A stretch of 64,000 nucleotides of DNA. Origin: Candidatus Omnitrophota bacterium. GTDB taxonomy: Bacteria > Omnitrophota > Gorgyraeia > Duberdicusellales > 4484-171. The position numbers and the translations under genes are program-made. The DNA lies in assembly GCA_021735655.1 (NCBI GenBank), contig JAIPGM010000009.1, positions 4,976-68,975 of the forward strand, in the 5' to 3' direction. Positions 1 through 64,000 of this stretch are shown here, piece by piece. Under the pieces are notes generated by a model. It saw only the letters and a list, made by a program, of their open reading frames with translations. It did no database searches and was not told the DNA's origin. The first letter of the stretch is position 1, and every line of letters starts with the position of its first letter.

Positions 1-498
1 TATATTTTTAAATTTTTTTATCGCGAAAACAATATTTTTAAAATAAATGCTTTTTAACGGACGATTAATTACCTCAAAAACTTCCTGCGAACAAGCATCA
101 AGCTTAACTGCAACTAAATCAGCGAGTAATAGGTCTTTCTGGACATCTTCTCTGTGTAATAGAGAAGAGTTAGTTAAAACTGCTATTTTGTTTTTTCGTA
201 TTCTTTTAACCGCCCTTATCGCATCTCCCAAATTCTCGGCGATAGTCGGCTCACCTGCTCCAGAAAAAGTAATATAATCTATTTTTACCGGCGGCAATGA
301 GTCTAGCTCTTCAATAATCTTACTGACCGGAACAAAAACCTTTCTTTCATCGCTAAAAAGCAGGGTTTTGCCCAATTGGCAATATATACAATCAAAACTA
401 CAGATTTTATTGCCTTGAGAAATTAGGTCTATCCCTAAAGAACTGCCCAACCTCCATGAAGGAACCGGGCCGTAAATATATTTAAATTCAGGCTTCAT
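1..498 (-). CDS. Radical SAM protein (N-terminal part; gene continues beyond the left edge)
   Basis: ATG at 498..496. Translation MKPEFKYIYGPVPSWRLGSSLGIDLISQGNKICSFDCIYCQLGK... carries the CxxxCxxC Fe-S motif (CSFDCIYC) and a GAGEPT glycine-rich SAM motif. Not in the ORF track because it runs off the window. Its start lies 3 nt after the stop of the upstream gene, so the two look translationally coupled. Confidence 0.7.
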   Translation of the reverse strand, partial: MKPEFKYIYGPVPSWRLGSSLGIDLISQGNKICSFDCIYCQLGKTLLFSDERKVFVPVSKIIEELDSLPPVKIDYITFSGAGEPTIAENLGDAIRAVKRIRKNKIAVLTNSSLLHREDVQKDLLLADLVAVKLDACSQEVFEVINRPLKSIYFKNIVFAIKKFKNI

Positions 499-501
499 TT
501 G

Positions 502-861
502 TCAACGCACAATGAATTTTGACTTTACGCGGTTAGCCGAAAAAAAATCCTTGGTAAATTTTAAGGCAACTTTATGGTCAAAGAACTTACAGGAAAAAAT
601 ATTAATATAAGAAATACGCCAATGCTCACTGAAATGACCAGTTATCGAGCTGGTTTCAATAAATTGTAAAAGTGAATAACCGCTAGTCTGAGGTTTTTGC
701 AAACCAAAATACGGAAGATGCAACTTACCATATTTCTCCATATCAATTAATTCACAAAGACGGTCGACATATGCACTGATTTTTTTCTTAGACTTCATAG
801 TTTTTAAATCACAATCATATAAGTCCATAATCAGTTCGTACCCGAATGCCTTTTGATCCAT
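502..861 (-). CDS. Small AdoMetDC-like pyruvoyl-dependent decarboxylase proenzyme (SpeH / arginine decarboxylase family)
   Basis: 119 aa. GYELIMDLYDC N-terminal block and ETSSITGHFSEH segment resemble the ES(S) self-cleavage site and HTWPE-like region of class 1 AdoMetDC proenzymes. Confidence 0.55.
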   Translation of the reverse strand: MDQKAFGYELIMDLYDCDLKTMKSKKKISAYVDRLCELIDMEKYGKLHLPYFGLQKPQTSGYSLLQFIETSSITGHFSEHWRISYINIFSCKFFDHKVALKFTKDFFSANRVKSKFIVR

Positions 862-890
862 ACCCGCCTCCTTTAAAAATTAATTAATAT

Positions 891-1286
891 TTAAAAACGT
901 AATAAATAACCGGCTATTGCTCGATAAAGCGTACTTACTGCAAGTATTGAGCAGTGCAGATGGTCTTCGGGTAAACCTTTCAACCTTGTGATCACTTCTC
1001 CCGCAGAGACTGTCAACGCCTCGTTGATTGTTTTACCATAAGCCAGATTAGCGACCATTGCAGCACACGCCCTTGTTGCGCCGCAGCCATCTGTATAATA
1101 TTTAATATCGGTAATCTTTCTATCTTCTATCACCAAATAAAACTCCATCGAATCCCCGCAAGGCCCTTTTAAGTATGACGAAGCTGTAGGATCGCTCATT
1201 CTGCCAAAAAACTTCGGATCATTTAAAAGACTTACAAACTCTTTAGGGTAGCCAGTAGTTTCTTCCTTGTTACTTGAATTTTTCAT
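891..1286 (-). CDS. IscU/NifU-like Fe-S cluster assembly scaffold
   Basis: Three conserved cysteine motifs: GPCGDSMEF, DGCGATRAC and HLHCS. Confidence 0.75.
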   Translation of the reverse strand: MKNSSNKEETTGYPKEFVSLLNDPKFFGRMSDPTASSYLKGPCGDSMEFYLVIEDRKITDIKYYTDGCGATRACAAMVANLAYGKTINEALTVSAGEVITRLKGLPEDHLHCSILAVSTLYRAIAGYLLRF

Positions 1287-1311
1287 ATAGATACCCTCCG
1301 AAATTATCTAT

Positions 1312-2301
1312 TTATGCCGACACGTATTTATTTTTATCTTTAAAACTTGGCTCTCTTGGCCCGTCAACCGGCAGCTTAGACTCACTGATGAATGCCTTAA
1401 AACTTCCTAAACGAACAGATTGCCCGCTTGGCTTATTTGAAAAAAGGTATTGCTTCTTCGTGTCTAATTTTTTTATAAGTTCATCTTCAAAGGCATATGC
1501 CGAAACAAAATCCATTCCATTTTTCGTTAAAACAAAAACAGGTATTTGCCGAGAAAGTTGCATTATAGCCGCAGGGCCGATCATCTGTCTTATATCAAAA
1601 GAAGCGCAACTCCAGACTAAATCAGCGTAATCACGTATCATGTTAATTTTATCTTTAGCTATACCGGTCGTACATATTGCCAATGAAATTATTCTAATAC
1701 CGCTTTCTTTTTCTAACGAACGTAATGCTTTTAAATTCTTAGCTGAATGACCACATATAGTAACCGCAATAGTCTTATATCCTGCTTTTATCGCGCCTTC
1801 AACTCCCCGTACCTGATCAATAAGCGCGTTTTCAAATATCATCTGACAGCCAGCAGCCTTAAGTTTCTGAATAATCGCTTTAATCGGTGAGGTTAACAAT
1901 AAACTATTCATTCGGGCGCCGATGCCTTGTACTATTTCCGGTTTATCGGTAACAACCGTCCCCGCCCCTTCGCAAACTACAACTGCCGAATCTATCGTAC
2001 CTTTTTTTAACGCGAACATGAGCATCTCTGAAGCGCCATATGGTATCGTAACATCATCATATGAAATTTTTCTCTCATCCGTAAAAAAACCGTAGTCTTT
2101 TATTTTTGACTCAATCACTTTTTTTATAGAATTTTTAATGGCTTCCTTATTGTTGCCCCGAATACCACTAAAATCCTTATATAGGTGCTCGGCCAGTGGG
2201 CAAAAAGCAAGTGTTGGCTCGGTAATATTAATGACCTTCCCAGAAGATACACTCACAAACGATGAAAAATATTTTAATATATGGATATCCCGTTTATCCA
2301 T
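1312..2301 (-). CDS. Conserved hypothetical protein
   Basis: 329-aa ORF with no recognisable catalytic motif. Co-oriented and tightly spaced with the Fe-S/MinD genes. May belong to a DUF family seen next to methanogen-type cofactor genes, but I cannot assign it. Confidence 0.4.
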   Translation of the reverse strand: MDKRDIHILKYFSSFVSVSSGKVINITEPTLAFCPLAEHLYKDFSGIRGNNKEAIKNSIKKVIESKIKDYGFFTDERKISYDDVTIPYGASEMLMFALKKGTIDSAVVVCEGAGTVVTDKPEIVQGIGARMNSLLLTSPIKAIIQKLKAAGCQMIFENALIDQVRGVEGAIKAGYKTIAVTICGHSAKNLKALRSLEKESGIRIISLAICTTGIAKDKINMIRDYADLVWSCASFDIRQMIGPAAIMQLSRQIPVFVLTKNGMDFVSAYAFEDELIKKLDTKKQYLFSNKPSGQSVRLGSFKAFISESKLPVDGPREPSFKDKNKYVSA

Positions 2302-2313
2302 AAAATCCTTATT

Positions 2314-3165
2314 CTAAACTTGTAATTTTTCCCAAATTTTGCGAATCTCACCCTTAACTACCGTATCCTTATATTCAATAATAGTCTTACCCTCAACCAT
2401 AGCTTCTACCACTGTTTTATCAAATCTGACTTTACCGGCTAAGGAAATTCCACTCTTTAGGCAATGTTCTTCTATTTTTTCTGACATATCCAAATTTAAA
2501 TCATATTTATTAATTACTAACCGCGAAGGGACATTAAAATGTTTAGTTACTTCTATAACCCTTAACGCATCATGCAAACCGGATAAGGTGGGTTCAGTTA
2601 CTACTACCGCGCAATCTATTCCAGAAAGCGAGGCGATAACCGGACATCCTATACCTGGGGCACCGTCAATGATAACCCAATCACAATTATTCTTCTCGGC
2701 CAGTTCTTTTGCCTGTTTTCTCACCAATGAGACAAGCTTGCCTGAATTCTCTTCAGCGATTCCAAGTTTAGCGTGCACCATCGGGCCAAAGCGAGTTTCG
2801 GAAATAAACCACTCTCCGGCAATATTCTCTTCCATCTTAATAGCGCCAACCGGACAAACATGATAACAAAAAGTACATCCTTCGCAGGAAACCCCATCTA
2901 CAGAAAAATCTTCACTTATAGCAGAGAAACGACAGACTTCAACACATTTGCCGCATTTAACACATTTTTCCTTATCAATAACGGCTGTTTTGCCACTTCT
3001 GAATTCATGTTTTTCTTTGACCGACGGCTTCAGCAAAAGATGCAGATCCGCTGCGTCCACATCGCAGTCAGCCATAACTTTATTTTTCGCCAGTGCCGCG
3101 AAGGCTCCGGTAATTACAGTCTTGCCTGTCCCGCCTTTTCCACTTATTATGACTATTTGCTTCAT
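2314..3165 (-). CDS. MinD/ParA-superfamily P-loop ATPase with inserted 2x[4Fe-4S] ferredoxin domain (COG1149-like)
   Basis: Start reassigned to the internal MKQIVIISGKGGTGKT (deviant Walker A); a GAGAGA RBS lies 6 nt upstream. Two CxxCxxCxxxC motifs (CVKCGKCVEVC and CEGCTFCYHVC) sit between Walker A and the rest of the ATPase fold. Confidence 0.75.
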   Translation of the reverse strand: MKQIVIISGKGGTGKTVITGAFAALAKNKVMADCDVDAADLHLLLKPSVKEKHEFRSGKTAVIDKEKCVKCGKCVEVCRFSAISEDFSVDGVSCEGCTFCYHVCPVGAIKMEENIAGEWFISETRFGPMVHAKLGIAEENSGKLVSLVRKQAKELAEKNNCDWVIIDGAPGIGCPVIASLSGIDCAVVVTEPTLSGLHDALRVIEVTKHFNVPSRLVINKYDLNLDMSEKIEEHCLKSGISLAGKVRFDKTVVEAMVEGKTIIEYKDTVVKGEIRKIWEKLQV

Positions 3166-3175
3166 GCAGTCTCTC

Positions 3176-4522
3176 TTACATTTTATCTGACGCGTTTTGA
3201 GCCGCCAAGACAACCGGATACATAGTTGGAGCAGATGTTAAATAGGGGTGAGTTGCCATTTGCAATGTTTCTAACTCGGTTATCGAGACTCTCTGTTGAA
3301 TAGCCATACCAATAATGTTGATTATTTCCCCCGCTGATATGCCTCCAGCTACCTGCCCACCCATAAAAATACCTGATTGTTTTGAAAAAATAAGTTTTAC
3401 CCTTATTTTGTTTGCTCCGGGAAGGCTTCCGGGATGTTTATCAATACTCTCGGTATTTCCCGAAACAATCTCAAATCCCTCTTTCTTGGCACTCATTTCG
3501 GTAAGACCGGCTGAACCCAAAACCAAACCATCCACGTAAGTTGAGTAAATCGCTATTGTCCCCTTATTTTCACGCACAACCTTTAATTGGTATAGATTTG
3601 CTCCGGCAATCCTCGCCTCAGCAGTAGCAGTAGAAGCAAGCATAACTGGTGTGTCTTTTCTCGTGTAAAAATCTCGTTTTCCGGCACAATCACCCACAGC
3701 AAAGATATCGGAATCAGCAGTACGCATATACTCATCCACCCATATACCCTGGCCTCTTCCTAAATCCAAACCTGCTTCGGTCGCTAAGGCTGTATTCGGA
3801 CTAGCGCCTATCCCTAAAATAACGCTATCCACTTTAAGCTCTTTTCCGTTTTCAAACCGCACACCCTCTACTCTTTCCTTCCCTAAAAATTCAACCACTT
3901 TAGTGTCAGTTAAAATGGTGACTCCTCTTGACTTTAACTTCTCTTCAACCAATAAAGAAAATTCCTTATCAAAAGAATTTGCCAGTAAACACGGAAGAAC
4001 CTCTGCTAAATATACATTAACACCGTTTATTTTTGAAATCTCATCAGCAAATTCAACGCCGATAAATCCTCCCCCCAGAACCAATACATCCTTAGCTTTT
4101 TTTAATTCCGCTACTGTTTTTTTTAAATAATCCATTTCTTTATATATCGGGTAAACTCCCTCTTTATCAATTCCAACTATTGAGGGCTTAATCGGCACCG
4201 AACCAGGGGCAAGGACCAATTTCTCATATTCATATTCTTCGCCACTTTTAGCGGTTACTTTTTTTAGGCTACGGCTTATCTTTACCGCCTCATCAATAAC
4301 GATTTCTATATTATTCTTCTTAAGAGCGTCAAGCCCCAACTTATTGTCATCGGGATTTTTAAGGCTCCAAAACATATAAGGAATACCACAAGGAATACAA
4401 CCGTTAATCACATTTTTCATAACTAAGACATTTTTATCCGGATAATATCGCTTTGCCGTGATCGCACTCACCAACCCAGCTGGTCCACCGCCAACAATAA
4501 GAACATCCACTTTTTTAGCCAT
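3176..4522 (-). CDS. FAD-dependent pyridine nucleotide-disulfide oxidoreductase (NADH oxidase / CoA-disulfide reductase family)
   Basis: N-terminal DVLIVGGGPAGL FAD motif, second GGGFIGVE NAD(P) motif and a C-terminal dimerisation region. 448 aa is typical of Nox/CoADR. Confidence 0.7.
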   Translation of the reverse strand: MAKKVDVLIVGGGPAGLVSAITAKRYYPDKNVLVMKNVINGCIPCGIPYMFWSLKNPDDNKLGLDALKKNNIEIVIDEAVKISRSLKKVTAKSGEEYEYEKLVLAPGSVPIKPSIVGIDKEGVYPIYKEMDYLKKTVAELKKAKDVLVLGGGFIGVEFADEISKINGVNVYLAEVLPCLLANSFDKEFSLLVEEKLKSRGVTILTDTKVVEFLGKERVEGVRFENGKELKVDSVILGIGASPNTALATEAGLDLGRGQGIWVDEYMRTADSDIFAVGDCAGKRDFYTRKDTPVMLASTATAEARIAGANLYQLKVVRENKGTIAIYSTYVDGLVLGSAGLTEMSAKKEGFEIVSGNTESIDKHPGSLPGANKIRVKLIFSKQSGIFMGGQVAGGISAGEIINIIGMAIQQRVSITELETLQMATHPYLTSAPTMYPVVLAAQNASDKM

Positions 4523-4538
4523 AAAGTATACTTCTCCT

Positions 4539-4922
4539 TTATAAAGATTCTAGCATTACACAGAGTCCATAAATTACATCAATGTTATTGTCACGACAAA
4601 ATTTTATCGCAGTTTCATTTTCAGCTCCCGGTTGAAGCCAAACTCTTCTTATAGATTTTTCCCGACATTCCTTTACTATCGCCTCGGTAACCGAAGGAGG
4701 GGTAACCAGATTAGCAACATCAATATTAAAAGGAATATCGCTTATACTTTTATAACCTTTTACTCCGTCGACATCATTTAAACGGGGGTTAACCGGATAT
4801 GCCTCATACCCCCTTTTTATCAAAGTCCTCAAAATTTTATACGCGTATTTAGTTTCATTTCTGAACGAGCCCACGACCGCAAATTTCTTCTGCCTTAAAA
4901 AATCCTTAACTAAGTTTTCCAT
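4539..4922 (-). CDS. CoA-binding domain protein (YccU-like)
   Basis: Start reassigned to MENLVKDFLRQKKFAVVGS; the KSIAVVGAS-type Rossmann start is typical of PF13380. About 127 aa. Confidence 0.55.
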   Translation of the reverse strand: MENLVKDFLRQKKFAVVGSFRNETKYAYKILRTLIKRGYEAYPVNPRLNDVDGVKGYKSISDIPFNIDVANLVTPPSVTEAIVKECREKSIRRVWLQPGAENETAIKFCRDNNIDVIYGLCVMLESL

Positions 4923-5763
4923 CTTTAATCTTATTAAAAAGCTGCTCAAAATCTTTTCTGTATTCGGGAAAGGCTTTTACAATCGGCTCACCTTTTGAAT
5001 AGGTAATTGCTATCTCCTTTTTAAAAGGTATCCGCATAAGAATAGGAACATTCTCCTTTTGGCAATACTCATCTGTTTTATTGTCCCCCAAATCCGAGCG
5101 GTTAATCACGACCCCAAAAGACACTTTCAGCTTTCGTAAAACTTCTACAGCCAGCATTAAATCGTTCAACCCAAACGGCGTTGGCTCAGTAACCAACAGG
5201 CAAAAATCACTTCTCTTTATAGTCTCAACCACCGGGCATGATGTACCAGGAGGAGCATCAATAATAACCGTACCTGTTGGATCAATATACTTCTTGATTT
5301 GCCTTATGACCGGCGGCACCATTGCCTCTCCGATATTTAGACGTCCATGTATAAACTGCATAGAACCAACCTCACCAATCTCGATTTCACCAATCTCTTT
5401 ATTAACTTCCTTTATCGCCGCTTGGGGACAAAAGTAAGTACAGCTTCCGCAGCCATGGCAAAGGTTCGAAAAGACTAAAATGTTTCCCTTCCTCTCCTTG
5501 GATTCGGCTATCACCGCGATAGCATTATAAGCGCATACCTGACGACACTTGCCGCAATAATTACACTTTGCTTGGTCAATTTCCGGAACCGGGATAAAAA
5601 CTTTTTGGATACTGCTTATGGTCGGCTTCAAAAAAATATGTGCGTTGGGCTCTTCAGCGTCACAATCTAAAAACTGCACCCTCTCCTTTATAGAAAGTGC
5701 CAAATTGACCGCTATTGTAGTTTTTCCTGTCCCGCCTTTTCCGCTGGCAATTGATATAATCAT
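4906..5763 (-). CDS. MinD/ParA-superfamily ATPase with inserted ferredoxin domain (second paralog)
   Basis: MIISIASGKGGTGKTT Walker A. CNYCGKCRQVC and CHGCGSCTYFCP cluster motifs. Paralog of 2314..3165. Confidence 0.75.
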   Translation of the reverse strand: MIISIASGKGGTGKTTIAVNLALSIKERVQFLDCDAEEPNAHIFLKPTISSIQKVFIPVPEIDQAKCNYCGKCRQVCAYNAIAVIAESKERKGNILVFSNLCHGCGSCTYFCPQAAIKEVNKEIGEIEIGEVGSMQFIHGRLNIGEAMVPPVIRQIKKYIDPTGTVIIDAPPGTSCPVVETIKRSDFCLLVTEPTPFGLNDLMLAVEVLRKLKVSFGVVINRSDLGDNKTDEYCQKENVPILMRIPFKKEIAITYSKGEPIVKAFPEYRKDFEQLFNKIKDGKLS

Positions 5764-5767
5764 AAAT

Positions 5768-6379
5768 TTACATAAGTGAGTGGCAAGCTGTCACTATTTC
5801 CTGAAACTTACTGGAATACGTTTCTATGCTAAAATCTTTTCTCTGTAAATATTTACCTATATCGTTTAAGTTTACCGAGCCTGCCTTATGAGTTCTCCCT
5901 TCGCTCTCATGAATCTTACCGATTAGTTTTAACCCCTCTTCGTTAAAATCACTCAAGATAAATTTACCTTCAAAACTAGTTACTCTGATAAGTTCATCCA
6001 TTACTTTATAAGGATTTTCGAAATGATGAATAGCGTTGATTACAAATACTGTATCAAAACTTGCATCTTTAAAGCTAAATTGTTCGGCATTTTCTATTTG
6101 AAAATTTACCAATTTTGCAAAACCAAAATATTTTATATTCCGTCTAGCATAATCTTGTTCTTGATACGAAACGTCAACACTAGTAAAATTATACCCTGCC
6201 TTAGCTAACTCAACAGTAAAATAACCTTTTCCAGTCCCCACTTCTAGAATATCTCCATCGAAAGGGCATGATTTCTCTAAAATAAATTTACGCTCTTTTT
6301 CAATATCGTAACCAAAGCTTTTATAAAAATTTACCCTTTCTAAATATCGAGTATAATAATCTGATGTTTTATTTTCCAA
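5768..6379 (-). CDS. Class I SAM-dependent methyltransferase
   Basis: ILEVGTGKGYFT motif I and downstream acidic motif II region. 203 aa. Confidence 0.65.
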   Translation of the reverse strand: MENKTSDYYTRYLERVNFYKSFGYDIEKERKFILEKSCPFDGDILEVGTGKGYFTVELAKAGYNFTSVDVSYQEQDYARRNIKYFGFAKLVNFQIENAEQFSFKDASFDTVFVINAIHHFENPYKVMDELIRVTSFEGKFILSDFNEEGLKLIGKIHESEGRTHKAGSVNLNDIGKYLQRKDFSIETYSSKFQEIVTACHSLM

Positions 6380-6382
6380 AAA

Positions 6383-6601
6383 CTACTCCCTTAACATTCG
6401 AGTCGCACATTTAGGACAATTTAATGAATTACACGGAACGCTTGCCTGATGAGATAATTTCGCCCCACAGCTTGGACAAATACAATTTCCACTTGGGCCA
6501 GCACCAGGACTATTGCCACCATTGCGCCCCCTACCGCGCCCCATTCCTCTACCTGTCCCTGAACCTTGACCGAAAGGACCTGTCCCATCTCCTCTTGGCA
6601 T
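6383..6601 (-). CDS. DUF5320-like protein with C-terminal zinc ribbon
   Basis: MPRGDGTGPFGQGSGTGRGMGRGRGR N-terminus matches the MPxxDGTGPxGxGPMTGRG signature of DUF5320. C-terminus has CxCPxCG...CxxLNCPKC. Confidence 0.55.
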   Translation of the reverse strand: MPRGDGTGPFGQGSGTGRGMGRGRGRNGGNSPGAGPSGNCICPSCGAKLSHQASVPCNSLNCPKCATRMLRE

Positions 6602-6682
6602 TTTATACCTCCTTAATTTTCGAAATTTACTAAATTGATAAATTAACTCCTAAAATTCTTAAGGAAGGATCTTAATCTAACT

Positions 6683-6850
6683 TTATAACGAAATCGCTTC
6701 AACCGGGCATTGGCTTAAACAAGCTCCGCAATCTACACATTCTTGACTAATAACTGCTTTACCCTCTTCAATCTTAATCGCCTGTACTGGACACACATCA
6801 ACACAAGCGCTACAACCAGTACATTTATTATTATCTACTTTAGCCGCCAT
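6683..6850 (-). CDS. 2x[4Fe-4S] ferredoxin
   Basis: Start reassigned to MAAKVDNNKC; an AGGAGGGG RBS lies just upstream. CTGCSACVDVCP and CVDCGACLSQCP motifs. Confidence 0.75.
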   Translation of the reverse strand: MAAKVDNNKCTGCSACVDVCPVQAIKIEEGKAVISQECVDCGACLSQCPVEAISL

Positions 6851-6863
6851 GCCCCCTCCTTTA

Positions 6864-7229
6864 TCATTTATTACCAAAATGTGAATCTACACTTGGACCT
6901 TGGGTTAGTTTAAATTCCCCCCTTTTATACTTCGCTATCACTTCTTTAATTGTTCCCGATACACCAGCAATCACATCAAGGCCTGCTGCCTGTAAGGTCT
7001 GAAAAGCATTTGGTCCAACATTGCCGGTTAAAATTACTTTTACCTGCTTTTCGGCTGCAAGCTGACCCGATTGAATTCCAGCCCCACCCATACTATCTAT
7101 ATTAGGATTCTTAACTGACTCAAAATCCTCTGATTCGGTATCAGCAATAATAAAATACTGACAACGACCAAAGCGAGGATCAACCGTCGAATCTAGGCTA
7201 TCCCCTTGTGACGTAATACAAATCTTCAT
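6864..7229 (-). CDS. Dinitrogenase FeMo-cofactor biosynthesis family protein (NifX/NafY/NifB-C-terminal-like, PF02579)
   Basis: MKICITSQGDSLDSTVDPRFGRCQYFII. The (D/E)PRFGR(C/A)xxF opening and ~120-aa size are typical of this family. Confidence 0.65.
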   Translation of the reverse strand: MKICITSQGDSLDSTVDPRFGRCQYFIIADTESEDFESVKNPNIDSMGGAGIQSGQLAAEKQVKVILTGNVGPNAFQTLQAAGLDVIAGVSGTIKEVIAKYKRGEFKLTQGPSVDSHFGNK

Positions 7230-7240
7230 AAATTTACCTC

Positions 7241-7642
7241 CTATTCATGCTCACAGTTATCTTCATCAGGATGATCACAAGCTGTCTTTTCTACGCCATA
7301 TCCTTTTCCGGCCCCAGGCTGGCAAAGGCTTTCCCCTCCTTTAAGTGTTCCGGCCGTAGCTTGCTTAACTATTTCATCTACTTTTCCGCTAATCCCCATT
7401 ATTGTTTTTATTCCACTTTCATCAAATAACATTTGAGCCCTTTGCCCCATGCCACCAGCGACAATGGCGTTCACTCCTTTCTCCTTTAAAAACTGAGGTA
7501 AAAACCCCGGGTGATGCCCTGGGTTATCAACCACCTGTTTCCTTATTAGTTTATCACCCTCAAGCTCTACAATAGTAAAGGAAGGACACCGGCCAAAATG
7601 AGCTGATACTAAATCACCATCTGTTGAAATTGCTACTTTCAA
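7241..7642 (-). CDS. Dinitrogenase FeMo-cofactor biosynthesis family protein (second paralog) with Cys/His-rich C-terminal tail
   Basis: MKVAISTDGDLVSAHFGRCPSFTIVEL, the same family start, plus a C-terminal CQPGAGKGYGVEKTACDHPDEDNCEHE tail. Confidence 0.65.
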   Translation of the reverse strand: MKVAISTDGDLVSAHFGRCPSFTIVELEGDKLIRKQVVDNPGHHPGFLPQFLKEKGVNAIVAGGMGQRAQMLFDESGIKTIMGISGKVDEIVKQATAGTLKGGESLCQPGAGKGYGVEKTACDHPDEDNCEHE

Positions 7643-7717
7643 AATTACCCCCTTATTAAAAATTTACCAAACAAGTAAGAATAAAGATATTTCCTTACCC
7701 CTACCTATCTCTTTACA

Positions 7718-8068
7718 CTATTTATTACCTTCAAGTCCAGCATTAGATTCTAATTCCTTAATGCGCTGATTCATAGCTTCAATCTCATCCTGCATCAGCT
7801 TCGCTTCGGCTTTTAACTCAACTGCCTCCTGCTGTGGTGTAAGCCCGGGAACATACGGTAATCCAAAATAAGGATTTCCGTAAGCGTAACCGCCGGCTCT
7901 TCGCCATCCAAAGCCTCTTCCAAGACCCCTTCCTAATCCACGACCTCTGCCAAAAAATCCACCTCTGACCGGACGCTGCGCACTTCCTGCCGGCAATGCA
8001 CAATAGCCTCTTGCCCCACCGGTCATCGAGCCTAACCCTTGAGGACCTGTTCCATCGAAACCTGGCAT
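7718..8068 (-). CDS. DUF5320 family protein
   Basis: MPGFDGTGPQGLGSMTGGARGYCA N-terminal signature, an RG/GRG-rich middle and a C-terminal coiled-coil (AEAKLMQDEIEAMNQRIKELE). Confidence 0.6.
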   Translation of the reverse strand: MPGFDGTGPQGLGSMTGGARGYCALPAGSAQRPVRGGFFGRGRGLGRGLGRGFGWRRAGGYAYGNPYFGLPYVPGLTPQQEAVELKAEAKLMQDEIEAMNQRIKELESNAGLEGNK

Positions 8069-8126
8069 TTAAATCACCTCCATTTTTTGTTAATGATAAT
8101 CATTTTCATTAATATTTTAAAAAAAA

Positions 8127-8609
8127 TTACTCCTCCTTTTTACCTTTACATTTATCACATAACCCATAAAATTGGATAACGTGATCGTCGATTTTAAAGT
8201 TATATTTTTTAGACAATCCTTTTTCTGTCTTCTGTAATAGTTCAATTTCATCTTTAATAAAATCAGTATAGTCAATAACCCTTCCACAATTCCTACATAC
8301 TAAATGATGATGATGATGCCGTTGGCCTTTGGGGCCCTGGTTTAACTCATAGCGTGCTCTTCTATCTCCAAAATCTGATCTAATTACCAAGCCCATTTGA
8401 ACAAGCAATTCAAGCGTACGATACACAGTAGTTAAGCCAACATTGGGATAATCCTTATGAACCTTTATATATACATCCTCAGCACTAACATGTACAGAGG
8501 TTGCACCTAAAACGTCCAAAATTGCCCTTCTCGGAACAGTAAACCTATAACCACATCCTTTGAATTTGCCTTGCCACCAGCTAGGCCCTCTTTTGCATCT
8601 ACCTTGCAC
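8127..8609 (-). CDS. Fur-family metalloregulator (Fur/Zur/PerR)
   Basis: DNA-binding helix TVYRTLELLVQMGL. HHHHHLVCRNCGRV and CDKC metal-site motifs. The track's Met is a GTG start; an AAGGAGGAG RBS lies upstream. The exact start is uncertain. Confidence 0.7.
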   Translation of the reverse strand: MQGRCKRGPSWWQGKFKGCGYRFTVPRRAILDVLGATSVHVSAEDVYIKVHKDYPNVGLTTVYRTLELLVQMGLVIRSDFGDRRARYELNQGPKGQRHHHHHLVCRNCGRVIDYTDFIKDEIELLQKTEKGLSKKYNFKIDDHVIQFYGLCDKCKGKKEE

Positions 8610-8620
8610 TACTCCTCCTT

Positions 8621-8671
8621 ATTGATAATGGTTTCCATTTCTAATATAACATTCATCTCAAAGCTTGTCAA
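8621..8671 (-). promoter_or_regulatory. Sigma70-like promoter with overlapping Fur-box-like operator upstream of the Fur gene
   Basis: Read on the minus strand: TTGACA (8671..8666), a 17-nt spacer, then TATATT (8648..8643). It is followed at once by AGAAATGGAAACCATTATCAA (8642..8622). Its plus-strand form TTGATAATGGTTTCCATTTCT matches the GATAATGATAATCATTATC Fur box at about 12 of 17 positions. Confidence 0.45.
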
Positions 8672-8914
8672 GGTGGTTTTTCAAAAAAATACTGTCTCAG
8701 GAAATCTAAATATACAAGAATAGTAAACTTTAGGGAAAGGTTTAGTAAAATAGCGGCTTGAAACCGCCCAAAGCGGCGAAGCCCAAGAACAAGGACAACT
8801 TTCGAGTGCCTGCCGGCAGCCAGGGATCGGATATTCTTAAGCACCTAAGTTTGGAAAAAGATTCGGCTCTTGCCCCGAGATCAACTTCTGATTATCCGAA
8901 ACATAAAATGCAAA

Positions 8915-9055
8915 CTATTGCATTTGTTTTACAGATGCAATAAGGGCTAAAACACCTTTGCCAATTAGCCATGCAATAGCGATAACTATAACCGCAATGA
9001 TAAATGGTTTTAGAGATCCGGTGCTTGGTTGCAATGAATCTTTCTTGTCTGCCAT
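8915..9055 (-). CDS. Unannotated 46-aa single-TM membrane peptide
   Basis: Not in the ORF track because it is under 60 aa. ATG at 9055..9053 is preceded by AAGGGGGT 7 nt upstream. Translation MADKKDSLQPSTGSLKPFIIAVIVIAIAWLIGKGVLALIASVKQMQ has one clear hydrophobic helix. It lies directly downstream of the 9077..10012 gene. Confidence 0.4.
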   Translation of the reverse strand: MADKKDSLQPSTGSLKPFIIAVIVIAIAWLIGKGVLALIASVKQMQ

Positions 9056-9076
9056 GTCTTTACCCCCTTCACTTTA

Positions 9077-10012
9077 TTACAGCTTATCGACTATCTGATA
9101 CAAAACCCCTCCGGCAATATCAGGCTTTGGAAAAACATATTTGCGCGCGGAAATTGTTATCTCAGTCTTGTTATCCGACTCCCTCCTGAGTTGAATCGCC
9201 ACCATCGCACCCTGTATATTCGCTTTAATGGCTCCGTTTGCCGCATCCTCTTTGGTTAATTTTCCAATCCGTTTTACTACCTCAAGGCTTACTTCATACA
9301 CATGTTGAAAGCTGGCATCCGTGGTTTGCTGCACACTATCCTTACCTAAAAATGTTGCCGCGATACCAACCGGCAAGGCCGCCACTCCAGACAACATAAC
9401 AAGGCCGTATATCTTAGCGGCTTTTATCCCCGCAGCCTTTACCGGTTCCACAAGGATCAAGACAGCCAGTTGTTGCGCACTAGTAATACCTTTATAGCTT
9501 TTATGAATATTAACGTCCTGCACTCGCACAGCCGGCTCCGTGCCTACTGAATAATCTTTATAAACTATTTTTCCAATGCCTAGAGTCAAGAGATCGATTC
9601 GCATCGGCATAGGCTTAGACGGCTTTGGCGCCTGCACCACCTTTAACGAATCTACATTGAGCTCTCCTTCTTTGTTCTTCATGAGCCCCATCTCATCTAA
9701 CTCAACCTCCACAAGTACCAAGTGTAATTTTTGTTTAAAAAGGGCAGCGCGGTCATAGATAACGTTTATTTTCGAGCAAGAGACAAGTATGCCCTTAGGA
9801 AACCCACTTGGATTGTATATTTTGAGCCCGGATATACGTATAGATGATTTTAAAATACTAAATGAAAAACCATCCATATGGACCGGCACTCCGGTAATGC
9901 GAGAGGCGGCAGTTGTCACCACAGATTTAATTATCGGATTTTTAAAAACTATGATAGATACTAAAAGAACTACTATTACTCCTAGCACTATAAGAAATTT
10001 CTTCATAAGCAC
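9077..10012 (-). CDS. Hypothetical membrane-anchored protein
   Basis: N-terminal TM/signal anchor (MLMKKFLIVLGVIVVLLVSIIVF). 311 aa. No catalytic motif recognised. Confidence 0.45.
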   Translation of the reverse strand: MLMKKFLIVLGVIVVLLVSIIVFKNPIIKSVVTTAASRITGVPVHMDGFSFSILKSSIRISGLKIYNPSGFPKGILVSCSKINVIYDRAALFKQKLHLVLVEVELDEMGLMKNKEGELNVDSLKVVQAPKPSKPMPMRIDLLTLGIGKIVYKDYSVGTEPAVRVQDVNIHKSYKGITSAQQLAVLILVEPVKAAGIKAAKIYGLVMLSGVAALPVGIAATFLGKDSVQQTTDASFQHVYEVSLEVVKRIGKLTKEDAANGAIKANIQGAMVAIQLRRESDNKTEITISARKYVFPKPDIAGGVLYQIVDKL

Positions 10013-10181
10013 CCCCCTATCCCGCTGATTCTATTTTCAATAGAGTCTTTCTTACTTTCGAGCTAAACCAAAAGCCCCGCCTATGCCGGCGACAAATCCG
10101 CCAATCAAAAGCCAGAGCGCCCTGTCTGTAGACGTGTCCGCGAAAAAGCGCGCTACATCGGCACTAGCCGAGAGATAGACT

Positions 10182-10643
10182 TTATTTCATGCTTAAAACA
10201 ATATGATTATTTTTTATTTCTGGCAAAATCTCGGCAAAACGCATCATCATCTCATCAGTAGACTTTAATCTAGAAACTTTCACCTTATTTTGGTTTAGCT
10301 TAACCATACAACCGGTTTCTTCTTCAATGATCTTCTCAATAGCTGCATAAGTGTAATATTTGGGATCAAATTGTACCTGTTTTAAATTTTTTATATCCAA
10401 AGAACTTCTATGAGTTCCAGGAAGGTAAATTGTTCCATTGTTGAAATCAACCGCGTAAGCAATGACACCAGGAATTATAAAAAGCAATAAGCAAAGCCCA
10501 TCCATAACTGCAACTCCCGCATCAATCCTCCCAGCCTTCTGTCCTTTGCGTTCAGGATACATAATAGTCCCACATCCTGACAACTGAACAATTAAAATAG
10601 CGTAAAACAAAACATGTAACATTTTTGATAACTTCTTAACCAT
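10182..10643 (-). CDS. Lipoprotein, hypothetical
   Basis: Signal peptide with LSGCG lipobox followed by a hydrophobic stretch. 153 aa. Confidence 0.5.
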   Translation of the reverse strand: MVKKLSKMLHVLFYAILIVQLSGCGTIMYPERKGQKAGRIDAGVAVMDGLCLLLFIIPGVIAYAVDFNNGTIYLPGTHRSSLDIKNLKQVQFDPKYYTYAAIEKIIEEETGCMVKLNQNKVKVSRLKSTDEMMMRFAEILPEIKNNHIVLSMK

Positions 10644-10694
10644 AAATCCTCCTTTACTTTTTTAACTCAACCCTGCTTTTCCTCAATAATCATT

Positions 10695-10961
10695 TTATGC
10701 ATGCCTTACAACAAGACGTGTCAAGCCAACTAAGATCACAGCGCCACCAAGTGCCACTAAAAAGGCACCAATTGAACTACTACCGGTAGATAACCCGATT
10801 TCTCTGGCTATCCATCCGCCAAGCATAGCCCCAAAAATCCCAATCACAATATCTCCGATAATTCCAAAACCCCGACCGCTGACAATCAACCCTGCCAACC
10901 ATCCAATCGCTCCACCGATAACGAGAAACCATACCCACTGTCCTATTGTGTTATGCTCCAT
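10695..10961 (-). CDS. GlsB/YeaQ/YmgE-family (transglycosylase-associated) stress membrane protein
   Basis: 88 aa. Glycine-zipper helices WVWFLVIGGAIGWLAGLIV and IVIGIFGAMLGGWIA typical of the family. Confidence 0.65.
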   Translation of the reverse strand: MEHNTIGQWVWFLVIGGAIGWLAGLIVSGRGFGIIGDIVIGIFGAMLGGWIAREIGLSTGSSSIGAFLVALGGAVILVGLTRLVVRHA

Positions 10962-11212
10962 ACCTCTTACCTCCTTTTTTTACGGTCTATTGAAAAAGGC
11001 CGCATTGTCGTCAATAAACTACAAGTCACATCCACGGATTTTTTAAACGAACGAAATTCCTTTTCTCTTTTTTATATCACACCTATTCCGTGGAGCTTTC
11101 TCACCCCCTAATAATTCCTTTAAAAAATTCTTAAGGAAATCAGTTGTCGGTGACAGCAAACATTCAATGCGTTCGTTTTAAAATAGAGTCGCATAATTCG
11201 AATAATTTTTCT

Positions 11213-13021
11213 TTAATTAAAATTTTGTATTATTGAAGCATCGCTCCAGTTATAATTTGTCTCTAAAAGCAAGATAGTCTGAATCAAAGCTAGATGCGAA
11301 TACCCCTGAGGAAAGTTACCGGTCAAACGGCCGGAACTTATTTCCACATCCTCAGAGAAAAGACTAAATTTATTCAGACAGCGTAAAATATTTTTCAGCA
11401 TTTCCCGACTGGTTTTTTCTTCTCCGATCAAATATAAAGAATTTATCATCCAAAAGGTGCAAACGATAAAGGCGTTTTCCGGCTGACCGAATTCATCCTC
11501 TGAAATGTAACGAAAAGTAAAACCGGACTTGGTTAGTTCTTGATATGTTTTTTCCACAGTCTTAATCATTTTCGGATCGCTCTTTTCCAGAAAGCCGTAA
11601 TGTAGCATCAAAAGATTAGCGGCATCTAACTCCTGAGCACCATAACACATCACAAATGACTCGCGAGCCTCATCCCAACCGTTTTCTAGTATATCTTGCT
11701 TGATCTCCGAAGCTACTTTTAACCATTTTTCGGCATTACTAGGCCTTCCAATAAAACTAGCAATCTTTGCAGCCCTATCCATAGCTACCCAACTCATAAC
11801 CTTCGAATGAACATAATGCCTTAATTCCCCCCTACGCTCCCATATTCCATTGTCCGGCTCTCGCCATTTTTTCAACACATTATTTGCTAAATCCCTAACT
11901 ACTGTCCAAATTTCTTCATCTATCGTAGCCTTTCCTCTGCGATTGGTTATAAGGTACGTATAGATAGCCTCAATGAGCTGGCCATAGATATCATTTTGCA
12001 CCTGTCTATAGGCATCGTTACCGATTCGTACAGGCTTAGAACCCTCATAGCCGGCCAGATGATCTAATATTTTCTCGGTCAATAGCCTTTCGCCATTTAT
12101 TCCGTACATAACCGATATATTCTCGTGTTTCAGTAACCTTCGGTTTAATACAAAATTCATATAGCGCTGCGCCGAACGCATATGCCCGATTCTAGTATAT
12201 AAATCTACAATCATTGAGGCATCCCTTATCCAACAATATCGATAGTCCCAGTTCCGATCCTTGCCAATTATCTCCGGCAGCGATGTTGTCGGCGCTGCAA
12301 TAACAGCCCCCGAACGCTGATAGGTAAGAAGCTTGAGGGTGATAGCTGAACGGATAAGTAAATCTTTATACTTTGAGGGAACTTTTGTTCGATATACCCA
12401 ATCCAGCCAGTAAGTCTTTGTCTTCTCGTATTCAATATATATCTTATCCGTATCGATGTCTTGTAGCTTTTCGTGATAAGAAAAAAGCAAAAAAGAAGTG
12501 CCCTTCAATTCCATGGGCTCTGAGCTCATTATTTTATTATAGTCTAAATTACTATATAAATAAAAACTTGCGTATTCACCTTTCTTGGAGGTAATCTTTA
12601 AATGATTATTTTCTAAGACAATCTCGCAATCACTAATGGCATAATTCGGCTTTGGTTTCAACTCAACGATAATTTTTGGATTACCAGAAATAAGCAAAAT
12701 ATCCCGGTGAATCTCCGGTGGACAGTAATACTCGTCTCTTAAAGTAAAAAAACGAGGCATATAATCCCTTAATTCAAAAACCCCATCTTCTGTAGTAAAA
12801 ATGGTCCGAAGGATCGGCGTGTGAACAACATAATGTTGTTCTACTTTTATTATATTCGCAGCGGATATCTTGAAATATCCTCCTTTATCTTGGTCTAGGA
12901 TTTTAGCAAATACCGATGGCGAATCAAAAAAAGGAAAACACAGCCAATCTATACTGCAATCACTAGAAATCAAAGCCGAGCTTGTGCAATTTCCGATAAT
13001 CGCATAATCGTAGTTTTTCAT
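11213..13021 (-). CDS. Glycoside hydrolase family 15 protein (glucoamylase / GH15-type trehalase-like)
   Basis: N-terminus YDYAIIGNCTSSALISSDCSIDWLCFPFFDSPSVFAKILD is typical of bacterial GH15 N-domains. 602 aa with an (alpha/alpha)6 catalytic region containing WIRDAS. Confidence 0.7.
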   Translation of the reverse strand: MKNYDYAIIGNCTSSALISSDCSIDWLCFPFFDSPSVFAKILDQDKGGYFKISAANIIKVEQHYVVHTPILRTIFTTEDGVFELRDYMPRFFTLRDEYYCPPEIHRDILLISGNPKIIVELKPKPNYAISDCEIVLENNHLKITSKKGEYASFYLYSNLDYNKIMSSEPMELKGTSFLLFSYHEKLQDIDTDKIYIEYEKTKTYWLDWVYRTKVPSKYKDLLIRSAITLKLLTYQRSGAVIAAPTTSLPEIIGKDRNWDYRYCWIRDASMIVDLYTRIGHMRSAQRYMNFVLNRRLLKHENISVMYGINGERLLTEKILDHLAGYEGSKPVRIGNDAYRQVQNDIYGQLIEAIYTYLITNRRGKATIDEEIWTVVRDLANNVLKKWREPDNGIWERRGELRHYVHSKVMSWVAMDRAAKIASFIGRPSNAEKWLKVASEIKQDILENGWDEARESFVMCYGAQELDAANLLMLHYGFLEKSDPKMIKTVEKTYQELTKSGFTFRYISEDEFGQPENAFIVCTFWMINSLYLIGEEKTSREMLKNILRCLNKFSLFSEDVEISSGRLTGNFPQGYSHLALIQTILLLETNYNWSDASIIQNFN

Positions 13022-13056
13022 TACCTCACCTTTTTAAATATCATAAAAAAAATAGA

Positions 13057-13680
13057 CTACCTTGGAATCAATAAAGATTCATCAAGTTTTATAATTAATT
13101 CAGTACCTACAGGAAGCTTTATCTCTTTTCGACCTGACAATAAAGCAGCGCTTGCACTCGAAACAACACCAATAGCAAGCCCTTTTTCAGCACCATTCTT
13201 ACCAAGAACTTCTTTTCCGACTAAACTCCCCATAACTCCGCTAGCGCCAATTATGGCTAAATCTTGCGCGGCTTTACCGGGTATTTTAATAACTTTTACG
13301 CCTTCATCAGTATCAAGGCTGGCTACAACAGGAATAATTACTCCGGAAAATAAGACTACCTGATCAAGCAATAAAAGCAAGCTTGCTTTATCGCCTAATT
13401 TTTCAAATTTTGTGGCGCTTTTGACCAAGCCTCTGATTTGTACGCCTTTAGCCAATACAACCCTATCCTTATAATTAAGATCTTCTTTTAATTTAGTAAT
13501 GAAGATATCGCCGCGTTTATTGCTATTAGAACTGAGAGGTGCCCCTAAAACAACGGTGAGGTTAACTCCTTTCTGAATCTGATATCCTTCTTGGGTTTCT
13601 TGTACCTTTTCAACTAATGGCTCACATCCTAACAAAGATAAAACCAAAACTATAGACATTAATCTAGCTAAACTTTTCAT
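13057..13680 (-). CDS. Lipoprotein, hypothetical
   Basis: Signal peptide MKSLARLMSIVLVLSLLGC (lipobox LLGC). Overlaps the upstream MFS gene by 4 nt. Confidence 0.5.
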   Translation of the reverse strand: MKSLARLMSIVLVLSLLGCEPLVEKVQETQEGYQIQKGVNLTVVLGAPLSSNSNKRGDIFITKLKEDLNYKDRVVLAKGVQIRGLVKSATKFEKLGDKASLLLLLDQVVLFSGVIIPVVASLDTDEGVKVIKIPGKAAQDLAIIGASGVMGSLVGKEVLGKNGAEKGLAIGVVSSASAALLSGRKEIKLPVGTELIIKLDESLLIPR

Positions 13681-15176
13681 TCTTTATCGCCTCCTCCGGT
13701 AACTTTTCCTATAAACTTAACTCCTCTGCTAATAAAAGAATAAGGATAAGATGCTATTTGGAATAATCCTGCCCCTGAAGAAAGACTTCTTATCGGCCTT
13801 TTAATAGCATCGATAAATTCGGCCCGAACCGCTTCATCATCTATAACACCTTCTTCCTTAACCATTGTCAACCGATGAAGGGAATACAGGCCGACAAGAA
13901 AAGCCAAAGCAAAAAAGAAATCCCAATGCTGAAAATTAAGTGCCTGGAAAATCAACTCTCTGCCAGGAGAAGACCACTTAAAAACTAAAGATAAATTACG
14001 GGCAGCAAAGAAATCAGCAAACTTACCTCCCAAAATAGGCGCTATGCCGGCAGCAAAGGAATTAACCAAAGTATTGGTAGCTAAATAGGCAGTTGCCTGA
14101 CCTTTCGGGGCAAGCTTTAATCCGATATTACCGGAAGCTATGGCTATGCCGGCGGTAGCAATGCCCATTACTATATGGATGACTACTAAAATTGGCAAAG
14201 TTAAAAAGTATTTCTCCGGCATAGTGGTAAATGTCCAAGCAAGAATGCTAAACATAAATAAAGGGCCGCTTACCGCTAAAACTGACTTATTGCTAAACCG
14301 ATCAGCCCACTTACCCCATAAAGAAAGAAAAGTAAAGTTAAATACCTGACTGACTATACTTAAAAACACTATCATCGACATACCTAAACCCAGCTTAGTC
14401 AACATATATACGGTAAAAAAAGGTGCCGCCAGGTTAACCGCAAAACTCCAAGAACCTAAAAAAAACATTAAACGCCTAAAATTTATATCCTTAAACGGCT
14501 GAGTGAGAAGTTTTAAAAAATCTGCCTTTTCCGACTGCATGGCCGGTTCAGGCGTCCGGGATAAAAAGATAACACCAACTATCCCGATAAGGAAAGCAAC
14601 CGCAAAAAGTCCGGAATAAGCATATATTTCAACATCAGGGAAACTCCTTTTCCAAAAATCAAGAAACATACTTGCCAAAATGCTGACAAAAACTCCTAAA
14701 AATGTTGCAACCCTTAATCTCTCGGAAAAAAATGTTCCCATCTGATTTTCAGGAACTAAATCCCGCATCCAAGAATTCCAGGCACAACCGCCGATGCCTC
14801 CGAAACCGGAAGAAAACAAAACCGCGACAATAAGAACTGCCAGCCCTACTGAGGGTACAAACAAAAACGGACTCAAAGCAATCAATAAAAAACCAAACCG
14901 ACCGATTAAGGCCGAATAAATCGCAACCGTTTTTCGGCTACGGATTTTTTCAATCAAAAAAATTGCCGGAATCTGAACAAACTGCATCAAGGCCGGAATT
15001 GCGGCAATAAGCCCAATTTGAAAATTTGAAGCTCCCAACTTTACGGCAATAGCAACCAGGAAAACACCACCAGTCAAAACCCCCATCAAATGGCTCATTA
15101 CACCATCGGCAACAACTGATCTTAGCCCGATTTTAAGCTCTTTTTCGCTAATTTGCTCTTGAGTTTTAAATCTCAT
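13677..15176 (-). CDS. MFS transporter
   Basis: 499 aa with about 12-14 hydrophobic segments. The composition and loop pattern are typical of the major facilitator superfamily. Confidence 0.6.
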   Translation of the reverse strand: MRFKTQEQISEKELKIGLRSVVADGVMSHLMGVLTGGVFLVAIAVKLGASNFQIGLIAAIPALMQFVQIPAIFLIEKIRSRKTVAIYSALIGRFGFLLIALSPFLFVPSVGLAVLIVAVLFSSGFGGIGGCAWNSWMRDLVPENQMGTFFSERLRVATFLGVFVSILASMFLDFWKRSFPDVEIYAYSGLFAVAFLIGIVGVIFLSRTPEPAMQSEKADFLKLLTQPFKDINFRRLMFFLGSWSFAVNLAAPFFTVYMLTKLGLGMSMIVFLSIVSQVFNFTFLSLWGKWADRFSNKSVLAVSGPLFMFSILAWTFTTMPEKYFLTLPILVVIHIVMGIATAGIAIASGNIGLKLAPKGQATAYLATNTLVNSFAAGIAPILGGKFADFFAARNLSLVFKWSSPGRELIFQALNFQHWDFFFALAFLVGLYSLHRLTMVKEEGVIDDEAVRAEFIDAIKRPIRSLSSGAGLFQIASYPYSFISRGVKFIGKVTGGGDKE

Positions 15177-15901
15177 ATTTTATTTACATTACTATATAAT
15201 TTATCTTTAATATTCTCCAGCTTACCAAAACAAATAAGTCTATCACCAAGAATTACTTTTGTACTTGCCGAAGGATTAGGAATTACCTCGTCACCTCTCT
15301 CAATAGCCAAAATATTTATACCTTCTTTACGCAAAGCTGTATCAAGCAGTGATTTATCTAATATCGAGCTGTCCTTATAAACTTCTATACTCGATACACC
15401 GTAGCCTCCGGTAGCAACTAGAAGTTCTTCAAAAGATACTGCTTTTATTATATCTCTTTTAACAATCCTGGCCCGTAAGGCCTTAGTAATCCTTTGGGTA
15501 AGCCTAGAGTGAGTAAATATACGATAGGTAAAATAAATCCCTAAGCAGACAATAACTAAATTAATCCAAGGCAGAAGGCGATAAGGAATAATTAAATCTA
15601 AAAAAGGTATTTTAAATTGTGGTAATAACATATTCGGCCGTAAAGTATTGGCAAAGGTAGCAATCATAGTAACCAGCCCGGCATTACCTAATATAATCAA
15701 AGCCGAAGCTATGCGCCGCCGCTGGGGGTTACCCACCACTAGCTCCGACTCTTTAGTAGTAAACCCAGTTCCCGAAAAACAAGATAATGCCTGAAACTTA
15801 GCCAACGACCATTCAAGACCGGTAAGCTGAAAAGCAATAGCCCCTATCCTGACTGCTACAAAAGATGCAACCACAACTACCAAAAATAACATTAAGTTCA
15901 T
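15173..15901 (-). CDS. Membrane protein with C-terminal TrkA-C (RCK_C) domain
   Basis: N-terminal hydrophobic helices. C-terminal ILAIERGDEVIPNPSASTKVILGDRLICFGKLENI matches TrkA-C. 4-nt overlap with the MFS gene. Confidence 0.5.
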   Translation of the reverse strand: MNLMLFLVVVVASFVAVRIGAIAFQLTGLEWSLAKFQALSCFSGTGFTTKESELVVGNPQRRRIASALIILGNAGLVTMIATFANTLRPNMLLPQFKIPFLDLIIPYRLLPWINLVIVCLGIYFTYRIFTHSRLTQRITKALRARIVKRDIIKAVSFEELLVATGGYGVSSIEVYKDSSILDKSLLDTALRKEGINILAIERGDEVIPNPSASTKVILGDRLICFGKLENIKDKLYSNVNKI

Positions 15902-15914
15902 GTTATCCTCCTGA

Positions 15915-16997
15915 TTAAATCCACTTCTTGCGCCGAAAATAAATAAGCATAGTTAAGGCAATTAAAATCATAATTCCCCAAGCACCAAAATAGCCGAATT
16001 TCCAGCTAAGCTCAGGCATATTCCAAGGTGATATCTTAGGATCAAAATTCATGCCGTAAATACCAGCCACGAAAGTGATCGGGATAAAAATGGTAGCAAT
16101 TATAGTCAAAACCTTCATAACCTCATTCATCTTATTACTTACGCCAGACATATATATATCAAGCATCCCGGAAACCATATCCCGATAAGTCTCGACGGTA
16201 TCGATAACTTGAATGGTATGATCATAGAGATCACGCAAAAATATACGGGTCGGTTTTGCTATCAGCTTTGATTCGCTACGTTCCAAAGCATTAACTACCT
16301 CACGCAAAGGCCAGACTGATTTGCGCAAGAAAATAATGTCCTGTTTTGAGCGATGAATCATTTGCAAAGTCTTAGGTACAGGATTAGCGATAATTTTCTC
16401 TTCCATCTCCTCTATTTTTTCACCAATCTTCTCCAATATCGAAAAATAATTATCTACCACTGAATCTAGAAGGCTATAGGCAAGGTAATCAGCGCCCATT
16501 TTTCTAATTCTACCCTTGGCCTTACGAATCCGCTCGCGGATCGGGTTAAATACGTCACCTTCTTTTTCCTGCAGAGAAATAACAAAGTTATTCCCAAAAA
16601 TTAAACTAACCTGTTCCGAAACAACTTCTTTGCTCTTCTCCTTAAACATAAACATCTTTAAAACCACAAAAATATACTTATCAAAATCTTCATACTTAGG
16701 CCTCTGGCCAGTGTTAACAATATCCTCCATAGTCAAGGGGTGCATTTCAAACCGCTCCCCTAACTTAGTAATTATTTCTGTATCGTGCAAACCGTCGATA
16801 TTCACCCAGGTAACCGTGGGGGTATCTTTGAAAGGAAAAACTTCTTCAATGCTCTTAACTTCTTTTTCTTGAAAGTTCACCGAATCATAATCAATTACCG
16901 ATATCTTCACTTTATCAATTTTTCTTTCCCCCACGTGAACTAAATCACCGGGAATATGTCCGGCAGTTTTAGATAATTTTTTTAGTAATTTAGCCAT
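15915..16997 (-). CDS. corA: CorA-family Mg2+/Co2+ transporter
   Basis: C-terminal TM pair with the YGMNF (GMN) signature. 360 aa. Confidence 0.8.
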   Translation of the reverse strand: MAKLLKKLSKTAGHIPGDLVHVGERKIDKVKISVIDYDSVNFQEKEVKSIEEVFPFKDTPTVTWVNIDGLHDTEIITKLGERFEMHPLTMEDIVNTGQRPKYEDFDKYIFVVLKMFMFKEKSKEVVSEQVSLIFGNNFVISLQEKEGDVFNPIRERIRKAKGRIRKMGADYLAYSLLDSVVDNYFSILEKIGEKIEEMEEKIIANPVPKTLQMIHRSKQDIIFLRKSVWPLREVVNALERSESKLIAKPTRIFLRDLYDHTIQVIDTVETYRDMVSGMLDIYMSGVSNKMNEVMKVLTIIATIFIPITFVAGIYGMNFDPKISPWNMPELSWKFGYFGAWGIMILIALTMLIYFRRKKWI

Positions 16998-17021
16998 AAG
17001 TCCCTCCCAAAAATTTAATCT

Positions 17022-17711
17022 TCAGTTACGCCTTATTCCGACCATAATAAACAAATCACCCCTGTGATCACAGCAAGGACACATTCGGCCTAAACCTTTT
17101 AATCTTAGTTTTTGGCCATTCTTCGTACCTGGATTTATCTTTAAAGTAATCGCTCTACCATCAGTCATTTTAAACTTTACTTCACCACCGCGATTAGCGA
17201 TATTTACCGGAACATTTAAATTAGCGAGGGTGTCGGTATCAACCTTCTGAAAAGAACCGGCATTATTAAAGTCATACGTTGTATATTTACCACCAGCATG
17301 ACTGCCGGCTGAATGCACATCTTTAAAAATATCAGCTAAATCATCAAAAAAGAAATACTGACTGCTACTTCTTCCTGGCCTTGATTTCTTAGCGCCGATA
17401 TCCTGGAAATGTTTCATTAAATCATCAAAATCAAATCCAGTCTGAGAAGCAAAATCCCCGGAGCCAGGGCCGCTCCTGAACGTATAGGTCCCTTTTTTAT
17501 AATCATCATATTCTTTGCGTTTTTTAAGGTCTCCGAGAACATAATAAGCGGCAGCGACATCCTTAAACTTTTCTTCGCATTCTTTCTTCTTCTCTTCCGG
17601 GCAACGGTCAGGATGATACTTAAAAGCAAGCTTTCGGTATGCCGATTTTATCTCTCCCTGGCTGGCCCGCCGATTAACTCCCAAAATTGTGTAGTAATCT
17701 TTGGTATTCAT
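17022..17711 (-). CDS. J-domain (DnaJ-like) protein with atypical C-terminal region
   Basis: [32 protein letters not shown], with the HPD motif. No canonical CxxCxGxG zinc-finger repeats. Confidence 0.7.
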
Positions 17712-17721
17712 TAGCTATATT

Positions 17722-17922
17722 CTAAGTTTTCCGATTGGAAGATCTTCTTCCGATAAAGAAACCCAGGGAAAAACCGATGACTATGACTAGCGGCAACAAG
17801 ATAATCCGTGACATGCTTAATTTCCAGAATAAAAATCTCAAAGTAACTACTTGCGTATTCTGCAGTAAAATAATTAATAATAAACACCCTAGCACTAATA
17901 GTATTATCCTCTTTAGTTTCAT
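17722..17922 (-). CDS. Small membrane protein (LapA/DUF1049-like)
   Basis: 66 aa, two hydrophobic helices, basic C-terminus. Confidence 0.4.
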   Translation of the reverse strand: MKLKRIILLVLGCLLLIILLQNTQVVTLRFLFWKLSMSRIILLPLVIVIGFSLGFFIGRRSSNRKT

Positions 17923-17950
17923 TATTGCTACCTCCTTAATAATGGCGATT

Positions 17951-19198
17951 TTATGTCTGTCTCAAAAATAGCTGAAATGACCTAGGTGGTAAATTAAATG
18001 AATAGTTATCAGTTACTATATTGAACTTTTTCTTGTTATTGTCAATGTTTATGAATTTTCCCTGTATTGTCCTGGAATCAACCTCAACCTGGATTGATTC
18101 GGTACACTTATTAAATACCGCGATACCGTCACCTTCCCGGCTAAATATAAGATGGCATTTTCCGGCTGAAACAATCTGCATAGTCTTCCCCGATAGAAGA
18201 TTGTGAAATTTTATCATCTTTAGTAAATCCTTGCTCTTGTAAGCATCTTTCCACTGATCAGAATGCATTCCACCTTCTTTTCCTTTATCAGAATAAACTA
18301 ACGGGACTCCGCCATCTCTGCCAATAATATAAGCATAAGCAATCTTTTCATCTATTCTATTTGGATCGTTAGAATCAAAGATAAGTTGTCTCATCTCCTG
18401 ATTATTAGGGATATCATGAGTTATGGCAAAAGTGAGACTTCGGAAACGGTCCAGCTGATCCGGTTCTTTTAAAGCTTCCAGACTACCCTCAATACTTAAG
18501 GCCTTACGCATTGAATAGAAAAGATTAAAATCATAGACTGAAAAGTCAACTCTCTTTAAAAAATCTTTTAAGAAAATTCTATGTAACTCAGGAATTATCT
18601 CAGCAAAAATATATAAACCTCGGGTTATCTCCTCGGTAAAAACTTTTTTAATATGTTCTATCGACATATGCTTAGCCGCATCAATCCGAAACCCGTCAGC
18701 ACCTATTTTTTTTAAAGCCCTAAGGTATTCTTTTTGGGCAGAAATCACCCTTTGACTGTCAGGATCTAAATCCGACAGGCCGGTATCAGTCTTGTGGCTA
18801 AAATCCTCAGCTGAAAAGATATCCTTTGATAAATCACCATATAGACGATTTCTAGCAAAAACTGGATCTTGCTGATACTGGTCTAGAATATCTTTACCAG
18901 GAAAATCCAAATTATCATCTCTACGATGAGCCATGTGGTTAAAGACTACGTCGATATAGATTTTTAAATTATTTTTTTTTAAAGTTTGAATCAAAGAGGT
19001 TAATTCTTGCAGATTGCCCAAAGGCGAGAATATAACTCGGTAATCTAAAGGTTGATAGCGATAAAACCACTCTTTACCCTGACTAAAGGTAGGCGGCGAA
19101 ATAAGTATGGCGGAATAACCAAAGCTGCTGATCTCTTTTGCTTGTTTCTCTATTTCCTTAAATTTCCAGTTAAAAGCATGTAAAATGACATTACCCAT
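17951..19198 (-). CDS. Alpha-amylase family glycoside hydrolase (GH13)
   Basis: YIDVVFNHMA (region I) and GFRIDAAKHM (region II, catalytic Asp). 415 aa. Confidence 0.8.
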   Translation of the reverse strand: MGNVILHAFNWKFKEIEKQAKEISSFGYSAILISPPTFSQGKEWFYRYQPLDYRVIFSPLGNLQELTSLIQTLKKNNLKIYIDVVFNHMAHRRDDNLDFPGKDILDQYQQDPVFARNRLYGDLSKDIFSAEDFSHKTDTGLSDLDPDSQRVISAQKEYLRALKKIGADGFRIDAAKHMSIEHIKKVFTEEITRGLYIFAEIIPELHRIFLKDFLKRVDFSVYDFNLFYSMRKALSIEGSLEALKEPDQLDRFRSLTFAITHDIPNNQEMRQLIFDSNDPNRIDEKIAYAYIIGRDGGVPLVYSDKGKEGGMHSDQWKDAYKSKDLLKMIKFHNLLSGKTMQIVSAGKCHLIFSREGDGIAVFNKCTESIQVEVDSRTIQGKFINIDNNKKKFNIVTDNYSFNLPPRSFQLFLRQT

Positions 19199-19339
19199 TC
19201 AACCTCAATCAGAAATATAGCTAACATACCACTTATGATTCTTCTCTAATTTTCTTTTCTCAACCTCTCAATAAGCCTTTTAGTTGAAAAACGAACCTCT
19301 CTATTAGAGCATTATTTCCGTATTTATCTATCGGTATTG

Positions 19340-19915
19340 CTATTTTCTTTTTAAAAACGAACTATTATGTTTTCGTAAAAATCTTCTATGCGGATTGCCT
19401 AGAGGGAACAGATTATTTTCAGTTACAAACTGCATATCTTCTATGGTATAAAAAGCATTAGGATTGAATTTCTTTATTATTTGTATAACCCTTTTTAAAT
19501 TCTTGCGTTTAACCACACTAAAAATAACTTTAACCGGTCCATCTTTACCTTGAGCATTAATACTGGTGACGCCATAACCCTGCTTACTCATAAACTGCAC
19601 TAAATCTACGGCATCTTTCTTAGTTACTATTTGAATCATAAGATTACCCATTAGAATTCGTCTTTCTATAGAAATGCCCACAAAGTTTCCCATACCAAAC
19701 CCAGCGGCATAAGCGATGTAATGGCTTACACTGCTTAGATTCTTCATTATCTGAGTAATAGCTATAAGCCAAATTAAAACTTCAAAAAAACCCAATACGG
19801 CTGACAAGAATCTTATCCCCCGGGAAACAAATATAATCCTGATAGTGCCGATAGTAACATCGATAATGCGGGCTAGAAAAATCAAAAACGGAATTAAGAT
19901 ATAATTTATTTCCAT
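19340..19915 (-). CDS. UPF0316/DUF2179 family membrane protein
   Basis: LARIIDVTIGTIRIIFVSRG N-terminal membrane region and a C-terminal DUF2179-like soluble domain. Last gene of the KamA operon. Confidence 0.5.
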   Translation of the reverse strand: MEINYILIPFLIFLARIIDVTIGTIRIIFVSRGIRFLSAVLGFFEVLIWLIAITQIMKNLSSVSHYIAYAAGFGMGNFVGISIERRILMGNLMIQIVTKKDAVDLVQFMSKQGYGVTSINAQGKDGPVKVIFSVVKRKNLKRVIQIIKKFNPNAFYTIEDMQFVTENNLFPLGNPHRRFLRKHNSSFLKRK

Positions 19916-19927
19916 AACTTTCTCGAT

Positions 19928-21004
19928 TTAGCGAAAAATCTTTAATATTTTATTACGCCAGTTATTATAAAAATAATGTGCTTTGGGCCCAGCCTGCTTT
20001 AGCAATTCCGGAGAACTACCTAGCCCCCTTATTTCAATCATTGCATCCTTAAGAAAAATTGAATATCTTTTGCTGATTTTTTTATTATTAATAAACCGCT
20101 GGGCAGCATCAACGATGTTATTAGCAGTAAACTGAGCGATCTGATCGGGTACACCACTAGGAGTTTCAGATTGAGAAGTCATATCGCATTGGTCGTTAAC
20201 GTAATCTATGACTAAAAAACGCTTTTTTCCCTGTTTTTCATCAATAGCTATTTCACTTGAAAACCAAGCCATCCGGGTTATCGAAGCAATTTTAGAAACT
20301 ATCTTGGCTAAGGGGAAAAGACTATGCTTATTAAATTCTTCATAACCTATATGTTCATAACGATTAGCCTGATCATCCCACCAGCAAGGTATTATAGTAT
20401 CAAATACATTAAACCCTCGAAACCAAGCACGTTTTCCTTCTATTTGGATAGGAACAATCTTCTCCTGTAGTAAAAAATTATCGCCTCGGTCAAACTTCCG
20501 AGCTTGAGCAATTTCTCGAATTGTGCCCCGAGCATCACGAATAACACCTAATTGACCATAGCCAAGCGCCGGCTTTATTACAAAAGGAACCCCTAGTTTC
20601 TTCTTCTCCTCATCGGGAAGCCTAAAAGTAGTCGGTTCCCAGTTACGAACAACAACTGTATAGGGAGCCATAATCCCGGCATTGATTAACTCATAGTGCA
20701 TTGCTGATTTATCAATTGCACTCTGGGCCCGATCAGGATCATTAATAACCACCCCACCGCTATCTTTTACATCATAGCAAATACGAGTGTAGATATCGCC
20801 TTTTTTATTATAGGTAGCCTCGGTGTCCAGTAAAGCCTTGATTACAAGCTTTCTTTGATCAAGATCCCGAGCCACTTGCCTTACATTATCTTTAGATATC
20901 CAAAGGAAAGAAAGTTTTCTTTGCTTGCAAGCGGCCTGGAGTAAAACAACAAACCTCTCCTTGATATTACCACTCCAAGTCAAACCAAAATCGTATCTTT
21001 TCAT
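19928..21004 (-). CDS. ATP-grasp domain protein (YheC/YheD- or RimK-like ligase)
   Basis: GVPFVIKPALGYGQLGVIRDARG and downstream FLLQEKIVP are consistent with ATP-grasp B and C subdomains. 358 aa. Confidence 0.55.
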   Translation of the reverse strand: MKRYDFGLTWSGNIKERFVVLLQAACKQRKLSFLWISKDNVRQVARDLDQRKLVIKALLDTEATYNKKGDIYTRICYDVKDSGGVVINDPDRAQSAIDKSAMHYELINAGIMAPYTVVVRNWEPTTFRLPDEEKKKLGVPFVIKPALGYGQLGVIRDARGTIREIAQARKFDRGDNFLLQEKIVPIQIEGKRAWFRGFNVFDTIIPCWWDDQANRYEHIGYEEFNKHSLFPLAKIVSKIASITRMAWFSSEIAIDEKQGKKRFLVIDYVNDQCDMTSQSETPSGVPDQIAQFTANNIVDAAQRFINNKKISKRYSIFLKDAMIEIRGLGSSPELLKQAGPKAHYFYNNWRNKILKIFR

Positions 21005-21013
21005 TATCTTATT

Positions 21014-21934
21014 TTAAACAACTGCACTTTCGGCAACTGTTAATGACAGCCTATCAGCATCGATAGTTACCGGAAGTCCCAAAGGCAAGGTAACATGAAG
21101 CCCACCGCGCAAACGCAAATGCCCGGAAGGAAATCCATACAATACCGGGATATCCTGTCCTTTAAATAACTTTTCTATTAGTTTACGTAAATCATGGTCT
21201 TTACCTGAAGAGTCAAGCATTCTGCCTAAAAGTAACCCCTTGATATTTTTAAACTTCCCTGAACGCTTGAGACGAAAAAAATAATTTCTAATGGTATTAA
21301 AGTCTTCGTTGACGTCCTCTAAAAACAAAATGCTGCCGGCAGTCCTTATTCGGTAAGACTTACCTATTGAATCAATGATTAAAGACATATTGCCGCCAAC
21401 CAGCTTACCGGTAGCTACTCCCAGCTTAAAAGCAATCAGCTGGGGGAATTTCAATTCTCCCAAAGGCTTAGTTTCACTAAAAAGCCTTTGCAGATATTCA
21501 AGAGTCAGCTGATGCATTCCTTGATAAATCTCCCCGGAAACTATCGGCCCGTGAAAAACAACCATCTTAGCCAATTTTTGCAAATAGAGTAAGATAATAG
21601 TTATATCACTGTACCCGAGAAAAATTTTGGGATTTTTTCTAATAGTTTTCTCATCTAGGTAGGGTATAATTTCGGCTGAACCGTAACCGGCTTCAGCACA
21701 AAAAATAGCTCTCACTTCTTTGTCGGCAAACATCCGATTTATCTGCATGGCCCGCTGACGATCATGATCGGGCTTAGACCATTTCGGATCAAAAATTACT
21801 CGTTCATATTTAACTTTATAGCCTAGCTCTTTAAGCAGTTCAACGCCGCTTTTAAATTTATCCACATCAAAAGAACTTGCCGGAGCTACTATACCGATAG
21901 TATCACCAAGTTCTAATTTTTGAGGCTTACGCAT
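21014..21934 (-). CDS. LD-carboxypeptidase (peptidase S66, LdcA/MccF family)
   Basis: GDTIGIVAPASSFD N-terminal signature. The C-terminal FPSGHLRLRGG region contains the catalytic His. Confidence 0.7.
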   Translation of the reverse strand: MRKPQKLELGDTIGIVAPASSFDVDKFKSGVELLKELGYKVKYERVIFDPKWSKPDHDRQRAMQINRMFADKEVRAIFCAEAGYGSAEIIPYLDEKTIRKNPKIFLGYSDITIILLYLQKLAKMVVFHGPIVSGEIYQGMHQLTLEYLQRLFSETKPLGELKFPQLIAFKLGVATGKLVGGNMSLIIDSIGKSYRIRTAGSILFLEDVNEDFNTIRNYFFRLKRSGKFKNIKGLLLGRMLDSSGKDHDLRKLIEKLFKGQDIPVLYGFPSGHLRLRGGLHVTLPLGLPVTIDADRLSLTVAESAVV

Positions 21935-21936
21935 TT

Positions 21937-24132
21937 TTACCTATCAAAGCTAAAACCATAACGATTAAATGAATCTTGCAAAATCAACCTTATTAAACTA
22001 TTGTAACTGTTACCTTTCAATTTGTAAAGAATTGGTAAATCACCATACGAAGATGAGAGACCAGGCAAAGGGTTAATATCTATTATCTTAGGTTTGTTCT
22101 GAGTATCAAGGCGAAAATCTATACGCGCCATATCCTTTAATTCTAATTCTTTATATGCCTTTATAGCATAAAATTCAATTATTTTCTGAATATTTTTTAA
22201 AATACTCTCCTGTGGCTCATATTTAACTTTATTTTGCCAATCCTGTTTGATCTCAAGAGAATAGAGAAAGTTCTTGCAAGCCTTATCCCTAGGCACTATT
22301 TTCATCATTCCTAGAATTTGTGGAACTTCATTGCCGTAAACTCCTACGGTAATCTCATCTCTCTCCAAAAACTCTTCTATCAAGGCCGGCTGTTCATATT
22401 TCGAAATTATTTCCTCTACTCTCTTTTTTAAATCATCAAAGTTGCTGACTAAAGAATTAAGAAAAATTCCCTTTGAAGAACCTTCCCAACGCGGCTTTAC
22501 AAGAAATGACCCGTTTCCTCCAAAAATATTTCCTAAATTTTCTAAATCTTTGACATCCTTAATCATAGCCATCTCTGGAACCAGAATATTTGCTGATTTT
22601 AATAATCTATTGGTTAGGTATTTATCTAGAGTGATTCCTAAGGCGACTGGATCTGATCCCGAATAGGGTATATCTAAGCTTTCAAGGATTGCCGGAACTT
22701 GCGATTCACGCCCCCTCTTATCCCCTCTGCCTTCGGCGATATTAAAAACGAAATCCGGCCTTTGACTCAACAATCGTTTTAGAAAATTATCATCCTGCTC
22801 AAAAATAACTACCTTGAAACCGTATTTTTCTATTTCTTTCTTTATGCTTTCAATGGTCTCAATTTCGTCGTATTCCTCATGGTTCTCGCCAGCATCCTTA
22901 TTTTTAAGATTAAATGTTATACCTATTGTATTCACTGAGCGGACTTTTTTAGAATTAGTTATTGCTTCTGGCTGAACAGGAGTATCCTGATAAAAAAATA
23001 TTTCATCTTTATAATTTTTTAATATCATTCCTCGGTCAGAATCTGAAACCAAATAATCAGGACCAAAGGGGATTTTACCTTTCCCGCCTATAGCATCAAT
23101 AACAAAAGTCGGTACACACATACCGCTAGTAAACCCCTGCATTTTTTTGATAATTTCTCTACCTTGCCAAGGTGATGTTCGAAAATGAGATGTCCCGCTA
23201 ACCGGATCACACTGAAATAAATAATATGGCCTAACCCTTATCGCTTGTAGTCTCTGACATAAATCCCTCATCACTTGCAAGTTATCATTCACCCCCTTAA
23301 GCAATACTGACTGATTGCTTACAGGAATACCTATTTTTTGTAGTTTTCTGCAAGCTAAAGCTGCCTGAGGGGTAATTTCTCTAGGGTGGTTGAACTGGAC
23401 ATTAACCCAAACATTGTCATATTTTTTTAGCATCTCACAAAGCCGATCATCTATCCGCCGAGGGAAAACAACCGGAGTACGCGTACCGATACGGACAACC
23501 TCAATATTACTAAAAGAATGAATTTTTGAAAGTATAGCTTCTAGCCGTTCTGTAGGTAAAGTTAAAGGGTCTCCTCCGGAAACTATTATCTCCCTAATTT
23601 TCGGATTCCGGCCCACATAATTTAAGGCTCTATCTATATCTTCTAGGGTTGGTTCATTTATTTTTTTGCTCCATATTCTTTTTCTTGTGCAGTGGCGGCA
23701 ATACATAAAGCAACGGTTAGTTACTAAAAGCAGTGCCCGATCAGGATAGCGGTGTACTAAGCAATCTAAGGGAGAACTCTTTTCCTCAGCTAAAGGATCC
23801 TTGCTTTCAAAGGAACCTTGGCTAAGCTCATCAAAATTAGGTATGCATTGTTTTCCAATCGGATCGCAGTTATCAGAGGTATTTTCAATTAAGGAAAAGT
23901 AGTAAAAAGGAATTTTCAAATGGTAAGCATCAGAAACTTTCTTTAATCGACAAATCTGTTCTTTATCTAAAGGTAGGTATCGAGAAAGGTCTTCAATGTT
24001 GTTAATAAACTCTTTAGGATCATAATACTCTCTCCCAACATCAAGAGTTTTGTTGTGATAATTTACAGTTTCATAACTAGGTCCGCCAGGTTCCTCTTCA
24101 AGGAAAGTTTCAGCATCCAAGTTATTGCTCAT
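21937..24132 (-). CDS. Fusion protein: lysine 2,3-aminomutase-like radical SAM domain (KamA/EpmB family) plus C-terminal D-Ala-D-Ala-ligase-like ATP-grasp domain
   Basis: LLLVTNRCFMYCRHCTRKR (KamA CxxxCxxC context), SGGDPL and PYYLFQCDPVSG (KamA PLP/Zn region). From about residue 420, a Ddl-like fold: central-domain glycine loop at GNGSFLVKPRWEGSSKGI and C-terminal RIDFRLDTQNKPKIIDINPLPGLS. GAGGAGG RBS upstream. Confidence 0.7.
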   Translation of the reverse strand: MSNNLDAETFLEEEPGGPSYETVNYHNKTLDVGREYYDPKEFINNIEDLSRYLPLDKEQICRLKKVSDAYHLKIPFYYFSLIENTSDNCDPIGKQCIPNFDELSQGSFESKDPLAEEKSSPLDCLVHRYPDRALLLVTNRCFMYCRHCTRKRIWSKKINEPTLEDIDRALNYVGRNPKIREIIVSGGDPLTLPTERLEAILSKIHSFSNIEVVRIGTRTPVVFPRRIDDRLCEMLKKYDNVWVNVQFNHPREITPQAALACRKLQKIGIPVSNQSVLLKGVNDNLQVMRDLCQRLQAIRVRPYYLFQCDPVSGTSHFRTSPWQGREIIKKMQGFTSGMCVPTFVIDAIGGKGKIPFGPDYLVSDSDRGMILKNYKDEIFFYQDTPVQPEAITNSKKVRSVNTIGITFNLKNKDAGENHEEYDEIETIESIKKEIEKYGFKVVIFEQDDNFLKRLLSQRPDFVFNIAEGRGDKRGRESQVPAILESLDIPYSGSDPVALGITLDKYLTNRLLKSANILVPEMAMIKDVKDLENLGNIFGGNGSFLVKPRWEGSSKGIFLNSLVSNFDDLKKRVEEIISKYEQPALIEEFLERDEITVGVYGNEVPQILGMMKIVPRDKACKNFLYSLEIKQDWQNKVKYEPQESILKNIQKIIEFYAIKAYKELELKDMARIDFRLDTQNKPKIIDINPLPGLSSSYGDLPILYKLKGNSYNSLIRLILQDSFNRYGFSFDR

Positions 24133-24202
24133 TTTTCCTCCTCACTCAGGTAAAAGTCCACCCGGGAAAATTATAAATTACCCTATGATATCTCCATTCT
24201 CT

Positions 24203-24532
24203 CTAATAATCTTGGTCAGGATAAACTTCTTCGCTGTCATCATCGTATCCTAACTCTTCATCATAAATATACTCATAGCTCAAAGCCCGCAAACCTTCCT
24301 GGCTATTTTCGGCTTTAATTTCCACATTATCTCCAAGCTCAAAATAAGCCTCTTCTACTAACTCTTTAGTAGTTAGCACTTTTTGACCACCAACAGTAAT
24401 ATAGCTACCGTCCTCGGAAATCTGCTCTATCTTACCCTTAAGCAACACTGAATCATCTTCCTGAGCAAAAGCAAAAGTTGTCCCAGCCAAAATCATAACC
24501 AACAACAATGTTAAATATTTTTTCATGACCAT
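24203..24532 (-). CDS. Small secreted protein with acidic C-terminal tail
   Basis: Signal peptide MVMKKYLTLLLVMILAGTTFAFAQ. C-terminus YDEELGYDDDSEEVYPDQDY. Overlaps the LysW-like gene by 10 nt. Confidence 0.45.
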   Translation of the reverse strand: MVMKKYLTLLLVMILAGTTFAFAQEDDSVLLKGKIEQISEDGSYITVGGQKVLTTKELVEEAYFELGDNVEIKAENSQEGLRALSYEYIYDEELGYDDDSEEVYPDQDY

Positions 24533-24750
24533 TCCTCCCTTTCTCCTTTTCCGTTAAAATCTTCTTCCTCCTCACTGTAATCCACGTAATCATCCCAGGT
24601 GCCGATTTCTTCCTCTAGCTCTACCGGATTAAGCTTGGTTAATTTAAGCTCTGCAAAACAACCCTGACAATTAAGGATATCGGCAATCCCCAAACCTTCT
24701 TCAATCTCAACATTTTCTTTACAAACCGGACATTTGGTTTTTTTAACCAT
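24523..24750 (-). CDS. LysW/ArgW-like zinc-ribbon amino-group-carrier-protein homolog with extended acidic tail
   Basis: CPVCKENVEIEEGLGIADILNCQGCFAELKLTKLNPVELEEEIGTW aligns with the CPxCG...E...LGE..xCxxCGAELEV..LDPL.LE....EDW core of LysW. A further 22-aa acidic tail ends in REEWS. GGAGG RBS 5 nt upstream. Confidence 0.55.
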   Translation of the reverse strand: MVKKTKCPVCKENVEIEEGLGIADILNCQGCFAELKLTKLNPVELEEEIGTWDDYVDYSEEEEDFNGKGEREEWS

Positions 24751-24864
24751 TTATACCTCCTTTTAACCAAATACTCCTATATTCTTAATGGACCGCTCCA
24801 CCGACATTAAGTTTATAGTTTCCATACTTTTTATTGAAGAGTGTAAACTGTTAGGTAAGACATT

Positions 24865-25203
24865 TTATCTTTTAGTTCGACGAGTTGCTTTTTTATCACT
24901 GGCGAAAGTTTTAGTAGCTCTAAACTGAGAAACAATAAAATCGGTAATTCGACATTGAGGAGAATTAAGATCCTTATTGCGCCGGTAAAAAACCGAGTTG
25001 CCCTTTCTCCGGTCAAAAACTAGCTTAAGCAGGCGCAACCTCATTAGATGCTTGGAAATCGTAGGCTGGCTTACTTTTAAAACAACACATATATCTTTAA
25101 CGGTAAGTTCTTTCTCATCCAGCACATTTATTATCCTTAGACGCGTATCATCGGAGCAGGCTTTAAATATCTGGCGTAATGATTTTAGATTTACTTTTCG
25201 CAT
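24865..25203 (-). CDS. ArsR/SmtB-family transcriptional regulator
   Basis: Start reassigned to MRKVN. Helix-turn-helix LTVKDICVVLKVSQPTISKHLMRLRLLKLV is typical of ArsR/SmtB. Confidence 0.65.
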   Translation of the reverse strand: MRKVNLKSLRQIFKACSDDTRLRIINVLDEKELTVKDICVVLKVSQPTISKHLMRLRLLKLVFDRRKGNSVFYRRNKDLNSPQCRITDFIVSQFRATKTFASDKKATRRTKR

Positions 25204-25221
25204 ATAACATTCCTTTATTGG

Positions 25222-25260
25222 TATATACGTATATATATCATCGGTTAAAAAGGTTGTCAA
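25222..25260 (-). promoter_or_regulatory. Sigma70-like promoter with palindromic operator candidate upstream of the ArsR gene
   Basis: On the minus strand: TTGACA (25260..25255), a 17-nt spacer, then TATATA (25237..25232). The perfect 14-nt palindrome TATATACGTATATA (25222..25235) overlaps the -10 and the predicted +1. Confidence 0.4.
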
Positions 25261-25403
25261 TATTTATTTTTTCTTTTTAAGAAAATAGGCCCTGGGCTTA
25301 GTTAATAAAGGGCACCGAAGGCGACAAAATACAGGCAAGTGGAAAATTATATTTAGAATTGTTTAAAAGTATTCTAGCAGGAATAGTAAGGTTTACTTTT
25401 TTC

Positions 25404-26072
25404 TTAAACAACAAGTAAGTGTCCATTTTCCTTAAGCCATCTTTGATATTTCTTATAATCAGGAATTATCGTTTTAACCTTGCTCCAAAATCTTCGGGAG
25501 TGATTTCTTACCTCAAGATGCGCCAATTCATGCACTATAACATAATCGATAACTTGCAGTGGCGCAATTATTAAACGCCAAGCGAAGTTTAACCTCCCAC
25601 TTGCACTGCAAGATCCGAATCTTTTATAAGCATTTGATATTCTTAATGACTTGTATCTTAAACCCGTCACTTCTACAAAAAAATCTAAACGTTCTGATAT
25701 TTTATTTAGCGCTTTGGCTCGATACCACTCAATTAAACAGCTCCGAGCCTGAGGTAATAAACTTTTTGGAAACTCTAAATACTCAGTTAAGACTATATCC
25801 CTTCGATCCAAAGCTCTGAACCTGTAAGGACTGCCTAAATAAAAAAACTCTTCTCCATTAATAAATTGTTTAGTTTTAGTTTGAGCCTTACGCTTTTTTG
25901 CAATTTCCTGCTTCTTTTCAATCCACTCCTTTTTCTGCGAAACGAAATCTTTAATTAACTTATCTGAAATACCAAAAGGAGCTCTCACGATCAATTGAGC
26001 ATCTTGGGTTATGGCAAGAGACAAAGTCCGACGCCTTGACCTTATTATTTTATCCACCTTAACTTTTTCCAT
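25404..26072 (-). CDS. YgjP/DUF45-family metal-dependent hydrolase (M48/WLM-like)
   Basis: HELAHLEVRNHSRRFW, the HExxH...NHSxxFW signature of the family. Confidence 0.7.
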   Translation of the reverse strand: MEKVKVDKIIRSRRRTLSLAITQDAQLIVRAPFGISDKLIKDFVSQKKEWIEKKQEIAKKRKAQTKTKQFINGEEFFYLGSPYRFRALDRRDIVLTEYLEFPKSLLPQARSCLIEWYRAKALNKISERLDFFVEVTGLRYKSLRISNAYKRFGSCSASGRLNFAWRLIIAPLQVIDYVIVHELAHLEVRNHSRRFWSKVKTIIPDYKKYQRWLKENGHLLVV

Positions 26073-26085
26073 TTTATTTAATATT

Positions 26086-27261
26086 CTAACGTCGCGGAGG
26101 TCGATAACGCCTTCCTGGATGATGGCTGGAATGTATCGGTCTACCGGATTGCTTCAATGGATCTAATCCAAACCAATGAGGTGTAATTTTAGTAATACGT
26201 AACACTTCCCTCAAAGCAAGGATATCGCGATCAGTTATCAAAGATAGGGCAAGACCTTTCCTGCCCATCCGACCAGTTCGGCCAGTACGATGCGTATATT
26301 GCTCACCACGAGGAAAATCCCAGTTAATAATATGAGAAACATGAGAAAAATCGAGACCGCGGCCAGCGACATCAGTTGCAATTAAGTAGCGAATCTTTTG
26401 AGCCCGAAAACGTCGTACTATCGAAGAACGCTTGCCTTGCTCGAGGCCAGCGTGAATATATTCGGCATCGCGAAGATGCTTGCGTAAAACCTTGTGCAAC
26501 TTATCCACCATATGGCGAGCATTACAAAAAATGATCGTCTGATTAACTCTTTCACGCTGCAAGTAGTCAAGGAGTGCTTTTTCTTTTGCTTCACGATTAA
26601 CATAAATAAAATAGTGCCCAATACTTTCTGGTATAGCCTGTTCATTAATCAGTGATATCTGGGCCGGGTTTTTGAGACAATCATTGGCAAGTTTTTTCGT
26701 CTTATCATTCATCGTGGCCGAAAACATAAGTGTCTGATGCTCATGTCTAATACAAGAAAGGATAAACTCAATTCCCTCTAGGAATCCATCATCAAGCAAT
26801 TGATCAGCCTCATCTAAGATCACGCATTTAACATCGGCCAGATTAACTACCCCATCGTACATTAAGTCAGTAAGCCGGCCAGGAGTAGCTACCAAAATAT
26901 GCACCCCATGCTTAATTTTAGCTACTTGTATTGACTTATCAAAACCGCCGTAAGCGGCAAGAATTGCAACCGGAGTTTTAAGTGCAATTTTATGTATCTC
27001 ATCAACATACTGGATACAAAGCTCACGCGTAGGCACAATAACCAACCCCTGAATAGTTTTACTGCTCGAGTCGACTTTCTGAATAAGCGGAATTGCACAA
27101 GCGCTGGTCTTGCCAGATCCGGTCTCAGCCAAAGCACAGATATCGCGCCCAGTCAAAATAATAGGATAAGTTGCTTCCTGTATCGGGGTAAGCTCGTTAA
27201 ACCCTATCCTCTGTAACGAGTTCATAATCGCTTTTGGTAAATTAAGTTCGCTAAATTTCAT
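26086..27261 (-). CDS. DEAD-box ATP-dependent RNA helicase
   Basis: Q-motif region, AETGSGKT (motif I), DEAD, SAT and HRTGRTGRMG (motif VI). RG/PR-rich C-terminal tail. Confidence 0.85.
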   Translation of the reverse strand: MKFSELNLPKAIMNSLQRIGFNELTPIQEATYPIILTGRDICALAETGSGKTSACAIPLIQKVDSSSKTIQGLVIVPTRELCIQYVDEIHKIALKTPVAILAAYGGFDKSIQVAKIKHGVHILVATPGRLTDLMYDGVVNLADVKCVILDEADQLLDDGFLEGIEFILSCIRHEHQTLMFSATMNDKTKKLANDCLKNPAQISLINEQAIPESIGHYFIYVNREAKEKALLDYLQRERVNQTIIFCNARHMVDKLHKVLRKHLRDAEYIHAGLEQGKRSSIVRRFRAQKIRYLIATDVAGRGLDFSHVSHIINWDFPRGEQYTHRTGRTGRMGRKGLALSLITDRDILALREVLRITKITPHWFGLDPLKQSGRPIHSSHHPGRRYRPPRR

Positions 27262-27291
27262 AAGTTTAACCGAGTGTTTTAATATGGCTCT

Positions 27292-27486
27292 TTATTTTAT
27301 CTCCCTAAATTCAGCATCAACCACATTTTTATTTTTAGGTGGCTGTTTTTTTGATTTTTGATAACCTCTTGGCTGAGACTTAGGCTTAACCTGGCTAGCA
27401 AAAAGACTGATAAAAAAAATAATAATTCTAAAAAGAAAACTAACGATCAAGTAAAAAAATAATATTTTTAATAAAAAACTAAACAT
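27292..27486 (-). CDS. Possible small membrane protein
   Basis: 64 aa with a hydrophobic N-terminal helix and a basic tail. No RBS check made. Confidence 0.25.
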   Translation of the reverse strand: MFSFLLKILFFYLIVSFLFRIIIFFISLFASQVKPKSQPRGYQKSKKQPPKNKNVVDAEFREIK

Positions 27487-27540
27487 AATAATTCAGCTAA
27501 ACCCAAAATCTAATTTCGTTTTTGCTTTGAGTAAGTTTCA

Positions 27541-28983
27541 TTAAACATTTTTTATAAATAAACGCTTTAAAGTATCGGCAAGACGACTTTTCTCTACTTC
27601 TCTAGCGATAACACTATACAATATCCTTGGCGTTACAAAAAGAAGTGCCAATAATTCCTTAAAACTGAAAAACTTTATTACAAAAATCCCCTTCCATAAC
27701 ATTTTTAAATATCGCGATGGTGTATAAAAAGAAAACTTTATTCTCCGTCCAATCTTTTTTAAAGCCGCATGGCTATAGGTATCGGAATAAAGCTCGCCTC
27801 GGTCAGTAACATGGTAGCCGGGAGTATTTAAGGCTAGCTCCTTGAGCGGCGAGAATTTCTCAATTCTCAACTTCTGGGAAGAAAAAGAATCAACCCCGAT
27901 CTCCTTTGCAAACTGGGCTATATATAACATCTCTTCCTCGCTTTCACCAATATTACCATAAATAAAATAACCATGATAGTAAAGTGGGTATTTTCTAAAC
28001 ACCGAAAAGGCTTCTCTCACTGCCTTGGAGTCAAAACCCTTATCAATTTGCGCAAGTATCCAATCATGAGGCGATTCAATGCCAATAAGCAGCGTTTTAA
28101 ACCCGGCTTTGACCATTTTGTCTAATAGTTTAGGATGCTGGGCTACTTCAATCCGAGCCTGGGCTACGAACCGTTTCTTTATTTTGCGAGAAATTATCAA
28201 ATCACAGATCTTTTCGGCTCTTTTTACGTCAACGAAAAAATTTTCATCACTGAAAATTATCGCATTCGCGGTCATCTTCTCAATCTCATCAACAACAAGC
28301 TCAACTTGCCGAACTGCATAGCTCCGCTTCTGACCGAGAGGATTTAAGCTAAAAGTACAAAATTTACAATTATAGGGACAACCTCGAGAACTCAACACAG
28401 TATCAAAGCTTACATTGGTTACATTAATGCCATTAAGCATCAGGCGACACTCGCTACGTCTTAGGCTTCGGTCCGGCGGGAAAATACTATTAATATCCGG
28501 TAATGGCCGATTACTATTATGTATTATTTTTCCATCTGCCCGATAAGAAATACCCAGAATATCCTCGAACCGAGCTCCGGGGGCGATTTCTTTTATGGTT
28601 TCTTCGCCTTCACCTCTAACAATGATGTCTATTCTCGGACAATTATTAAAAAACTCTTCAACCTTTTCGCTGGCTTGATAGCCACCTACGACCAACGGCC
28701 TACCCGTAGGTATTAAATTCAACAAATCGAAGATTTCCTTGAGTTGACGATCCCAGCTAACCCCAACACAGACAAGATCTATTTCTTTAGCTATAAAATC
28801 CAAAAGATTGTCAATGACCGATAGCTCTTTCTCATATCTTAAATCAAGGAGAGTTATTTTGCCTACTGAATCCTTAGCATTAGTGGCCACATATTCCAAG
28901 CCAGTTGGCGGAAAAAGCATCATTGAGCTTATCGCCGAGCTCCTAACATAGGGGTTCAAAAATAAAGCATGTTTATATTTCAT
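27541..28983 (-). CDS. B12-binding-domain radical SAM protein
   Basis: N-terminal Rossmann-like B12-binding region followed by SSRGCPYNCKFCTF (CxxxCxxC). 480 aa. Confidence 0.7.
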   Translation of the reverse strand: MKYKHALFLNPYVRSSAISSMMLFPPTGLEYVATNAKDSVGKITLLDLRYEKELSVIDNLLDFIAKEIDLVCVGVSWDRQLKEIFDLLNLIPTGRPLVVGGYQASEKVEEFFNNCPRIDIIVRGEGEETIKEIAPGARFEDILGISYRADGKIIHNSNRPLPDINSIFPPDRSLRRSECRLMLNGINVTNVSFDTVLSSRGCPYNCKFCTFSLNPLGQKRSYAVRQVELVVDEIEKMTANAIIFSDENFFVDVKRAEKICDLIISRKIKKRFVAQARIEVAQHPKLLDKMVKAGFKTLLIGIESPHDWILAQIDKGFDSKAVREAFSVFRKYPLYYHGYFIYGNIGESEEEMLYIAQFAKEIGVDSFSSQKLRIEKFSPLKELALNTPGYHVTDRGELYSDTYSHAALKKIGRRIKFSFYTPSRYLKMLWKGIFVIKFFSFKELLALLFVTPRILYSVIAREVEKSRLADTLKRLFIKNV

Positions 28984-29012
28984 AAAGATACATTGTATAA
29001 GATTAAATAAAC

Positions 29013-29972
29013 TTAAGCAAGGCTAATTGGAGACTTTGCAATAGCCGAAAAATCCTTAATCAGCTTGAACATCTCCAGCCGACTTTTAGCCTGATGAGTA
29101 CTAGTTCTTAAAGTCTTTGTTTTTAAAAAACCTCTGGTGTACCAGATATAAAATTTACGAAATTCAACTGTACCGATTCGTTCACCATAAAAACCAATTG
29201 ATAAATCTAAATGCTTTTTCATCATTTTCGCTACTTCTTTTATGGTTGGCCGAGCTACAACCTTACCTTTAGTTAAGAACTCTTCAATCTCTTTAAATAT
29301 CCAAGGATTACCCAAGGCCCCGCGGGCTACAATAATTGCGTCGCAATTAGTTTGATCAAACATCTCTTTTGCTTTACTTGCCGAAAAAATATCACCGCTA
29401 GCAATAACCGGGATCGATAAAGCTTTTTTTACCTTTTCTATACTCAAATAATCAATCGAATCACGATAGCCTTGCTCCCGAGTTCTCCCATGTAAGCATA
29501 CCCCGGCAATACCAGCATCCTGAGCATATTTTGCTATATTAACAATATTCTTAGCACTGTCCCAACCCAGACGTAACTTAACCGTAACCGGAAGATTAGC
29601 TTCCTTAACCATATTCGATAGCAACTTTTGGAGCTTTTTCGGGCTTTTTAGTAAAGCCGCACCTTTACCATTGCTGGTTATTTTTCTCCGCGGGCAAGCG
29701 GCATTAAGATCTAAAATACCGTAAGGAAAATCCCTTAACTTCTCTAAGGCCTTTAGTATGTCGTAAGAATCATCTCCTAATAACTGTACCCCCAGAGGCT
29801 GGTCACTCTTTTCAGTAGAAAGCATCTCAAGAGTTCTTCGGCTTGAATAACTCAAAGAACGAGCGCTAATCATCTCCAAGAAAGCAAATTTGCATCCGGC
29901 TTCTCGATTCAGCTTGCGAAAAGGCAAAGAGCTTACCCCCGATAAGGGAGCAAGCATTATCCGCGGAAGCAT
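29013..29972 (-). CDS. tRNA-dihydrouridine synthase (Dus family)
   Basis: Start reassigned to MLPRIMLAPLSGVS. LGVQLLG, DLNAACP and GVCLHGRTREQ motifs typical of Dus. Confidence 0.75.
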   Translation of the reverse strand: MLPRIMLAPLSGVSSLPFRKLNREAGCKFAFLEMISARSLSYSSRRTLEMLSTEKSDQPLGVQLLGDDSYDILKALEKLRDFPYGILDLNAACPRRKITSNGKGAALLKSPKKLQKLLSNMVKEANLPVTVKLRLGWDSAKNIVNIAKYAQDAGIAGVCLHGRTREQGYRDSIDYLSIEKVKKALSIPVIASGDIFSASKAKEMFDQTNCDAIIVARGALGNPWIFKEIEEFLTKGKVVARPTIKEVAKMMKKHLDLSIGFYGERIGTVEFRKFYIWYTRGFLKTKTLRTSTHQAKSRLEMFKLIKDFSAIAKSPISLA

Positions 29973-30003
29973 AAAGCTTTTGCTAGAACTACCTATTTTT
30001 AAA

Positions 30004-30282
30004 CTATTTTTTAATTTTTCTAACACCGATCAATTCTTCCTTCTTAGCCCTGCTTAATTTTTTTATCTTTAGCTCCTTCAAAAAAGCTATTTTAAAATAT
30101 TTATACTCCTTAAACCAAACTAACTTAACTGGCCTTCTGTCTCTGGTATACTTGGCCCCCTTACCCTGATTATGTAACCTAAGACGTCTTTCTAAGTCCG
30201 GAGTATATCCCGTATAGTAAGTCTGATCAGAACATTCGACAATATAAACAAAATGCCTACCACTTCTTTTGATTTTCGCCAT
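30004..30282 (-). CDS. GIY-YIG nuclease-superfamily protein (UPF0213-like)
   Basis: [29 protein letters not shown], matching the GIY...YIG...R..H/N core. Confidence 0.7.
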
Positions 30283-30337
30283 CAGATATTAGATAGTTTA
30301 CAGCCTTCGGTGGGCAGTAACTGAAAGGTCAAAGAAA

Positions 30338-32629
30338 TCAATCCACATCTTTATCCATACCTTTATCAAGCAAAGAACTAAAATGCCGTCTTAATTTACC
30401 TAAGGCTCTCGGAATCACCGCAAGATACGGCAAAACCCGCTTGAGCCCAGCTGATGTATTCTTTGAACTGACTCGCTTTAATACTGGGATCTCGGCTATA
30501 GCCGGTAAAACAAAAATTGCCGCCAAGGCCGCCACTATCGTTCCTAAAACTATTGAGAGGCCAAAACGCTGAGTAGGCGGAAATGATGATATACCAAATA
30601 TGCCAAAACCAGCGGAAATTATAAATACTGAACCGACTATCGGCTCCCAAAGCCTAACTTGAGCCTCCTTCCACGCTATCCGGCTCTTAACGCCTTTTCG
30701 CATCCGACGACGAACAAAAATTGCCATGTGAATCATCGAATCAATACCCATAGCAATAGCTACATTAGCTGCCGGGGCTGATATTATGTCTAAAGGAACT
30801 TTCATTAGACCAACGACTCCAAGCATGCAAACCGGAGGAATACATAAACTTAAAACCATCGCCAAAGATATTCCAAAACAACGCGAAACTATCCAGGCGA
30901 TGATTATAAAAAATAATATTAATTTCACCAACCCATAGACAAGACTTGAAGCGACTAATTTTGAAAGCTCGCCCTGTAACACATATACCCCGCCCTGCAT
31001 TTCAGGAATAAATCCGTGTTCGTGAATTATTTTCTTAATTCTTTCAATAACCATGATTCTTGACGCTTTACGATCAGCCTCTTTCATCCTGATAAAAAAA
31101 TAACCGGAAATCCGATCGTCAGTAACAAAACTCCTGGCAATCCTATGGTATTTTTCCTGACCCATAGTTTTCAGTAAACTTTCCCAATTAAGCAAAAAAG
31201 CTAACGGCGCCCGGCTGCCTTCGGCCATAATTACCGGAAGTGAAACAATGCTACCAACCGAACGATCTTCCTCTAGCGCCTCCTGAAGTCTCCAAAGTCT
31301 CTTATAAACTATATTATCAGTAAGCTTGCCGCCACCAGCATCCCGTAGAACAAGCTTAAACGGACTACTGCCACCATTACGATCAATATACTCCAAACCT
31401 TGGCGTAGCTCGGTTTTACCCTTAAAATAAGACAACAAACTCGGATCGGTATTCAAACTGCTTAAGCCTAGCAATCCGACAATAAACAAAAAAAGTATTC
31501 CAATAATAACCCAGTTTGAATGTCCTAGCAAATAAGAACTAACTTTTCTATTATTAGTTTCTTCAGCCTTAATCTTCACCGGCCGCATTGATTTAAGAAA
31601 TAAAGGATAAACCCCGTAGACAACGGCAATTGCGGCCAAGGTTCCGATTGATCCGGTAACCCCCAATTCACGCAACGGTTTTGCCTGGACAAACAAAAGA
31701 CTTAAAAATCCCAAAAGGGTAGTTACCATACACCAAAACGAAGCAGTAAAAGTACTTTTTACCGCTTTAGCAGTAAACTCTGGAGGACTAAGCTCTAAAT
31801 TCTGGCCGGCATAACGCCAGCTATAGGTAAGAAACACAATATGTGAGAGGGCTAAAACAAAAATTATCGTTACTAAGTTAACCGTTAAAATTCCTATTCT
31901 TATTCCAAACAGATTAGAGATAATTAAAGTAAGCACACAGGCATTAATACAGGATAGTAAAGTTCCAAGAAGTATCTTCGGTGAACGGAATATCAACATA
32001 ATCACTATCCCAAAAATCAAAAAGGCCATAGCGCTAAAAAACCTAAAATCTCTTAATAGGTTACGCCGGATATTTTCAACCACATAGGGAACTCCGGCAA
32101 TCTTTAGCTGAAAATAATCAGTAGCGAATAGATCCATCGCCTCCTCAAATTTCGGTACAATCTCTTGCGGCGAGACATCTTCTAAAAGAACAATTAAATT
32201 TGAAGATTTACCATCTTCAGAAACTAAAAGACGCTTCCAAAGCGGGCTCACTAAGGCATCATCAAGGTTTTTTGGGCCGCGAGTTAAGCCCTTTACACTA
32301 GACACACCGCTAACCGCTGAAAGAACCTCAGTAAATAAGTCCAGTCGCTCAATATACTCTGAAGAATAAACATCGCCAGTTACGCTAATAATAACCTGCT
32401 CCTGGTCGGGAAAAACTTTAGAAATCATCTTGTCATACTGAAACTTTGGCTCATCGCTTGAAAAAAAGAAGTCACCATCTACATGAGGGGTAAGATCAAC
32501 GGTAAGAAATAGAATAAGCAGGGCTACTATAGTTAAACCGAAAAACAACAAAAGCTGCCAAGAATACTTGGCAATTAATCGATTTATTAACTTTGACTTT
32601 TTAATCTTAGAAAATAAAAACTTTACCAT
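30338..32629 (-). CDS. MMPL/RND-superfamily exporter (HpnN-like)
   Basis: 763 aa with two 6-TM bundles separated by large periplasmic loops, the SSD/MMPL topology. Confidence 0.65.
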   Translation of the reverse strand: MVKFLFSKIKKSKLINRLIAKYSWQLLLFFGLTIVALLILFLTVDLTPHVDGDFFFSSDEPKFQYDKMISKVFPDQEQVIISVTGDVYSSEYIERLDLFTEVLSAVSGVSSVKGLTRGPKNLDDALVSPLWKRLLVSEDGKSSNLIVLLEDVSPQEIVPKFEEAMDLFATDYFQLKIAGVPYVVENIRRNLLRDFRFFSAMAFLIFGIVIMLIFRSPKILLGTLLSCINACVLTLIISNLFGIRIGILTVNLVTIIFVLALSHIVFLTYSWRYAGQNLELSPPEFTAKAVKSTFTASFWCMVTTLLGFLSLLFVQAKPLRELGVTGSIGTLAAIAVVYGVYPLFLKSMRPVKIKAEETNNRKVSSYLLGHSNWVIIGILFLFIVGLLGLSSLNTDPSLLSYFKGKTELRQGLEYIDRNGGSSPFKLVLRDAGGGKLTDNIVYKRLWRLQEALEEDRSVGSIVSLPVIMAEGSRAPLAFLLNWESLLKTMGQEKYHRIARSFVTDDRISGYFFIRMKEADRKASRIMVIERIKKIIHEHGFIPEMQGGVYVLQGELSKLVASSLVYGLVKLILFFIIIAWIVSRCFGISLAMVLSLCIPPVCMLGVVGLMKVPLDIISAPAANVAIAMGIDSMIHMAIFVRRRMRKGVKSRIAWKEAQVRLWEPIVGSVFIISAGFGIFGISSFPPTQRFGLSIVLGTIVAALAAIFVLPAIAEIPVLKRVSSKNTSAGLKRVLPYLAVIPRALGKLRRHFSSLLDKGMDKDVD

Positions 32630-32639
32630 GATTGCTGGT

Positions 32640-33314
32640 TCACTTCCAGATACTTTCTCCTTTTAATACTTCCGGTATAGCAAAAGTATCGATCCTTAGA
32701 CCACCATCATGCTCAATCTTTATCGTATAGACTATGCCCGGAACAAACATCGTCCCAGGAGCTTCCACTTGAGCGTTCTTTATGCCCATGCTTTCACCCT
32801 TCTTAGGATTAAGCGCATATTCCCAAAACTTTTTCCACAATTTTCGCTCAAAAGCACTTCCGGTTTCATCTACCTTATAGCCTTGAGGCACCTTATCAAT
32901 ATGAGTTATTTCGTATTCTTGTGTATTGCTACCGTCAAGCATAAATACCTTCCAAAATAAAAAGGCACTTTTACCCTTTAAGGCATCACCAGCTTTAACA
33001 TGAATATCATCAAATCTTATAACTAAAGATTGGAACTGAATAATATTTCCCGAAAAGGTAAAATACTTAGGTTCAAGGGGATTTCCGTCAACATCGTATT
33101 CGAGAAATTTTATTGTAGTGTAAAGCTTATTTTCATTTTCGTTATAATTTACTCCGGTAACCAAAACCTCGGCTATCCTCGAATCAGCCTCAAGACGAGC
33201 AATAACTTTCCTCAAAACTTTATTCTGGTTAATATAGCGCTGGATATAATGGTATGAAATGAGGGTTACCGTGAGAATTAAAGCAACAACAAAAAAGGTC
33301 TTAATTTTATTCAT
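32640..33314 (-). CDS. Hypothetical membrane-anchored protein adjacent to MMPL exporter
   Basis: N-terminal anchor MNKIKTFFVVALILTVTLISY. 224 aa. Stop is 11 nt before the MMPL start. May be the periplasmic partner. Confidence 0.4.
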   Translation of the reverse strand: MNKIKTFFVVALILTVTLISYHYIQRYINQNKVLRKVIARLEADSRIAEVLVTGVNYNENENKLYTTIKFLEYDVDGNPLEPKYFTFSGNIIQFQSLVIRFDDIHVKAGDALKGKSAFLFWKVFMLDGSNTQEYEITHIDKVPQGYKVDETGSAFERKLWKKFWEYALNPKKGESMGIKNAQVEAPGTMFVPGIVYTIKIEHDGGLRIDTFAIPEVLKGESIWK

Positions 33315-33413
33315 AAATAGCTATGTTTCATTGCTATATTACATCAAACCTCAAGATAAATCAAACCTAATTTTTTGATGACTAACCAGATTGACTTAAG
33401 GCTAAGCAATCTC

Positions 33414-34523
33414 TCAATTAATAGGGTTACTAGCAAACCAGCCTCTGGTTTTCAAGCATATCTTCACCAACATAAGCATTACCGGAACTTCAATCAAAAC
33501 TCCGACAACTGTTGCCAATGAAGCTCCTGAAGATAGACCAAAAAGCATTGCTGAAGTCGCTATGGCTACTTCAAAATGGTTACTAGCTCCTATCAACGCC
33601 GAAGGAGCGGCATCTCGATAGGGTAATTTAAGCCATTTAGCTCCCAAATAGGTCAAAGCAAAAATAAAGCAGGTCTGAATAAAAAGCGGTATCGCGATCA
33701 AAACTATTACTTGTGGCTGCTTAACGATTAAGTTACCCTTAAATGAAAATAAAAGAATCAAGGTAATTAATAAGGCTCCAATTGATACCGGAGTTAAGAA
33801 ATGCAAAAACTTCTCCTTAAACCAAATAACCCCTTTTTTAGCTATGATTAATTTCCTTGAATAATACCCTAAAACTAACGGTAGGCCAACATAAACCACA
33901 ACCGACAGAACAATAGTCTGCCAAGGAATCGGCATCTGGTTTACCCCAAGAAGCCAACTACCCAAAGGAGCATACAAAAATAACATTGTCAGCGAATTTA
34001 TCGCAACCATAACCAAGGTGTGACCGTCATTGCCTTTAGCTAAATGGCCCCAAACCAAAACCATTGCCGTGCAAGGGGCAATGCCTAAAAGTATACAACC
34101 AGATATATAAGAACGATAGAGTTCAACCTGAGCGCCACCCTTAATGAGTTCAAATCCGCCAAGCGAGCCTTTAAATATTACACCAAGGAATAAGGTTGCT
34201 ATCGCCAACATCGTAAACGGCTTAATACACCAATTAACAACCAAAGTAAGAATAACTGGCTTAGGAGTTTTACCAGCCTTAACTACTTCGGCAAAATCTA
34301 TCTTGACCATAATCGGATAAATCATAAAAAATAAACAGATCGCGATTGGAATTGAAACTTGATAAATAGAAAGGCTTTCTAGATTCACCGCTGCCTGAGG
34401 AAACAATTTTCCGAGCAAAATACCTAGACCGATACAGACAAAAACCCACAAAGTTAAATATCTTTCAAAAAAACCCAAATCTGGTTCGATTTGGTTTGAT
34501 GATCTGATCTTACATTTATTCAT
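33414..34523 (-). CDS. acr3: ACR3-family arsenite efflux transporter
   Basis: [25 protein letters not shown]-terminal block and a 10-TM BART-superfamily pattern typical of ACR3. Confidence 0.7.
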
Positions 34524-34538
34524 ACGCTAATTTTTAGC

Positions 34539-34583
34539 TTTAAAAAGAAAAGGGCACAAGGAGTTATATTCCTTATGCCCTTA
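34539..34583 (-). terminator. Rho-independent terminator downstream of the RRM gene
   Basis: Minus-strand RNA AAGGGCAUAAGGA-AUAUAAC-UCCUUGUGCCCUU forms a 13-bp stem with one G-U pair, followed by UUUCUUUUU. Confidence 0.6.
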
Positions 34584-34604
34584 AACTGTCATAAACGTTG
34601 TTTT

Positions 34605-34940
34605 TTAGTAGCGTCTATCTCTACCGCGTCCGCCGCCGGCTCCGCTTCCGCCTCCGCTTCCGCCTCCGAAATCACTGCGCGGCTTTCTTTTTTGTGCTCT
34701 GTTCACTTTTAGTGCTCTTCCATTTAAATCCTGACCGTTTAAAGCATCAATTGCTTTCTGTGCATCGTCAGCTGTTTCGAATTCGGCAAATCCAAAACCC
34801 TTTGAACGTCCGGTGTATTTGTCAATTATCACCGTTACTTCTTTTGCAGCAATGCCTTTCTCGTCAAGAAGAGCTTTAAGCTCATTTTCACCTACGCCAT
34901 ACTCCAAGTTACCAATGTAAATCTTCTTTTCTTCTTCCAT
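34605..34940 (-). CDS. RRM-type RNA-binding protein with Gly-rich tail
   Basis: IYIGNL (RNP-2) and KGFGFAEF (RNP-1). GGGSGGGSGAGGGRGRDRR tail. Confidence 0.8.
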   Translation of the reverse strand: MEEEKKIYIGNLEYGVGENELKALLDEKGIAAKEVTVIIDKYTGRSKGFGFAEFETADDAQKAIDALNGQDLNGRALKVNRAQKRKPRSDFGGGSGGGSGAGGGRGRDRRY

Positions 34941-34991
34941 TCCAAATCTCCTTTTTCCTAAACCTTAGGTCGCATACTGCGAACCTAAATA

Positions 34992-35489
34992 CTATTCAAC
35001 CGAAATAATCTTTACCTCAAAATTTAATTGTTTACCAGCAAGTGGGTGGTTTAGATCGAGCACTACCAGATCTTCCTTGACATCGGAAATCTTGACTGGC
35101 AGGGGTTTGCCGCTTGGCCCCTGCATAGCAAGCACCATTCCAACTTGCGGTTCCAATTCAGGCGGTAAAGACGTTTTCGGAACCTCACTAAATTTACTTG
35201 AATCTATTTGTCCGTAGCCTTCCTCAGGAGGAACTGCTACAGTTTTCTCATCTCCAACGGTTAAGCCTGAAAGCTCTTTTTCGAGACCGGGAATAATTTG
35301 ACCGGAACCTTGGGTATATTCCAAAGGCTGACGATCTTTAGAGCTGTCAACCACTTTTCCATCTATCATTAAAGTATAATCAAAAGATACTTTACTTCCT
35401 TCGGTAATTGCCACTTTCTTCTCCTTGGCACATGCTACACAAAGGGTCATCAACAACAACCCTAATAATAACAAACGATTTATCTTCAT
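34992..35489 (-). CDS. FKBP-type peptidyl-prolyl cis-trans isomerase (lipoprotein)
   Basis: Signal peptide with LCVAC lipobox-like site. VSFDYTLMIDGKVVDSS...PLEYTQGSGQIIPGLE FKBP core. Confidence 0.75.
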   Translation of the reverse strand: MKINRLLLLGLLLMTLCVACAKEKKVAITEGSKVSFDYTLMIDGKVVDSSKDRQPLEYTQGSGQIIPGLEKELSGLTVGDEKTVAVPPEEGYGQIDSSKFSEVPKTSLPPELEPQVGMVLAMQGPSGKPLPVKISDVKEDLVVLDLNHPLAGKQLNFEVKIISVE

Positions 35490-35514
35490 TTATCCTTAAG
35501 TAACTCTTGCCCCT

Positions 35515-35558
35515 ATAAATAAAAAAACCACAAAGTTACCGATCTTGGAACTTTGCGG
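35515..35558 (-). terminator. Rho-independent terminator downstream of 35693..36073
   Basis: Minus-strand RNA CCGCAAAGUU-(11-nt loop)-AACUUUGUGG followed by UUUUUUUAUUUAU. Confidence 0.6.
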
Positions 35559-35692
35559 CTTCAAGATACTTCAGAGCAAAAACCTACTTTTCAACCATGA
35601 GTATACTACCTTTTTTATCAATATTTGTCAATAAAAATTAAAAAGGACAAAATCGCCACTATCAGCTAACCTTAAAAAGCCTTAGTCAATGG

Positions 35693-36073
35693 TCACTTCT
35701 CGTTTATCGTCGCCTTTAGCTTAGAAAGATACTTTTTAATTATCTTTGACTCATCAGGTGAAAGAGCGCTAGGGCTTAACGGCACAAAGCTGTCAACCCC
35801 CTCTATCTGGGCTATACCCAAAGCTATTTTCTGACTAAAAGTAGCATATTCAAGCATTGAAACATTATACTTATCACATACAGCCTTAATCTTAAAGGCT
35901 ATCTCAGCACCTTTAGAAGGATCAAACTTCCCTGGTGGTGCAAAACGGCTCACCTCTTTAGTTATCAGCAAATATTTCTCCATATTAGCATCATTTACCT
36001 GCTCAAAACCTTCGGCTAAAACTGTAAAAGAAAAAATACTAACTAAAAAAATAAAAAAAACTACCTTACCCAT
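35693..36073 (-). CDS. Secreted hypothetical protein
   Basis: Signal peptide MGKVVFFIFLVSIFSFTVLAEG. 126 aa. Confidence 0.45.
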   Translation of the reverse strand: MGKVVFFIFLVSIFSFTVLAEGFEQVNDANMEKYLLITKEVSRFAPPGKFDPSKGAEIAFKIKAVCDKYNVSMLEYATFSQKIALGIAQIEGVDSFVPLSPSALSPDESKIIKKYLSKLKATINEK

Positions 36074-36096
36074 ATAGATATCCTCCTTTAGTTAAT

Positions 36097-36864
36097 TTAC
36101 AACAGATAAAGGCTAAAAGCCATTATCAGCATCCCTAAAATTAATCCCAAAATTGAAATATGACTGCCATCGTGTTCATAAGCAAGCGGCAACAACTCAT
36201 CAAAGCTAATAAATACCATAATCCCGGCAACAAAAGCTAAAGAAAAAGACAAAACCGCCGGATTTAAAAAAGGCATTAAAATTAAAATTCCAATTATCGC
36301 CCCTATTGGCTCAGCCACCCCTGACAAAAACGAATACCAAAATGCCTTTTTGCGACTCTTGGTAGCATAAAAAATAGGCATCGCAACCGCAATACCTTCA
36401 GGAATATTATGAACCGCGATTGCGAAAGCCATTGCTACTCCCAATTTCAGACTCCCTAAGGAACTCATAAAAACAGCTAGCCCCTCGGGAAAATTATGAA
36501 TTGCTAAGCCAAGAGCAGTAAATACTCCGGCAGCCATAAGTTTCTTATTGTTTACCCCTTTAGTAACGTGCTCTTCGATATATTCATGAGGAATGATAAA
36601 ATCTATAAGCATAATAAAAATAATTCCGGAAAAAAAGGCAATGTTTGCTTTTAAAAAACCTACATCTCTAATAGCCGAGACAAGCAATTCAGCAAATGAA
36701 ACGTAGATCATCACCCCGGCTGAAAGCCCCAAGAAAAACTGTAGATAGCTTCGCTTAAAATTTTTTATAAATAGGGAAATAAGACTTCCTAAGCCAGTTG
36801 AAATACCAGCCAAAAAGGTAAGTAAAAGCGGTATCCAAATATTATTTAAACTGATAGTCTGCAC
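36097..36864 (-). CDS. zupT: ZIP-family metal transporter (ZupT-like)
   Basis: HNFPEGLAVF and HNIPEGIAVAMP metal-binding helices. About 8 TM segments. Confidence 0.75.
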   Translation of the reverse strand: MQTISLNNIWIPLLLTFLAGISTGLGSLISLFIKNFKRSYLQFFLGLSAGVMIYVSFAELLVSAIRDVGFLKANIAFFSGIIFIMLIDFIIPHEYIEEHVTKGVNNKKLMAAGVFTALGLAIHNFPEGLAVFMSSLGSLKLGVAMAFAIAVHNIPEGIAVAMPIFYATKSRKKAFWYSFLSGVAEPIGAIIGILILMPFLNPAVLSFSLAFVAGIMVFISFDELLPLAYEHDGSHISILGLILGMLIMAFSLYLL

Positions 36865-36866
36865 AG

Positions 36867-37157
36867 TTAAATTTTTCCCACCAGCATCAAAATACCAATT
36901 ACGATAAAAAGTGCCCCTGATCCATATTTAATATGCTCAGGATGAATATATTTACATAGAATATTCCCTAAAGAAACAGTAATTAAAGTAACTACAGCAA
37001 AGGCAGCTACTGAAGCCACAAATACCGTCAACCAAGATTTAGACTTTGCCGACAAACAAAGATTTGCCACTTGAGTTTTATCACCTAATTCAGCAAGAAA
37101 TATCGCACCAAAAGTAGCTAAAAATACCTTCCAATCCATAGTTTCCTCCTCTGTCAA
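36867..37157 (-). CDS. UPF0016/GDT1 (TMEM165)-family half-size cation transporter
   Basis: E-x-G-D-(KR)-(TS) signature present as ELGDKT. 96 aa, 3 TM. Confidence 0.65.
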   Translation of the reverse strand: MTEEETMDWKVFLATFGAIFLAELGDKTQVANLCLSAKSKSWLTVFVASVAAFAVVTLITVSLGNILCKYIHPEHIKYGSGALFIVIGILMLVGKI

Positions 37158-37162
37158 TAAAT

Positions 37163-37723
37163 TTAATTATGAATCATCAACCAGCGTATGCTATCACCCA
37201 CCTTGATAAGATTACCGGTCGCCAAATCACCATCATCTAAGGTGGAATCTACACGTTTATAAGCGTCATCAGGAATTGGACAAACGACTCCAGAATCCTG
37301 ATAACAAAAATTCAAAACAATTAACCGCATATCGGAATCTGCCCGACTCATAAAGTTCTGAACTAAATAAAGATTATTCCATGGGCTCGGTCCGACATTT
37401 TTCTCAAGATAAGGCCCATCCCAACCTAACCAATTACTGAAATTAATCATAATATCTGAACGACAAAAAGCCGGATTAGCCCTGGGTTCATCTATGCTTA
37501 TAAAACAAACCCCGCAAGCACAATAATCATCTCCCAGCCAATGGCCAGTGTCAGCATAAAGAGCAAGAACTGCGTTCTTAACTGACTTCATATCAGCTAT
37601 AGCCCTAGAAACCTTGGCCTTCTCAATTGCCTTAAAAGCATTGGGAGCGATAATTGCAGCAAGAATAGCAATTATTGCAATAACCACAATCAACTCAATC
37701 AGGGTGAAGCTTTTTCTTGTCAT
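37163..37723 (-). CDS. Type IV pilin / pseudopilin-like protein
   Basis: [25 protein letters not shown] is a prepilin-type N-terminal helix with Glu at +5, but Ser rather than Gly at -1. 5' end overlaps glnS by 29 nt. Confidence 0.6.
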
Positions 37724-39419
37724 CTCTCTCCTTTTTTTTATCTTCGCTACTTTTTATTTTAGCCCAACTATCACGCAAACTAACTATTCGATTAAATACT
37801 AATTTATTTAAAGACAAATCAGCCGAATCAACACAAAAGTAACCCTTTCTTTCAAATTGATAGCGTTGGCCGGGTTGAGCATTCTTCAAACTTGGCTCAA
37901 GATAACACTCGTCAATGACCTCTAAAGATTTAGGATTTAAGCCGGTTTTCCAATCCTGGCCGGCCGAAGCCTTGTTGGGATCCCGTTCAGTAAAAAGATA
38001 GTCATAAAGCCTGATTTTGGCCTTTAAAGATTTTTCAGCCGCAACCCAGTGCAAAGTAGCTTTTACTTTACGGCCATCAGGCGAATCACCGCCACGGGTC
38101 GCCGGGTCATAACTACAGTGCAACTCGATTATCCTGCCAGCTTTATCCTTGATCACCTCCAAGCATTTAATAAAGTAGGCATAGCGCAGGCGCACTTCCT
38201 TACCCGGTGAAAGACGAAAAAACTTTTTTGGCGGATCTTCCTGGAAATCGCCTTGCTCGATATATAAAACTTTTGAAAAAGGAACCTTTCTTTTACCCAT
38301 AGCAGGGTCCTCAGGATTGTTAATCGCTTCGAGTTGCTCGATCTTACCTTCAGGATAATTGGTAATGACCACCTTTAAGGGGCGCAACACTGCCATTACC
38401 CGAGGAGCAGTTTTATTTAGCTCTTGGCGAATAGTATTTTCAAGTACAACCATATCGATTATACTGTTAAATTTTGCTACTCCGATGGTTTGGCAAAAAC
38501 TCCTAATTGAACTTGCAGTATAGCCACGTCTACGTAGGCCACTCAAAGTCGGCATCCGCGGATCATCCCAGCCACTTACATATCTACCCTCAACTAATTC
38601 TAGAAGTTTTCTTTTACTTAAAACCGTATGGCTAAGGTTCAAGCGAGCAAATTCAATCTGACGTGGATGATGAACCTCCAACTGGTCAAGTATCCAATCG
38701 TATAAAGGACGATTGTTTTCAAACTCTAAAGTACAAATAGAATGAGTTATCCGCTCAATAGAGTCAGAAAGACAATGAGCAAAATCATACATCGGATAAA
38801 TACACCATTTATCCCTTGTGCGATGATGTCTCACTCGACGAATGCGATAAAGGGCTGGGTCGCGCATATTTAAATTAGGAGAACTCATGTCTATCTTTGC
38901 CCGTAAAACCCTTGCTCCATCTTCAAACTCACCCGCCTTCATTCTCTTGAACAAATTTAAATTCTCAGCAATTGAACGATCTCGATAAGGACTATCTTTA
39001 CCGGGTTTAATTAAGGTTCCTCGATATTCTCTTATTTGATCAGAAGTTAAATCACAAACATAGGCCTTACCTTTTTTGATCAACTTTTCTGCATATTTAT
39101 AAAGTTTAGTAAAGTAATCAGAAGCGTAAAATTTATGCCAACCCCAAGAAAAACCCAGCCAGCGAACATCCCTTTTTATTGATTCAACGTATTCAATATC
39201 CTCCTTAGCCGGATTAGTATCATCAAAGCGCAGATTACACTTTCCCCGATAATCCCGAGCAATACCAAAATTAAGACAAATTGATTTAGCGTGGCCAATA
39301 TGCAAATACCCATTAGGTTCAGGCGGAAAGCGGGTATGGACCTTGGCTCGATTATTGTCCTTTAAATCTTGATCAATAATATCTCTGATAAAATTAGAAG
39401 TTATTTTTGATTCTTCCAT
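37695..39419 (-). CDS. glnS: Glutamine--tRNA ligase
   Basis: [19 protein letters not shown] (HIGH) and [11 protein letters not shown] (KMSKS-equivalent). 574 aa with a GlnRS-type anticodon-binding C-terminal half. Confidence 0.8.
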
Positions 39420-39430
39420 ATAACCTTCGG

Positions 39431-41872
39431 CTATCTCTTAGGTGCTGACTTATTGTCCAACTTCTCAGCGACTCTTACCGCTTCAACACCATCTTTTGCG
39501 TATTTAGCACCTATTGAATCAGCATAAGCTTTATTGACTACCGCCCCGCCAATCATAAATTTACATTTTAAACCTTCCCTCTCGGCGGACTTAACCACCT
39601 CATCCATATTAATCATAGTTGTAGTCATAAGCGCTGAGAGCCCCACAATATCCGGAGAATATATCTTTATATTCTGAATGATCTTTTTAGTCGAAATATC
39701 CTTTCCTAAGTCGATAATCTTAAACCCGTGATTCTTAAGCATCAAAGCTACTATATTCTTACCGATGTCATGGACATCCCCCTTAACCGTAGCTAGAATA
39801 ATTACTCCCTTTTTAGCCCAAGCTAACTTCTGGTTCTTTAAGTAAGGCTCTAAACGGGAGACTCCTTTTTTCATCGCCTCAGCGCTGGCAATTAGCTGCG
39901 GCAGAAAGTATTCTTTTCGATCAAAAAGGTTACCAACCTTTATTATTGCCGGGGTCATTACCTGCTCTATAAGTTTTGACGGTGTCTCCCCCGACTCTAG
40001 AGCCTTTTGAATAAACTCTTCAATTTGGCTTCTATCCCCTTCAATAATCGCAATCGATACATAATCACAAGGAGAAAGCTTCTTTTTGCTTATTCTTTTA
40101 CTGAAGGTTGATTCTTTTTGCTTAGCATAAGCAGCGATAAATTTTTCGCTAGCCTTAGGTTTATTAAATAATAAGTCTTCGGCTAATTTATTCCGTAAAC
40201 CTGGTGAATCCTCAGGATCGGCAATTGCTAAAGTTAGCCCTTTGATTCCGGCCAATTTTAAAAAAACTTTATTAATTAAATGTCTCTGAGGAAGCCCAAA
40301 TGAAATATTCGAAAGCCCAACTATTGTTTTAGCTTTAAAGCTCCTCGTGCACCAGCTGATAGTCTTGAAAACCTCTCCAGCAGCCTGAGCATTCCAAGAA
40401 AGCGGCATCACTAGCCCATCAATTAAAATATCCTCTTTAGAAAATCCTATTTTTTTTGCCGCCTTAAAAACGGCCTCGATTATCGGCTTACGTTCCTTAA
40501 AAGTTTTAGGGAGCTTTTTTCCGGCCAAAGGCAAGATTATAAACATTGCTCCGTATTTTTTAGCTATATTAAGTAGCTTTTTAAGCTTTCGACTTTCTCC
40601 GGAAATAGAATTAATCAAAGCTCGTCCAGGATAGAATCTTAAGGCTTGCTCGATAACTTCAGGATTTGCTGAGTCAATTACCAAAGGCAATGAAGTTGCA
40701 AGTGGCAATAACGATATAACTTCAAGCATCGCCTTTTTCTCATCAACTCTTGGAGCGCCCAAATTTACATCCAAAAGCTTTGCTCCCTGAGCCTCTTGAG
40801 CTTTAGCAAAAGTGCGGATTTGGGTATATTTATTTTGAAGCAACTCGGCTTGCATAGTCTTTTTACCGGTTGGATTTATTTTTTCACCAACAACAATCGG
40901 AAATTTTTCTTTCTCGAAAATAAAAACTCCCCGAGCAGAACTTAAGGCCGCTATCTTTTTTCGCTTAGGAAAAACTGGCTTACTCCTTAAGGCAACTTTT
41001 TTTAGCTTAAAGATATGTTCCGGCGTTGTTCCGCAACAACCGCCGATTATAGTTGCTCCGGCAGTAATTAACTTTTTAGCCGAATCAGCAAAATCTCCGG
41101 GCTTCATATTAAAAACAGCCTTGTTATTAATAAGCTTCGGCATGCCGGCATTTGGTTTAGCTACCAAAGGCACAGTGCTATATGGCCTCATCTTTGAAAT
41201 TATCTTAACCATAGCTTGAGGGCCACTTGAACAATTGCAACCTATAGCATCAGCCCCTAAACTCTGTAAAGTAATTAAGGCACTAACCGGATCATTACCA
41301 TTTAAAGTCCGCCCCCCTGACTCGTAGGTCATGGTTACTATAGTGAATTTATTAGTAAGCTCTTTTACTGCAATCAAGGCGGCTCGGGCCTCTTGAATAT
41401 CAATCATCGTCTCAATAGCAAAAAGATCAACCCCACCCAAAAGCAACCCCTTAACCTGCTCTTTATAAATATCTACGGCTTGATTAAAATCCAAAGAGCC
41501 AAAGGGCTTAATAAACTCACCGGTCGTAGCTATATCACCAGCAACTAAGGCTTTTTTGCCCACAGCCTGGCGGGCTAATAAGGCTAGACGTCGATTGACC
41601 GACACCACATCTTTAATCTTGAAATGGGAAAGTTTCAGGCGATTGGCACCAAAAGTACAAGCATAAACTATATCCGAACCAGCCTTAAGATAGTCCGAAT
41701 GGACACTTTTTGTAAGCTCAGGATTCTTAAGGCACCAACTTTCCGGACAAACTCCTTGAGGCATGCCGCGCTTATGCAACTCGGTTCCGGTTGCTCCATC
41801 AAGCAAAACAACACGCTTTTTTAGAAGTAGTTTGATTCTAGAATTACTCATAGCCTTTGGATGACTCCACAA
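39431..41872 (-). CDS. metH: Cobalamin-dependent methionine synthase core (Hcy-binding, pterin-binding and B12-binding modules; no activation domain)
   Basis: Hcy-domain Cys motifs ([17 protein letters not shown]). Pterin-binding region. B12 cap and Rossmann domain with [10 protein letters not shown] (DxHxxG). 813 aa versus about 1200 for full-length MetH. Confidence 0.75.
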
Positions 41873-42471
41873 ATAGCGGTAACTGATTTCTCAGGAATAA
41901 GTACATATCTATCGGTTATTGAAACTTGGATTTTTTCTAATTGCAAAAGCCGATGAATTGTCTCTTGGTTTGTAAGTGCAAAATCACCATAACCGCAGGA
42001 TATCCGTTTAGGAATCAACTGTTTATTCTCACGTTTAAGTTGCGGTCCAAAATAATCTTGAATCCAGACAAATGAAGCATCAACAGTTTCCGAAGCAACC
42101 GCATCAAAAACAACTCCCCGAGTTAAATCGTTGTCTTTAACATTTGTAATCGCCTTGACTATTTCGGCCCCGGCGGTCGCCCCAATCAAAAGAAGCTCCT
42201 GGCAGTCTTCAAAAACCGACCCAACAAGGTTGCCTTCAAAAATTACCCCTTCGGAAAGCTCTAATTTTGAAACATGCTTCATCTCAATGGCAATTCGCCG
42301 AGCGGCTCCTTTTAGCTGTATAAGCTGAACTGCCTCTTCAATATAGGCCTTAAGCTCTTTTTCCTGCTCAGAAGATATCTTAGTCACCCCCGGTTGATAT
42401 CCTAAGCGGGCATATATTTTCTCAATTGGTATTTTGACTCCGATTTGATTAAAAAATCTTACCTTATTCAT
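41848..42471 (-). CDS. Methionine synthase activation (AdoMet-binding reactivation) domain protein
   Basis: 207 aa. Stand-alone homolog of the MetH C-terminal domain, encoded immediately upstream of the MetH core. Confidence 0.5.
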   Translation of the reverse strand: MNKVRFFNQIGVKIPIEKIYARLGYQPGVTKISSEQEKELKAYIEEAVQLIQLKGAARRIAIEMKHVSKLELSEGVIFEGNLVGSVFEDCQELLLIGATAGAEIVKAITNVKDNDLTRGVVFDAVASETVDASFVWIQDYFGPQLKRENKQLIPKRISCGYGDFALTNQETIHRLLQLEKIQVSITDRYVLIPEKSVTAICGVIQRL

Positions 42472-42493
42472 TATAAAAATTAATCATAGGTTT

Positions 42494-43654
42494 TTAAAAG
42501 GCTGCTTTTAATATCCCTAAAACATCTAAAGTCTCTAATTTTTTAAATGTCCCAATTGGACCAAAAACCATGGCCTTAGAAACTAATAATGAGAGCTCAG
42601 ACTCTTTAACTCCTACTTCACGCAAAGTTTTCGGCATAGCCAAACTATCAAAAAATTCTCGAGTTTTCTTAATTGACTGTTTAGCTAGAGCAAACTTATC
42701 TTCCCCCTCTAGGCCCCAAACATTTATTGCGTATTCAGCAAACTTATCAACCGTGGTTTCATTTAAAACTGCATTCATCCAAAACGGAACAATTATCGCC
42801 AGCCCGACCCCGTGAGTTACATCATAAACCGCACTAACCGCATGTTCGATAGCGTGGGTTGACCAATCACCAATTTTACCATAGCTAAGCAATCCGCATA
42901 AAGCTAGGCTGCTAGCCCACATAATATTTGCCCGGGCCTGATAGTTTTTTGGTTCATTCATGACTACTGATCCATAATGTAGGCAAGTTTTAAAAATCGC
43001 CTCAGCTAATCTATCTTGCAAAAAAGCTCCTGAGACAGAAGAAAAATACTGCTCGATTACATGAACATAAATATCAACCACTCCGGCTGCAGTCTGCTCC
43101 TTAGGTAAGTTAAACATAACCTCAGGATCTAAAACTGAAAATTTTGGCCGAAGGATATCGCTTCCGGCAGCAAGCTTCTCCTGGGTCTGTTCATTGCTAA
43201 TTACGCTATAGCCATTCATCTCTGAACCGGAAGCCGCTAGAGTCAATACCGTGCCTAGAGCTAAGGCCTGTTTTATTTCTGTCTGCTTTGAGAAAAAATC
43301 CCAAGGATCCTGATCGTAAAGCGTACCGCAAGCAACCGCTTTTGCACAATCAATGACTGAACCGCCGCCAACGGCTAAAACAAAGCCCAAATTATTCTCA
43401 CGACAAAGAGCCACCCCCTCCCTAACCGTCTTAATCCTCGGATTAGGCCTAACTCCCGATAGCTCTTTATAAAAAATATTATTCGCTTCTAATATTTTTA
43501 CTATTTTTTGGTAAATACCGTTCTGCTTAATACTCGAACGACCATAGACTATCAGCACTCGATCGGCATATTTTTTTATCTCCGGACCAAGGCTATCAAG
43601 CCGATCCCTACCAAAAAATATTTTCGTATCAACTAAATAGTTAAAATCTAACAT
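42494..43654 (-). CDS. Iron-containing alcohol dehydrogenase
   Basis: Start reassigned to MLDFNYLVDTKIFFG. AVGGGSVIDCAK NAD motif. Conserved His residues in the C-terminal half. Confidence 0.75.
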   Translation of the reverse strand: MLDFNYLVDTKIFFGRDRLDSLGPEIKKYADRVLIVYGRSSIKQNGIYQKIVKILEANNIFYKELSGVRPNPRIKTVREGVALCRENNLGFVLAVGGGSVIDCAKAVACGTLYDQDPWDFFSKQTEIKQALALGTVLTLAASGSEMNGYSVISNEQTQEKLAAGSDILRPKFSVLDPEVMFNLPKEQTAAGVVDIYVHVIEQYFSSVSGAFLQDRLAEAIFKTCLHYGSVVMNEPKNYQARANIMWASSLALCGLLSYGKIGDWSTHAIEHAVSAVYDVTHGVGLAIIVPFWMNAVLNETTVDKFAEYAINVWGLEGEDKFALAKQSIKKTREFFDSLAMPKTLREVGVKESELSLLVSKAMVFGPIGTFKKLETLDVLGILKAAF

Positions 43655-43655
43655 C

Positions 43656-45272
43656 TTACTGAGGCTTTGGATGCTTTCCAAGCATAAGGTTTGTTTGAAC
43701 ACTTAAAGTAGCTGCAGCTGTTAAAAAAATTCCCACCGGAACTAAAAAAATTAAGGCGAAAAATTGAGAAATTTGGTTAAAGAAACCCAGCTTAGATTTC
43801 TTTCTCGGAAAAACTAAACTAGTCAAAACGATTGAAATAATAAAGCATGCTGTCATCAAAGCAAAAATTACAAAAGTTATTCTCGGAGCACTGTAATATA
43901 TTCCGGAATCTGAAAATTCACGACCTGACAGTAAGGCCGGAAGCCAGCCAATGATAAATATAATAAAAGGCCAAACAGCCGGCAAGATTTGGGCCTCAAG
44001 CAACTTAAAGGCACAAATAATTTTTTTTAGAAACGGCATCCGGCCAATCCTTAAAAGGGCTCGCATCACAATCGGTAGATTCTCTCCGGCATAAGCTAAA
44101 TTACATTTTTTCTTATAAAGTTCAGAAACTGAATCCGAAGAATCTCCAGCGATATCCATGGTAATTGGATAAGTAACATACAACGGATTAATGGTGAACG
44201 CACCATTAAAATTAATAAAAGCTTTCCAAAAAAATGATAAATCAGCTGAGATTAAATCGCTTGGCCAAAACTTAAGCTCAAGCAAAGTTGCCAAACTAAC
44301 ACTAAAACTAGAAAAAATAATCAAATTGTCAGGATGAACCGCTTCAATTATTTGAAAAAATGAAGCGGCCGCGTTAAGAACCCTTCCTGGGGCCGAAGCT
44401 CGCCAAAGAGAAACGTCGTAAGCAGCAATCGCTTGAAAACAAGCCAGTTGACGACTAGGCAAAACCATAAAACGATAAGTAAGGCAACTGTAGTGGTCCG
44501 GATTAACTAAAGCTCCGGGCTCTAGAGATGAAGTAATCACATTTTCGTGGGCAATTTTCTTTTCTTTGAAGTAGTTAGCTGCCTGGCTAGCAGCCTGGCT
44601 AAGGATGGCCCCCTTAAAAGATTTCCCGGTTTGAGATTCAGCTGAGCAAGCTACGGTTAAAAAATCAAAAAACTTATCGCGATAACGCTCGATGAGACGC
44701 CGATTACTCAACTTTGCATTCTCGCTAACTCCCGGCTCAAAAGCCAAAACCACTACCATCCTTATTGAAGGAAAGTTACCGCCAATTAAGCTAGTAACTG
44801 TTTTTGAAATCAAATTCTCTTGATTATCACTAACCGGAATTATAATTAAATGATGTATATCATCTAATTGCGGCGCCTTCTGTTTACTTTTCTCTAAAAG
44901 ACGCATTTCTTTTCTATGAATTAAAAATGATATGTCTTGCTTAGTTTTAGATGCCGCCTCTAAGTCATTTAACTCTTTCCAATAAGTATAGATACGATTT
45001 AAGCCTCTTGCCCGCTCCGGCCAATTAGCCTGTGACTCAAGTTCCAAGCGAGAACATCTAAGAACAAAAGATATCGCCATATAAAGAAGACGCAGAAACC
45101 AGTAAAAACTAAAAGCGATAGTAATAACTGCGGCGATAAGTGGCCTCACAAAGCAAACTACAGTCAGCGCCAAAAGAATAGTCCAACTTATAGCTGCTGG
45201 CAAGATTTCAAAAAATCTTTGCAATATTTTATCTAATTTACTTAAATTCTTATATGAAAATTCAAACTCCAT
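43656..45272 (-). CDS. Hypothetical polytopic membrane protein, possibly GT2-like
   Basis: Several TM helices. The HHLIIIPVSDNQENLISKTVTSL segment resembles the IPxYNEE start of family-2 glycosyltransferases. Confidence 0.35.
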   Translation of the reverse strand: MEFEFSYKNLSKLDKILQRFFEILPAAISWTILLALTVVCFVRPLIAAVITIAFSFYWFLRLLYMAISFVLRCSRLELESQANWPERARGLNRIYTYWKELNDLEAASKTKQDISFLIHRKEMRLLEKSKQKAPQLDDIHHLIIIPVSDNQENLISKTVTSLIGGNFPSIRMVVVLAFEPGVSENAKLSNRRLIERYRDKFFDFLTVACSAESQTGKSFKGAILSQAASQAANYFKEKKIAHENVITSSLEPGALVNPDHYSCLTYRFMVLPSRQLACFQAIAAYDVSLWRASAPGRVLNAAASFFQIIEAVHPDNLIIFSSFSVSLATLLELKFWPSDLISADLSFFWKAFINFNGAFTINPLYVTYPITMDIAGDSSDSVSELYKKKCNLAYAGENLPIVMRALLRIGRMPFLKKIICAFKLLEAQILPAVWPFIIFIIGWLPALLSGREFSDSGIYYSAPRITFVIFALMTACFIISIVLTSLVFPRKKSKLGFFNQISQFFALIFLVPVGIFLTAAATLSVQTNLMLGKHPKPQ

Positions 45273-45278
45273 ATCTAT

Positions 45279-46724
45279 TTACCTCTTCTTGCTTAAGTAT
45301 TCTCGATAAGAAAATGGCCTTTCTCGATTCAGGTCAATAACTTCAGCGCAACTTAACTTTTTAGTAAGCGCATCCAAATAATATAACTTTCCATTATCCT
45401 CCAAATAGTGAACTGAAGAATTAGTTTTTATTTTAATAATTTGATTAGGAGCAGCCTCCCCCTCAGCTTTAAGCTCAAAAATAAAAACTTCGTCAGCATC
45501 AGCTAAAACAATATAAGTTCCCTGATAGGCCCAAAAACTCTGAGTAATATCACGACCCTTAGTATAAAACCAGTACCCTTTCGTCGGTGTGGTCTTAACA
45601 TAGGTAGGATCTACCGCCAATAAAGGCCGATAATCCATAATTCCAGCCTGCTTCTTCATCCAAAACAATACCCGTTTAGTCTTTCGATGAAACTCAAGCC
45701 CCCTAACTCCACTTTCGGTAATACGATGCGGCAAATGGTTGCTTAAAAGCTTTCCCTCTTCACCAAGAAAGATAATTAAATCCTCATCTAAAGGTTTAAC
45801 CTCAAAGAATCCTTTATCTCCAAAAAGAAATTTACCCAAAATCGGATCATTTATCAAAACCTTTTGATTTCTTCGAGCATAATTAATACGAAAAAGAGTA
45901 TTAATCTCTTTTAAAACATATATTTTGTTGTTAAAAAGACCATAGCCACGTAAATTGTCTATATAATCAGCCTCTAACGATTGTTCAATTAAATCTATTT
46001 TACTAAGGCTATTGTTCTCAAAAGGAAAAAAATACCTAGACTGTCCTGGCTCCCAAATAATATGCTCAGGGCTTCCGGTAAAAAAACGACTAATATCTTT
46101 AACATTAACATAATCAATATCTTGTTCGATTAAAAGATACTTTTCTCCATTGAAATTTCTAACCCTAGCAATCACCGTAGAACTTTCCTTAATCTTAAAT
46201 AGGGAAACTACCTCGTAATTCGCCAAGGTTGAATCAGAACGCACAAATGATGTTAGAGCTTCTGACTTTGAATCAAAGCTGTAATAATCTCTAAGCTTAG
46301 GACCTTTAGCTAAAATAAAAAATCTACTTCCGGATAATGGGATCAGCTTTTGAAAAGAATCAGAAGATAGTTCGCGGGTTACCCATCTCTGTGGAATCAA
46401 TAAAATTTTATCGAAAACAGATGCTAATTTAGGGAGAGCGGTAATTTTATAATGCCAAGGCTTATAATTTTTTAAGGAAAGTGTGACATCGTATGATCCC
46501 GGCAACATGCCAGATAGGGCCGCTGGAGTTTTCTCGGTAAAACGCCTCCCTTCAACATGAATTGTAGCGCCCGGCGGACTGCTAGAGAGGAAAATAAGAC
46601 CAGCCAAATCACCCTCGCCCCCTGGCCTCATAATTCGGCCAAAACTATATAAAAGAAGTAAAGGACAAAGAATAAGATAAGCTGCTATGAAACTAAAAAG
46701 GAGTGTTTTTCTTAAATAAAGCAT
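45279..46724 (-). CDS. PEGA-domain protein
   Basis: PGATIHVEGRRFTEKTPAALSGMLPGSYDVTLSLKNYKPW matches the PEGA motif. N-terminal TM. Confidence 0.6.
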   Translation of the reverse strand: MLYLRKTLLFSFIAAYLILCPLLLLYSFGRIMRPGGEGDLAGLIFLSSSPPGATIHVEGRRFTEKTPAALSGMLPGSYDVTLSLKNYKPWHYKITALPKLASVFDKILLIPQRWVTRELSSDSFQKLIPLSGSRFFILAKGPKLRDYYSFDSKSEALTSFVRSDSTLANYEVVSLFKIKESSTVIARVRNFNGEKYLLIEQDIDYVNVKDISRFFTGSPEHIIWEPGQSRYFFPFENNSLSKIDLIEQSLEADYIDNLRGYGLFNNKIYVLKEINTLFRINYARRNQKVLINDPILGKFLFGDKGFFEVKPLDEDLIIFLGEEGKLLSNHLPHRITESGVRGLEFHRKTKRVLFWMKKQAGIMDYRPLLAVDPTYVKTTPTKGYWFYTKGRDITQSFWAYQGTYIVLADADEVFIFELKAEGEAAPNQIIKIKTNSSVHYLEDNGKLYYLDALTKKLSCAEVIDLNRERPFSYREYLSKKR

Positions 46725-46753
46725 AATCTAAACCTAAAATAAGTACCTTATAC

Positions 46754-46781
46754 ATTATAACAAAATGTAGAAAAAATGTAA
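46754..46781 (-). promoter_or_regulatory. Sigma70-like promoter with extended -10 upstream of the PEGA gene
   Basis: Minus strand: TTACAT (46781..46776), a 16-nt spacer, then TGT-TATAAT (46762..46754). About 23 nt 5' UTR to the ATG at 46724. Confidence 0.4.
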
Positions 46782-46920
46782 GCCTATTTCCCTTAATAAA
46801 CATTACGCTATTATCTATCCGCTTTCTACCTTGCTACTTTTAAAGGCAATCATATTTTATTTACCTCCGATTATTCAATATGGTAATATAAAATCACCTC
46901 AATAGAATAAAAATAAGACT

Positions 46921-47200
46921 ATGCAAATAAATCTGGCTAAATCTTCTGGTTTTTGTTTCGGGGTAAAAGAGCTGTTAGCATTACCCTATCTAGCTCAAAA
47001 AAAGTTCAGAAGTTACAAAAAGCCGCAGTAGTGGTTCAATCAACTCAAAATTTTGAAAAAAAACGCTTAAAACCGTTAAAAAGCTTACTAAATACATTAA
47101 AAACCTATGGTTTAAAGGAATAAAAAAAGTAGGGATTATAGCTGGAGCTTCAACACCTGAATCTACAACTAAGACAATTATTGAAAAAATACCCGCCTAA
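46921..47200 (+). pseudogene. ispH: ispH (4-hydroxy-3-methylbut-2-enyl diphosphate reductase) remnant with large internal deletion and frameshifts
   Basis: The plus strand reads MQINLAKSSGFCFGVK (IspH N-terminus M.I.LAK.AGFCFGVKRAV). The same locus ends ...NLWFKGIKKVGIIAGASTPESTTKTIIEKIPA* (IspH C-terminus W..GVK.VGITAGASTP). The two pieces are in different frames and only about 280 nt apart, against about 900 nt for an intact gene. It is the only sense-strand feature in the window. Confidence 0.65.
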
Positions 47201-47210
47201 ACAAACAAAT

Positions 47211-47786
47211 CTAAGGAATCCTATTTTTTGCCTTCTTCAATAAAGTATATTCAACATAGCCGCATAAAACTTCCTGCACCTTAGCCGGGGGCGGGACAGC
47301 AAAGTAATGAGAAATGACTGCATGAGCCATCTCATGACCAAGCATGCCAAGAGTTAAGTCTTGATAGGAAATATAGATTGTATTTTTGGAATGAAGATAG
47401 AAAGAACGCTCCGGAAAACTAGAACCAAAATAACTGCTAAACACTGAGCTCAAAGATGACTGATCCGGAAGAATGCTTATCTTGCCGTGAAAGCTATAAA
47501 CATGGATATCGAGGATATCGGAAACTTCCAAATACAAATCATCCATCGCCTGTGCTATGAGAGAGTAAGAATCATTTTTCTGCTTGCCAAAAAAACTGTC
47601 AACATTTCCTAAATAGCTAAAATTTATTTTACTTAACAAAGAAACAACATCTAGCTTGCGAGACCCATAAACCGAAAAGTATTTTCCGGTAGCAAGAAGC
47701 GAAAGGCTACCCTCTTGAGCTAAAACCTTAGGAGTAAATAAAACCCCTAACATGACAATAGACAGTATTAAGCTCTTTTTCATCAA
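47211..47786 (-). CDS. Secreted protein with HExxH motif (putative metallopeptidase-like)
   Basis: Signal peptide MMKKSLILSIVMLGVLFTPKVLAQ. GHEMAHAV. Confidence 0.4.
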   Translation of the reverse strand: MMKKSLILSIVMLGVLFTPKVLAQEGSLSLLATGKYFSVYGSRKLDVVSLLSKINFSYLGNVDSFFGKQKNDSYSLIAQAMDDLYLEVSDILDIHVYSFHGKISILPDQSSLSSVFSSYFGSSFPERSFYLHSKNTIYISYQDLTLGMLGHEMAHAVISHYFAVPPPAKVQEVLCGYVEYTLLKKAKNRIP

Positions 47787-48352
47787 GTTTTAAAATTATC
47801 AAGTTCAACCTGCAAATGATCAAGAAGAGTTAAAAGTTGATCAGCATCTTTTGCTGCTATATGAAAATTCCTGTCTCTTATAAATTTGCTCAAGGAGTTA
47901 AAGCTAGCTTTTAGCCCTAAGTGCTTATCTTTCAATGACCTACACATAGCATCTAAAGATTTAGCAAACGCCTGCAACTGATCATTGCCGCGAATATGAA
48001 AATCTCTTCTAAAATCTGCACGCTGGAGTAAATCAACCTCACGGCGCAGGCGAAAAAGAGGTCCAGCAATTTGATGAGACACAAGCATTGTTAAAGCAAG
48101 AACCCCTAAGCCACTAAAAAATACTACTACCGTTAAATTAATAGCAACTATCGGCAAAATAAAATCCGAGGTTCTTTTAACGGTTACTTTTGTGTTTTCA
48201 ATGGCTACTGTGTTTGAATCACTAGAAAAAAATAATATTCCTCCTAGAATAAGCAACGATGATAAAACAATAATTGAACCGAATTTCATCATAAATCTTG
48301 TCTGAAAATTTTTATCAATAAAGTAATTCCTACGTTTAAATTTTTCTGCCAT
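47783..48352 (-). CDS. HAMP-domain membrane protein
   Basis: Two TM segments flank a short loop. HAMP-like HQIAGPLFRLRREVDLLQRADF. No output domain. Confidence 0.45.
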   Translation of the reverse strand: MAEKFKRRNYFIDKNFQTRFMMKFGSIIVLSSLLILGGILFFSSDSNTVAIENTKVTVKRTSDFILPIVAINLTVVVFFSGLGVLALTMLVSHQIAGPLFRLRREVDLLQRADFRRDFHIRGNDQLQAFAKSLDAMCRSLKDKHLGLKASFNSLSKFIRDRNFHIAAKDADQLLTLLDHLQVELDNFKT

Positions 48353-48365
48353 GACTTCCTCCCTT

Positions 48366-48914
48366 TTATTGGTTAGCTTTAAGGTCTAAACCTTCATAAT
48401 CAATATTAATCTTCACTTTTGTCTTTAAGGACTCTGCCCACTGGTTTATCGCCTCACGTTGTTTTTCATTCAAAATGACCCATTTTATCTGATCATATAC
48501 TTGAGCTAGCTCTTTCTCCGGAAATTGACTATCTTTATTTTTTTTGTAATATCTACGAATATCCTGGTCATTAACCTGAATACCAACAGCCAGTTCTTTT
48601 ATCTTTTTTGATAAAGCAAGTTTAAGTAATGACTGCTCCCAGAAAAGCTGAACGTCTTTTAGAAATTCCGGATCCTTATCCAAACCCAACCTCTCGGCTT
48701 CATTAAGAATTAGTTTGCGGGATATAAACTGATCTAGGAAATCTCGCTGCGATTCAACATCAGAGCTACGAGATAAGGAAGAGTTTAGAGCTTGTTTAAA
48801 CTCCTGCTTACTTACTTCAATATTACCAATCGTAATTACCGGGTGCTCTTTATCTGCTAAGCCGCAACCAACAACTAATAAAATCATTATAATAACAGGA
48901 ATTGCTCTGAACAT
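48366..48914 (-). CDS. SurA/PpiD-N-terminal-domain-like lipoprotein chaperone
   Basis: Start reassigned to MFRAIPVIIMILLVVGCG (lipobox VVGC); an AAGGAGG RBS lies 4 nt upstream. Helical SurA_N-like region follows. Confidence 0.45.
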   Translation of the reverse strand: MFRAIPVIIMILLVVGCGLADKEHPVITIGNIEVSKQEFKQALNSSLSRSSDVESQRDFLDQFISRKLILNEAERLGLDKDPEFLKDVQLFWEQSLLKLALSKKIKELAVGIQVNDQDIRRYYKKNKDSQFPEKELAQVYDQIKWVILNEKQREAINQWAESLKTKVKINIDYEGLDLKANQ

Positions 48915-48977
48915 AGAACCTCCTTTTTTTCCGCTAATCAATCTTTCTTTTATTATACTATTTTATCGGAAGAACTC

Positions 48978-49016
48978 AAAATAAAAAACAGGAAGGTGGA
49001 TGCCACCTTCCTGTTA
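48978..49016 (-). terminator. Rho-independent terminator downstream of tpsA
   Basis: Minus-strand RNA CAGGAAGGUGG-CAU-CCACCUUCCUG is a perfect 11-bp stem, followed by UUUUUUAUUUU. Confidence 0.7.
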
Positions 49017-49043
49017 ATTAAACTCTCTATTGTCAAAATCTAC

Positions 49044-52000
49044 TTACAAATCAGTTGCTTTTTTCTTCTTTTTCTCATCATCGTCTTTGCCGCCAAAATA
49101 AGGAGCTAGAGTCCCTTTGAGGTTAATATTCTGCTCAATGAACTCATAAGCACCACTATCTAGGCTAATACCATCAAAGCCTGACTCATCGGTTACAGTT
49201 AACGGATGATAAGCATAAAAATCGGTGCTTCTAACTGGGGTAACTGTACTAAATCTATAGTTAGCCATCAATTCATAGTAAGTCCTAGAATCACGCAAGA
49301 TACTTGCTAAAAATTGAGCACCGTCAAATTCTGGTAAGAAATCTGGCCAAATCTGCTGAGGTCCTAAGTTAGCTGCCGCAGGGCCAAACAAAGGTGAAGC
49401 ACCTCTGGTGTCGGTATCATCATAAAAGATGTATCCCGGAGGTGTAACATTGGTTAAGTCAATATCTGGCGATGGAAAAACCCCGGTAACTGCTGTAACC
49501 CCAGGTCTAACTATACCTTCAATGGCTCCGCTTACCCCTAAGGTACCACTAGGACCAGCTAAGGTAAAACCAGGAGCAGCGCCACCTATCTCTAGGGTAA
49601 GCCCAGCAACTGGCGTAAAACCAGCAGGAACTGCCCATTTTGAAGGATCTAAATCCACTGCCTGAATATTTACATTTAAAGGATTATAAAAATTATCTGC
49701 ATCTACTGGAACTCCTGCGTTACCAATTCCAATTGTGCCTTCTGGTGTTGAGAAATAAGAATAACTTCCAGCAATTACGTTTGGCCCAGAAACCGGGTCA
49801 ACTACGTAATGTGAAAATACATCTATTCCACCATCGGTCGACCAAGGAGTACCAGTTAAGTCCATCGGAAGCGCTCTTGCGAAATCATTTACCGTGTCAG
49901 GACCAGTTGTTACGTCTGGTTGTACTCCGCTAGGATCCCAGCCGGTTCCGGCATAAATCGAGCCAGTGCGGCTTTCTAAATAAACTCCACCGCGCGGTGC
50001 GATAACTGAGTTAACTGTCATGTCCCCACCACTACTAACATTAATTATCCCATTATTAGCAGCAACTGAAAGACCATAAAGAGTGCCTGCGTCCTCAGTC
50101 AAGGTACCTAGGGTAATGCTGTCTAATTCATTAACGTAGATGTTTCCTACATCCCAAGAGTAAGCACTTAAATAATCAACTGCTGTCATAAATGGCGAAG
50201 CACTGGTACCGATATTGTGACGGGCCAATAACCCGGCAAAATCAGCGCTAACCAGCGAAGTAGCATCACCATAGATATTACCTTCCCAAGCATAGATATC
50301 TACTTCTGAGCTGCCTGTACCGCCAACTGAAGCTGAAATAGAGCTATTAGCAAGGGTTACATCGCCGTTACCAGAGATTAAAGTTGCTCTGGCATCGCCG
50401 TCACCTATCATCTCAGCTGAAACAGTACTATCAGTAATATTTACACCCAAATTAGCAAATAATTCAACTAAAGCTGTATCACTACCACTTAAAGCTTGAG
50501 CTAAAATAGTGCTGCCATTAGTTACGTTAATTTCACCATCTTGGGCGGTTACGCCTATTTCGGCATGACCTTCTCCATCTACGTCAGCAGTAATATCACT
50601 ATTGCTAATATTAACATCGTTAAGGGTATTAATATCAACAAGGGCTATTCCTTCATTGCCTACTAAAGCTTCCAAGGTTGAATCGGTAATTGTTGTACTA
50701 TTCCCAGCAACGCTAAGAATAGTTGCATCACCATCATTGCCAACTGAAGCTATTACTGTACTTTCTATTACCTCTATGTTGCCTTTGTCGGCAGCCAAGT
50801 TAACCGTAGCATCGCCATCATTTACTACTGATGCAGCAAGTGTACTCGGATCAATGGTTATATCATTTGCGGCAAGAACGTTAATCGTAGCATCGCCATC
50901 ATTACCAACCAAAGCTTCCAAGGTTGAATCAGTAATTGTAGTATTGTCGCCAGCTTCTAAGTTAACTGTTGCGTCACCGTCATTACCAACCAAAGCATAT
51001 CCATAATCAGTGTAGGCTTCAACATGACCAGTATCGACCTCGATATCATCTTCAGCTTCGATATTGACAGTGGCTTTGATGTCGCTGTCTTGGATTTCGA
51101 CTCTTTCATCAGCTTCTAGATTGATCTCAGATTTAACCGTACTAGAAGAGATCTTGACATCATCAGCTGATACTATATCGACCTGAGCTTCAATTGTCTC
51201 ATCAGTTACTTCGATGTTTTCTCCAGCTTCAATGTCAATTGTTGATTTTACAGTGCTGTCTTGAATTATTAGGTCATTCCACCAGTTGCCTTCTTCAGGA
51301 TCCCAACCACCGACTACTAGGTCGATCTCGGATTTAACGGTGTCAACGTCATCGCCGTTGGTGATCTCAACGTCATCTTCAGCATCGATGTCAACTGTGG
51401 CTAATACATTACTGTTAACAATCTCCATCCTCTCATCAGCCTTAAGCTCGACTTCAGACTCGATATGGCTGTCGATTGACTTTACGTCATCTGAGGACTT
51501 AAGAGTTACTTCAGATTCGATGGTCTCACCAGTTACCTCTATAGTATCCTCAGCAGTTACATCGACTAAGGCCTTAACGGTTGATTCTTCAATTACCAGG
51601 TCGCTCCAGTTGCTGTCATTGTCACCACTCCAGCCGCCGGCTACCAGATCTATTTCAGCTTTGATAGTTTCACCTTCAGCGTTAGTGATTTCAACGTCAT
51701 CTTGAGCCTCAATCTCAATAGTAGCTAAGATATCGCTGCTTTCAATTTGCAGACGGTCTTGAGCTACTAGTTCAAGTTCGGCTTCTATAGTGCTATCAGT
51801 TATCTTTACATCGTCTGAAGACTTAAGAGTTACTTCAGATTCGATGGTCTCATCAGTTACTTCAATCTTGTCATCGGCAGTTACATCTACCAATGATTTA
51901 ACTGTTGAATCTTCAATTACCAGGTCGCTCCAGTTGCTGTCATTATCACCACTCCAGCCGCCGGCTACCAGGTCTATTTCAGCTTTAACAGTAGTCTCAC

Positions 52001-55000
52001 CTTCAGTGATCTCAACGTCATCTTCGGCGTCAATAGCTACAGTTGCTAGAATATCACTGTCAGTTATTTCTAAACGATCATCAGCTACTAGCTCGGTTTC
52101 AGCTTCGATAGTGCTTTCAGAGATCTTCACATCGTCGCCGGAAGCTATATTAACTGTTGATTCAACAGTCTCACCGGTTACTTCGATCTTGTCATCGGCA
52201 GTGATATCGACCAGTGATTTAACCAAACTGCTGTTGATTATTACATCATTCCACCAGTTACTTGCATTGTTTACCACGATATCAATCAATGAGCCGATAG
52301 TTTTACCGCCGTCATTGGTGATCTCAACGTCATCTTCAGCTTCGATATTGACAGTGGCTTTGATGTCGCTGTCTTGGATTTCGACTCTTTCATCAGCGCT
52401 AATCCTAACTTCGGCCTTAACATCACTAGAAGCAATCTTTACGTCCTCATCGGCACTCAAGTTTACTTCTGCAGTTAAGTCTTCACCGTCTAAGTCGATA
52501 TTAGAATCTTCCAATTCGACTTTAGCCAATACTGTACTGCGTGTTACCTCTATATTGTTGTCAGCTTGGGCATTAACCGTTGCTTGGCCTTTTCCTTCTA
52601 AAATCGCCTCGACTGTACTGTCCTCTATTTTAATGTCATGATCAGCTTGTAAGTTAACTCTTGATTCACCATCAAGATAGTTAATCGCTCTAACCAAACT
52701 GTCATTCTTTACTATTAAATCATTACCAGCAGTAATATTTACACTGGCTACGCCGGTGTCAGAAGGTGGATCGATTGCTCTAACAGTGCTGTTATCCACA
52801 GTCACATTGCCTAAATCGGAATGGATACCAATATAGGCGCCACCATCAGATGAAGGGGCAAGTTTAGAAAAAGCGCTTACTAAGCTATCCTTGATCACTA
52901 TATCATTATCGGCAAGTAAGTTAATCCAGGCTGATGCACCAAGGGCCCTGGCGATAACATCACTTCTTAATAAACCGATTCTATTAGCATCGAATCTAAT
53001 TCTTGATAGTCCACCAAGATTTAACTCATTAGTAACTACCCTTGAGTCAATCACCCTAATATCATCATTAGCATCGAAGAAAATCCTGGCTAAGTAATTA
53101 CCGAACGAATTAGCTCTAACTACGCTACCGTCTCTTAGACCGATGTTTTTACCAGCATGAAACTCAACATTTGCCGGACCATTATTAATTGAGGTAGCTG
53201 CAACTCGTGAGTTTGTTAAACCGATATTATCCCCAGCATCTATTGTAATAATTGCTGAGGCTACTCCATCAAGCACCTGGCTCAACAAATCGCTGTTGTT
53301 CAGAAATACATCACTAGCAGCATCAATATCTATCTCAGCATGGCCGGTGTTTGACACTATTGCTTTCACTTCACTGTCATCGATTGTAATATCGCCATTC
53401 TCGGTCGAAATATCTACATAAGCATTACCGTTCAAAACTGATGCTGTAATGTAGCTTGTGTCTATGGCAATGTTATCACCGGCAGATAGATCAACTGAAG
53501 CATCGCCGTCACCCTCAACGGTTGCACTTACAGTGCTGTCAGTGATGGTTAAATCTCCATTCTCAAGTGTACCCGATGTAGGAGGAACAGGTTCGTAAGG
53601 AGTGGTCCAATCACCAGCTACCATTTTAACCGTAGCATTACCGTTTCCGGTTACATTAGAAGAAACTGTACTATTAGCAACACTAATGTTCTCACCTTCA
53701 GCAAAAACCTCTGCATTACCAGTACCGGTTTGAGCTGAAACTGTACTTGAATCGTTTATATTAAGATCAGCGCCATGGAAAGTGCTGTTATACAAATCTG
53801 GATCAGGAAAATTTATCATAATCCCATCTGCATGCAATCCGGCGCTAAGTTCAACATTGGCATCGCCGGTTCCTTGAGTGATTGCGCTAACTGTGCTGTC
53901 AACAACATCGATCCCCTGCCAAGCACGGACAGTTGTTGTAGTATCACCATTGCCAGCTGTGAAAGCTCTGACTATGCTGTTGTTTTGTATTGCGGTATTG
54001 CCAGAAGTTCCAAAAAAGACTGTTGAATCTCCGTCATTACCAACAGTGGCTTCGATTGTACTGTTATCAACTGTTTGAGAGGCAATCGGCCCATGAGTAA
54101 GCAGTGAAACTTCAGCATCACCGTCATTGCCAATAGCCGCTGAAACAGTACTATCTAAAACTTGTAACGGCCCAGCCGATCTTAAAACAACACTAGCGGT
54201 GCCATTTAAAGCTGAGGCCGAAATCAAACTCGGGTCTATAGTCAGAGTTCCGTCGGCAATCATATTTCCAGCAGTTAAATCAACTGAAGCATTGCCAGTG
54301 CCTACGACAGTAGAAGTAATATCACTATCGGTTACAGTAACATTTGTACCAGCATCTACATCAATCGAAGCATCGCCATCAAGGCCAATTCTAGCTAAGA
54401 TATCGCTATCGACTATCGAAACTAGACCATTAGTTGCATTTGCAATAACTGTTGCATCTCCACCGCCGCGGACTCTTGAACGAATTAGGCTATTGTCCCT
54501 AATGGAGATTCCTCTTCCCGGTGTTGTTAAGCTAACTGAAGCATTTCCATTGCCATTAACCCAAGCATCAATGACGCTTGAGTCGTACACACTGATTCCA
54601 TTGTCAGCATCAGCAGTAATCAAAGCATTTCCATCGCCCGCACGAAAAGCCTCAATAGTTCCATCTACAAAAAGAGTTCCACTGTTAACGTCTAAATTAA
54701 TAACTGCATCATCAGCTGGACCAGATCCAGTTGCCAAAACTGAATAAGCATAAGTATCTCCACCGGTAATAATATCGACTACACTCCCTAGAGCCTGGAT
54801 ATCCCAAAGATTTACACCGTCTAACTCGTTAATCCATACATCGCCACCTAAAGCAATCGCTTGCCAGATATCATCTACGTTAGTGTCAATATGATCACCT
54901 GGGACACCAATAGTACCAGCTGCATTCATGTAAAGATTTGGAGCTGTTAAATTAATGCGATTACCATTAGTATCGAGAATATCGCCTGCAGAACTAGTTA

Positions 55001-58000
55001 AACGAATATTATCGCCAGCATTAATAACACCTAAAGAAATATTACCAACTGCATTAATATTAGCATCATGACCAGCCGTAACAGTGCTATTCGATACCAC
55101 AACCTGACCATCAGCGTCAATATTTACATCATAACCTGCGGTCATATCACTTGAACCATTCATGATAGTATCTCGACCGGTGACAACGTTAATACTTCCG
55201 TCAGAAAGTAACGCCGAGCTTTGGCTCATGATTAAATCCTGAGCTGCATAGATATCAACCAATCTGCCTGAGCGGATAGTTGAATTATTGTTCATAAGAA
55301 CATCTCTCTGGGCATCTACGTCAACCCAAGCTGTACCTAAAATATCTGCATTGTTAAACATCCTTAAGTCTGCATCAAGGTTTACATCAACAATTCTGGC
55401 TTCAATTGATGAGTTGTTATGCATACCTAAACCAAAAGCGTCAATGCGTGCATTAGTGGCATTAATTGCTGAAGTATTATACATTCTCATAAGATTAGCC
55501 ACATCAATCGTTACATTTGTACCTGAGATAGATGATCTATTATTCATTGTAAAATTATCTGGCCCTGCTCCATCACCTACGTTTACAAATATATCAGTTC
55601 CGGTAATCGAAGATGTGTTATTCATCTCCATATAATCATCGGCTGAAACATTCACCGTAGCACCATGGATAAGAGCATCGCCGTTCATAGTTAAAGTATC
55701 ATTGCCAGATCCATTGCCAGCTGAAACATTAACTATACCGCGTGTGCCAATAGTGCCTGTATTGTGGACTAGATCGTTATCGGCATGTACATTAACTGTA
55801 CCTGAGCCAAGGCTGATAACATCAGCGTTAACTGTCATATCAGCTCCGGGGCCAGAACCATTAGCTGCTAAACTAACATCACTATTTCCAACAACATCAG
55901 CATTAACTGTCATTGGCGAACCAGTAGTAATATCAATATTTCCACTACCAAAGTTCTTTACGGCATATCCCCATCCTGGCAAATCATTGAGGGCTATAGC
56001 ACCCTTATTGCGAATAGTGATATCACCGCTTGAATCAGGATCGCGTACCTGTGCGCTTAAACTGCCAATTCGAGTTTTCAAATCAATTGAAGTCTTTGCA
56101 TCAAGTATCGCTGTATCAGAAATGATGTTTGGCCCAAACCCACTATTACCTATAATAGAGCCGGTAAAGTTAAATGGATAAACATCGTAGCCCATTGTCA
56201 AAAGAATAACATCAGTTGCAATTAATTGGTTAATCGCTAAGTCAGTTAGCTCATTTAAATTAATAAGCCCGCCAACGCGACCCTCTAAAGTTTCTATCTC
56301 GGTCTCGATTCCATTACCTAAACCAGCGAGACCAACATTACCGTCAACATCAAAGGCAAGTGTGTCAGCTACAATATCAGTGCCGATGTCGCCTGAGCCC
56401 TGCTCCTGCACATCACCTGAACTGATTAGCTTAAATTTCAGCCCCGGCTGATCTAAATTATTAATTGTGATAGTTCCGGCGCTACTTGAACCGATATTGA
56501 TAAAACCAGAAGTAATCAAATTGTAGATTTCATCATTAGAAAGCCTAAACTGACCATAAGCTAAATGTGCGGCTAGAGCAATTGTCTGAGCAGCGCTTGG
56601 GGCAATAGTAATATCTGCCGTGCCGGCATCTACGATACCGTCAACATTAATGTCATCAGCGCTTATGTAGACTTCTCCGTCAGTTGCTCCAGTTGTATCT
56701 ATAACCGAACCATTTTGCAAATCATAGAAACCAGTAGTATCACCATCGCTATCAGCTGAACCGGTAAAGCTTCCACCACCGGTGTAAACATCTCCACCAG
56801 AACTATGGATAATATCACCTACGGCAGCCAAAATTACATCTCCGCCGCCACTATTGATCAAAGCATTAACATAAAGGTTAGGATCATCAACTACGGCTAT
56901 ATCAATAAGTCCGTTGTTAGTAGTAATCGCACCATCAAGCCATAAATCACCAGAGTTAATCAAACTGAAGCTATCTCCGTCAAATCCACCAAAATGCATT
57001 GCACCAGCATGATACATGGCGGCTCTTTGAGCAGTAATAGACATATTGTTTGATCTTAATTCAAGAGCACCATTTGTACCAAAACCGATATCACCACCGG
57101 CATTAAAATCTATGGTATTGGCTGATATATCAAAGTTAGTAATACCACCTGCAACCTTATCAATTCCATCAACAGCATTGCCACTATCATAAGCATCATT
57201 GATATTTCCACCGGCCGTAACTGTTACTGTTCCTAATGCAGGAATAGCTGAACCAGTAAAAGTACCATCAGTTGAAACCCTAGTAACATAAGCATCTTGG
57301 GCAGCAGTTAAGTCAATATCTCCGCCGTCAGTAACTACGCTGCCTGTTTGACTAATAGCCAAATCTCTTCCAGCATCAAGACCAACATTGCCAGCGCTTG
57401 AATCAACAGCAGCATTTACTGACAAATCTCCATCAGCACCAGCTGCAGCTAAACTAATATCGCCCAAGGCTAAAACATCAGAATTTACTGTTAAAGGAGA
57501 AGCTGTAGAAATATCAACTGCTCCACCGATATTATTAACACCACTACCGGCGATAGTTAGATCTCCAGTATTATCAATTTCTATATTTCCTGAAATCGTA
57601 TTAAGAGCTTCTAAATTACTTACCTGTGTTTCTAAAGCATCGCCGGAACCGATTCCTTGAGCTGCAGAAATGCTTAAAGAATCAGCGGTGATATCAGGAG
57701 TAGTGGCACTATTAGCATCTACTACTGCCCCATCACTTGAATTTATATTAACATTTACACCACTCAATCCAGTTGTAACTGTTGTTGAAGTGGCGCCTAA
57801 AGGATCGCTTCCTACCTCATAAGATGCTTTTAACCACGCATCACTTCTGGCAACATTTGAAACCCTGACTTCATCAATCTGGCCTTCAGTTAAATAATTT
57901 GTATCACCCCAACCGCCAATCATAAAGTCGGTAGCAGTATCGACATCGCCTGATGAAGTTGCAAAACCAATATTGTCACCTGCGCCATCTACATACAAAC

Positions 58001-60017
58001 TTCCTGAACCACCGCTACGAGCAAGCACAACATTATGCCAAGACCCATCAGCTATATTAACAGAACCATCGTCTGCATCGTTATTGATCCAGCTTCGAGC
58101 TTGACCATTATGATTTTCCAGGGTATAGCCAGAACCTGCTCCAGGAGTAGCACCAGCCAAACCAATATAATCCTCTGACTGATTTCCCTTATACCAGGTT
58201 TCAATGGTAAAATCGCCTGTTCCTAAACCAAGACCATTCCCAATATCAATAAAGCTACTTCCATCAAAATCAGCTGCATTACCCATTTCTCCATCAACGA
58301 GGGTTGTACCGTTATTTGTTCCATCGTTACCGTTAGCTGTTGAATCATTGTAGTCATTCATATGATGAACCATTAGATAACCATTGCTCCAAACATCGGT
58401 TGAATCGTTTTCCGGTGCGCCATAACTAGCGAAAGCAAAATTCTCGGAAGGTAAGTTTGTGTTATCGTCATGATACATTGAAAAAGTGGTAGTAAGGCTA
58501 TCACTTACGCTATCTAATTTAACCCAAATAAAAGCTTCCTGAGTTCCACTGTTCCAACTTTCAATTTCGTAAGAAAGCACTTTTCCGTCAGGCCCGACAA
58601 AACGCACGTCAGAACCATCGACTTGAGCTTGAGAAAAATCAAAATTACTGCTATCTAATTTTATTAAAACTGGGAAATCGGTAAGGGTGGAGTCAATGAG
58701 GCTTGGGTCAATAGTAAAATTCTCTTTATAACGCCAAGCCGGAGCAATCATCACATCATTGGTCGCCTCGATATTAATATCCTTAGCCGAAGATATTGCC
58801 CGAACAGTTACGTCGTAACCGCTAATATTAACGTCACCTGAAGTAATACTGGTTGTAATAATAAAACCGAAATCTTGGAAAAAGTCACCAGTACCATTAC
58901 CATCATTATCGGCCCTAAAAGTTAAACTTCCATCATTTCCAGTAATGTCGCCTTTAACGACTATGTGTTCATTATCAAGCCAGGTTTGATTACCGGTATA
59001 AGTACCGCCATATATATAGGTATGGCCATCGTTCATGTTATAAATACCTTCAGCGGCATTAATCGTGCCAGAAAAATCAGCGCCTTGAGAATCAACGGTT
59101 ACAGTGCCGCCTTCGGCGTTAATTACACCAGCTACTTTAACTCTTTGATTAGCCTCAAGCCTTACTATACCTTTTGTATTATTTAAAACGTTAGCTTCAA
59201 TTATTCCTTCATTATTAACCAACTGATCAAATAAACCATCTAAAGACTTAGCAGTAAGTAAAACTAATCCACCATCAGCGCTAATAGTTCCGGTATTTTT
59301 AACGGCACTTATACGATCGCTAAGGTTCTGACTTAAGGCTTGATTAACTACCGCTGAAACTATACCAGCAGCATCTAATTTTACGGTTATCTCTTCTCCG
59401 GCTGCTAATACTACGCTACCCAACTCAGCAGTGATCGTTCCGACATTTTCTACACCACCGCTACCGCCCAGGAGACCAACAAAACCACCGGGAGAGTTTA
59501 ACGTTCCTTGGTTAACCACACTTCCATTGCCAGCACCAGAAAAATTAAATGAATTGTCACCGTCTAGGAAATCACTATCGGTGATATCAAGAGTGGAAGC
59601 AATTAAACCAGCAGTGTCAACCTGTGAGTTAGCACCAAAAAGTATCCCATTGGTATTAATTACAAAAACTCTTCCATTGGCACTTAAGCGACCCATAAGA
59701 TGAGAACCGTATCCAGACATATCTCTATTCATTAGTATTGATTGAGACGTAGGCTGAGAGACATCAACTCTGGCGTTTGCACCGATACTAAAACCCAACC
59801 CACCATTTTCTCCATGCCAATTTATAATAGCTGAATCAGTGCTTTGCCCAATTCCCAGCTGAGCTGGCGCATAGTTTAAAGAAATCCCCCCGGAAACTAT
59901 CTCAGCCCCCTGAGGTAGTTGGTCCACCGGGACTTGGCTAAAACCATATTGTGGACTAAAGATAAAACTGACTAAAATAAGCAGAGACACAGCTTTAAAA
60001 AATTTACTTTTTCTCAT
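49044..60017 (-). CDS. Giant two-partner-secretion exoprotein (TpsA / filamentous-haemagglutinin-like adhesin), 3657 aa
   Basis: Sec signal MRKSKFFKAVSLLILVSFIFSPQYGFSQ. TPS domain with GRLSANGRVFVINTNGILFG (haemagglutination-activity-domain NPNGI-like motif) at about 59300..59930. DUF2341-like (FTIDPSLIDSTLTDFPVLIKL...DGSDVRFVGPDGKVLSYEIESW) plus LamG/ConA-like module at about 57860..58740. Thousands of residues of Asn/Asp/Thr/Ser-rich beta-helix repeats. C-terminal tandem repeat families (see repeat features). Confidence 0.75.
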   Translation of the reverse strand: MRKSKFFKAVSLLILVSFIFSPQYGFSQVPVDQLPQGAEIVSGGISLNYAPAQLGIGQSTDSAIINWHGENGGLGFSIGANARVDVSQPTSQSILMNRDMSGYGSHLMGRLSANGRVFVINTNGILFGANSQVDTAGLIASTLDITDSDFLDGDNSFNFSGAGNGSVVNQGTLNSPGGFVGLLGGSGGVENVGTITAELGSVVLAAGEEITVKLDAAGIVSAVVNQALSQNLSDRISAVKNTGTISADGGLVLLTAKSLDGLFDQLVNNEGIIEANVLNNTKGIVRLEANQRVKVAGVINAEGGTVTVDSQGADFSGTINAAEGIYNMNDGHTYIYGGTYTGNQTWLDNEHIVVKGDITGNDGSLTFRADNDGNGTGDFFQDFGFIITTSITSGDVNISGYDVTVRAISSAKDINIEATNDVMIAPAWRYKENFTIDPSLIDSTLTDFPVLIKLDSSNFDFSQAQVDGSDVRFVGPDGKVLSYEIESWNSGTQEAFIWVKLDSVSDSLTTTFSMYHDDNTNLPSENFAFASYGAPENDSTDVWSNGYLMVHHMNDYNDSTANGNDGTNNGTTLVDGEMGNAADFDGSSFIDIGNGLGLGTGDFTIETWYKGNQSEDYIGLAGATPGAGSGYTLENHNGQARSWINNDADDGSVNIADGSWHNVVLARSGGSGSLYVDGAGDNIGFATSSGDVDTATDFMIGGWGDTNYLTEGQIDEVRVSNVARSDAWLKASYEVGSDPLGATSTTVTTGLSGVNVNINSSDGAVVDANSATTPDITADSLSISAAQGIGSGDALETQVSNLEALNTISGNIEIDNTGDLTIAGSGVNNIGGAVDISTASPLTVNSDVLALGDISLAAAGADGDLSVNAAVDSSAGNVGLDAGRDLAISQTGSVVTDGGDIDLTAAQDAYVTRVSTDGTFTGSAIPALGTVTVTAGGNINDAYDSGNAVDGIDKVAGGITNFDISANTIDFNAGGDIGFGTNGALELRSNNMSITAQRAAMYHAGAMHFGGFDGDSFSLINSGDLWLDGAITTNNGLIDIAVVDDPNLYVNALINSGGGDVILAAVGDIIHSSGGDVYTGGGSFTGSADSDGDTTGFYDLQNGSVIDTTGATDGEVYISADDINVDGIVDAGTADITIAPSAAQTIALAAHLAYGQFRLSNDEIYNLITSGFINIGSSSAGTITINNLDQPGLKFKLISSGDVQEQGSGDIGTDIVADTLAFDVDGNVGLAGLGNGIETEIETLEGRVGGLINLNELTDLAINQLIATDVILLTMGYDVYPFNFTGSIIGNSGFGPNIISDTAILDAKTSIDLKTRIGSLSAQVRDPDSSGDITIRNKGAIALNDLPGWGYAVKNFGSGNIDITTGSPMTVNADVVGNSDVSLAANGSGPGADMTVNADVISLGSGTVNVHADNDLVHNTGTIGTRGIVNVSAGNGSGNDTLTMNGDALIHGATVNVSADDYMEMNNTSSITGTDIFVNVGDGAGPDNFTMNNRSSISGTNVTIDVANLMRMYNTSAINATNARIDAFGLGMHNNSSIEARIVDVNLDADLRMFNNADILGTAWVDVDAQRDVLMNNNSTIRSGRLVDIYAAQDLIMSQSSALLSDGSINVVTGRDTIMNGSSDMTAGYDVNIDADGQVVVSNSTVTAGHDANINAVGNISLGVINAGDNIRLTSSAGDILDTNGNRINLTAPNLYMNAAGTIGVPGDHIDTNVDDIWQAIALGGDVWINELDGVNLWDIQALGSVVDIITGGDTYAYSVLATGSGPADDAVINLDVNSGTLFVDGTIEAFRAGDGNALITADADNGISVYDSSVIDAWVNGNGNASVSLTTPGRGISIRDNSLIRSRVRGGGDATVIANATNGLVSIVDSDILARIGLDGDASIDVDAGTNVTVTDSDITSTVVGTGNASVDLTAGNMIADGTLTIDPSLISASALNGTASVVLRSAGPLQVLDSTVSAAIGNDGDAEVSLLTHGPIASQTVDNSTIEATVGNDGDSTVFFGTSGNTAIQNNSIVRAFTAGNGDTTTTVRAWQGIDVVDSTVSAITQGTGDANVELSAGLHADGIMINFPDPDLYNSTFHGADLNINDSSTVSAQTGTGNAEVFAEGENISVANSTVSSNVTGNGNATVKMVAGDWTTPYEPVPPTSGTLENGDLTITDSTVSATVEGDGDASVDLSAGDNIAIDTSYITASVLNGNAYVDISTENGDITIDDSEVKAIVSNTGHAEIDIDAASDVFLNNSDLLSQVLDGVASAIITIDAGDNIGLTNSRVAATSINNGPANVEFHAGKNIGLRDGSVVRANSFGNYLARIFFDANDDIRVIDSRVVTNELNLGGLSRIRFDANRIGLLRSDVIARALGASAWINLLADNDIVIKDSLVSAFSKLAPSSDGGAYIGIHSDLGNVTVDNSTVRAIDPPSDTGVASVNITAGNDLIVKNDSLVRAINYLDGESRVNLQADHDIKIEDSTVEAILEGKGQATVNAQADNNIEVTRSTVLAKVELEDSNIDLDGEDLTAEVNLSADEDVKIASSDVKAEVRISADERVEIQDSDIKATVNIEAEDDVEITNDGGKTIGSLIDIVVNNASNWWNDVIINSSLVKSLVDITADDKIEVTGETVESTVNIASGDDVKISESTIEAETELVADDRLEITDSDILATVAIDAEDDVEITEGETTVKAEIDLVAGGWSGDNDSNWSDLVIEDSTVKSLVDVTADDKIEVTDETIESEVTLKSSDDVKITDSTIEAELELVAQDRLQIESSDILATIEIEAQDDVEITNAEGETIKAEIDLVAGGWSGDNDSNWSDLVIEESTVKALVDVTAEDTIEVTGETIESEVTLKSSDDVKSIDSHIESEVELKADERMEIVNSNVLATVDIDAEDDVEITNGDDVDTVKSEIDLVVGGWDPEEGNWWNDLIIQDSTVKSTIDIEAGENIEVTDETIEAQVDIVSADDVKISSSTVKSEINLEADERVEIQDSDIKATVNIEAEDDIEVDTGHVEAYTDYGYALVGNDGDATVNLEAGDNTTITDSTLEALVGNDGDATINVLAANDITIDPSTLAASVVNDGDATVNLAADKGNIEVIESTVIASVGNDGDATILSVAGNSTTITDSTLEALVGNEGIALVDINTLNDVNISNSDITADVDGEGHAEIGVTAQDGEINVTNGSTILAQALSGSDTALVELFANLGVNITDSTVSAEMIGDGDARATLISGNGDVTLANSSISASVGGTGSSEVDIYAWEGNIYGDATSLVSADFAGLLARHNIGTSASPFMTAVDYLSAYSWDVGNIYVNELDSITLGTLTEDAGTLYGLSVAANNGIINVSSGGDMTVNSVIAPRGGVYLESRTGSIYAGTGWDPSGVQPDVTTGPDTVNDFARALPMDLTGTPWSTDGGIDVFSHYVVDPVSGPNVIAGSYSYFSTPEGTIGIGNAGVPVDADNFYNPLNVNIQAVDLDPSKWAVPAGFTPVAGLTLEIGGAAPGFTLAGPSGTLGVSGAIEGIVRPGVTAVTGVFPSPDIDLTNVTPPGYIFYDDTDTRGASPLFGPAAANLGPQQIWPDFLPEFDGAQFLASILRDSRTYYELMANYRFSTVTPVRSTDFYAYHPLTVTDESGFDGISLDSGAYEFIEQNINLKGTLAPYFGGKDDDEKKKKKATDL
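50560..51010. repeat. Tandem about-72-nt (24-aa) coding repeats inside tpsA
   Basis: Near-identical DNA blocks, for example GCTTCCAAGGTTGAATCAGTAATTGT at 50640-50700 and again at 50881-50940. Protein repeat DSTLEALVGNDGDATVNLxAG, five or more copies. Confidence 0.6.
51040..52400. repeat. Tandem about-324-nt (108-aa) coding repeats inside tpsA, four or more copies
   Basis: AATTACCAGGTCGCTCCAGTTGCTGTCATT recurs at 51591 and 51915. TTTGATGTCGCTGTCTTGGATTTCGACTCTTTCATCAGC recurs at 51080 and 52361. Protein repeat ...DSTVKSLVDVTADDKIEVTDETIESEVTLKSSDDVKITDSTIEAELELVAQDRLQIESSDILATIEIEAQDDVEITN.... Confidence 0.65.
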
Positions 60018-60270
60018 TTAAACCCTCCAGGTTTTTTATTTGATATTGTTTTGACTATTTGTTTCATTTACCCTGATTTATAAGATAAAAAAAGACAAAC
60101 TGTAAGCGGTTACAGTTGATATTAATATGTAACATATTTTTTCTGAAAATTCAAGGAAACAGACATTTTTTCTCGTATTCCCGCTACGCTAATTTGAAGG
60201 GTTGCTTAAAGGCAAGCCCCATGGTTTTTCCCGGAACCACTGTCTTTCCTAGTTCGCTTACACCAAGCTC

Positions 60271-62001
60271 CTAGAAAAGTACAGAAAGTTCAAACCACTC
60301 CTGATGGTCCTCATTGTCTGACGACTCTACCCCTAAAGGATAGCCTACTTCAACCCTGGCTGAAATATCATTGCTCAGGTTAAATCGAAAGCCAAAGCCA
60401 GCGCTTTTAAGGGTGCGGTGTTTCTTGTCGCCAGTGAGAACTTTATTAAGATGAACAGTTCCCCAGTCATAAAACAGAACTGTTCGGAGTGCGTCATGAA
60501 AAGTATCTTTTTTAGTGAATGGCACCTTCCAGCCCTTAGGCATTAAATAGCAAGGAAATGACCATTCAAAACTTGAATAAAGACCTCGGTCACCGGCATA
60601 TTCGGCAACCGGATAACCACGCACAGTAGCCGGACCACCAATTTGGAATTGCTCAGAAGCAACTAGATTGTAGTTTGAAAATTGAGCCTGGTTCTTAACT
60701 AAAAACGATGAACCAAAAGGCCCGGCTTGTAATCTAAATAAATTAAAGACGCCTTTATAGAATTTTCCGCCGCCACCAGTACGGCTTGCACTGGGGGTAT
60801 CGGTGCTGGAAACCTTAGCAGGCATACCGCCAAGGATATCAGGAACTCCGGCATCAAGTTCAGCAGTAAAGATGTTTCTTCCCCATTTATCACTCATATC
60901 TAGGTCAAAACCGGCCTTAAAGACCCTCAGCTCATCGCGGCTGTCAAGCGAACCTAAAAGGTAGTTCTCAATATTCTTATAGTCAAAGCCAAAATTAAGA
61001 CGTAAATCTAGATTAGGGTTAGAAATAACTTTTTTATTAAGAAATACCCCGTATATCTCAACCTCACCCCTTGAATCAACTACCTCGAATTCTTCACCTA
61101 ACTTTGTTTTGCTCCGAGCAAGATAAAATCCGGTTTCAATGGTGTTGCTAATCGGGATACTGTAGCGGGCTTGCTTTAATTTATAAAGATCGGTCTCAGA
61201 CATCTGTAACTTAAAAAATAACTTATCGTCAAAACCAAAAAGATTGTTGTGCTCGACTGTGAGCGAGTGACGATACTCACCAAGATAGCGAGATGAGTAG
61301 TTGTCATATTCGTATCCAAGGTGAAAAGGAAAGTTATCTTCTACTTCTAAAACAACATCAGTTGTCCCTGGTTCTGCTCCCGGAACTAAAACTACCTTGA
61401 CGGTTCGATCAGGATGTTCATTGATATAAGCTAAAGCATCCTGAAGCTCTGAATAATCAAAAACTTCTCCCGGTGTAACTTTGATCCGTTTCTCAAGTAA
61501 AGATGTTTTAAAATATTTATTTCCACGCATCTCCAATGATCCAAGTAATCCTTCGACTACCCGAATTATTAAAACTCCCTCACGCATCGTTTGTGGCGGG
61601 ATGTAAGCACGTGAAGTCGCGTAACCACGCTTGCGGTATTCATCGGTGATTAAGTCCGTGATCCTCTGCATTGTCTTTAAGGAAATTTTTTTACCTTCAT
61701 GAATTATGGTAATATCCCTAATTACTTCTTCGGGGACAAGCGTCGCACCTTCAACTTTTATAGCCTTGATTAAAACTTTTTCGCCTTCATCTTCAGCGGC
61801 AACATCCTCAGAAGTTAATTCTTCGGCTTTTTTTCGATCGTACTCAATTCTTTCCTGGAGTTCTTTAGAACCCTTTAATTGTTTTTGCTGTTGAGATATT
61901 CCACCGCCGGTTTGTGAAACTGGTGGAGTTTGAGAAAAGGTTGGTAAAGATATAAAAAAGGTAATAATTAAGGCGAGCGCAATTATTTTGCTTTTCAGCA
62001 T
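60271..62001 (-). CDS. ShlB/FhaC/HecB-family TpsB outer-membrane transporter
   Basis: Signal peptide, POTRA-like region (GNKYFKTSLLEKRIKVTPGEVF), a 576-aa C-terminal beta-barrel ending in F, and position directly upstream of tpsA. GAGGAGGG RBS. Confidence 0.7.
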   Translation of the reverse strand: MLKSKIIALALIITFFISLPTFSQTPPVSQTGGGISQQQKQLKGSKELQERIEYDRKKAEELTSEDVAAEDEGEKVLIKAIKVEGATLVPEEVIRDITIIHEGKKISLKTMQRITDLITDEYRKRGYATSRAYIPPQTMREGVLIIRVVEGLLGSLEMRGNKYFKTSLLEKRIKVTPGEVFDYSELQDALAYINEHPDRTVKVVLVPGAEPGTTDVVLEVEDNFPFHLGYEYDNYSSRYLGEYRHSLTVEHNNLFGFDDKLFFKLQMSETDLYKLKQARYSIPISNTIETGFYLARSKTKLGEEFEVVDSRGEVEIYGVFLNKKVISNPNLDLRLNFGFDYKNIENYLLGSLDSRDELRVFKAGFDLDMSDKWGRNIFTAELDAGVPDILGGMPAKVSSTDTPSASRTGGGGKFYKGVFNLFRLQAGPFGSSFLVKNQAQFSNYNLVASEQFQIGGPATVRGYPVAEYAGDRGLYSSFEWSFPCYLMPKGWKVPFTKKDTFHDALRTVLFYDWGTVHLNKVLTGDKKHRTLKSAGFGFRFNLSNDISARVEVGYPLGVESSDNEDHQEWFELSVLF

Positions 62002-62044
62002 AGAGACCCTCCTCGGCTAGTTATTGTTATATATATGATAAAGT

Positions 62045-62072
62045 ATCATATAACTCGCTAAATTTTTGTCAA
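62045..62072 (-). promoter_or_regulatory. Sigma70-like promoter of the tpsB-tpsA operon
   Basis: Minus strand: TTGACA (62072..62067), a 16-nt spacer, then TATGAT (62050..62045). About 36-nt leader to the tpsB ATG at 62001. Confidence 0.5.
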
Positions 62073-62128
62073 GAAATTATTTAAACTGGCAAAAATTGGT
62101 TAAAAAAGGGCTGATTTTTAGGTGAGAG

Positions 62129-62677
62129 CTATTCAGACCAGAAGTGGTTTTTCTTACCAACTTGAGAGTTAATCACAATGTGTTTATCCGGTGCTAATCT
62201 AAGCGGTTCATGAATTGCCCGGTCAAAAGTATAAAGCTCAACATGCTTTCCGTAGCGCTCTTTGATTTTAGCAATAACTTCGACAAAATCAGAGTCTCCG
62301 GAAATTAAAACTGCGGTGTCATACTGATCGGTCACAGCCTTATCAAACATATCCAAAGCAATTTTTACATCTAAACCTTTTTGGGCCCAACCGCCATGAA
62401 TCCGAACTAACCTTCCTAATTTAATTTCAAAATAAGGAATTGATAATTTTAACTCTTTAAAGTATTCTTGCTGCTCCTGGTAAGTCTTGGGATTTTCAAT
62501 CTTGTTAAACTCAGCAGAATAATAGTAACATCTTACTAATCGGCTTTTTCCGACTATCCATTTTATAATATTATTCCACTTTATATCTTTACGTCTTATT
62601 GATGCCCGGGTACCTTTTAAATCTTTCATCTTCTGTACCACATATTCAGCGTCAATAAATATCATTATTCGATTCAT
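62129..62677 (-). CDS. NYN-domain (LabA-like) protein
   Basis: [18 protein letters not shown] and ISGDSDF, the PIN-like NYN acidic residues. Confidence 0.65.
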
Positions 62678-62692
62678 CGCAATCTCCTTTAA

Positions 62693-63082
62693 TTAAGACT
62701 CAGCACCTTCGCTATCAATATTTTTTTCAACCCACTCAACATGGTCGATTGGTGAATTCTTTTTAATATGCACACGCAACTTAGCAGCTGCCTCTGGACT
62801 AATCTTAAGAAATTTTATGCCAGCGATAAAAGGAAATGTAAAATTCTCGGCCTTCTTCGACCAAACTACCTCTCCGATAGCTTTAATCGACTTGTCTACC
62901 TCGCCAAGATAAATTTCCATATCAAGCTTCATGCCAACTTGCAAGAACTGTAAAACCGGCAGGCGCATACCACTCTCGGACACATCATTAGAGTTTGAAG
63001 TCACCAAGCGAAAACTCTTTACCACCTGATAGCTTACCCTTAAAGATTCGCTGATTCTAACTAATTGACGTCTCTCTTTCAT
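62693..63082 (-). CDS. PilZ-domain protein (c-di-GMP binding)
   Basis: ERRQLVR (RxxxR) and DVSESGMRL (D/NxSxxG) motifs. Confidence 0.6.
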   Translation of the reverse strand: MKERRQLVRISESLRVSYQVVKSFRLVTSNSNDVSESGMRLPVLQFLQVGMKLDMEIYLGEVDKSIKAIGEVVWSKKAENFTFPFIAGIKFLKISPEAAAKLRVHIKKNSPIDHVEWVEKNIDSEGAES

Positions 63083-63129
63083 AGGTTTTAATCTACCATA
63101 AAAAAATACCTACAGCAACTAGTATCCAA

Positions 63130-63855
63130 TTACCGACTTCTCAACTTGGCTAAGAGGCGCAAGATTTCAAGATAAAGCCAAATCAAAGTTACCATTAAGC
63201 CAAAGGCTCCGTACCACTCCATATATTTAGGGGCTCCGCTTTCTGCGCCTTTCTCAATAAAATCAAAATCAAGCACAAGGTTTAAAGAAGCAATGACTAC
63301 TACAAAAAGACTAAAACCAATACCCAGTGGACCGCTCTCATGAATAAAAGGTATACGAACTCCAAAAAAGCCCATAACCATACTGACAATATAAAGTAAA
63401 GCAATGCCTCCAGTTGCTGCCACCACTCCTAGCCTAAAATTATCGGTAACCTTAATCAATTTAGATTTATAGGCTAAAAGTAAGCAAAAAAGAACACCAA
63501 AAGTTAAGCCGATGGCTTGAGTTACAATCCCTTGATAAGTCTGTTCAAAAAACGAAGAAATTGCCCCCAAGAATACCCCTTCAACAAGAGCATAAAGCGG
63601 TGCGGTAATCGGCGACCACTCATTTTTAAAAACTGTAACTATCCCTATAATAAGTCCAACGATTGCTGCCGGAATCATAAACCGAGCAGCCTGAAGCGAA
63701 TTGCCCCAGCTCCAAGAAGCAGTAAGTAAAGTAAATAAAAGCAAAACCAAGGTCTTGTTAGTTGTACCCTGAATAGTCATACTTTCTGAAGAACCATAAG
63801 CATAACTCTTAGTAAATGCCTTGCCCCGCAAAGCCGGATTACCTGAACGCATCAT
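63130..63855 (-). CDS. Bax-inhibitor-1/YccA-like membrane protein (BaxI_1 family)
   Basis: MRSGNPALRG N-terminus and about 7 TM helices, typical of PF12811. Confidence 0.6.
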   Translation of the reverse strand: MMRSGNPALRGKAFTKSYAYGSSESMTIQGTTNKTLVLLLFTLLTASWSWGNSLQAARFMIPAAIVGLIIGIVTVFKNEWSPITAPLYALVEGVFLGAISSFFEQTYQGIVTQAIGLTFGVLFCLLLAYKSKLIKVTDNFRLGVVAATGGIALLYIVSMVMGFFGVRIPFIHESGPLGIGFSLFVVVIASLNLVLDFDFIEKGAESGAPKYMEWYGAFGLMVTLIWLYLEILRLLAKLRSR

Positions 63856-64000
63856 AATTTACCTCCTATGTTAATTGTCCAGTATATTCTACTCTCAAAA
63901 TATCAAGCCATTTATCGCAAGCCCTACATTAGGCTGGAGATAAATGGTAAACTTTTTTATCAGATTGTAATTTAAAATTACTAAAATCTTCAAATACCCA

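Follow-up and report, generated by a model that had tools for sequence, protein, structure and literature searches.

The LysW and ArgW proteins, together with the ligases LysX and ArgX, function in the lysine and arginine biosynthesis of Thermus, Sulfolobus/Sulfurisphaera, and Thermococcus. A canonical LysW has an ending of the EDWGE type, and its terminal glutamate is the tether. A few metabolite clusters of actinobacteria and of Serratia use the same logic. To our knowledge LysW-type carriers follow one logic only, in which a terminal glutamate tether is combined with remodelling by a kinase, a reductase, and an aminotransferase, and we know of no LysW-recruiting metabolite cluster with a 2,3-aminomutase, a Ddl-like ligase, or an S66 peptidase. 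Lysine-2,3-aminomutase is found in the AblA/AblB system, where it and an acetyltransferase produce the osmolyte N-epsilon-acetyl-beta-lysine. For the Omnitrophota, the host phylum of the locus described here, we know of almost no biochemistry on record. In T. kodakarensis LysW the substrate is attached at the C-terminal residue E53 (PMC12998189), and the enzymes that handle such amino-group carrier proteins (AmCPs) are reported to bind the acidic carrier via positive patches (PMC11726168). Another kind of ribosomally made carrier is known from the Pearlins, in which products derived from amino acids are built at the C-terminus of a carrier peptide (PMC9303977).

The window analyzed here, a stretch of 64,000 nucleotides from a Candidatus Omnitrophota bacterium, contains a cassette with a LysW-like protein (LysWl) and an unusual set of enzymes. 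The cassette consists of genes for an ArsR regulator, LysWl, the small protein p109, a KamA-Ddl fusion, an S66 peptidase, and the ATP-grasp ligase AG358 (Table 1). The analysis of the locus was entirely computational, and it points to a carrier or tail-modification system, so far undescribed, that does not belong to lysine biosynthesis. No account of a cassette of this kind came up in a literature search on LysW in combination with aminomutases, ATP-grasp enzymes, beta-lysine, MccF, and LD-carboxypeptidase, whose coverage did not extend to the amidoligase survey of Iyer and Aravind (2009), where it might be mentioned.

Table 1. Features of the LysWl locus, with positions in the window.
Feature	Position	Strand	Description
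DUF5698/DUF2179 (YitT-like) membrane protein	19340..19915	(-)	12 nt downstream of AG358; Pfam and NCBIfam matches
AG358	19928..21004	(-)	Divergent ATP-grasp ligase, assigned to the LysX/ArgX/RimK clade by structure matches
S66 serine peptidase (LD-carboxypeptidase/MccF family)	21014..21934	(-)	Peptidase_S66 E 1e-32 and S66C E 8e-25, both above cut-off
Ddl-like ATP-grasp ligase domain	21937..22872	(-)	Residues 421-731 of the KamA fusion; Dala_Dala_lig_C E 4.8e-28
KamA domain	22873..24132	(-)	Residues 1-420 of the 731 aa fusion; radical-SAM/PLP, lysine-2,3-aminomutase-like
p109	24203..24532	(-)	Signal peptide, beta-rich DUF5666/ExtJ-like domain, acidic Y/D/E tail; small, secreted or periplasmic
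LysWl (LysW-like protein)	24523..24750	(-)	75 aa; open reading frame found at exactly this position
LysWl, ribbon and linker	residues 1-48		4-Cys zinc ribbon and LNPVELEE linker
LysWl, conserved tail	residues 49-66		Acidic/aromatic, conserved: EIGTWDDYVDYSEEEEDFN
LysWl, C-terminal end	residues 67-75		Non-conserved; read-through of the p109 ribosome-binding site
ArsR/SmtB-family winged-helix regulator	24865..25260	(-)	Upstream of LysWl; HTH_5 E 7e-12; NF033788 73.6 bits, cut-off 55

The zinc ribbon of LysWl is related to that of LysW and ArgW. The protein has the sequence MVKKTKCPVCKENVEIEEGLGIADILNCQGCFAELKLTKLNPVELEEEIGTWDDYVDYSEEEEDFNGKGEREEWS, and its ATG follows a strong Shine-Dalgarno sequence (AAAGGAGGT) at a distance of 5 nt. 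Its ribbon (CPVC...CQGC) has four cysteines and precedes an acidic tail that is predicted to be disordered. Common to LysWl, LysW, and ArgW are the homologous four-cysteine ribbon, the L-x-P-L-x-L-E linker, the acidity of the protein (pI 4.16 and a whole-protein net charge of -13.5 for LysWl), and a flexible acidic C-terminal extension. The Pfam model Zn_ribbon_LysW (PF21344) matches LysWl at 28.6 bits (E 1.1e-6), and its gathering score is 27. A search with the single sequence found the LysW chains 5k2m_E (E 2.3e-4) and 3wwl_A, and a profile of 50 family members matched the same chains with E-values of 7e-12 and 1.4e-10, respectively, covering the ribbon and the linker. The AF2 model of LysWl has a pLDDT of about 90 in the ribbon and 51-69 in the tail, and its best six Foldseek matches are all LysW chains (probability 1.00, target TM-score 0.67-0.87). 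The preliminary description of this DNA had proposed a LysW-like zinc ribbon, and these searches bear it out: profiles and fold place the ribbon with LysW and not in an unrelated zinc-ribbon family. Judged by sequence and modelled fold, LysWl is a genuine homologue of LysW beyond chance. On the curated whole-protein NCBIfam equivalogs TIGR01206 (lysW; 20.6 bits, cut-off 53.2) and NF041070 (LysW/ArgW; 19.5 bits, cut-off 75), LysWl is far under the cut-offs. LysWl had been called an amino-group carrier homologue; the homology holds in sequence and fold, and the carrier role is one that we infer.

In contrast to the ribbon, the tail of LysWl is unlike that of LysW and ArgW. It is longer, it varies among relatives in length and ending, and it lacks a terminal glutamate or an EDWGE-type ending. 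LysWl ends in ...EEWS; the final residue of its relatives may be N, I, S, E, Y, F, W, or another. Because LysWl has no canonical terminal glutamate, any tether site must differ from that of LysW, as had been suspected. The tail past W52 has 23 residues and not 22 as previously counted. The last nine of these, GKGEREEWS, are encoded by the Shine-Dalgarno region of p109 and the ATGA start/stop overlap, as seen in a DNA alignment. They are missing from P0003, a relative with 74 % identity in which a single base (TGA for GGA) stops the protein at ...EEEEDFN. Since GKGEREEWS is read-through of the p109 ribosome-binding site, the conserved tail of LysWl ends at ...EEEEDFN.

Long acidic tails are widespread in the family of LysWl. 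The family with extended tails has at least 132 representative clusters, and most of the tails are rich in D, E, and Y and have no conserved C-terminal glutamate. They are long, their length varies from 12 to 39 aa, and lysine, serine, and threonine are sparse and unconserved in them. The tail had been considered atypical; it is indeed extended and acidic, but such tails are the norm across the family, and about a third of this one is read-through. A search of the family tails for a fixed internal tether motif found none; there is a loose tendency toward aromatic plus acidic residues between +8 and +13, counted from the proline of the linker. Some database sources annotate family members as LysW. 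At L009, L010, L011, and the P0219 locus, distant members occur singly and in unrelated contexts, two of them beside PilZ genes. A metagenome scan with LysWl gave one weak match and added nothing.

The ligase and the peptidase of the cassette have possible counterparts in the LysW and ArgW systems. Among solved structures, AG358 is nearest to the LysW-bound forms of ArgX and LysX and to RimK; these three lead, and graspetide ligases score lower. The ATP-grasp ligase encoded with the ribbon protein would thus be of the structural clade that is also found in the LysW and ArgW systems. On the curated LysX model AG358 scores only 22 bits (cut-off 276), so that AG358, like LysWl, is far under the curated threshold. 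This ligase was absent from the preliminary description. The ATP-grasp family to which it belongs has more than 1000 members and is conserved and labelled hypothetical. The partner enzymes are also basic in both systems; in the cassette, AG358 has a pI of 9.5 and a net charge of +14.8, and the S66 peptidase has a pI of 9.55 and a net charge of +12. Both gene sets include a carboxypeptidase-type hydrolase, but the families are different, S66 in the cassette and M20 for LysK. The best PDB matches of the S66 peptidase are MccF (E 7e-29) and LdcA (E 1e-22). Its GYSD, FLED, and SGH motifs align with MccF, and it has the two-domain S66 fold with a Ser-Glu-His triad. It scores 98 bits on the LdcA equivalog, which has a cut-off of 378.

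The KamA domain is predicted to be the source of beta-lysine. It scores 294.7 bits on TIGR00238 (KamA subfamily, cut-off 199) and 425.6 bits on the AblA-type LAM model, which is under the cut-off of 525. In the alignment with 2a5h_A (E 2.8e-106), the CxxxCxxC motif (CFMYCRHC), the PLP-lysine (GGKGK), and the equivalents of both aspartates (QCD and FVIDA) are kept. We take these aspartates, D293 and D330 of 2A5H, to be the pair that binds the lysine epsilon-ammonium. The cassette resembles the AblA/AblB system in that the best score of its KamA domain is to the AblA-type model, and a GNAT gene follows KamA-Ddl in L096. However, the window cassette has no acetyltransferase, the AblA equivalog cut-off is missed, and the Abl system has no ATP-grasp ligases, S66 peptidase, or LysW-like protein. 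The Ddl-like domain scores at most 137 bits on the NCBIfam Ddl models, whose cut-offs are at least 243. Its best PDB Ddl match has an E-value of 5.8e-17, and only about 40 % of its residues are identical between cassette orthologues. The domain, being under the curated Ddl cut-offs, is a Ddl-like paralogue rather than a housekeeping D-Ala-D-Ala ligase.

LysWl is linked to the ligase genes in several different arrangements. Loci were surveyed with the AG358 protein as probe. The whole cassette is found in the window, L001, L013, and L018, and LysWl is 43-56 % identical in L013 and L018. LysWl directly follows AG358 in L021 and L038. It directly precedes AG358 in L040, in L041 it lies 1.4 kb upstream of AG358, and in L096 it is directly 5' of a KamA-Ddl fusion. 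In three of these loci (L038, L040, and L096) it adjoins AG358 or KamA-Ddl without ArsR and p109. Among the 35 Omnitrophota-type AG358 loci, searched for 10 kb on each side, LysWl is present in six, always less than 4 kb from AG358. At the other 29 there is no LysWl within 10 kb, which is the case for most S66-AG358 pairs and for lone AG358 genes, and the gene is found at none of 45 loci with distant AG358 homologues. The S66 gene adjoins AG358 at 17 of the 35 loci. KamA and Ddl are separate neighboring genes in L013, L018, L019, L022, and L038 and form one fused gene in the window, L001, and L096, an argument for a joint function. Another ATP-grasp amidoligase invariably fills the variable slot, and it is Ddl-like, PurD-like (L021 and L041), or a methyltransferase-Ddl protein (L024). 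L093 (LysWl-p109) and L022 (KamA-Ddl-S66-AG358) come from one assembly and were considered as a cassette split between contigs, but L093 runs on into a tRNA gene and this was rejected. A promoter and terminator scan gave results at chance level and was uninformative on operon structure.

The most conserved unit is formed by ArsR, LysWl, and p109, and this trio occurs without the enzymes in L094/95. The pairing of LysWl and p109 is kept in L001, L008, L013, L018, L021, L093, and L094/95, and ArsR is upstream of LysWl also in L001, L008, L013, L018, L021, and L095. p109 is translationally coupled to LysWl (ATGA overlap and Shine-Dalgarno spacing), and its true start is probably the ATG at 24526, which gives the ATGA overlap with the LysWl stop. 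It had been noted before as a small neighbor with an acidic tail, which is correct, and it has a conserved N-terminal signal peptide as well. Signal peptide, domain, and tail are all kept in the homologues of L008, L013, L018, and L021. The profile matches of p109 are weak and under cut-off (DUF5666 E 1e-4, ExtJ E 1e-6), and a search of solved structures with its sequence found no relative. By a reading of its sequence, the ArsR protein has neither the CxC of helix 3 nor the His/Asp site of helix 5 that are classical for metal binding in this family. A metal system of the SmtB/metallothionein type, composed of ArsR, a four-cysteine protein, and acidic tails, was rejected as a separate reading for this reason and because a single structural zinc site is not metallothionein-like; it is retained only as part of the regulator alternative below. 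PADLOC gave no defence-system match for the enzymes and small proteins, and ArsR had only generic wHTH matches. The DUF5698/DUF2179 protein recurs within the cassette in L021 (7128-7709) and L024 (6236-6805); with low confidence, it may be a cassette member with a role in, for example, export.

Our tentative reading, held at somewhat less than even confidence, is that LysWl is a scaffold whose tail is loaded by AG358, probably with beta-lysine, and unloaded by the S66 peptidase. The zinc ribbon would be a docking module followed by a flexible polyacidic tail. Just as LysW is the docking partner of ArgX and LysX, the acidic ribbon and tail would receive the basic AG358, in a physical interaction that would lead to covalent loading: a tail carboxylate would be activated to an acyl-phosphate and then coupled to an amine. 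Because the C-terminus of LysWl is unconserved, a terminal glutamate would be a less probable tether site than the side chain of an Asp or Glu close to the conserved W/Y-D-D-Y segment. The amine would most likely be beta-lysine formed from lysine via the KamA domain, and the Ddl-like ligase fused to KamA may handle beta-lysine directly, adding or extending it. KamA requires a free alpha-amino group, and so, unlike the enzymes of the LysW pathway, it would be unable to use an alpha-N-tethered substrate. The basic S66 carboxypeptidase would cut the unusual amide, which would free the product and regenerate the scaffold, the role that LysK has for LysW. ArsR would control expression of the cassette. 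p109 is co-translated and secreted and has a similar tail, but the scheme does not explain its role, and its secretion is at odds with ligation in the cytoplasm.

Several direct observations support the scaffold scheme: the ribbon's homology and its fold, the class of fold to which AG358 belongs, the intact catalytic motifs of KamA and S66, the linkage that recurs in varied arrangements, and the charge complementarity between basic AG358 and S66 and acidic LysWl. Against it count the 29 of 35 loci without LysWl within 10 kb, the lone distant family members, the lack of a conserved tether residue, the need of KamA for a free alpha-amino group, and the secretion of p109; in addition, LysWl is most tightly associated with ArsR and p109, neither of which is an enzyme. 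The scheme is similar in concept to the Pearlins, where a small molecule is assembled on a ribosomal scaffold, a peptidase releases it, and the scaffold is recycled. However, Pearlins are loaded by tRNA-dependent PEARL (LanB-like) enzymes rather than ATP-grasp ligases, and the scaffolds are unrelated.

A rather doubtful alternative is that the modified LysWl is itself the end product and no metabolite is released, as for RimK with S6 or TTLL enzymes with tubulin. AG358 and the Ddl- or PurD-like ligases would add Glu, beta-Lys, or other residues to the C-terminus or side chains, and the S66 peptidase would be the eraser. The tail of p109, which is similar, would perhaps be modified too, before export, and charge or interactions would be tuned. 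RimK is within the three best structural matches of AG358, and it puts up to about 15 glutamates on the acidic C-terminus of S6 (PMC4431377). The proposed parallel is that a RimK-clade ATP-grasp enzyme would modify a small protein at its acidic C-terminal tail. The conserved S66-AG358 pairing resembles a writer and an eraser, and distributive modification would suit tails that are long, variable, and without a fixed tether residue. Tubulin tails with TTL/TTLL enzymes and carboxypeptidases are also disordered, acidic, and tyrosine-containing and share the writer/eraser logic, but this is a functional resemblance only. The putative substrate here is a LysW-type zinc ribbon and not S6, the end of the tail has no conserved run of glutamates, and the LysWl cassette includes further ligases and an aminomutase as well. 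By homology the ribbon belongs with a carrier protein rather than with a known end-product substrate, and there is no hint of a later function of the modified protein. The C-terminal residue varies (Y, E, N, S, F, W, and others) and is read-through here, which disfavors a specific site at the alpha-carboxylate. It is unlikely that LysWl has no covalent modification and is a regulator or a binding partner, in the form of a small acidic protein with a zinc ribbon. Such a protein would act with p109 under ArsR, for instance in the physiology of the envelope, of ions, or of stress, or would serve the ligases as a subunit for docking or regulation, and the adjacent enzymes would reflect co-regulation or non-covalent regulation. 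The conservation of the ArsR-LysWl-p109 unit, its ATGA coupling and its enzyme-free occurrence, the free-standing family members with two beside PilZ genes, and the many S66-AG358 pairs without a nearby LysWl are consistent with such a role. However, LysWl adjoins AG358 or KamA-Ddl without ArsR and p109 in three loci, and the closest structural relatives of AG358 covalently load LysW. A role in metal homeostasis is weakened by the missing metal-site motifs of ArsR.

The remaining readings have a much lower probability. A graspetide or other RiPP precursor, with a tail that ATP-grasp enzymes cross-link or decorate and a mature peptide excised by the peptidase, would fit a small ORF beside ATP-grasp and peptidase genes. 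It is very improbable, since the structures of LysX, ArgX, and RimK outscore graspetide ligases for AG358, no conserved Thr/Ser/Lys-Asp/Glu core motif is found in the tail, a folded zinc ribbon is atypical as a leader peptide, and S66 enzymes are carboxypeptidase-like and not leader peptidases. A canonical LysW or ArgW of lysine or arginine biosynthesis, acting via alpha-aminoadipate or glutamate, would agree with the Pfam domain, the structural homology, and the database labels, but this function was rejected and we give it almost no weight. The scores of LysWl on the NCBIfam equivalogs and of AG358 on the LysX model are far too low, and the terminal glutamate or EDWGE-like ending is missing. 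The cassette has no LysZ, LysY, or LysJ, and it has extra components in KamA, the Ddl- or PurD-like ligase, p109, and ArsR. No LysZ/Y/J/K(M20)-like genes were found among the profile-scanned genes of the window or the Pfam-labelled genes flanking related loci, and therefore this is not the lysine/arginine AmCP pathway. Metabolite clusters with a recruited LysW homologue are similar to the cassette in lying outside primary lysine and arginine metabolism and in having a dedicated ligase and tailoring enzymes, but they retain C-terminal attachment and the logic of kinase, reductase, and aminotransferase.

The cassette is an indication that the LysW ribbon was put to a new use, with another tail and another enzyme set, comprising a LysX/RimK-like ligase, an aminomutase-fused ATP-grasp ligase, and an S66 peptidase. 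A more far-reaching version of the scaffold scheme, which we regard as unlikely, is a new class of ribosomally encoded scaffold in Omnitrophota and related uncultured phyla, on which AG358 together with Ddl- or PurD-like ligases would build beta-lysine amides at internal Asp or Glu residues of the tail and S66 would release or erase them. The product could be a freed beta-lysyl peptide or a cyanophycin-like decorated tail. Such a class would be AmCP-like, with a tether site, chemistry, and enzyme set unlike those of every characterized LysW pathway. If the tail is loaded, carrier or tail-modification chemistry would extend to internal acidic residues and beta-amino acids, and a function would be provided for the ATP-grasp family of AG358 and for small proteins now labelled hypothetical or, misleadingly, LysW. 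If it is not loaded, the annotation would still be corrected, and the proteins of the LysWl family would no longer be taken for the LysW of lysine biosynthesis.

Sequence profiles and a predicted structure indicate that LysWl, the small protein encoded by the ORF under study, is LysW-like at the level of its globular domain. Its sequence, MVKKTKCPVCKENVEIEEGLGIADILNCQGCFAELKLTKLNPVELEEEIGTWDDYVDYSEEEEDFNGKGEREEWS, matches the preliminary description; the ORF has a strong Shine-Dalgarno sequence 5 nt ahead of its ATG, and the identical database entry is a hypothetical protein from a Candidatus Omnitrophica MAG. LysWl scores 28.6 bits against Pfam Zn_ribbon_LysW (gathering score 27), and the best PDB matches of the single sequence are the LysW chains 5k2m_E and 3wwl_A. 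A 50-member family profile matches these chains with E values of 7e-12 and 1.4e-10, respectively, in alignments spanning the entire four-cysteine zinc ribbon and the L-x-P-L-x-L/V-E linker. A higher-ranked C2H2-finger match in the family-profile table was rejected as an artefact, the sum of six weak repeats. In the AF2 model the ribbon has a pLDDT of ~90 and residues 50-75 have 51-69. The top six Foldseek matches in the PDB are LysW chains only (probability 1.00, target TM-score 0.67-0.87, identity 23-43 %), after which scores drop steeply. Pfam, profile, and Foldseek results all point to LysW and not to an unrelated zinc-ribbon family, in line with the LysW-like ribbon first proposed. Against curated whole-protein LysW models LysWl scores 20.6 bits (cut-off 53.2) and 19.5 bits (cut-off 75), far under threshold.

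The extended acidic tail is a trait of the LysWl family. When 1.84 billion representative proteins were searched exhaustively with a profile, 132 relatives reached E ≤ 1e-3, most of them 60-90 aa long with a ribbon and a long tail. The tails comprise 12-39 residues (Asp 26 %, Glu 23 %, Tyr 7 %). The last residue varies (Y, E, N, S, F, W, Q, and others), and canonical ...DWGE endings are confined to low-ranking relatives (P0226 and P0244). The tail had been called atypical; it is indeed extended and acidic, but the long D/E/Y tails across the family show that it is not peculiar to the window protein. It has 23 residues after W52, not 22 as first counted. Part of it is incidental: in the final codons, AGG GAG GAA TGG TCA TGA, lie the Shine-Dalgarno sequence of p109, the next gene, and the ATGA at which the LysWl stop and the p109 start overlap. 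The relative in locus L001 (74 % identical) has TGA in place of GGA right after ...EEEEDFN, and the bases downstream are still homologous to the window DNA. Within the tail, residues ~49-66 are conserved. The tails of the 105 members compared share no fixed tether motif. There is a loose tendency for the first aromatic residue to lie +8 to +13 from the linker proline (61 of 105), with acidic positions after it. W52 falls at +10, and in Thermus thermophilus LysW the Trp falls at +13. Several family proteins of 120-212 aa (P0126, P0134, P0136, P0164, P0171, P0192, and others) have two to three tandem LysW-type ribbons, each followed by an 'E-L-D-W'-like linker, and may be multi-site scaffolds.

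LysWl lies in a minus-strand cassette that encodes a regulator, a secreted protein, and several enzymes. The order is ArsR, LysWl, p109, KamA-Ddl, S66, AG358, and DUF2179, with short intergenic gaps and no terminator-like site in any of them (the scan was at chance level). ORF translation confirms that the neighbor, p109, is a small acidic-tailed protein as first described, and its homologues keep the signal peptide, beta domain, and tail. The KamA domain matches 2a5h with an E value of 2.8e-106 and retains the CxxxCxxC motif, the PLP lysine, and equivalents of both Asp residues that bind the epsilon-ammonium group of lysine in 2A5H. The Ddl-like domain does not pass curated Ddl models. AG358 has no Pfam match and only weak NCBIfam matches, the best being LysX, MptN, and RimK. 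More than 1000 well-conserved homologues of AG358 exist, mostly in Omnitrophota and some in Elusimicrobiota and Margulisiibacteriota. Computed charges are basic for AG358 (pI 9.5, net +14.8) and S66 (pI 9.55, net +12) and acidic for LysWl (net -13.5) and mature p109 (net -19). Enzymes of amino-group carrier protein (AmCP) pathways have been reported to bind their acidic carrier via positive patches (PMC11726168).

Features of the window and of related loci (L numbers)
Feature	Location	Strand	Remarks
ArsR-family regulator	24865-25260	minus	Profile matches; most upstream in cassette
LysWl	24523-24750	minus	75-codon ORF
p109	24203-24532	minus	Signal peptide, DUF5666/ExtJ-like beta domain, acidic tail
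KamA-Ddl fusion, 731 aa	21937-24132	minus	Residues 1-420 KamA-family aminomutase; 421-731 Ddl-like ATP-grasp ligase
S66 peptidase	21014-21934	minus	Nearest MccF, LdcA; triad motifs kept
AG358	19928-21004	minus	ATP-grasp ligase
DUF5698/DUF2179 (YitT-like) membrane protein	19340-19915	minus	Downstream of AG358
DUF5698/DUF2179 protein	L021 7128-7709; L024 6236-6805
LysWl copies	L018 6003-6158; 6175-6393		51 aa, tail-less; tailed
LysWl copies	L021 6069-6302; 6343-6552; 11375-11671
PurD/GARS-like ATP-grasp, 430 aa	L021 7723-9015; L041 8709-10001
GNAT acetyltransferase	L096 3664-4146
SAM-methyltransferase/Ddl-like ATP-grasp fusion, 636 aa	L024 4303-6213		Upstream of DUF2179, BipA, S66, AG358
LysW-like genes adjoining PilZ-domain genes	L009 8549-9334; L011 3544-3915		GGDEF gene too in L009
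Iron/Fe-S-flavored gene group	1312-8609	minus	Includes DUF2099
Fur	8127-8609	minus	Iron/Fe-S group
DUF5320 proteins, two	7718-8068; 6383-6601	minus	Iron/Fe-S group
MinD/ParA-type proteins, two	2314-3213; 4906-5763	minus	4Fe-4S ferredoxin inserts; iron/Fe-S group
Pyridine-nucleotide disulphide oxidoreductase	3176-4522	minus	Iron/Fe-S group
Genes downstream of cassette	11213-19198	minus	GH15/trehalase-like glycosidase, MFS transporter, TrkA_C protein, CorA, DnaJ-like protein, alpha-amylase-family protein
Laminin_G_3 + DUF2341 ORF, 3657 aa	49044-60017	minus	Adjoins transporter
ShlB/FhaC-type POTRA outer-membrane transporter	60271-62001	minus

All ~58 genes of the window (positions 1-64000; greedy non-overlapping map of ORFs ≥90 aa) are on the minus strand, and no tRNA genes or Rfam matches were found across the 64 kb. 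The region downstream of the cassette has an ion/osmotic-stress flavor, and on the L001 contig CorA, together with an MS channel, is likewise encoded downstream. The giant ORF and adjoining transporter look like a two-partner-secretion pair with its exoprotein.

The cassette was compared across 80 genome loci around AG358 homologues, 35 of Omnitrophota type and 45 with distant homologues, using tblastn with each cassette protein and a family HMM over all small ORFs. The full cassette is found in L001, L013, and L018, with LysWl 72 % identical to the window protein in L001 and 43-56 % in the other two; in L018 a tail-less copy directly precedes the tailed one. All six LysWl-positive loci, which are among the 35, have LysWl within 4 kb of AG358 (10 kb searched on each side); in L040 it ends 9 nt ahead. 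None of the 45 loci around distant AG358 homologues carries LysWl. Several observations count against linkage. No LysWl was found within 10 kb in 29 of the 35 loci. More remote family members occur singly in unrelated surroundings, the ArsR-LysWl-p109 trio occurs without the enzymes in L094/95, and one assembly has LysWl-p109 (L093, followed by a tRNA gene) and KamA-Ddl-S66-AG358 (L022) on separate contigs. The S66-AG358 pair is present in 17 of the 35. The system is therefore modular, with ArsR, LysWl, and p109 in one module and, in the other, at least one ATP-grasp ligase (with or without KamA) followed by S66 and AG358; the two are often but not always joined. Free-standing LysW-like genes adjoin PilZ-domain genes on two unrelated contigs, which may be accidental or may point to a connection with c-di-GMP.

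The enzymes of the second module vary. In L013, L018, L019, L022, and L038, KamA and Ddl are encoded by two neighboring genes, and L001, L096, and the window have them fused, a pattern that argues for functional coupling. In L038, S66, AG358, and LysWl come after KamA and two Ddl-like genes that lie on the opposite strand. A PurD/GARS-like ATP-grasp occupies the KamA and Ddl slot in L021 (ArsR, two LysWl, p109, DUF2179, PurD-like, S66, AG358, and a third LysWl directly downstream) and in L041 (109 aa ORF, LysWl, PurD-like, AG358), implying that cassette variants use different amine or acyl partners. L096 has LysWl, KamA-Ddl, a second Ddl-like ligase, and a GNAT acetyltransferase; p109, S66, and AG358 were not found within its 7 kb of sequence. 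This arrangement recalls the AblA/AblB pair, which makes the osmolyte N-epsilon-acetyl-beta-lysine. In L024, a methyltransferase/Ddl-like fusion lies in a locus where no LysW-like gene was detected. The DUF5698/DUF2179 membrane protein recurs in three arrangements, either inside the cassette or at its end, and may be an exporter or sensor of the system.

Taken together, three observations have their simplest explanation in LysWl being the protein substrate for AG358: its acidic ribbon and tail are homologous to LysW, AG358 is a basic ligase probably of the LysX/ArgX/RimK clade, and the two genes are repeatedly adjacent in independent arrangements. In the chemistry that we infer, AG358 would dock on the ribbon and ligate an amine to a tail carboxylate. 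The amine in the window cassette would be beta-lysine, made by KamA and handled by the fused Ddl-like ligase, and S66 would unload it in a LysK-like role. An internal Asp/Glu side chain would be a likelier tether site than the C-terminus, since the terminus is unconserved and partly read-through. The LysW tether is itself a side-chain (gamma) carboxylate.

There are two main rivals to ligation of a carried amine. RimK/TTLL-style tail modification would make the modified protein the end product; RimK is among the best matches of AG358. A non-covalent regulatory role would tie LysWl to p109 and ArsR, its companions where the enzymes are missing; the ligation scheme does not account for secreted p109, with its similar acidic tail. 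Readings of LysWl as a graspetide precursor or as a canonical LysW are disfavored.

Three known systems come nearest: LysW/ArgW with LysX/ArgX, AmCP secondary-metabolite clusters (PMC11726168), and RimK with S6 (PMC4431377). In the literature covered, no description was found of a LysW-like protein with an aminomutase, Ddl-like ligase, or S66 peptidase. Fold and charge agree with the LysW/ArgW family; the terminal Glu, the curated models, and the gene context do not, with no LysZ-, LysY-, LysJ-, or LysK-like genes among the window genes scanned. For these three reasons LysWl is not filed as LysW but as a LysW-like protein whose mode of action probably resembles that of LysW or RimK.

Follow-up and report, generated by a model that had tools for sequence, protein, structure and literature searches.

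IspH (LytB) is the last enzyme of the MEP pathway and is normally essential in bacteria that use this route; when an essential gene does decay, the usual cause is functional replacement. The ligands of the [4Fe-4S] cluster in E. coli IspH are Cys12, Cys96 and Cys197, and His41, His74, His124, Glu126, Thr167, Ser225-Asn227 and Ser269 are the residues of substrate binding and proton relay. Omnitrophica have been reported with the non-mevalonate pathway only (PMC5383146), and the MEP module (M00096) is complete or near-complete in Omnitrophota, which are described as ultra-small, with reduced genomes and host-dependent traits (PMC10066038). M. tuberculosis has two IspH homologues, LytB1 and LytB2 (PMC4550268), and bacteria that have neither isoprenoid-precursor pathway are known, e.g., OD1 (PMC5383146).

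We analyzed a locus within a 64-kb stretch of DNA (the window) from an Omnitrophota metagenome-assembled genome (MAG). The proteins of the window run from MCF7908575 to MCF7908636 and include the PEGA-domain protein MCF7908627.1. A first-pass annotation, made from the letters alone, had guessed at an uncultivated, reduced-genome lineage, which fits both the MAG and the way the phylum is described (PMC10066038). At this locus, ispH is represented by about one-third of a gene, broken over three reading frames, in the place where relatives of the organism carry an intact copy.

Three pieces of IspH in three frames and what they lack

A large protein collection contains 16 homologues of the PEGA protein, and the loci of seven were compared, among them L002 (ERZ24794671 NODE_404), L005 (GCA_018826075.1, JAHKAJ010000035), L009 (JGI 3300009374 Ga0118720_1015447), L010 (GCA_964577045.1, CAZNWL010000052) and L022 (Logan ERR14790928_18152). 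The features to which the text refers are as follows.

45279-46724, minus strand: gene of the PEGA-domain protein, 481 aa (MCF7908627.1), left-hand synteny anchor
46754-46782, minus strand: divergent promoter of the PEGA gene, CTTACA-17-TATAAT with TG, conserved in L002, L009 and L010
46876-46896, plus strand: ispH upstream element CAATATGGTAATATAAAATCA, 21 nt, common to the intact L010 gene
46921-47200, plus strand: whole ispH pseudogene, 280 nt versus 840-885 nt in intact orthologues
46921-46968, plus strand: Block A, frame 1, start codon and codons 1-16 (MQINLAKSSGFCFGVK), from translation, tblastn and alignment to solved IspH structures
46965-46968, plus strand: A4 run, -1 frameshift after codon 16, frame 1 to frame 3, from DNA alignments
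46969-46998, plus strand: continuation in frame 3, codons ~17-26 (RAVSITLSSS), from translation, tblastn and DNA alignment
46998-47102, plus strand: Block B, frame 3, residues ~146-184 (KKVQKLQKAAVVVQSTQNFEK..KSLLNTLK), tblastn E=3.4e-5
47029-47031, plus strand: premature TAG in the original ATG frame, ending a 36-codon ORF, from translation
47081-47200, plus strand: Block C, frame 2, residues ~239-279 (KYIKNLWFKGIKKVGIIAGASTPESTTKTIIEKIPA and stop), tblastn E=1e-8 and Pfam match
47121-47123, plus strand: TAA ending frame 3, from translation
47211-47786, minus strand: 191-aa gene, convergent with the ispH remnant, right-hand synteny anchor

Three-frame translation of positions 46860-47260 resolved the stretch at 46921-47200 (plus strand) into three collinear pieces in three reading frames, corresponding to residues ~1-26, ~146-184 and ~239-279 of an IspH of 279-294 aa. 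Frame 1 reads MQINLAKSSGFCFGVK from the ATG at 46921 and meets the TAG at 47029-47031 after 36 codons; frame 3 reads RAVSITLSSSKKVQKLQKAAVVVQSTQNFEKKRLKPLKSLLNTLK up to the TAA at 47121-47123; and frame 2 reads KYIKNLWFKGIKKVGIIAGASTPESTTKTIIEKIPA up to the stop at 47198-47200. Every frame is now stopped, the longest ORFs have 36 and 56 codons, and no uninterrupted ORF of the ~280-316 codons that span the three-lobed IspH fold is left.

The family assignment was examined with profile and translated searches, in which raw and spliced frames alike resembled the LYTB family (PF02401). The raw C-terminal frame matched positions 233-266 of the 267-position profile (E=4.1e-07, 30 bits), above the gathering score of 24.5 bits; the raw N-terminal frame matched positions 1-25 (E=0.011), and a hand-spliced 93-aa remnant gave E=2.6e-12 and 47 bits. 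Compared with a large protein database, the same 93 aa produced no scored match, since too few words were in common. When the IspH of L022 was compared with the whole 64-kb window by tblastn, residues 1-27 (E=1.5e-6), 146-180 (E=3.4e-5) and 241-274 (E=8.7e-7) produced collinear plus-strand matches here and nowhere else in the window, and the IspH proteins of L005, L010 and L011 gave the same three-match pattern. The retained blocks are 55-70% identical in amino acids to the intact syntenic IspH of related Omnitrophota. Block A, whose DNA is 75-81% identical to that of intact orthologues, keeps the first cluster-ligand cysteine motif, GFCFGV (46948-46965; E. coli Cys12); Block B keeps the QST/QTT motif (VVVQSTQN in the remnant; the E. 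coli Thr167 region); and Block C keeps the AGASTP motif and the natural stop.

The lesions that disable the gene are a -1 frameshift in an A run, two internal deletions and premature stops. Where the remnant reads AAAA, the intact genes of L005, L010 and L007 have a longer run (at least 5 A), and the DNA alignments with L005 and L011 place a one-base gap at 46965-46968. To assign residues to the deletions, the IspH of L022 was aligned to the Aquifex structure 3DNF (E=2.7e-60) and to E. coli 3KE8 and related entries (E~4e-43). The first deletion, of ~360 nt, covers residues ~27-145 and takes His41, His74, Cys96 (DATCP), His124 and Glu126 (HDEV); the second, of ~160 nt, covers residues ~185-238, shifts the frame, and takes Cys197 (NTICxPT) together with GSKTSANT. 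Thus, only the Cys12 motif is left of the three cysteine motifs, DATCP and NTICxPT having no counterpart. The set of substrate-binding and proton-relay residues is likewise broken: IVHNE, RAHG, HDEV and GSKTSANT are gone, and the only substrate motifs kept are those of the Thr167 region (QSTQN) and the Ser269 region (AGASTP).

Since two of the three [4Fe-4S] cysteines and most of the substrate-binding residues are missing, the remnant is, judged by what it can still encode, unable to bind the cluster or the substrate and enzymatically dead. It still has a start codon, the upstream element and the natural stop, which might be taken to favor a gene that works through split subunits or programmed frameshifting; however, Cys96, Cys197, His41, His74, His124, Glu126 and Ser225-Asn227 are uncoded in any frame and at most ~95 of ~280 residues remain, and we give such a gene next to no chance. 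In these respects the first-pass annotation read the locus well. It had described a degraded ispH whose enzyme is lost here, as the lesions and missing catalytic residues confirm; it had recognized N- and C-terminal pieces in different frames with intervening stops, as translation, Pfam and tblastn also found; and it had put the loss at ~600 nt, where orthologue lengths (840-885 versus 280 nt) give ~560-600 nt. The middle piece, Block B, had gone unnoticed.

The same annotation had called the remnant the only sense-strand feature, and this agrees with the coding layout of the window. All 50 substantial family-supported ORFs lie on the minus strand; each plus-strand ORF of at least 120 aa falls inside a minus-strand gene; between the genes, too, most open frames run on the minus strand; and the 64-kb window contains no tRNA genes and no Rfam matches. 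Such a strand bias, with every credible gene in 64 kb (~50 and several small gap genes) on the minus strand, is unusually strong. Three other features of the window deserve mention. A 731-aa protein (21937-24132, minus strand) joins Radical_SAM and LAM_C domains (lysine-2,3-aminomutase-like) to a C-terminus of the D-Ala-D-Ala-ligase-type ATP-grasp; this fusion is uncommon, and its gene adjoins that of an LD-carboxypeptidase. Small glycine/arginine-rich open frames (e.g., MPRGDGTGPFGQGSGTGRGMGRGRG...) at 6380-6863 and 7643-8126 (minus strand) adjoin two Nitro_FeMo-Co (dinitrogenase cofactor-binding-like) genes and a small ferredoxin-like frame. The 191-aa protein encoded next to the remnant (47211-47786, minus strand) has no Pfam match, a signal-peptide-like N-terminus and the sequence HEMAH (HExxH) near its C-terminus, and may be an unclassified small metalloprotease.

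The locus in related Omnitrophota

We then compared gene order around the PEGA gene. The window reads BaxI-PilZ-NYN-(ShlB-giant protein-SurA_N-like-189 aa-191 aa)-remnant-PEGA. In L022, an outgroup with 47% PEGA identity, the order is BaxI-PilZ-NYN-ispH-PEGA, with ispH (279 aa) on the opposite strand, and in L010 (55%) it is HMGL-PilZ-NYN-ispH (294 aa)-PEGA. L005/L006 (57%) read giant protein-SurA_N-like-189 aa-190 aa-ispH (284 aa)-polyprenyl synthase-PEGA. In L007/L008 (57%), ispH lies at the far end of an isoprenoid cluster directly upstream of PEGA, composed of phytoene/squalene synthase, two lycopene-cyclase-domain proteins, polyprenyl synthase, UbiA prenyltransferase and flavin oxidoreductase, and in L011 (36%, also an outgroup), ispH and polyprenyl synthase are located beyond PEGA, on its other side, at a distance of two genes. 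In the closest relatives, L002/L003/L004 (66%) and L009 (64%), NYN is followed directly by PEGA, and the gap of 105-182 nt between them holds the PEGA promoter and no trace of IspH. An intact orthologue is therefore in place in L005/L006, L010 and L022, and within the same cluster in L007/L008 and L011. These gene orders show an ancestral arrangement for this Omnitrophota family, which we reconstruct as BaxI-PilZ-NYN-ispH (opposite strand)-PEGA.

The remnant has the position and orientation of the intact ispH in L005, L010 and L022, divergent from PEGA, and both its ends abut the same neighbors as the ispH of L005. Compared with L005, the 191-aa, 189-aa and SurA_N-like proteins are 62-64% identical, with 64% for the 191-aa protein and the L005 gene that abuts intact ispH, and the 538- and 207-aa proteins are 52-55% identical; the NYN protein has 71-90% identity to its counterparts in relatives. 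Conservation of the PEGA promoter marks the intergenic region as orthologous, and the 21-nt element upstream of the remnant would probably be the -10 region of the old ispH promoter. Because position, orientation and upstream sequence all match the intact ispH loci, the remnant is best read as the original gene in a decayed state and not as a stray fragment, and we put the probability that it is the ancestral ispH decayed in place at roughly 0.9; none of the observations speaks against a pseudogene.

It had been proposed that another ispH in the genome would make this a trivial duplicated fragment. That does not follow, since the remnant sits at the ancestral orthologous position. Short gene fragments do arise by duplication, and a stray partial copy of an intact ispH elsewhere would never have been a working gene at this site. 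A fragment of that kind should lie outside the ancestral locus and derive from an intact parent gene; the remnant instead occupies the exact position and orientation of the intact genes of L005, L010 and L022, keeps a start codon, a natural stop and the upstream element common to L010, and abuts L005-type neighbors at both ends. Moreover, its three separated parts follow the order of the gene, as internal deletions would leave them, rather than the copying of a single fragment. A stray duplicate is accordingly very improbable.

A comparably slim prospect is that the lesions were made by the assembler or by a mixture of strains, with ~570 nt collapsed or skipped in a real population whose ispH is intact. 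The window does come from a MAG, and the organism is known from one sequencing run; a look-up of the 190-aa neighbor found no other samples that carry it. Nevertheless, the Logan contig SRR12088349_28386 (9,069 nt), the product of a second assembler, is 100% identical to positions 38784-47852 of the window, a span that includes the remnant and both neighbors, and it has no gene calls in the remnant gap. This comparison tests the assembler and not the sample, because the contig is probably built from the same reads as the MAG. An artefact would also have to account for at least three separate lesions and for substitutions at five highly conserved positions, the junctions have no long repeats that would cause a collapse, and two sister lineages, represented by six contigs (five from different samples), are likewise without ispH at this locus.

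No polyprenyl synthase remnant was found in the window, and a deletion of that gene in the window lineage need not be assumed, since L010 and L022 also lack it at this locus. Across lineages, the PEGA-adjacent isoprenoid cluster shrinks in steps, with nine genes at the upper end, then two, then one, then a remnant and finally none. A repeated linkage of ispH to isoprenoid-using genes was observed in L007/L008 (1-5819), L011 (4500-8903), L016 (3543-6579; CP070797.1) and L018 (2617-4541), the linked genes being a 346-aa polyprenyl synthase, UbiA prenyltransferase, flavin oxidoreductase, phytoene/squalene synthase and paired lycopene-cyclase-domain proteins of ~100 aa. In the collection copy of L016, a complete 1.5-Mb Omnitrophota chromosome, ispH is interrupted at ~6460-6570 by a run of N, which is masking and not a biological lesion, so that it does not count as a second pseudogene. 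We also considered whether the PEGA-adjacent IspH is a special type of paralogue, as L005, L007 and L010 form a separate long branch; this was rejected, since L022 has an IspH of the ordinary Omnitrophota type beside PEGA, and it is this protein that the remnant resembles.

Between NYN and the remnant, the window has an extra block (47211-62001, minus strand) that encodes a ShlB/FhaC-type transporter, a secreted giant protein of 3,657 aa, a SurA_N-like protein and two small proteins. L005 (1-4010) has the giant, SurA_N-like and two small proteins in the same place, at 50-64% identity, and its locus ends inside the giant gene; in L002, L009, L010 and L022 the block is absent, and NYN abuts ispH or PEGA. 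Since this distribution does not follow the similarities of the PEGA proteins, the block was inserted or lost more than once. The contig CAZNWL010000052.1 (L010, which is also L014) carries the title "uncultured Planctomycetia bacterium"; this label is probably a taxonomic mis-assignment, since the contig groups with the Omnitrophota relatives in both gene order and proteins.

Age of the decay and losses in the clade

How long ago the gene broke can be gauged from what survives of it. Set against 121 aligned intact IspH sequences, the remnant covers 38 columns that are at least 90% conserved; it has the consensus residue at 33 of them and is changed at the other 5. At the DNA level, its blocks have 62-81% identity to intact orthologues, which are 62-77% identical to one another. 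The GC content of the remnant is low (0.33) but not diagnostic, as the intact genes of L022 and L011 share this value. The decay appears to be young relative to the lineage splits, because the retained blocks resemble intact orthologues as closely as these resemble one another; and since the remaining sequence has drifted little, selection probably acted on ispH during most of the period after the lineage split off.

The PEGA identities are 64-66% in all pairs among the window lineage, L002 and L009, so that the three are about equally distant and the values give no branching order. The case for independent losses consequently leans on how fresh the remnant is: over the distance between these lineages, neutral drift would have left nothing recognizable, and the lineages of L002 and L009 therefore probably lost ispH independently of the window lineage, which would make at least two losses in the clade. 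No loss of ispH was seen in the sister clade (L005, L007, L010) or in the outgroups. Since losses recur in this clade and are absent from the sister clade and outgroups, the pattern suggests that this copy of ispH became dispensable in the clade.

Together, these observations give a simple course of events. An intact ancestral ispH stood between the NYN side and PEGA, on the opposite strand. It was then disabled by the -1 frameshift in the A run after codon 16, the deletion of ~360 nt and the frame-shifting deletion of ~160 nt. This decay would be recent, and the sister lineages L002 and L009 would have lost ispH separately, by complete removal.

Isoprenoid supply and comparison with known systems

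Among the family-assigned genes of the window there are no MEP or mevalonate pathway genes. The window also encodes an LD-carboxypeptidase, an outer-membrane two-partner secretion system, MetH and GlnRS, and since its genes point to a fairly self-sufficient cell, whose Gram-negative-type envelope requires polyprenyl carriers, we favor a functional ispH elsewhere in the genome, either a second or an acquired copy, as the most likely situation, with somewhat better than an even chance. A mevalonate substitute, which the first-pass annotation had offered as an option, is unlikely because surveys report Omnitrophota as using the MEP route only, with the module complete or near-complete (PMC5383146, PMC10066038); taken together, the mevalonate route and an intact allele in part of the population seem quite unlikely.

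Searches were made for the copy that a functional ispH elsewhere would require. IspH relatives were ranked against the L005 IspH, and 7,834 passed E<=1e-30; among the best 120 of these 7,834, none of the 20 NCBI-sourced sequences falls in the accession range of the MAG (MCF79085xx-86xx), all 20 having MBM, MBU, MCK, MCM, MDD, MDP, MEW, MFA, MFH or HTZ accessions or none. This is a weak negative, since it covers 120 of 7,834 strong matches. A scan of a species-representative genome collection with the window PEGA protein, the L005 IspH and an IspH consensus brought up no IspH loci beyond those of L005, L010 and two further Omnitrophota; three exact PEGA peptide patterns did not recover the window's own genome, which is absent from that collection or masked. 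Two candidates for an ispH of L002 were rejected. P0106 comes from the same assembly as L002 (ERZ24794671) and belongs to another organism, since its contig differs in coverage (4.4 versus 13.8) and GC (0.35 versus 0.41); P0028 comes from an unrelated JGI sample.

We consider it doubtful that the lineage has no IspH at all and takes IPP/DMAPP or polyprenyl lipids from a host or neighbors, a dependence that the first-pass annotation had entertained, or uses a bypass. The ancestral copy is dead in the window and absent from the L002 and L009 loci, no IspH of the MAG appeared among the 20 accessions checked, Omnitrophota are reported to be ultra-small and to have host-dependent traits (PMC10066038), and other bacteria, such as OD1, lack both pathways (PMC5383146), all of which is in line with such a loss. 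On the other hand, that accession check reached only the best 120 of the strong matches, the MEP module is reported as complete or near-complete in Omnitrophota (PMC10066038), and the cell looks metabolically capable, with an envelope that needs undecaprenyl phosphate (LD-carboxypeptidase, two-partner secretion, MetH, GlnRS). Furthermore, the decay of essential genes usually follows functional replacement, and bacteria with two IspH proteins exist (PMC4550268). That the whole subclade, i.e., the window organism with the lineages of L002 and L009, abandoned IspH and is unable to complete the MEP pathway is unlikely. If it were so, these bacteria would depend on hosts or neighbors for IPP/DMAPP or polyprenyl lipids or would have an undescribed bypass of the last step, and the remnant would be a loss caught in progress.

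As it stands, the remnant is an ordinary pseudogene that is well documented because its relatives display the stages side by side: the nine-gene isoprenoid cluster of L007, ispH with polyprenyl synthase in L005, ispH alone in L010 and L022, the wreck in the window, and nothing in L002 and L009. Should the rest of the genome lack IspH, the locus would be concrete evidence, at the level of a gene, of one specific nutritional dependence in Omnitrophota, for which a host-dependent way of life has until now been argued chiefly on the basis of gene content and cell size, and the lineage would be one in which to seek a replacement for the last MEP step.

Set against the systems described so far, the remnant agrees with IspH/LytB (PF02401) in keeping the motifs GFCFGVK(R)A, VVVQSTQN and AGASTP in the right order at an orthologous locus, but it differs in that about one-third of the gene, in three frames with stops, makes it a relic and not a functional member. 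The intact syntenic genes of L005, L010 and L022 have the same position, the same opposite-strand orientation and a conserved upstream sequence, whereas they are uninterrupted over 279-294 codons; in L005 and L007, ispH is further accompanied by polyprenyl synthase, and in L007 by additional isoprenoid genes, of which the window has no trace. In mode of loss, the remnant resembles the unitary pseudogenes of gene-losing bacteria, in which, as here, an ancestral gene is disabled in place by a homopolymer frameshift and deletions; the complete removal seen in the sister lineages of the window organism belongs to the same picture. Unlike the usual unitary pseudogene, however, the gene hit here is one that MEP-pathway bacteria can normally not do without, and something must therefore make it dispensable. 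M. tuberculosis, with LytB1 and LytB2, offers a precedent for a second ispH that renders one copy expendable (PMC4550268), although for the organism studied here the searches above showed no second copy, and the two copies of M. tuberculosis are both intact.

Follow-up and report, generated by a model that had tools for sequence, protein, structure and literature searches.

The region described here raised three questions: how a giant exoprotein of an Omnitrophota bacterium is exported, which genes belong to its locus, and what the protein may serve for. The window, that is, the whole stretch of 64,000 nucleotides analysed, has a G+C content of ~39%; the contig carrying the locus is also present in the SRR12088349 assembly, and the nearest homologues carry the name Candidatus Omnitrophota. 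The two-partner secretion (TPS) operon proposed in an earlier note on this DNA is borne out by HMM matches, by similarity to TPS proteins of solved structure and by a structure model of high confidence. These sequence features indicate a genuine two-partner (type Vb) secretion system, predicted to export the 3657-residue protein TpsA. The locus represents a previously undescribed five-gene version of TPS (tpsB, tpsA and three helper genes, hereafter the trio), which is widespread in the uncultured phylum Omnitrophota and is marked by the three conserved helper genes and by an exported protein whose tail is conserved.

Genes of the transporter and the exoprotein

62045..62072, minus strand: sigma-70-like promoter upstream of tpsB, TTGACA-16-TATGAT, a consensus match only
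60271..62001, minus strand: tpsB, Omp85-family outer-membrane transporter, 576 aa, with POTRA_2, ShlB, VRGY and FYDWG
60084..60117, minus strand: A/U-rich hairpin AACUGUAA-CCGC-UUACAGUU with a U run, inside the 253-nt tpsB–tpsA spacer
49044..60017, minus strand: tpsA, 3657-aa exoprotein, D+E 14.9%, K+R 3.9%
58944..59921, minus strand: TPS secretion domain of TpsA (residues ~33-358), by PF05860, TIGR01901 and solved-structure matches

Both open reading frames were found exactly where the earlier note had placed them, on the minus strand and with lengths of 576 and 3657 aa. The gene tpsB does precede tpsA, as claimed, but not directly, since a gap of 253 nt lies between them. The promoter assigned to tpsB, located in the gap of 127 nt that follows the NYN gene, is the top sigma-70 consensus match in 46500..64000 (11/12), but the total count of promoter-like sites in the region is not above the shuffled expectation. 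The ribosome-binding site GAGGAGGG precedes the ATG of tpsB. The hairpin in the spacer is a stem in both the MFE and centroid folds and might, speculatively, act as a partial terminator or attenuator; it was not reported by the terminator scan, and the folding of the whole spacer is not better than that of its shuffled versions (z = -0.69).

The refutation tests set beforehand, searches for POTRA or beta-barrel matches in tpsB and for a TPS domain in the first 300 residues of TpsA, returned POTRA_2 at TpsB residues 78-151 (69.4 bits), ShlB at 212-539 (89.7 bits) and PF05860 at TpsA residues 76-300 (68.4 bits). The latter match appears when the first 427 residues of TpsA are scanned alone, and is absent from the scan of the entire protein; TIGR01901 matches TpsA at 47.7 bits. 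TpsB carries the motifs VRGY at residue 460 and FYDWG at 510, and is closest to solved CdiB (6wim, 1.8e-19, residues 34-488), also matching FhaC (4qky, 1e-7). Among solved structures, the TPS domain is most similar to EtpA (8cpk, 5.9e-30), followed by HxuA (4i84, 7e-22) and HMW1 (2odl, 1e-13); in the alignment, residues 121-124 are NTNG instead of the usual NPNG. TpsA starts with a Sec-type leader and contains no cysteine in all its 3657 residues. Public data contain a representative of the same length, P0199, with 96% identity to TpsA.

DUF2341–LamG module

57834..58619, minus strand: DUF2341 beta-sandwich (residues 467-523) and concanavalin-A-like LamG jelly roll (585-728), by Pfam and AF2

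The module reported to follow the TPS domain was recovered as DUF2341 (40.6 bits) and Laminin_G_3 (50.3 bits). In the AF2 model of residues 407-760 (pLDDT 85.6, pTM 0.86), the two domains form one rigid unit. The top Foldseek matches of this predicted fold are carbohydrate- or receptor-binding modules, namely, AbnA domain 4 as the best match (5hon, TM 0.75), the trans-sialidase lectin domain, clostridial neurotoxin Hc, laminin LG and the PilC pilin lectin module. Concanavalin-A-like folds are found in enzymes too, a point counted against the lectin reading.

DUF2341–LamG is common in giant surface proteins and rarely fused to a TPS domain. Giant surface or MshQ-like pilus proteins of Patescibacteria, DPANN archaea, PVC, Fibrobacterota and Bdellovibrionota contain the module, 26-37% identical over the full ~310 residues, in one to 21 copies per protein, the proteins reaching 7867 aa, but these are not TPS substrates. 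Large Patescibacteria proteins with a proposed role in host adhesion have been reported to contain the module (PMC11809585). Among 78 loci of species-representative genomes found via DUF2341 motifs, it is fused to a TPS domain in one (L004), and among 1.84 billion representatives the TPS–DUF2341–LamG fusion occurs in only ~5 clusters. Its combination with the conserved tail was found in the window TpsA only, which is a chimera of the TPS domain and tail of its family with a DUF2341–LamG module otherwise present only in a handful of short, tailless TpsA proteins.

Repetitive passenger

49728..57830, minus strand: repetitive passenger (residues 730-3430), by self-BLAST and autocorrelation
50973..52592, minus strand: acidic super-repeats of ~108 aa each (residues ~2476-3015), 4-5 copies, 52-76% identity

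The LamG domain is followed by ~2700 residues of repeats with periods of 19, 27 and 108 residues, including a duplicated block (795-898 and 1313-1427) and ~27-aa 'GNDGDA' coils at residues 1750-2300 and 2950-3250; no Pfam family was matched in residues 730-3430. The acidic tandem repeats mentioned in the earlier note are represented by the super-repeats (D+E 29-30%), each comprising 19-aa coils and a GGWSGDNDSNW loop, with a hydrophobic autocorrelation of 0.43 at lag 19. TRF did not detect them in the DNA because the copies are too diverged. The beta-helix suggested earlier is supported by structure prediction for residues 3231-3430, modelled as stacked beta strands (pLDDT ~85-95), while for residues 730-3230 the passenger is probably a beta-helix by periodicity and analogy, the relative P0001 having Beta_helix/NosD matches at the equivalent place, after its LamG domain.

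Such a passenger could also belong to a protein that is mainly a secreted polysaccharide-degrading enzyme, with a pectate-lyase- or NosD-type beta-helix active site, DUF2341–LamG as a carbohydrate-binding module, and the envelopes of hosts or prey, or else polymers of the environment, as targets. The matches of P0001 fit this possibility, as does the best structural match of LamG, the substrate-binding domain 4 of a GH43 arabinanase, ahead of the trans-sialidase lectin domain; degradation of the surface polysaccharide of target cells has been proposed as a function of giant Omnitrophota proteins (PMC10066038; bioRxiv 10.1101/2023.11.21.568195). However, no glycoside hydrolase, lyase, Beta_helix or NosD family was found in the window TpsA, even at E <= 1, and the relative P0002 consists of TPS, DUF2341 and LamG alone, without room for a catalytic helix. 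The 19-aa coils of TpsA, which we take to resemble the FHA-type structural (R1) repeats, also count against an enzyme, and we regard this role as quite improbable compared with that of a surface filament.

Conserved C-terminal tail

49047..49727, minus strand: Pro-rich C-terminal tail (residues 3431-3657), pLDDT 30-60
49092..49286, minus strand: conserved C-terminal motif (3578-3642), RTYYELM..YRF..V.P....FYAYHPLTVTD.SGFDGISLDSGAYEFIEQNINLKGTLAPYFG, alignment A6

The tail, which defines the TpsA subfamily, was absent from the earlier note. Proline accounts for 10% of residues 3401-3600, and the tail is predicted to be unstructured, the low AF2 confidence possibly reflecting a shallow alignment rather than disorder. 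The last ~65-75 residues have the consensus RAYYEIL..YHPLT.TD..FD.I.LD.GAYEFI...APYFG, which has no match in Pfam and PDB. Of the 158 TPS proteins fetched, 38 carry the motif at their very C-terminal end, and it also occurs in 63 metagenome loci; all 17 complete open reading frames bearing it contain a TPS domain, and tpsB lies upstream in 18 of the loci (E 1e-130 to 1e-204). Aligned copies are 34-58% identical to that of the window (A6). By these comparisons, the tail is conserved across the phylum Omnitrophota, and it was seen on TpsA proteins alone.

A close parallel in overall organization is Bordetella FhaB/FhaC, with its tpsB–tpsA pair, Sec leader, TPS domain, very long beta-helical passenger with 19-residue coils, and conserved C-terminal region, which includes a Pro-rich stretch and is conserved at its extreme end. 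The C-terminal region of FhaB, its prodomain, is retained in the periplasm and removed by proteolysis, and degradation is regulated by its extreme C terminus (PMC4542190). The maturation of FhaB involves chaperones and proteases of the periplasm, roles here proposed for the trio products; the candidate helpers are, however, encoded beside tpsA, whereas those of FhaB (DegP, CtpA, SphB1) are unlinked. Unlike FhaB/FhaC, the locus has tpsB first in the gene order, and its TpsA carries the DUF2341–LamG module, lacks Fil_haemagg repeat families detectable by the Pfam scan, and has a tail of ~230 residues (65-75 conserved) against the ~1200-residue FhaB prodomain, the two being compared by description.

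Alternatively, the tail may be cargo, or an element for translocation, that reaches the interior or the surface of a target cell once a receptor has been bound, the trio serving for loading or self-protection. In the CdiB/CdiA systems of contact-dependent inhibition, as envisaged for TpsA, a long filament includes a region that binds the receptor, and the C-terminal portion is kept in the periplasm until needed. The CdiA-CT toxins and the C-terminal microtubule-binding domain of FhaB may serve as models, the delivered domains of CdiA and FhaB being located at the extreme C terminus (bioRxiv 10.1101/2025.06.17.660209); Omnitrophota have been inferred to attach themselves to other cells and exploit them (PMC10066038), and the tail is aromatic, acidic and without a known fold. 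We nevertheless consider delivery unlikely: the tail is conserved and not polymorphic, its ~65-75 conserved residues are short for an effector, and the Pfam scan of TpsA gives DUF2341 and LamG only, with no VENN, PT-VENN or pretoxin family. No immunity-like gene follows tpsA in the window; the downstream genes are a conserved set encoding chaperone, HAMP and HExxH proteins with export signals, and not variable immunity genes.

Accessory genes

48987..49015, minus strand: intrinsic terminator after tpsA, 13-bp stem with 7 G-C pairs, 3-nt loop, T run
48952..48979, minus strand: promoter-like site for the trio, TTGAGT-16-TATAAT, 10/12, a consensus match only
48366..48914, minus strand: gene 1, SurA/PEB4-like chaperone-domain lipoprotein, 182 aa, by profile matches and lipobox VVGC
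47783..48352, minus strand: gene 2, 2-TM inner-membrane protein, 189 aa, with HAMP-like segment and coiled coil
47211..47786, minus strand: gene 3, signal-peptide protein with HExxH...E, 191 aa, alignment A7

The terminator previously placed after tpsA was found, and the tpsB–tpsA pair stands as a unit, but its extent does not, three conserved accessory genes lying past the terminator at 47211..48914. The product of gene 1, counted from the ATG preceded by AAAGGAGG, matches SurA_N_3 at 26.4-27.0 bits, just below the cut-off of 27.2; the family profile matches HP0175 (5ez1, 3e-9) and PEB4/Cbf2 (3rfw, 4e-8), a parvulin (PPIase) domain is absent, and homologues were found in ~50 of the 63 related loci. 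In the protein encoded by gene 2, a periplasmic loop of ~20 aa is very conserved and is followed by the HAMP-like segment and coiled coil (alignment A8). Its orthologues carry precomputed Pfam HAMP matches; the window copy, not matched by Pfam HAMP, is weakly indicated to be HAMP-like by a profile match to TM2+HAMP of Tsr and HtrII (5e-3). Gene 3, the start of which overlaps the gene 2 stop by 4 nt, has the invariant residues H151, E152, H155 and E172 and, by this motif only, encodes a putative small zinc metallopeptidase. It has no match in PDB; Peptidase_M48 was weakly matched by two of 19 family members, and the 362 homologues, all without a name and mostly from Omnitrophota MAGs, contain no Pfam domains.

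The trio is conserved beside tail-bearing tpsA genes in Omnitrophota. The full set was found in 34 of the 39 metagenome loci with at least 2.1 kb of sequence downstream of a tail-bearing tpsA: in the same order, starting ~40-520 nt after tpsA, in 26 of these, whereas in eight it lies at a greater distance downstream, on the upstream side or on the opposite strand; no trio was found near tpsA in the remaining five. The outer flanking genes of the window (PEGA, NYN, PilZ, BaxI) are not conserved in related loci. In the reverse test, starting from HExxH homologues, ShlB–TPS–trio was present in four of seven loci; in a fifth, the trio follows a cut 4067-aa gene bearing the tail, and the remaining two are truncated by the end of the contig.

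The five loci without a nearby trio, together with the strong terminator and separate promoter-like site between tpsA and the trio in the window, could indicate unrelated envelope housekeeping genes, adjacent by inherited gene order, with tpsB–tpsA alone as the functional system; moreover, the synteny counts are inflated by shared ancestry, because all related loci come from one phylum. This seems very unlikely, since adjacency holds down to 40-50% protein identity while the outer genes on both sides vary, the trio moved to the other side or strand in L118, L126, L129 and L135 remains within the locus, the HExxH family is located beside the TPS pair in every informative case examined, and none of the three proteins resembles a universal housekeeping gene.

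Loci of TPS adhesins with extra conserved genes are represented by EtpBAC of enterotoxigenic E. coli and HMW1ABC of Haemophilus influenzae, where the accessory gene encodes a cytoplasmic glycosyltransferase. The accessory proteins of the window are, in contrast, envelope proteins, and neither EtpBAC nor HMW1ABC is known to have such a conserved C-terminal tail or LamG module.

Proposed mechanism

We consider it probable that this type Vb locus produces a surface filament, the tail of which is a periplasmic handle served by the trio; TpsA most likely binds host or prey glycans, and may be the key surface adhesin suggested in the earlier note. TpsA would pass the inner membrane via Sec and remain unfolded in the periplasm, where its TPS domain would dock on the POTRA domains of TpsB. 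It would then thread the barrel N-terminus first and fold outside into an acidic beta-helical filament of 19- and 27-residue coils, with DUF2341–LamG near the filament base binding a glycan or surface receptor of the host or prey cell. The Pro-rich unstructured tail, emerging last, would stay in the periplasm, like the FhaB prodomain and extreme C terminus, held by the SurA-like lipoprotein chaperone; the HExxH protein might cleave it, resulting in filament release or maturation, and the HAMP-like inner-membrane protein might couple or regulate its handling.

Short relatives

The N-terminal TPS–DUF2341–LamG architecture is shared by the short exoproteins P0001, P0002, P0003 and L004 (789-1343 aa), with 40-44% identity to the window TpsA over ~720-750 residues. 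They differ in ending soon after LamG or running on into a NosD-type helix, and are devoid of the conserved tail; their contigs end before the trio can be assessed. The gene tpsB is located immediately upstream in L003 and L004. The next gene downstream in L003 is an intein-containing RtcB gene.

Two-partner secretion genes

The earlier note had proposed a two-partner secretion operon, in which a transporter gene, tpsB, stands upstream of the gene of a giant exoprotein, tpsA, under one promoter and one terminator. Both open reading frames are present exactly at the positions proposed, and candidate sites for the promoter and the terminator were found in the corresponding regions.

Features of the tpsB and tpsA genes
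62072..62045, minus strand: promoter-like site, top consensus match in the region (11/12; consensus match only)
60271..62001, minus strand: tpsB, 576 aa (open reading frame and Pfam domains)
60084-60117, minus strand: A/U-rich hairpin of 8 bp followed by UGUCUUUUUUUA (U run), inside the tpsB–tpsA spacer
49044..60017, minus strand: tpsA, 3657 aa (open frame)
49015..48987, minus strand: candidate terminator, 13-bp stem followed by a T run (consensus match only)

Known TpsB transporters have two periplasmic POTRA domains and a ShlB-type barrel of 16 strands. According to Pfam, residues 212-539 of the window TpsB represent ShlB (PF03865, 89.7 bits, cut-off 22.7), and a single clear POTRA_2 domain is located at residues 78-151 (69.4 bits); PF07244 gives two stretches. 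The protein was aligned nearly end to end with CdiB (6wim; residues 34-488, 1.8e-19), a span that takes in the POTRA region, and is matched by FhaC (4qky) over residues 122-486 (1e-7). Motifs VRGY at residue 460 and FYDWG at residue 510 were read in the sequence, which we take to be the Omp85 loop-6 motif and the barrel (F/G)xDxG motif, respectively.

The N-terminal part of TpsA starts with a hydrophobic leader, MRKSKFFKAVSLLILVSFIFSPQYGFSQ, judged by eye, and contains a TPS domain: PF05860 gave 68.4 bits (cut-off 33.5) when residues 1-427 were scanned alone, NCBIfam TIGR01901 gave 47.7 bits, and comparison with solved structures relates residues 33-358 to the TPS domains of EtpA (5.9e-30), HxuA (7e-22) and HMW1 (1e-13). 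PF05860 was not reported in the scan of the full-length protein, where Pfam gives only DUF2341 (467-523) and Laminin_G_3 (585-728). The NPNG motif of this domain carries T in place of P but retains N, N and G: the window protein has NTNGILFG at residues 121-128, and all three aligned relatives have NPNGILFG. TpsA contains no cysteines in 3657 residues, with 14.9% D+E and 3.9% K+R. The G+C content of the window is about 39%, and an open frame of 3657 codons in such DNA cannot arise by chance.

The reading of the earlier note had been made to depend on a TPS profile match in the first 300 residues of TpsA and on a barrel or POTRA match in 60271..62001; it stands, because the TPS domain was found in the N terminus of TpsA, and ShlB and POTRA_2 in TpsB. 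By every sequence criterion tested, the locus encodes members of the TpsB and TpsA families, with two reservations, namely, the P-to-T replacement in NPNG and the single clear POTRA domain.

The gene tpsB lies 253 nt upstream of tpsA on the same strand, compared to 8 nt and 57 nt in the related loci L003 and L004. The overall fold of the 253-nt spacer is not significant; the hairpin at 60084-60117 could attenuate read-through into the 11-kb tpsA.

Domain organization of TpsA

Layout of TpsA (residues; gene on the minus strand)
~1-430: leader, TPS domain and short helical extension
430-745: DUF2341 beta-sandwich against a concanavalin-A-like jelly roll (Pfam and AlphaFold2)
730-3430: strongly repetitive passenger
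3431-3657: Pro-rich tail region of about 230 residues, of low confidence in AlphaFold2

A DUF2341-like module and a lectin-like domain after the TPS domain, as claimed in the earlier note, both score above the Pfam cut-offs: DUF2341 (PF10102, residues 467-523) with 40.6 bits against 23.4, and Laminin_G_3 (PF13385, residues 585-728) with 50.3 bits against 27.6. The AlphaFold2 model of this DUF2341-LamG module, built on 54 homologues, has a pLDDT of 85.6 and a pTM of 0.86, and Foldseek matches it to LamG/ConA-like lectin domains with a probability of 1.00. The best match among solved structures is domain 4 of the GH43 arabinanase AbnA (TM 0.75); others include the lectin domain of trypanosomal trans-sialidase, Hc-N of clostridial neurotoxin, laminin LG and the lectin module of a type IV minor pilin. 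The best structural matches are non-catalytic binding modules.

In the rest of the protein (residues 730-3657, scanned with Pfam in four pieces at E <= 1), nothing credible was found. The passenger contains a duplicated block (795-898 and 1313-1427) and coils of about 27 residues, 'GNDGDA' (1750-2300 and 2950-3250). The acidic tandem repeats proposed earlier are represented by five super-repeats of about 108 residues at 2476-3015, 52-76% identical and with 29-30% D+E, each made of 19-residue coils (hydrophobic autocorrelation 0.43 at lag 19). TRF detected no tandem repeats at the DNA level in tpsA, and the repeats are seen only at the protein level. In the AlphaFold2 model of the C-terminal 427 residues, residues 3231-3430 form a strand stack with pLDDT of about 85-95. 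Based on the repeats and this model, a beta-helix is well supported at the ends, and we infer it in the middle. An enzymatic beta-helix was also considered and was given less weight, no catalytic family being detected.

Conserved C-terminal tail

In the same model, the conserved C-terminal part has pLDDT of only 30-60. The last ~430 residues of TpsA match the extreme C termini of many TPS proteins retrieved by their N termini, with 26-52% identity, and conservation peaks in the final 65-75 residues. The consensus of this tail (alignment A6) is RAYYEIL..R..SFEP.TP..FYAYHPLT.TD.SAFD.I.LD.GAYEFI..NI.LKK.LAPYFG; residues 3578-3642 of the window protein align to 22 family members with 34-58% identity. 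The profile of the motif has no match in Pfam or the PDB.

A metagenome scan with the tail motif yielded 63 loci. An N-terminal TPS domain is present in all 17 tail-bearing frames that are complete at the 5' end. A tpsB very similar to that of the window was found in 18 tail loci (E 1e-130 to 1e-204), located upstream wherever the tpsA frame is complete. Complete tail-bearing members comprise 745-1738 aa; members cut or partly seen reach at least 3421 aa (locus L090) and 4067 aa (locus L146). In locus L086 (5108-14569), a single tpsB is followed by a tandem pair of tail-bearing tpsA genes (1710 and 1314 aa), and therefore one TpsB may serve several filaments.

Accessory genes and the five-gene unit

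Three small genes are located just past the terminator, with a 13-nt gap between the first two and a 4-nt overlap between the last two.

Accessory genes downstream of tpsA
48366..48914, minus strand: lipoprotein with lipobox VVGC; AAAGGAGG ahead of the ATG
47783..48352, minus strand: HAMP-like protein with a near-invariant loop of about 20 residues, NSTTVAIENTKV.VK.T.DF, between two TM segments
47211..47786, minus strand: HExxH protein with a signal peptide and invariant H151-E152-x-x-H155...E172

The family profile of the lipoprotein matches the chaperone part of HP0175 (3e-9) and PEB4/Cbf2 (4e-8), the parvulin domain being absent; Pfam SurA_N_3 is just under the cut-off. In the second protein, the TM pair is followed by a HAMP-like segment and a coiled coil. 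Its profile matches TM2 and HAMP of Tsr and HtrII weakly (5e-3), and precomputed Pfam HAMP hits are available for its orthologues; the window copy itself has no Pfam HAMP hit. The profile of the HExxH family has no relative in the PDB, and Peptidase_M48 is touched weakly by two of 19 members. All 362 homologues of this protein are unnamed and without Pfam domains, and those with a named source belong mostly to Candidatus Omnitrophota.

Homologues of all three genes were found in 34 of the 39 tail-bearing loci with at least 2.1 kb of downstream sequence. They follow tpsA after about 40-520 nt in the same order and strand in 26 of these 34 loci; in the other eight they are still within the locus, further downstream, upstream or on the other strand. 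No homologues of the outer genes (PEGA, a 538-aa membrane protein, NYN, PilZ and BaxI) were detected in those tail-bearing loci. A reverse test was started from HExxH homologues at seven loci on long contigs. The order ShlB-TPS-lipoprotein-HAMP-HExxH was found in four of them; in one, the trio follows the 4067-aa tail gene, itself cut at the locus edge, and two are cut at the contig end. Accordingly, the trio lies beside a TPS pair or tail gene in every informative reverse look-up.

Because of the linkage in the tail loci and the reverse test, the conserved unit, as judged from gene order, is five genes (47211..62072), probably forming two transcription units in the window. The tpsB–tpsA pair of the earlier note thus stands, but the unit was drawn too small: the trio at 47211..48914, past the terminator, is conserved with tpsA. 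The tail and the trio are the parts that were overlooked. The window protein, with its TPS domain, conserved tail and adjoining trio, falls within the tail-bearing Omnitrophota TPS cluster defined here.

Occurrence and possible origin of the DUF2341-LamG module

Scanning one genome per species for the DUF2341 motif revealed 78 loci, in Patescibacteria, DPANN archaea, PVC phyla, Fibrobacterota, Bdellovibrionota and others. Among 1.84 billion representative proteins, module-bearing proteins reach 7867 aa and carry up to 21 copies. DUF2341-LamG in large proteins of Patescibacteria has been linked to host adhesion (PMC11809585). In the homologue searches, the longest hits had about 1.75 times the length of the query (1397 aa with a query of 800 aa, 544 aa with one of 312 aa); giant relatives were surveyed by the search of representative proteins and by contig scans.

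The module itself is common, but its fusion to a TPS domain is rare: of the 78 genome loci, one has it (L004, with a TpsA of 961 aa and tpsB upstream), and the representative proteins include about five such clusters. Module-bearing TPS relatives are short, for example, P0002 (795 aa), consisting of approximately TPS, DUF2341, LamG and little more, and the tail is absent from these short proteins. The tail is present in 38 of the 158 TPS proteins fetched, and the module in six; both occur together only in the window protein's own cluster. The TPS domain of the window protein is closer to tail-bearing members (52-57% identity) than to module-bearing ones (44-49%), which points to acquisition of the module by a TpsA of the tail family. 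The gene after P0002 (L003, 3068-5224) encodes an RtcB RNA ligase with an intein (Intein_splicing, 69 bits).

Comparison with known systems and proposed mechanism

CdiA ends in a polymorphic toxin and is encoded next to an immunity gene, whereas the window TpsA has a conserved C terminus and a conserved trio downstream. FHA-1/FHA-2 and pretoxin families of Pfam were not found in TpsA (E <= 0.01 for the whole protein, E <= 1 for segments). A CDI toxin system was rejected, since the C terminus is conserved and neither a Pfam pretoxin family nor an immunity gene was found; FhaB proper was rejected because Fil_haemagg repeat families are absent from residues 730-3657. As no repeat or pretoxin families were detected, TpsA, judged by its family content, is neither CdiA nor FhaB in the strict sense. 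In the outline of its working it resembles FhaB, the prodomain of which comprises about 1200 aa against about 230 residues of the tail region.

The domain identities, repeat architecture, lectin fold (as a model), conserved tail and conserved gene neighbourhood were established by this analysis, and a mode of action may be outlined alongside them. Judging from type Vb systems, TpsA would be exported by Sec and kept unfolded in the periplasm, having no cysteines; its TPS domain would dock on the POTRA domains of TpsB, and the chain would thread through TpsB from N to C terminus, folding outside into a filament. On other cells, the DUF2341-LamG module would bind a glycan or a receptor. The tail would emerge last and stay in the periplasm as a handle, similar to the FhaB prodomain, the extreme C terminus of which controls its degradation (PMC4542190). 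The SurA-like lipoprotein would chaperone the tail, the HExxH protein, a putative peptidase by its motif, would cleave it, and the HAMP-like protein would link these steps with the inner membrane.

The main rival to a periplasmic handle is that the tail is an element delivered by the filament, as delivery has now been reported for the C-terminal domain of FhaB (bioRxiv 10.1101/2025.06.17.660209). The conservation of the tail and the kind of genes beside it speak against a polymorphic toxin; delivery, although less probable than the handle, may still occur. Retaining the handle, we tentatively propose, as a possible rather than a probable reading, an Omnitrophota subtype of TPS, in which TpsB and TpsA are combined with a conserved handle of about 70 residues and an envelope trio, namely, a SurA-like lipoprotein lacking the PPIase domain, an inner-membrane protein of the HAMP type and a small peptidase with HExxH. 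By holding, sensing and cleaving the handle, the trio would allow filaments of ~750 to >4000 residues, used for attachment to host or prey, to be arrested and released in a regulated manner, and the window scaffold would also have captured DUF2341-LamG.

Occurrence in Omnitrophota and genomic context

The Omnitrophota comprise uncultured bacteria, most of them ultra-small, which are thought to be attached to or to prey on other cells, and their mode of attachment is open (PMC10066038). For both TpsA and the HExxH protein, the nearest homologues carry the name Candidatus Omnitrophota or Omnitrophica. In public annotation, TpsA is named generically, and the three helpers are each a 'hypothetical protein'. 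No paper linking Omnitrophota with two-partner secretion was found in the literature searched, and the main papers on Omnitrophota giant proteins contain no mention of haemagglutinin or TPS.

Secretion as such follows a classical principle; the new details are the conserved tail, the trio of chaperone, HAMP and HExxH proteins hard-wired into the locus, and the lectin-module chimera. A TPS adhesin would not surprise a specialist, but the five-gene module, syntenic across the phylum, offers a concrete and testable attachment apparatus, and thereby a route to the attachment of uncultured bacteria. Two new protein families, of the C-terminal motif and of the HExxH protein, were defined. The locus is also a natural experiment in the chaperoning and release of very long TpsA chains: in Bordetella, release of a long TpsA relies on unlinked general proteases, whereas in Omnitrophota TpsA handling appears to be hard-wired into the locus.

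All Pfam-scanned reading frames of at least 120 aa in the window are on the minus strand; the few short plus-strand frames overlap longer minus-strand ones and are unlikely to be genes. Every 2-kb bin has a negative GC skew. Housekeeping genes include those of GlnRS and MetH, and tRNA and Rfam scans of the whole 64-kb window gave no hits.

A PilZ-domain gene (62693-63082, minus strand) is located just upstream of tpsB, with an NYN-domain gene between them, and a PilZ gene is also upstream of tpsB in the unrelated locus L151 (666-1010); phmmer found no PilZ homologues in loci L082-L144. This may be a coincidence or a hint of c-di-GMP control.

A protein of the DUF2099 family, described as 'conserved in archaea', is encoded in this bacterial window at 1312-2301 (minus strand; 264 bits). 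An unusual 731-aa fusion (21937-24132, minus strand) combines Radical_SAM and LAM_C of the lysine-2,3-aminomutase type with a C-terminal ATP-grasp domain of the D-Ala-D-Ala-ligase type, which suggests that a beta-amino acid is made and ligated. For Omnitrophota, type IV pili have been put forward as attachment organelles; a 186-aa protein (37163-37723, minus strand), the gene of which overlaps the end of the GlnRS gene, has an N-terminal prepilin methylation motif and is a putative type IV pilin or pseudopilin. GlnRS is encoded a few kb past the trio in the window (37695-39419) as well as in locus L145 (4075-5769) of the Omnitrophota MAG GCA_043812495.1; this shared arrangement hints at wider synteny and helps taxonomic placement.
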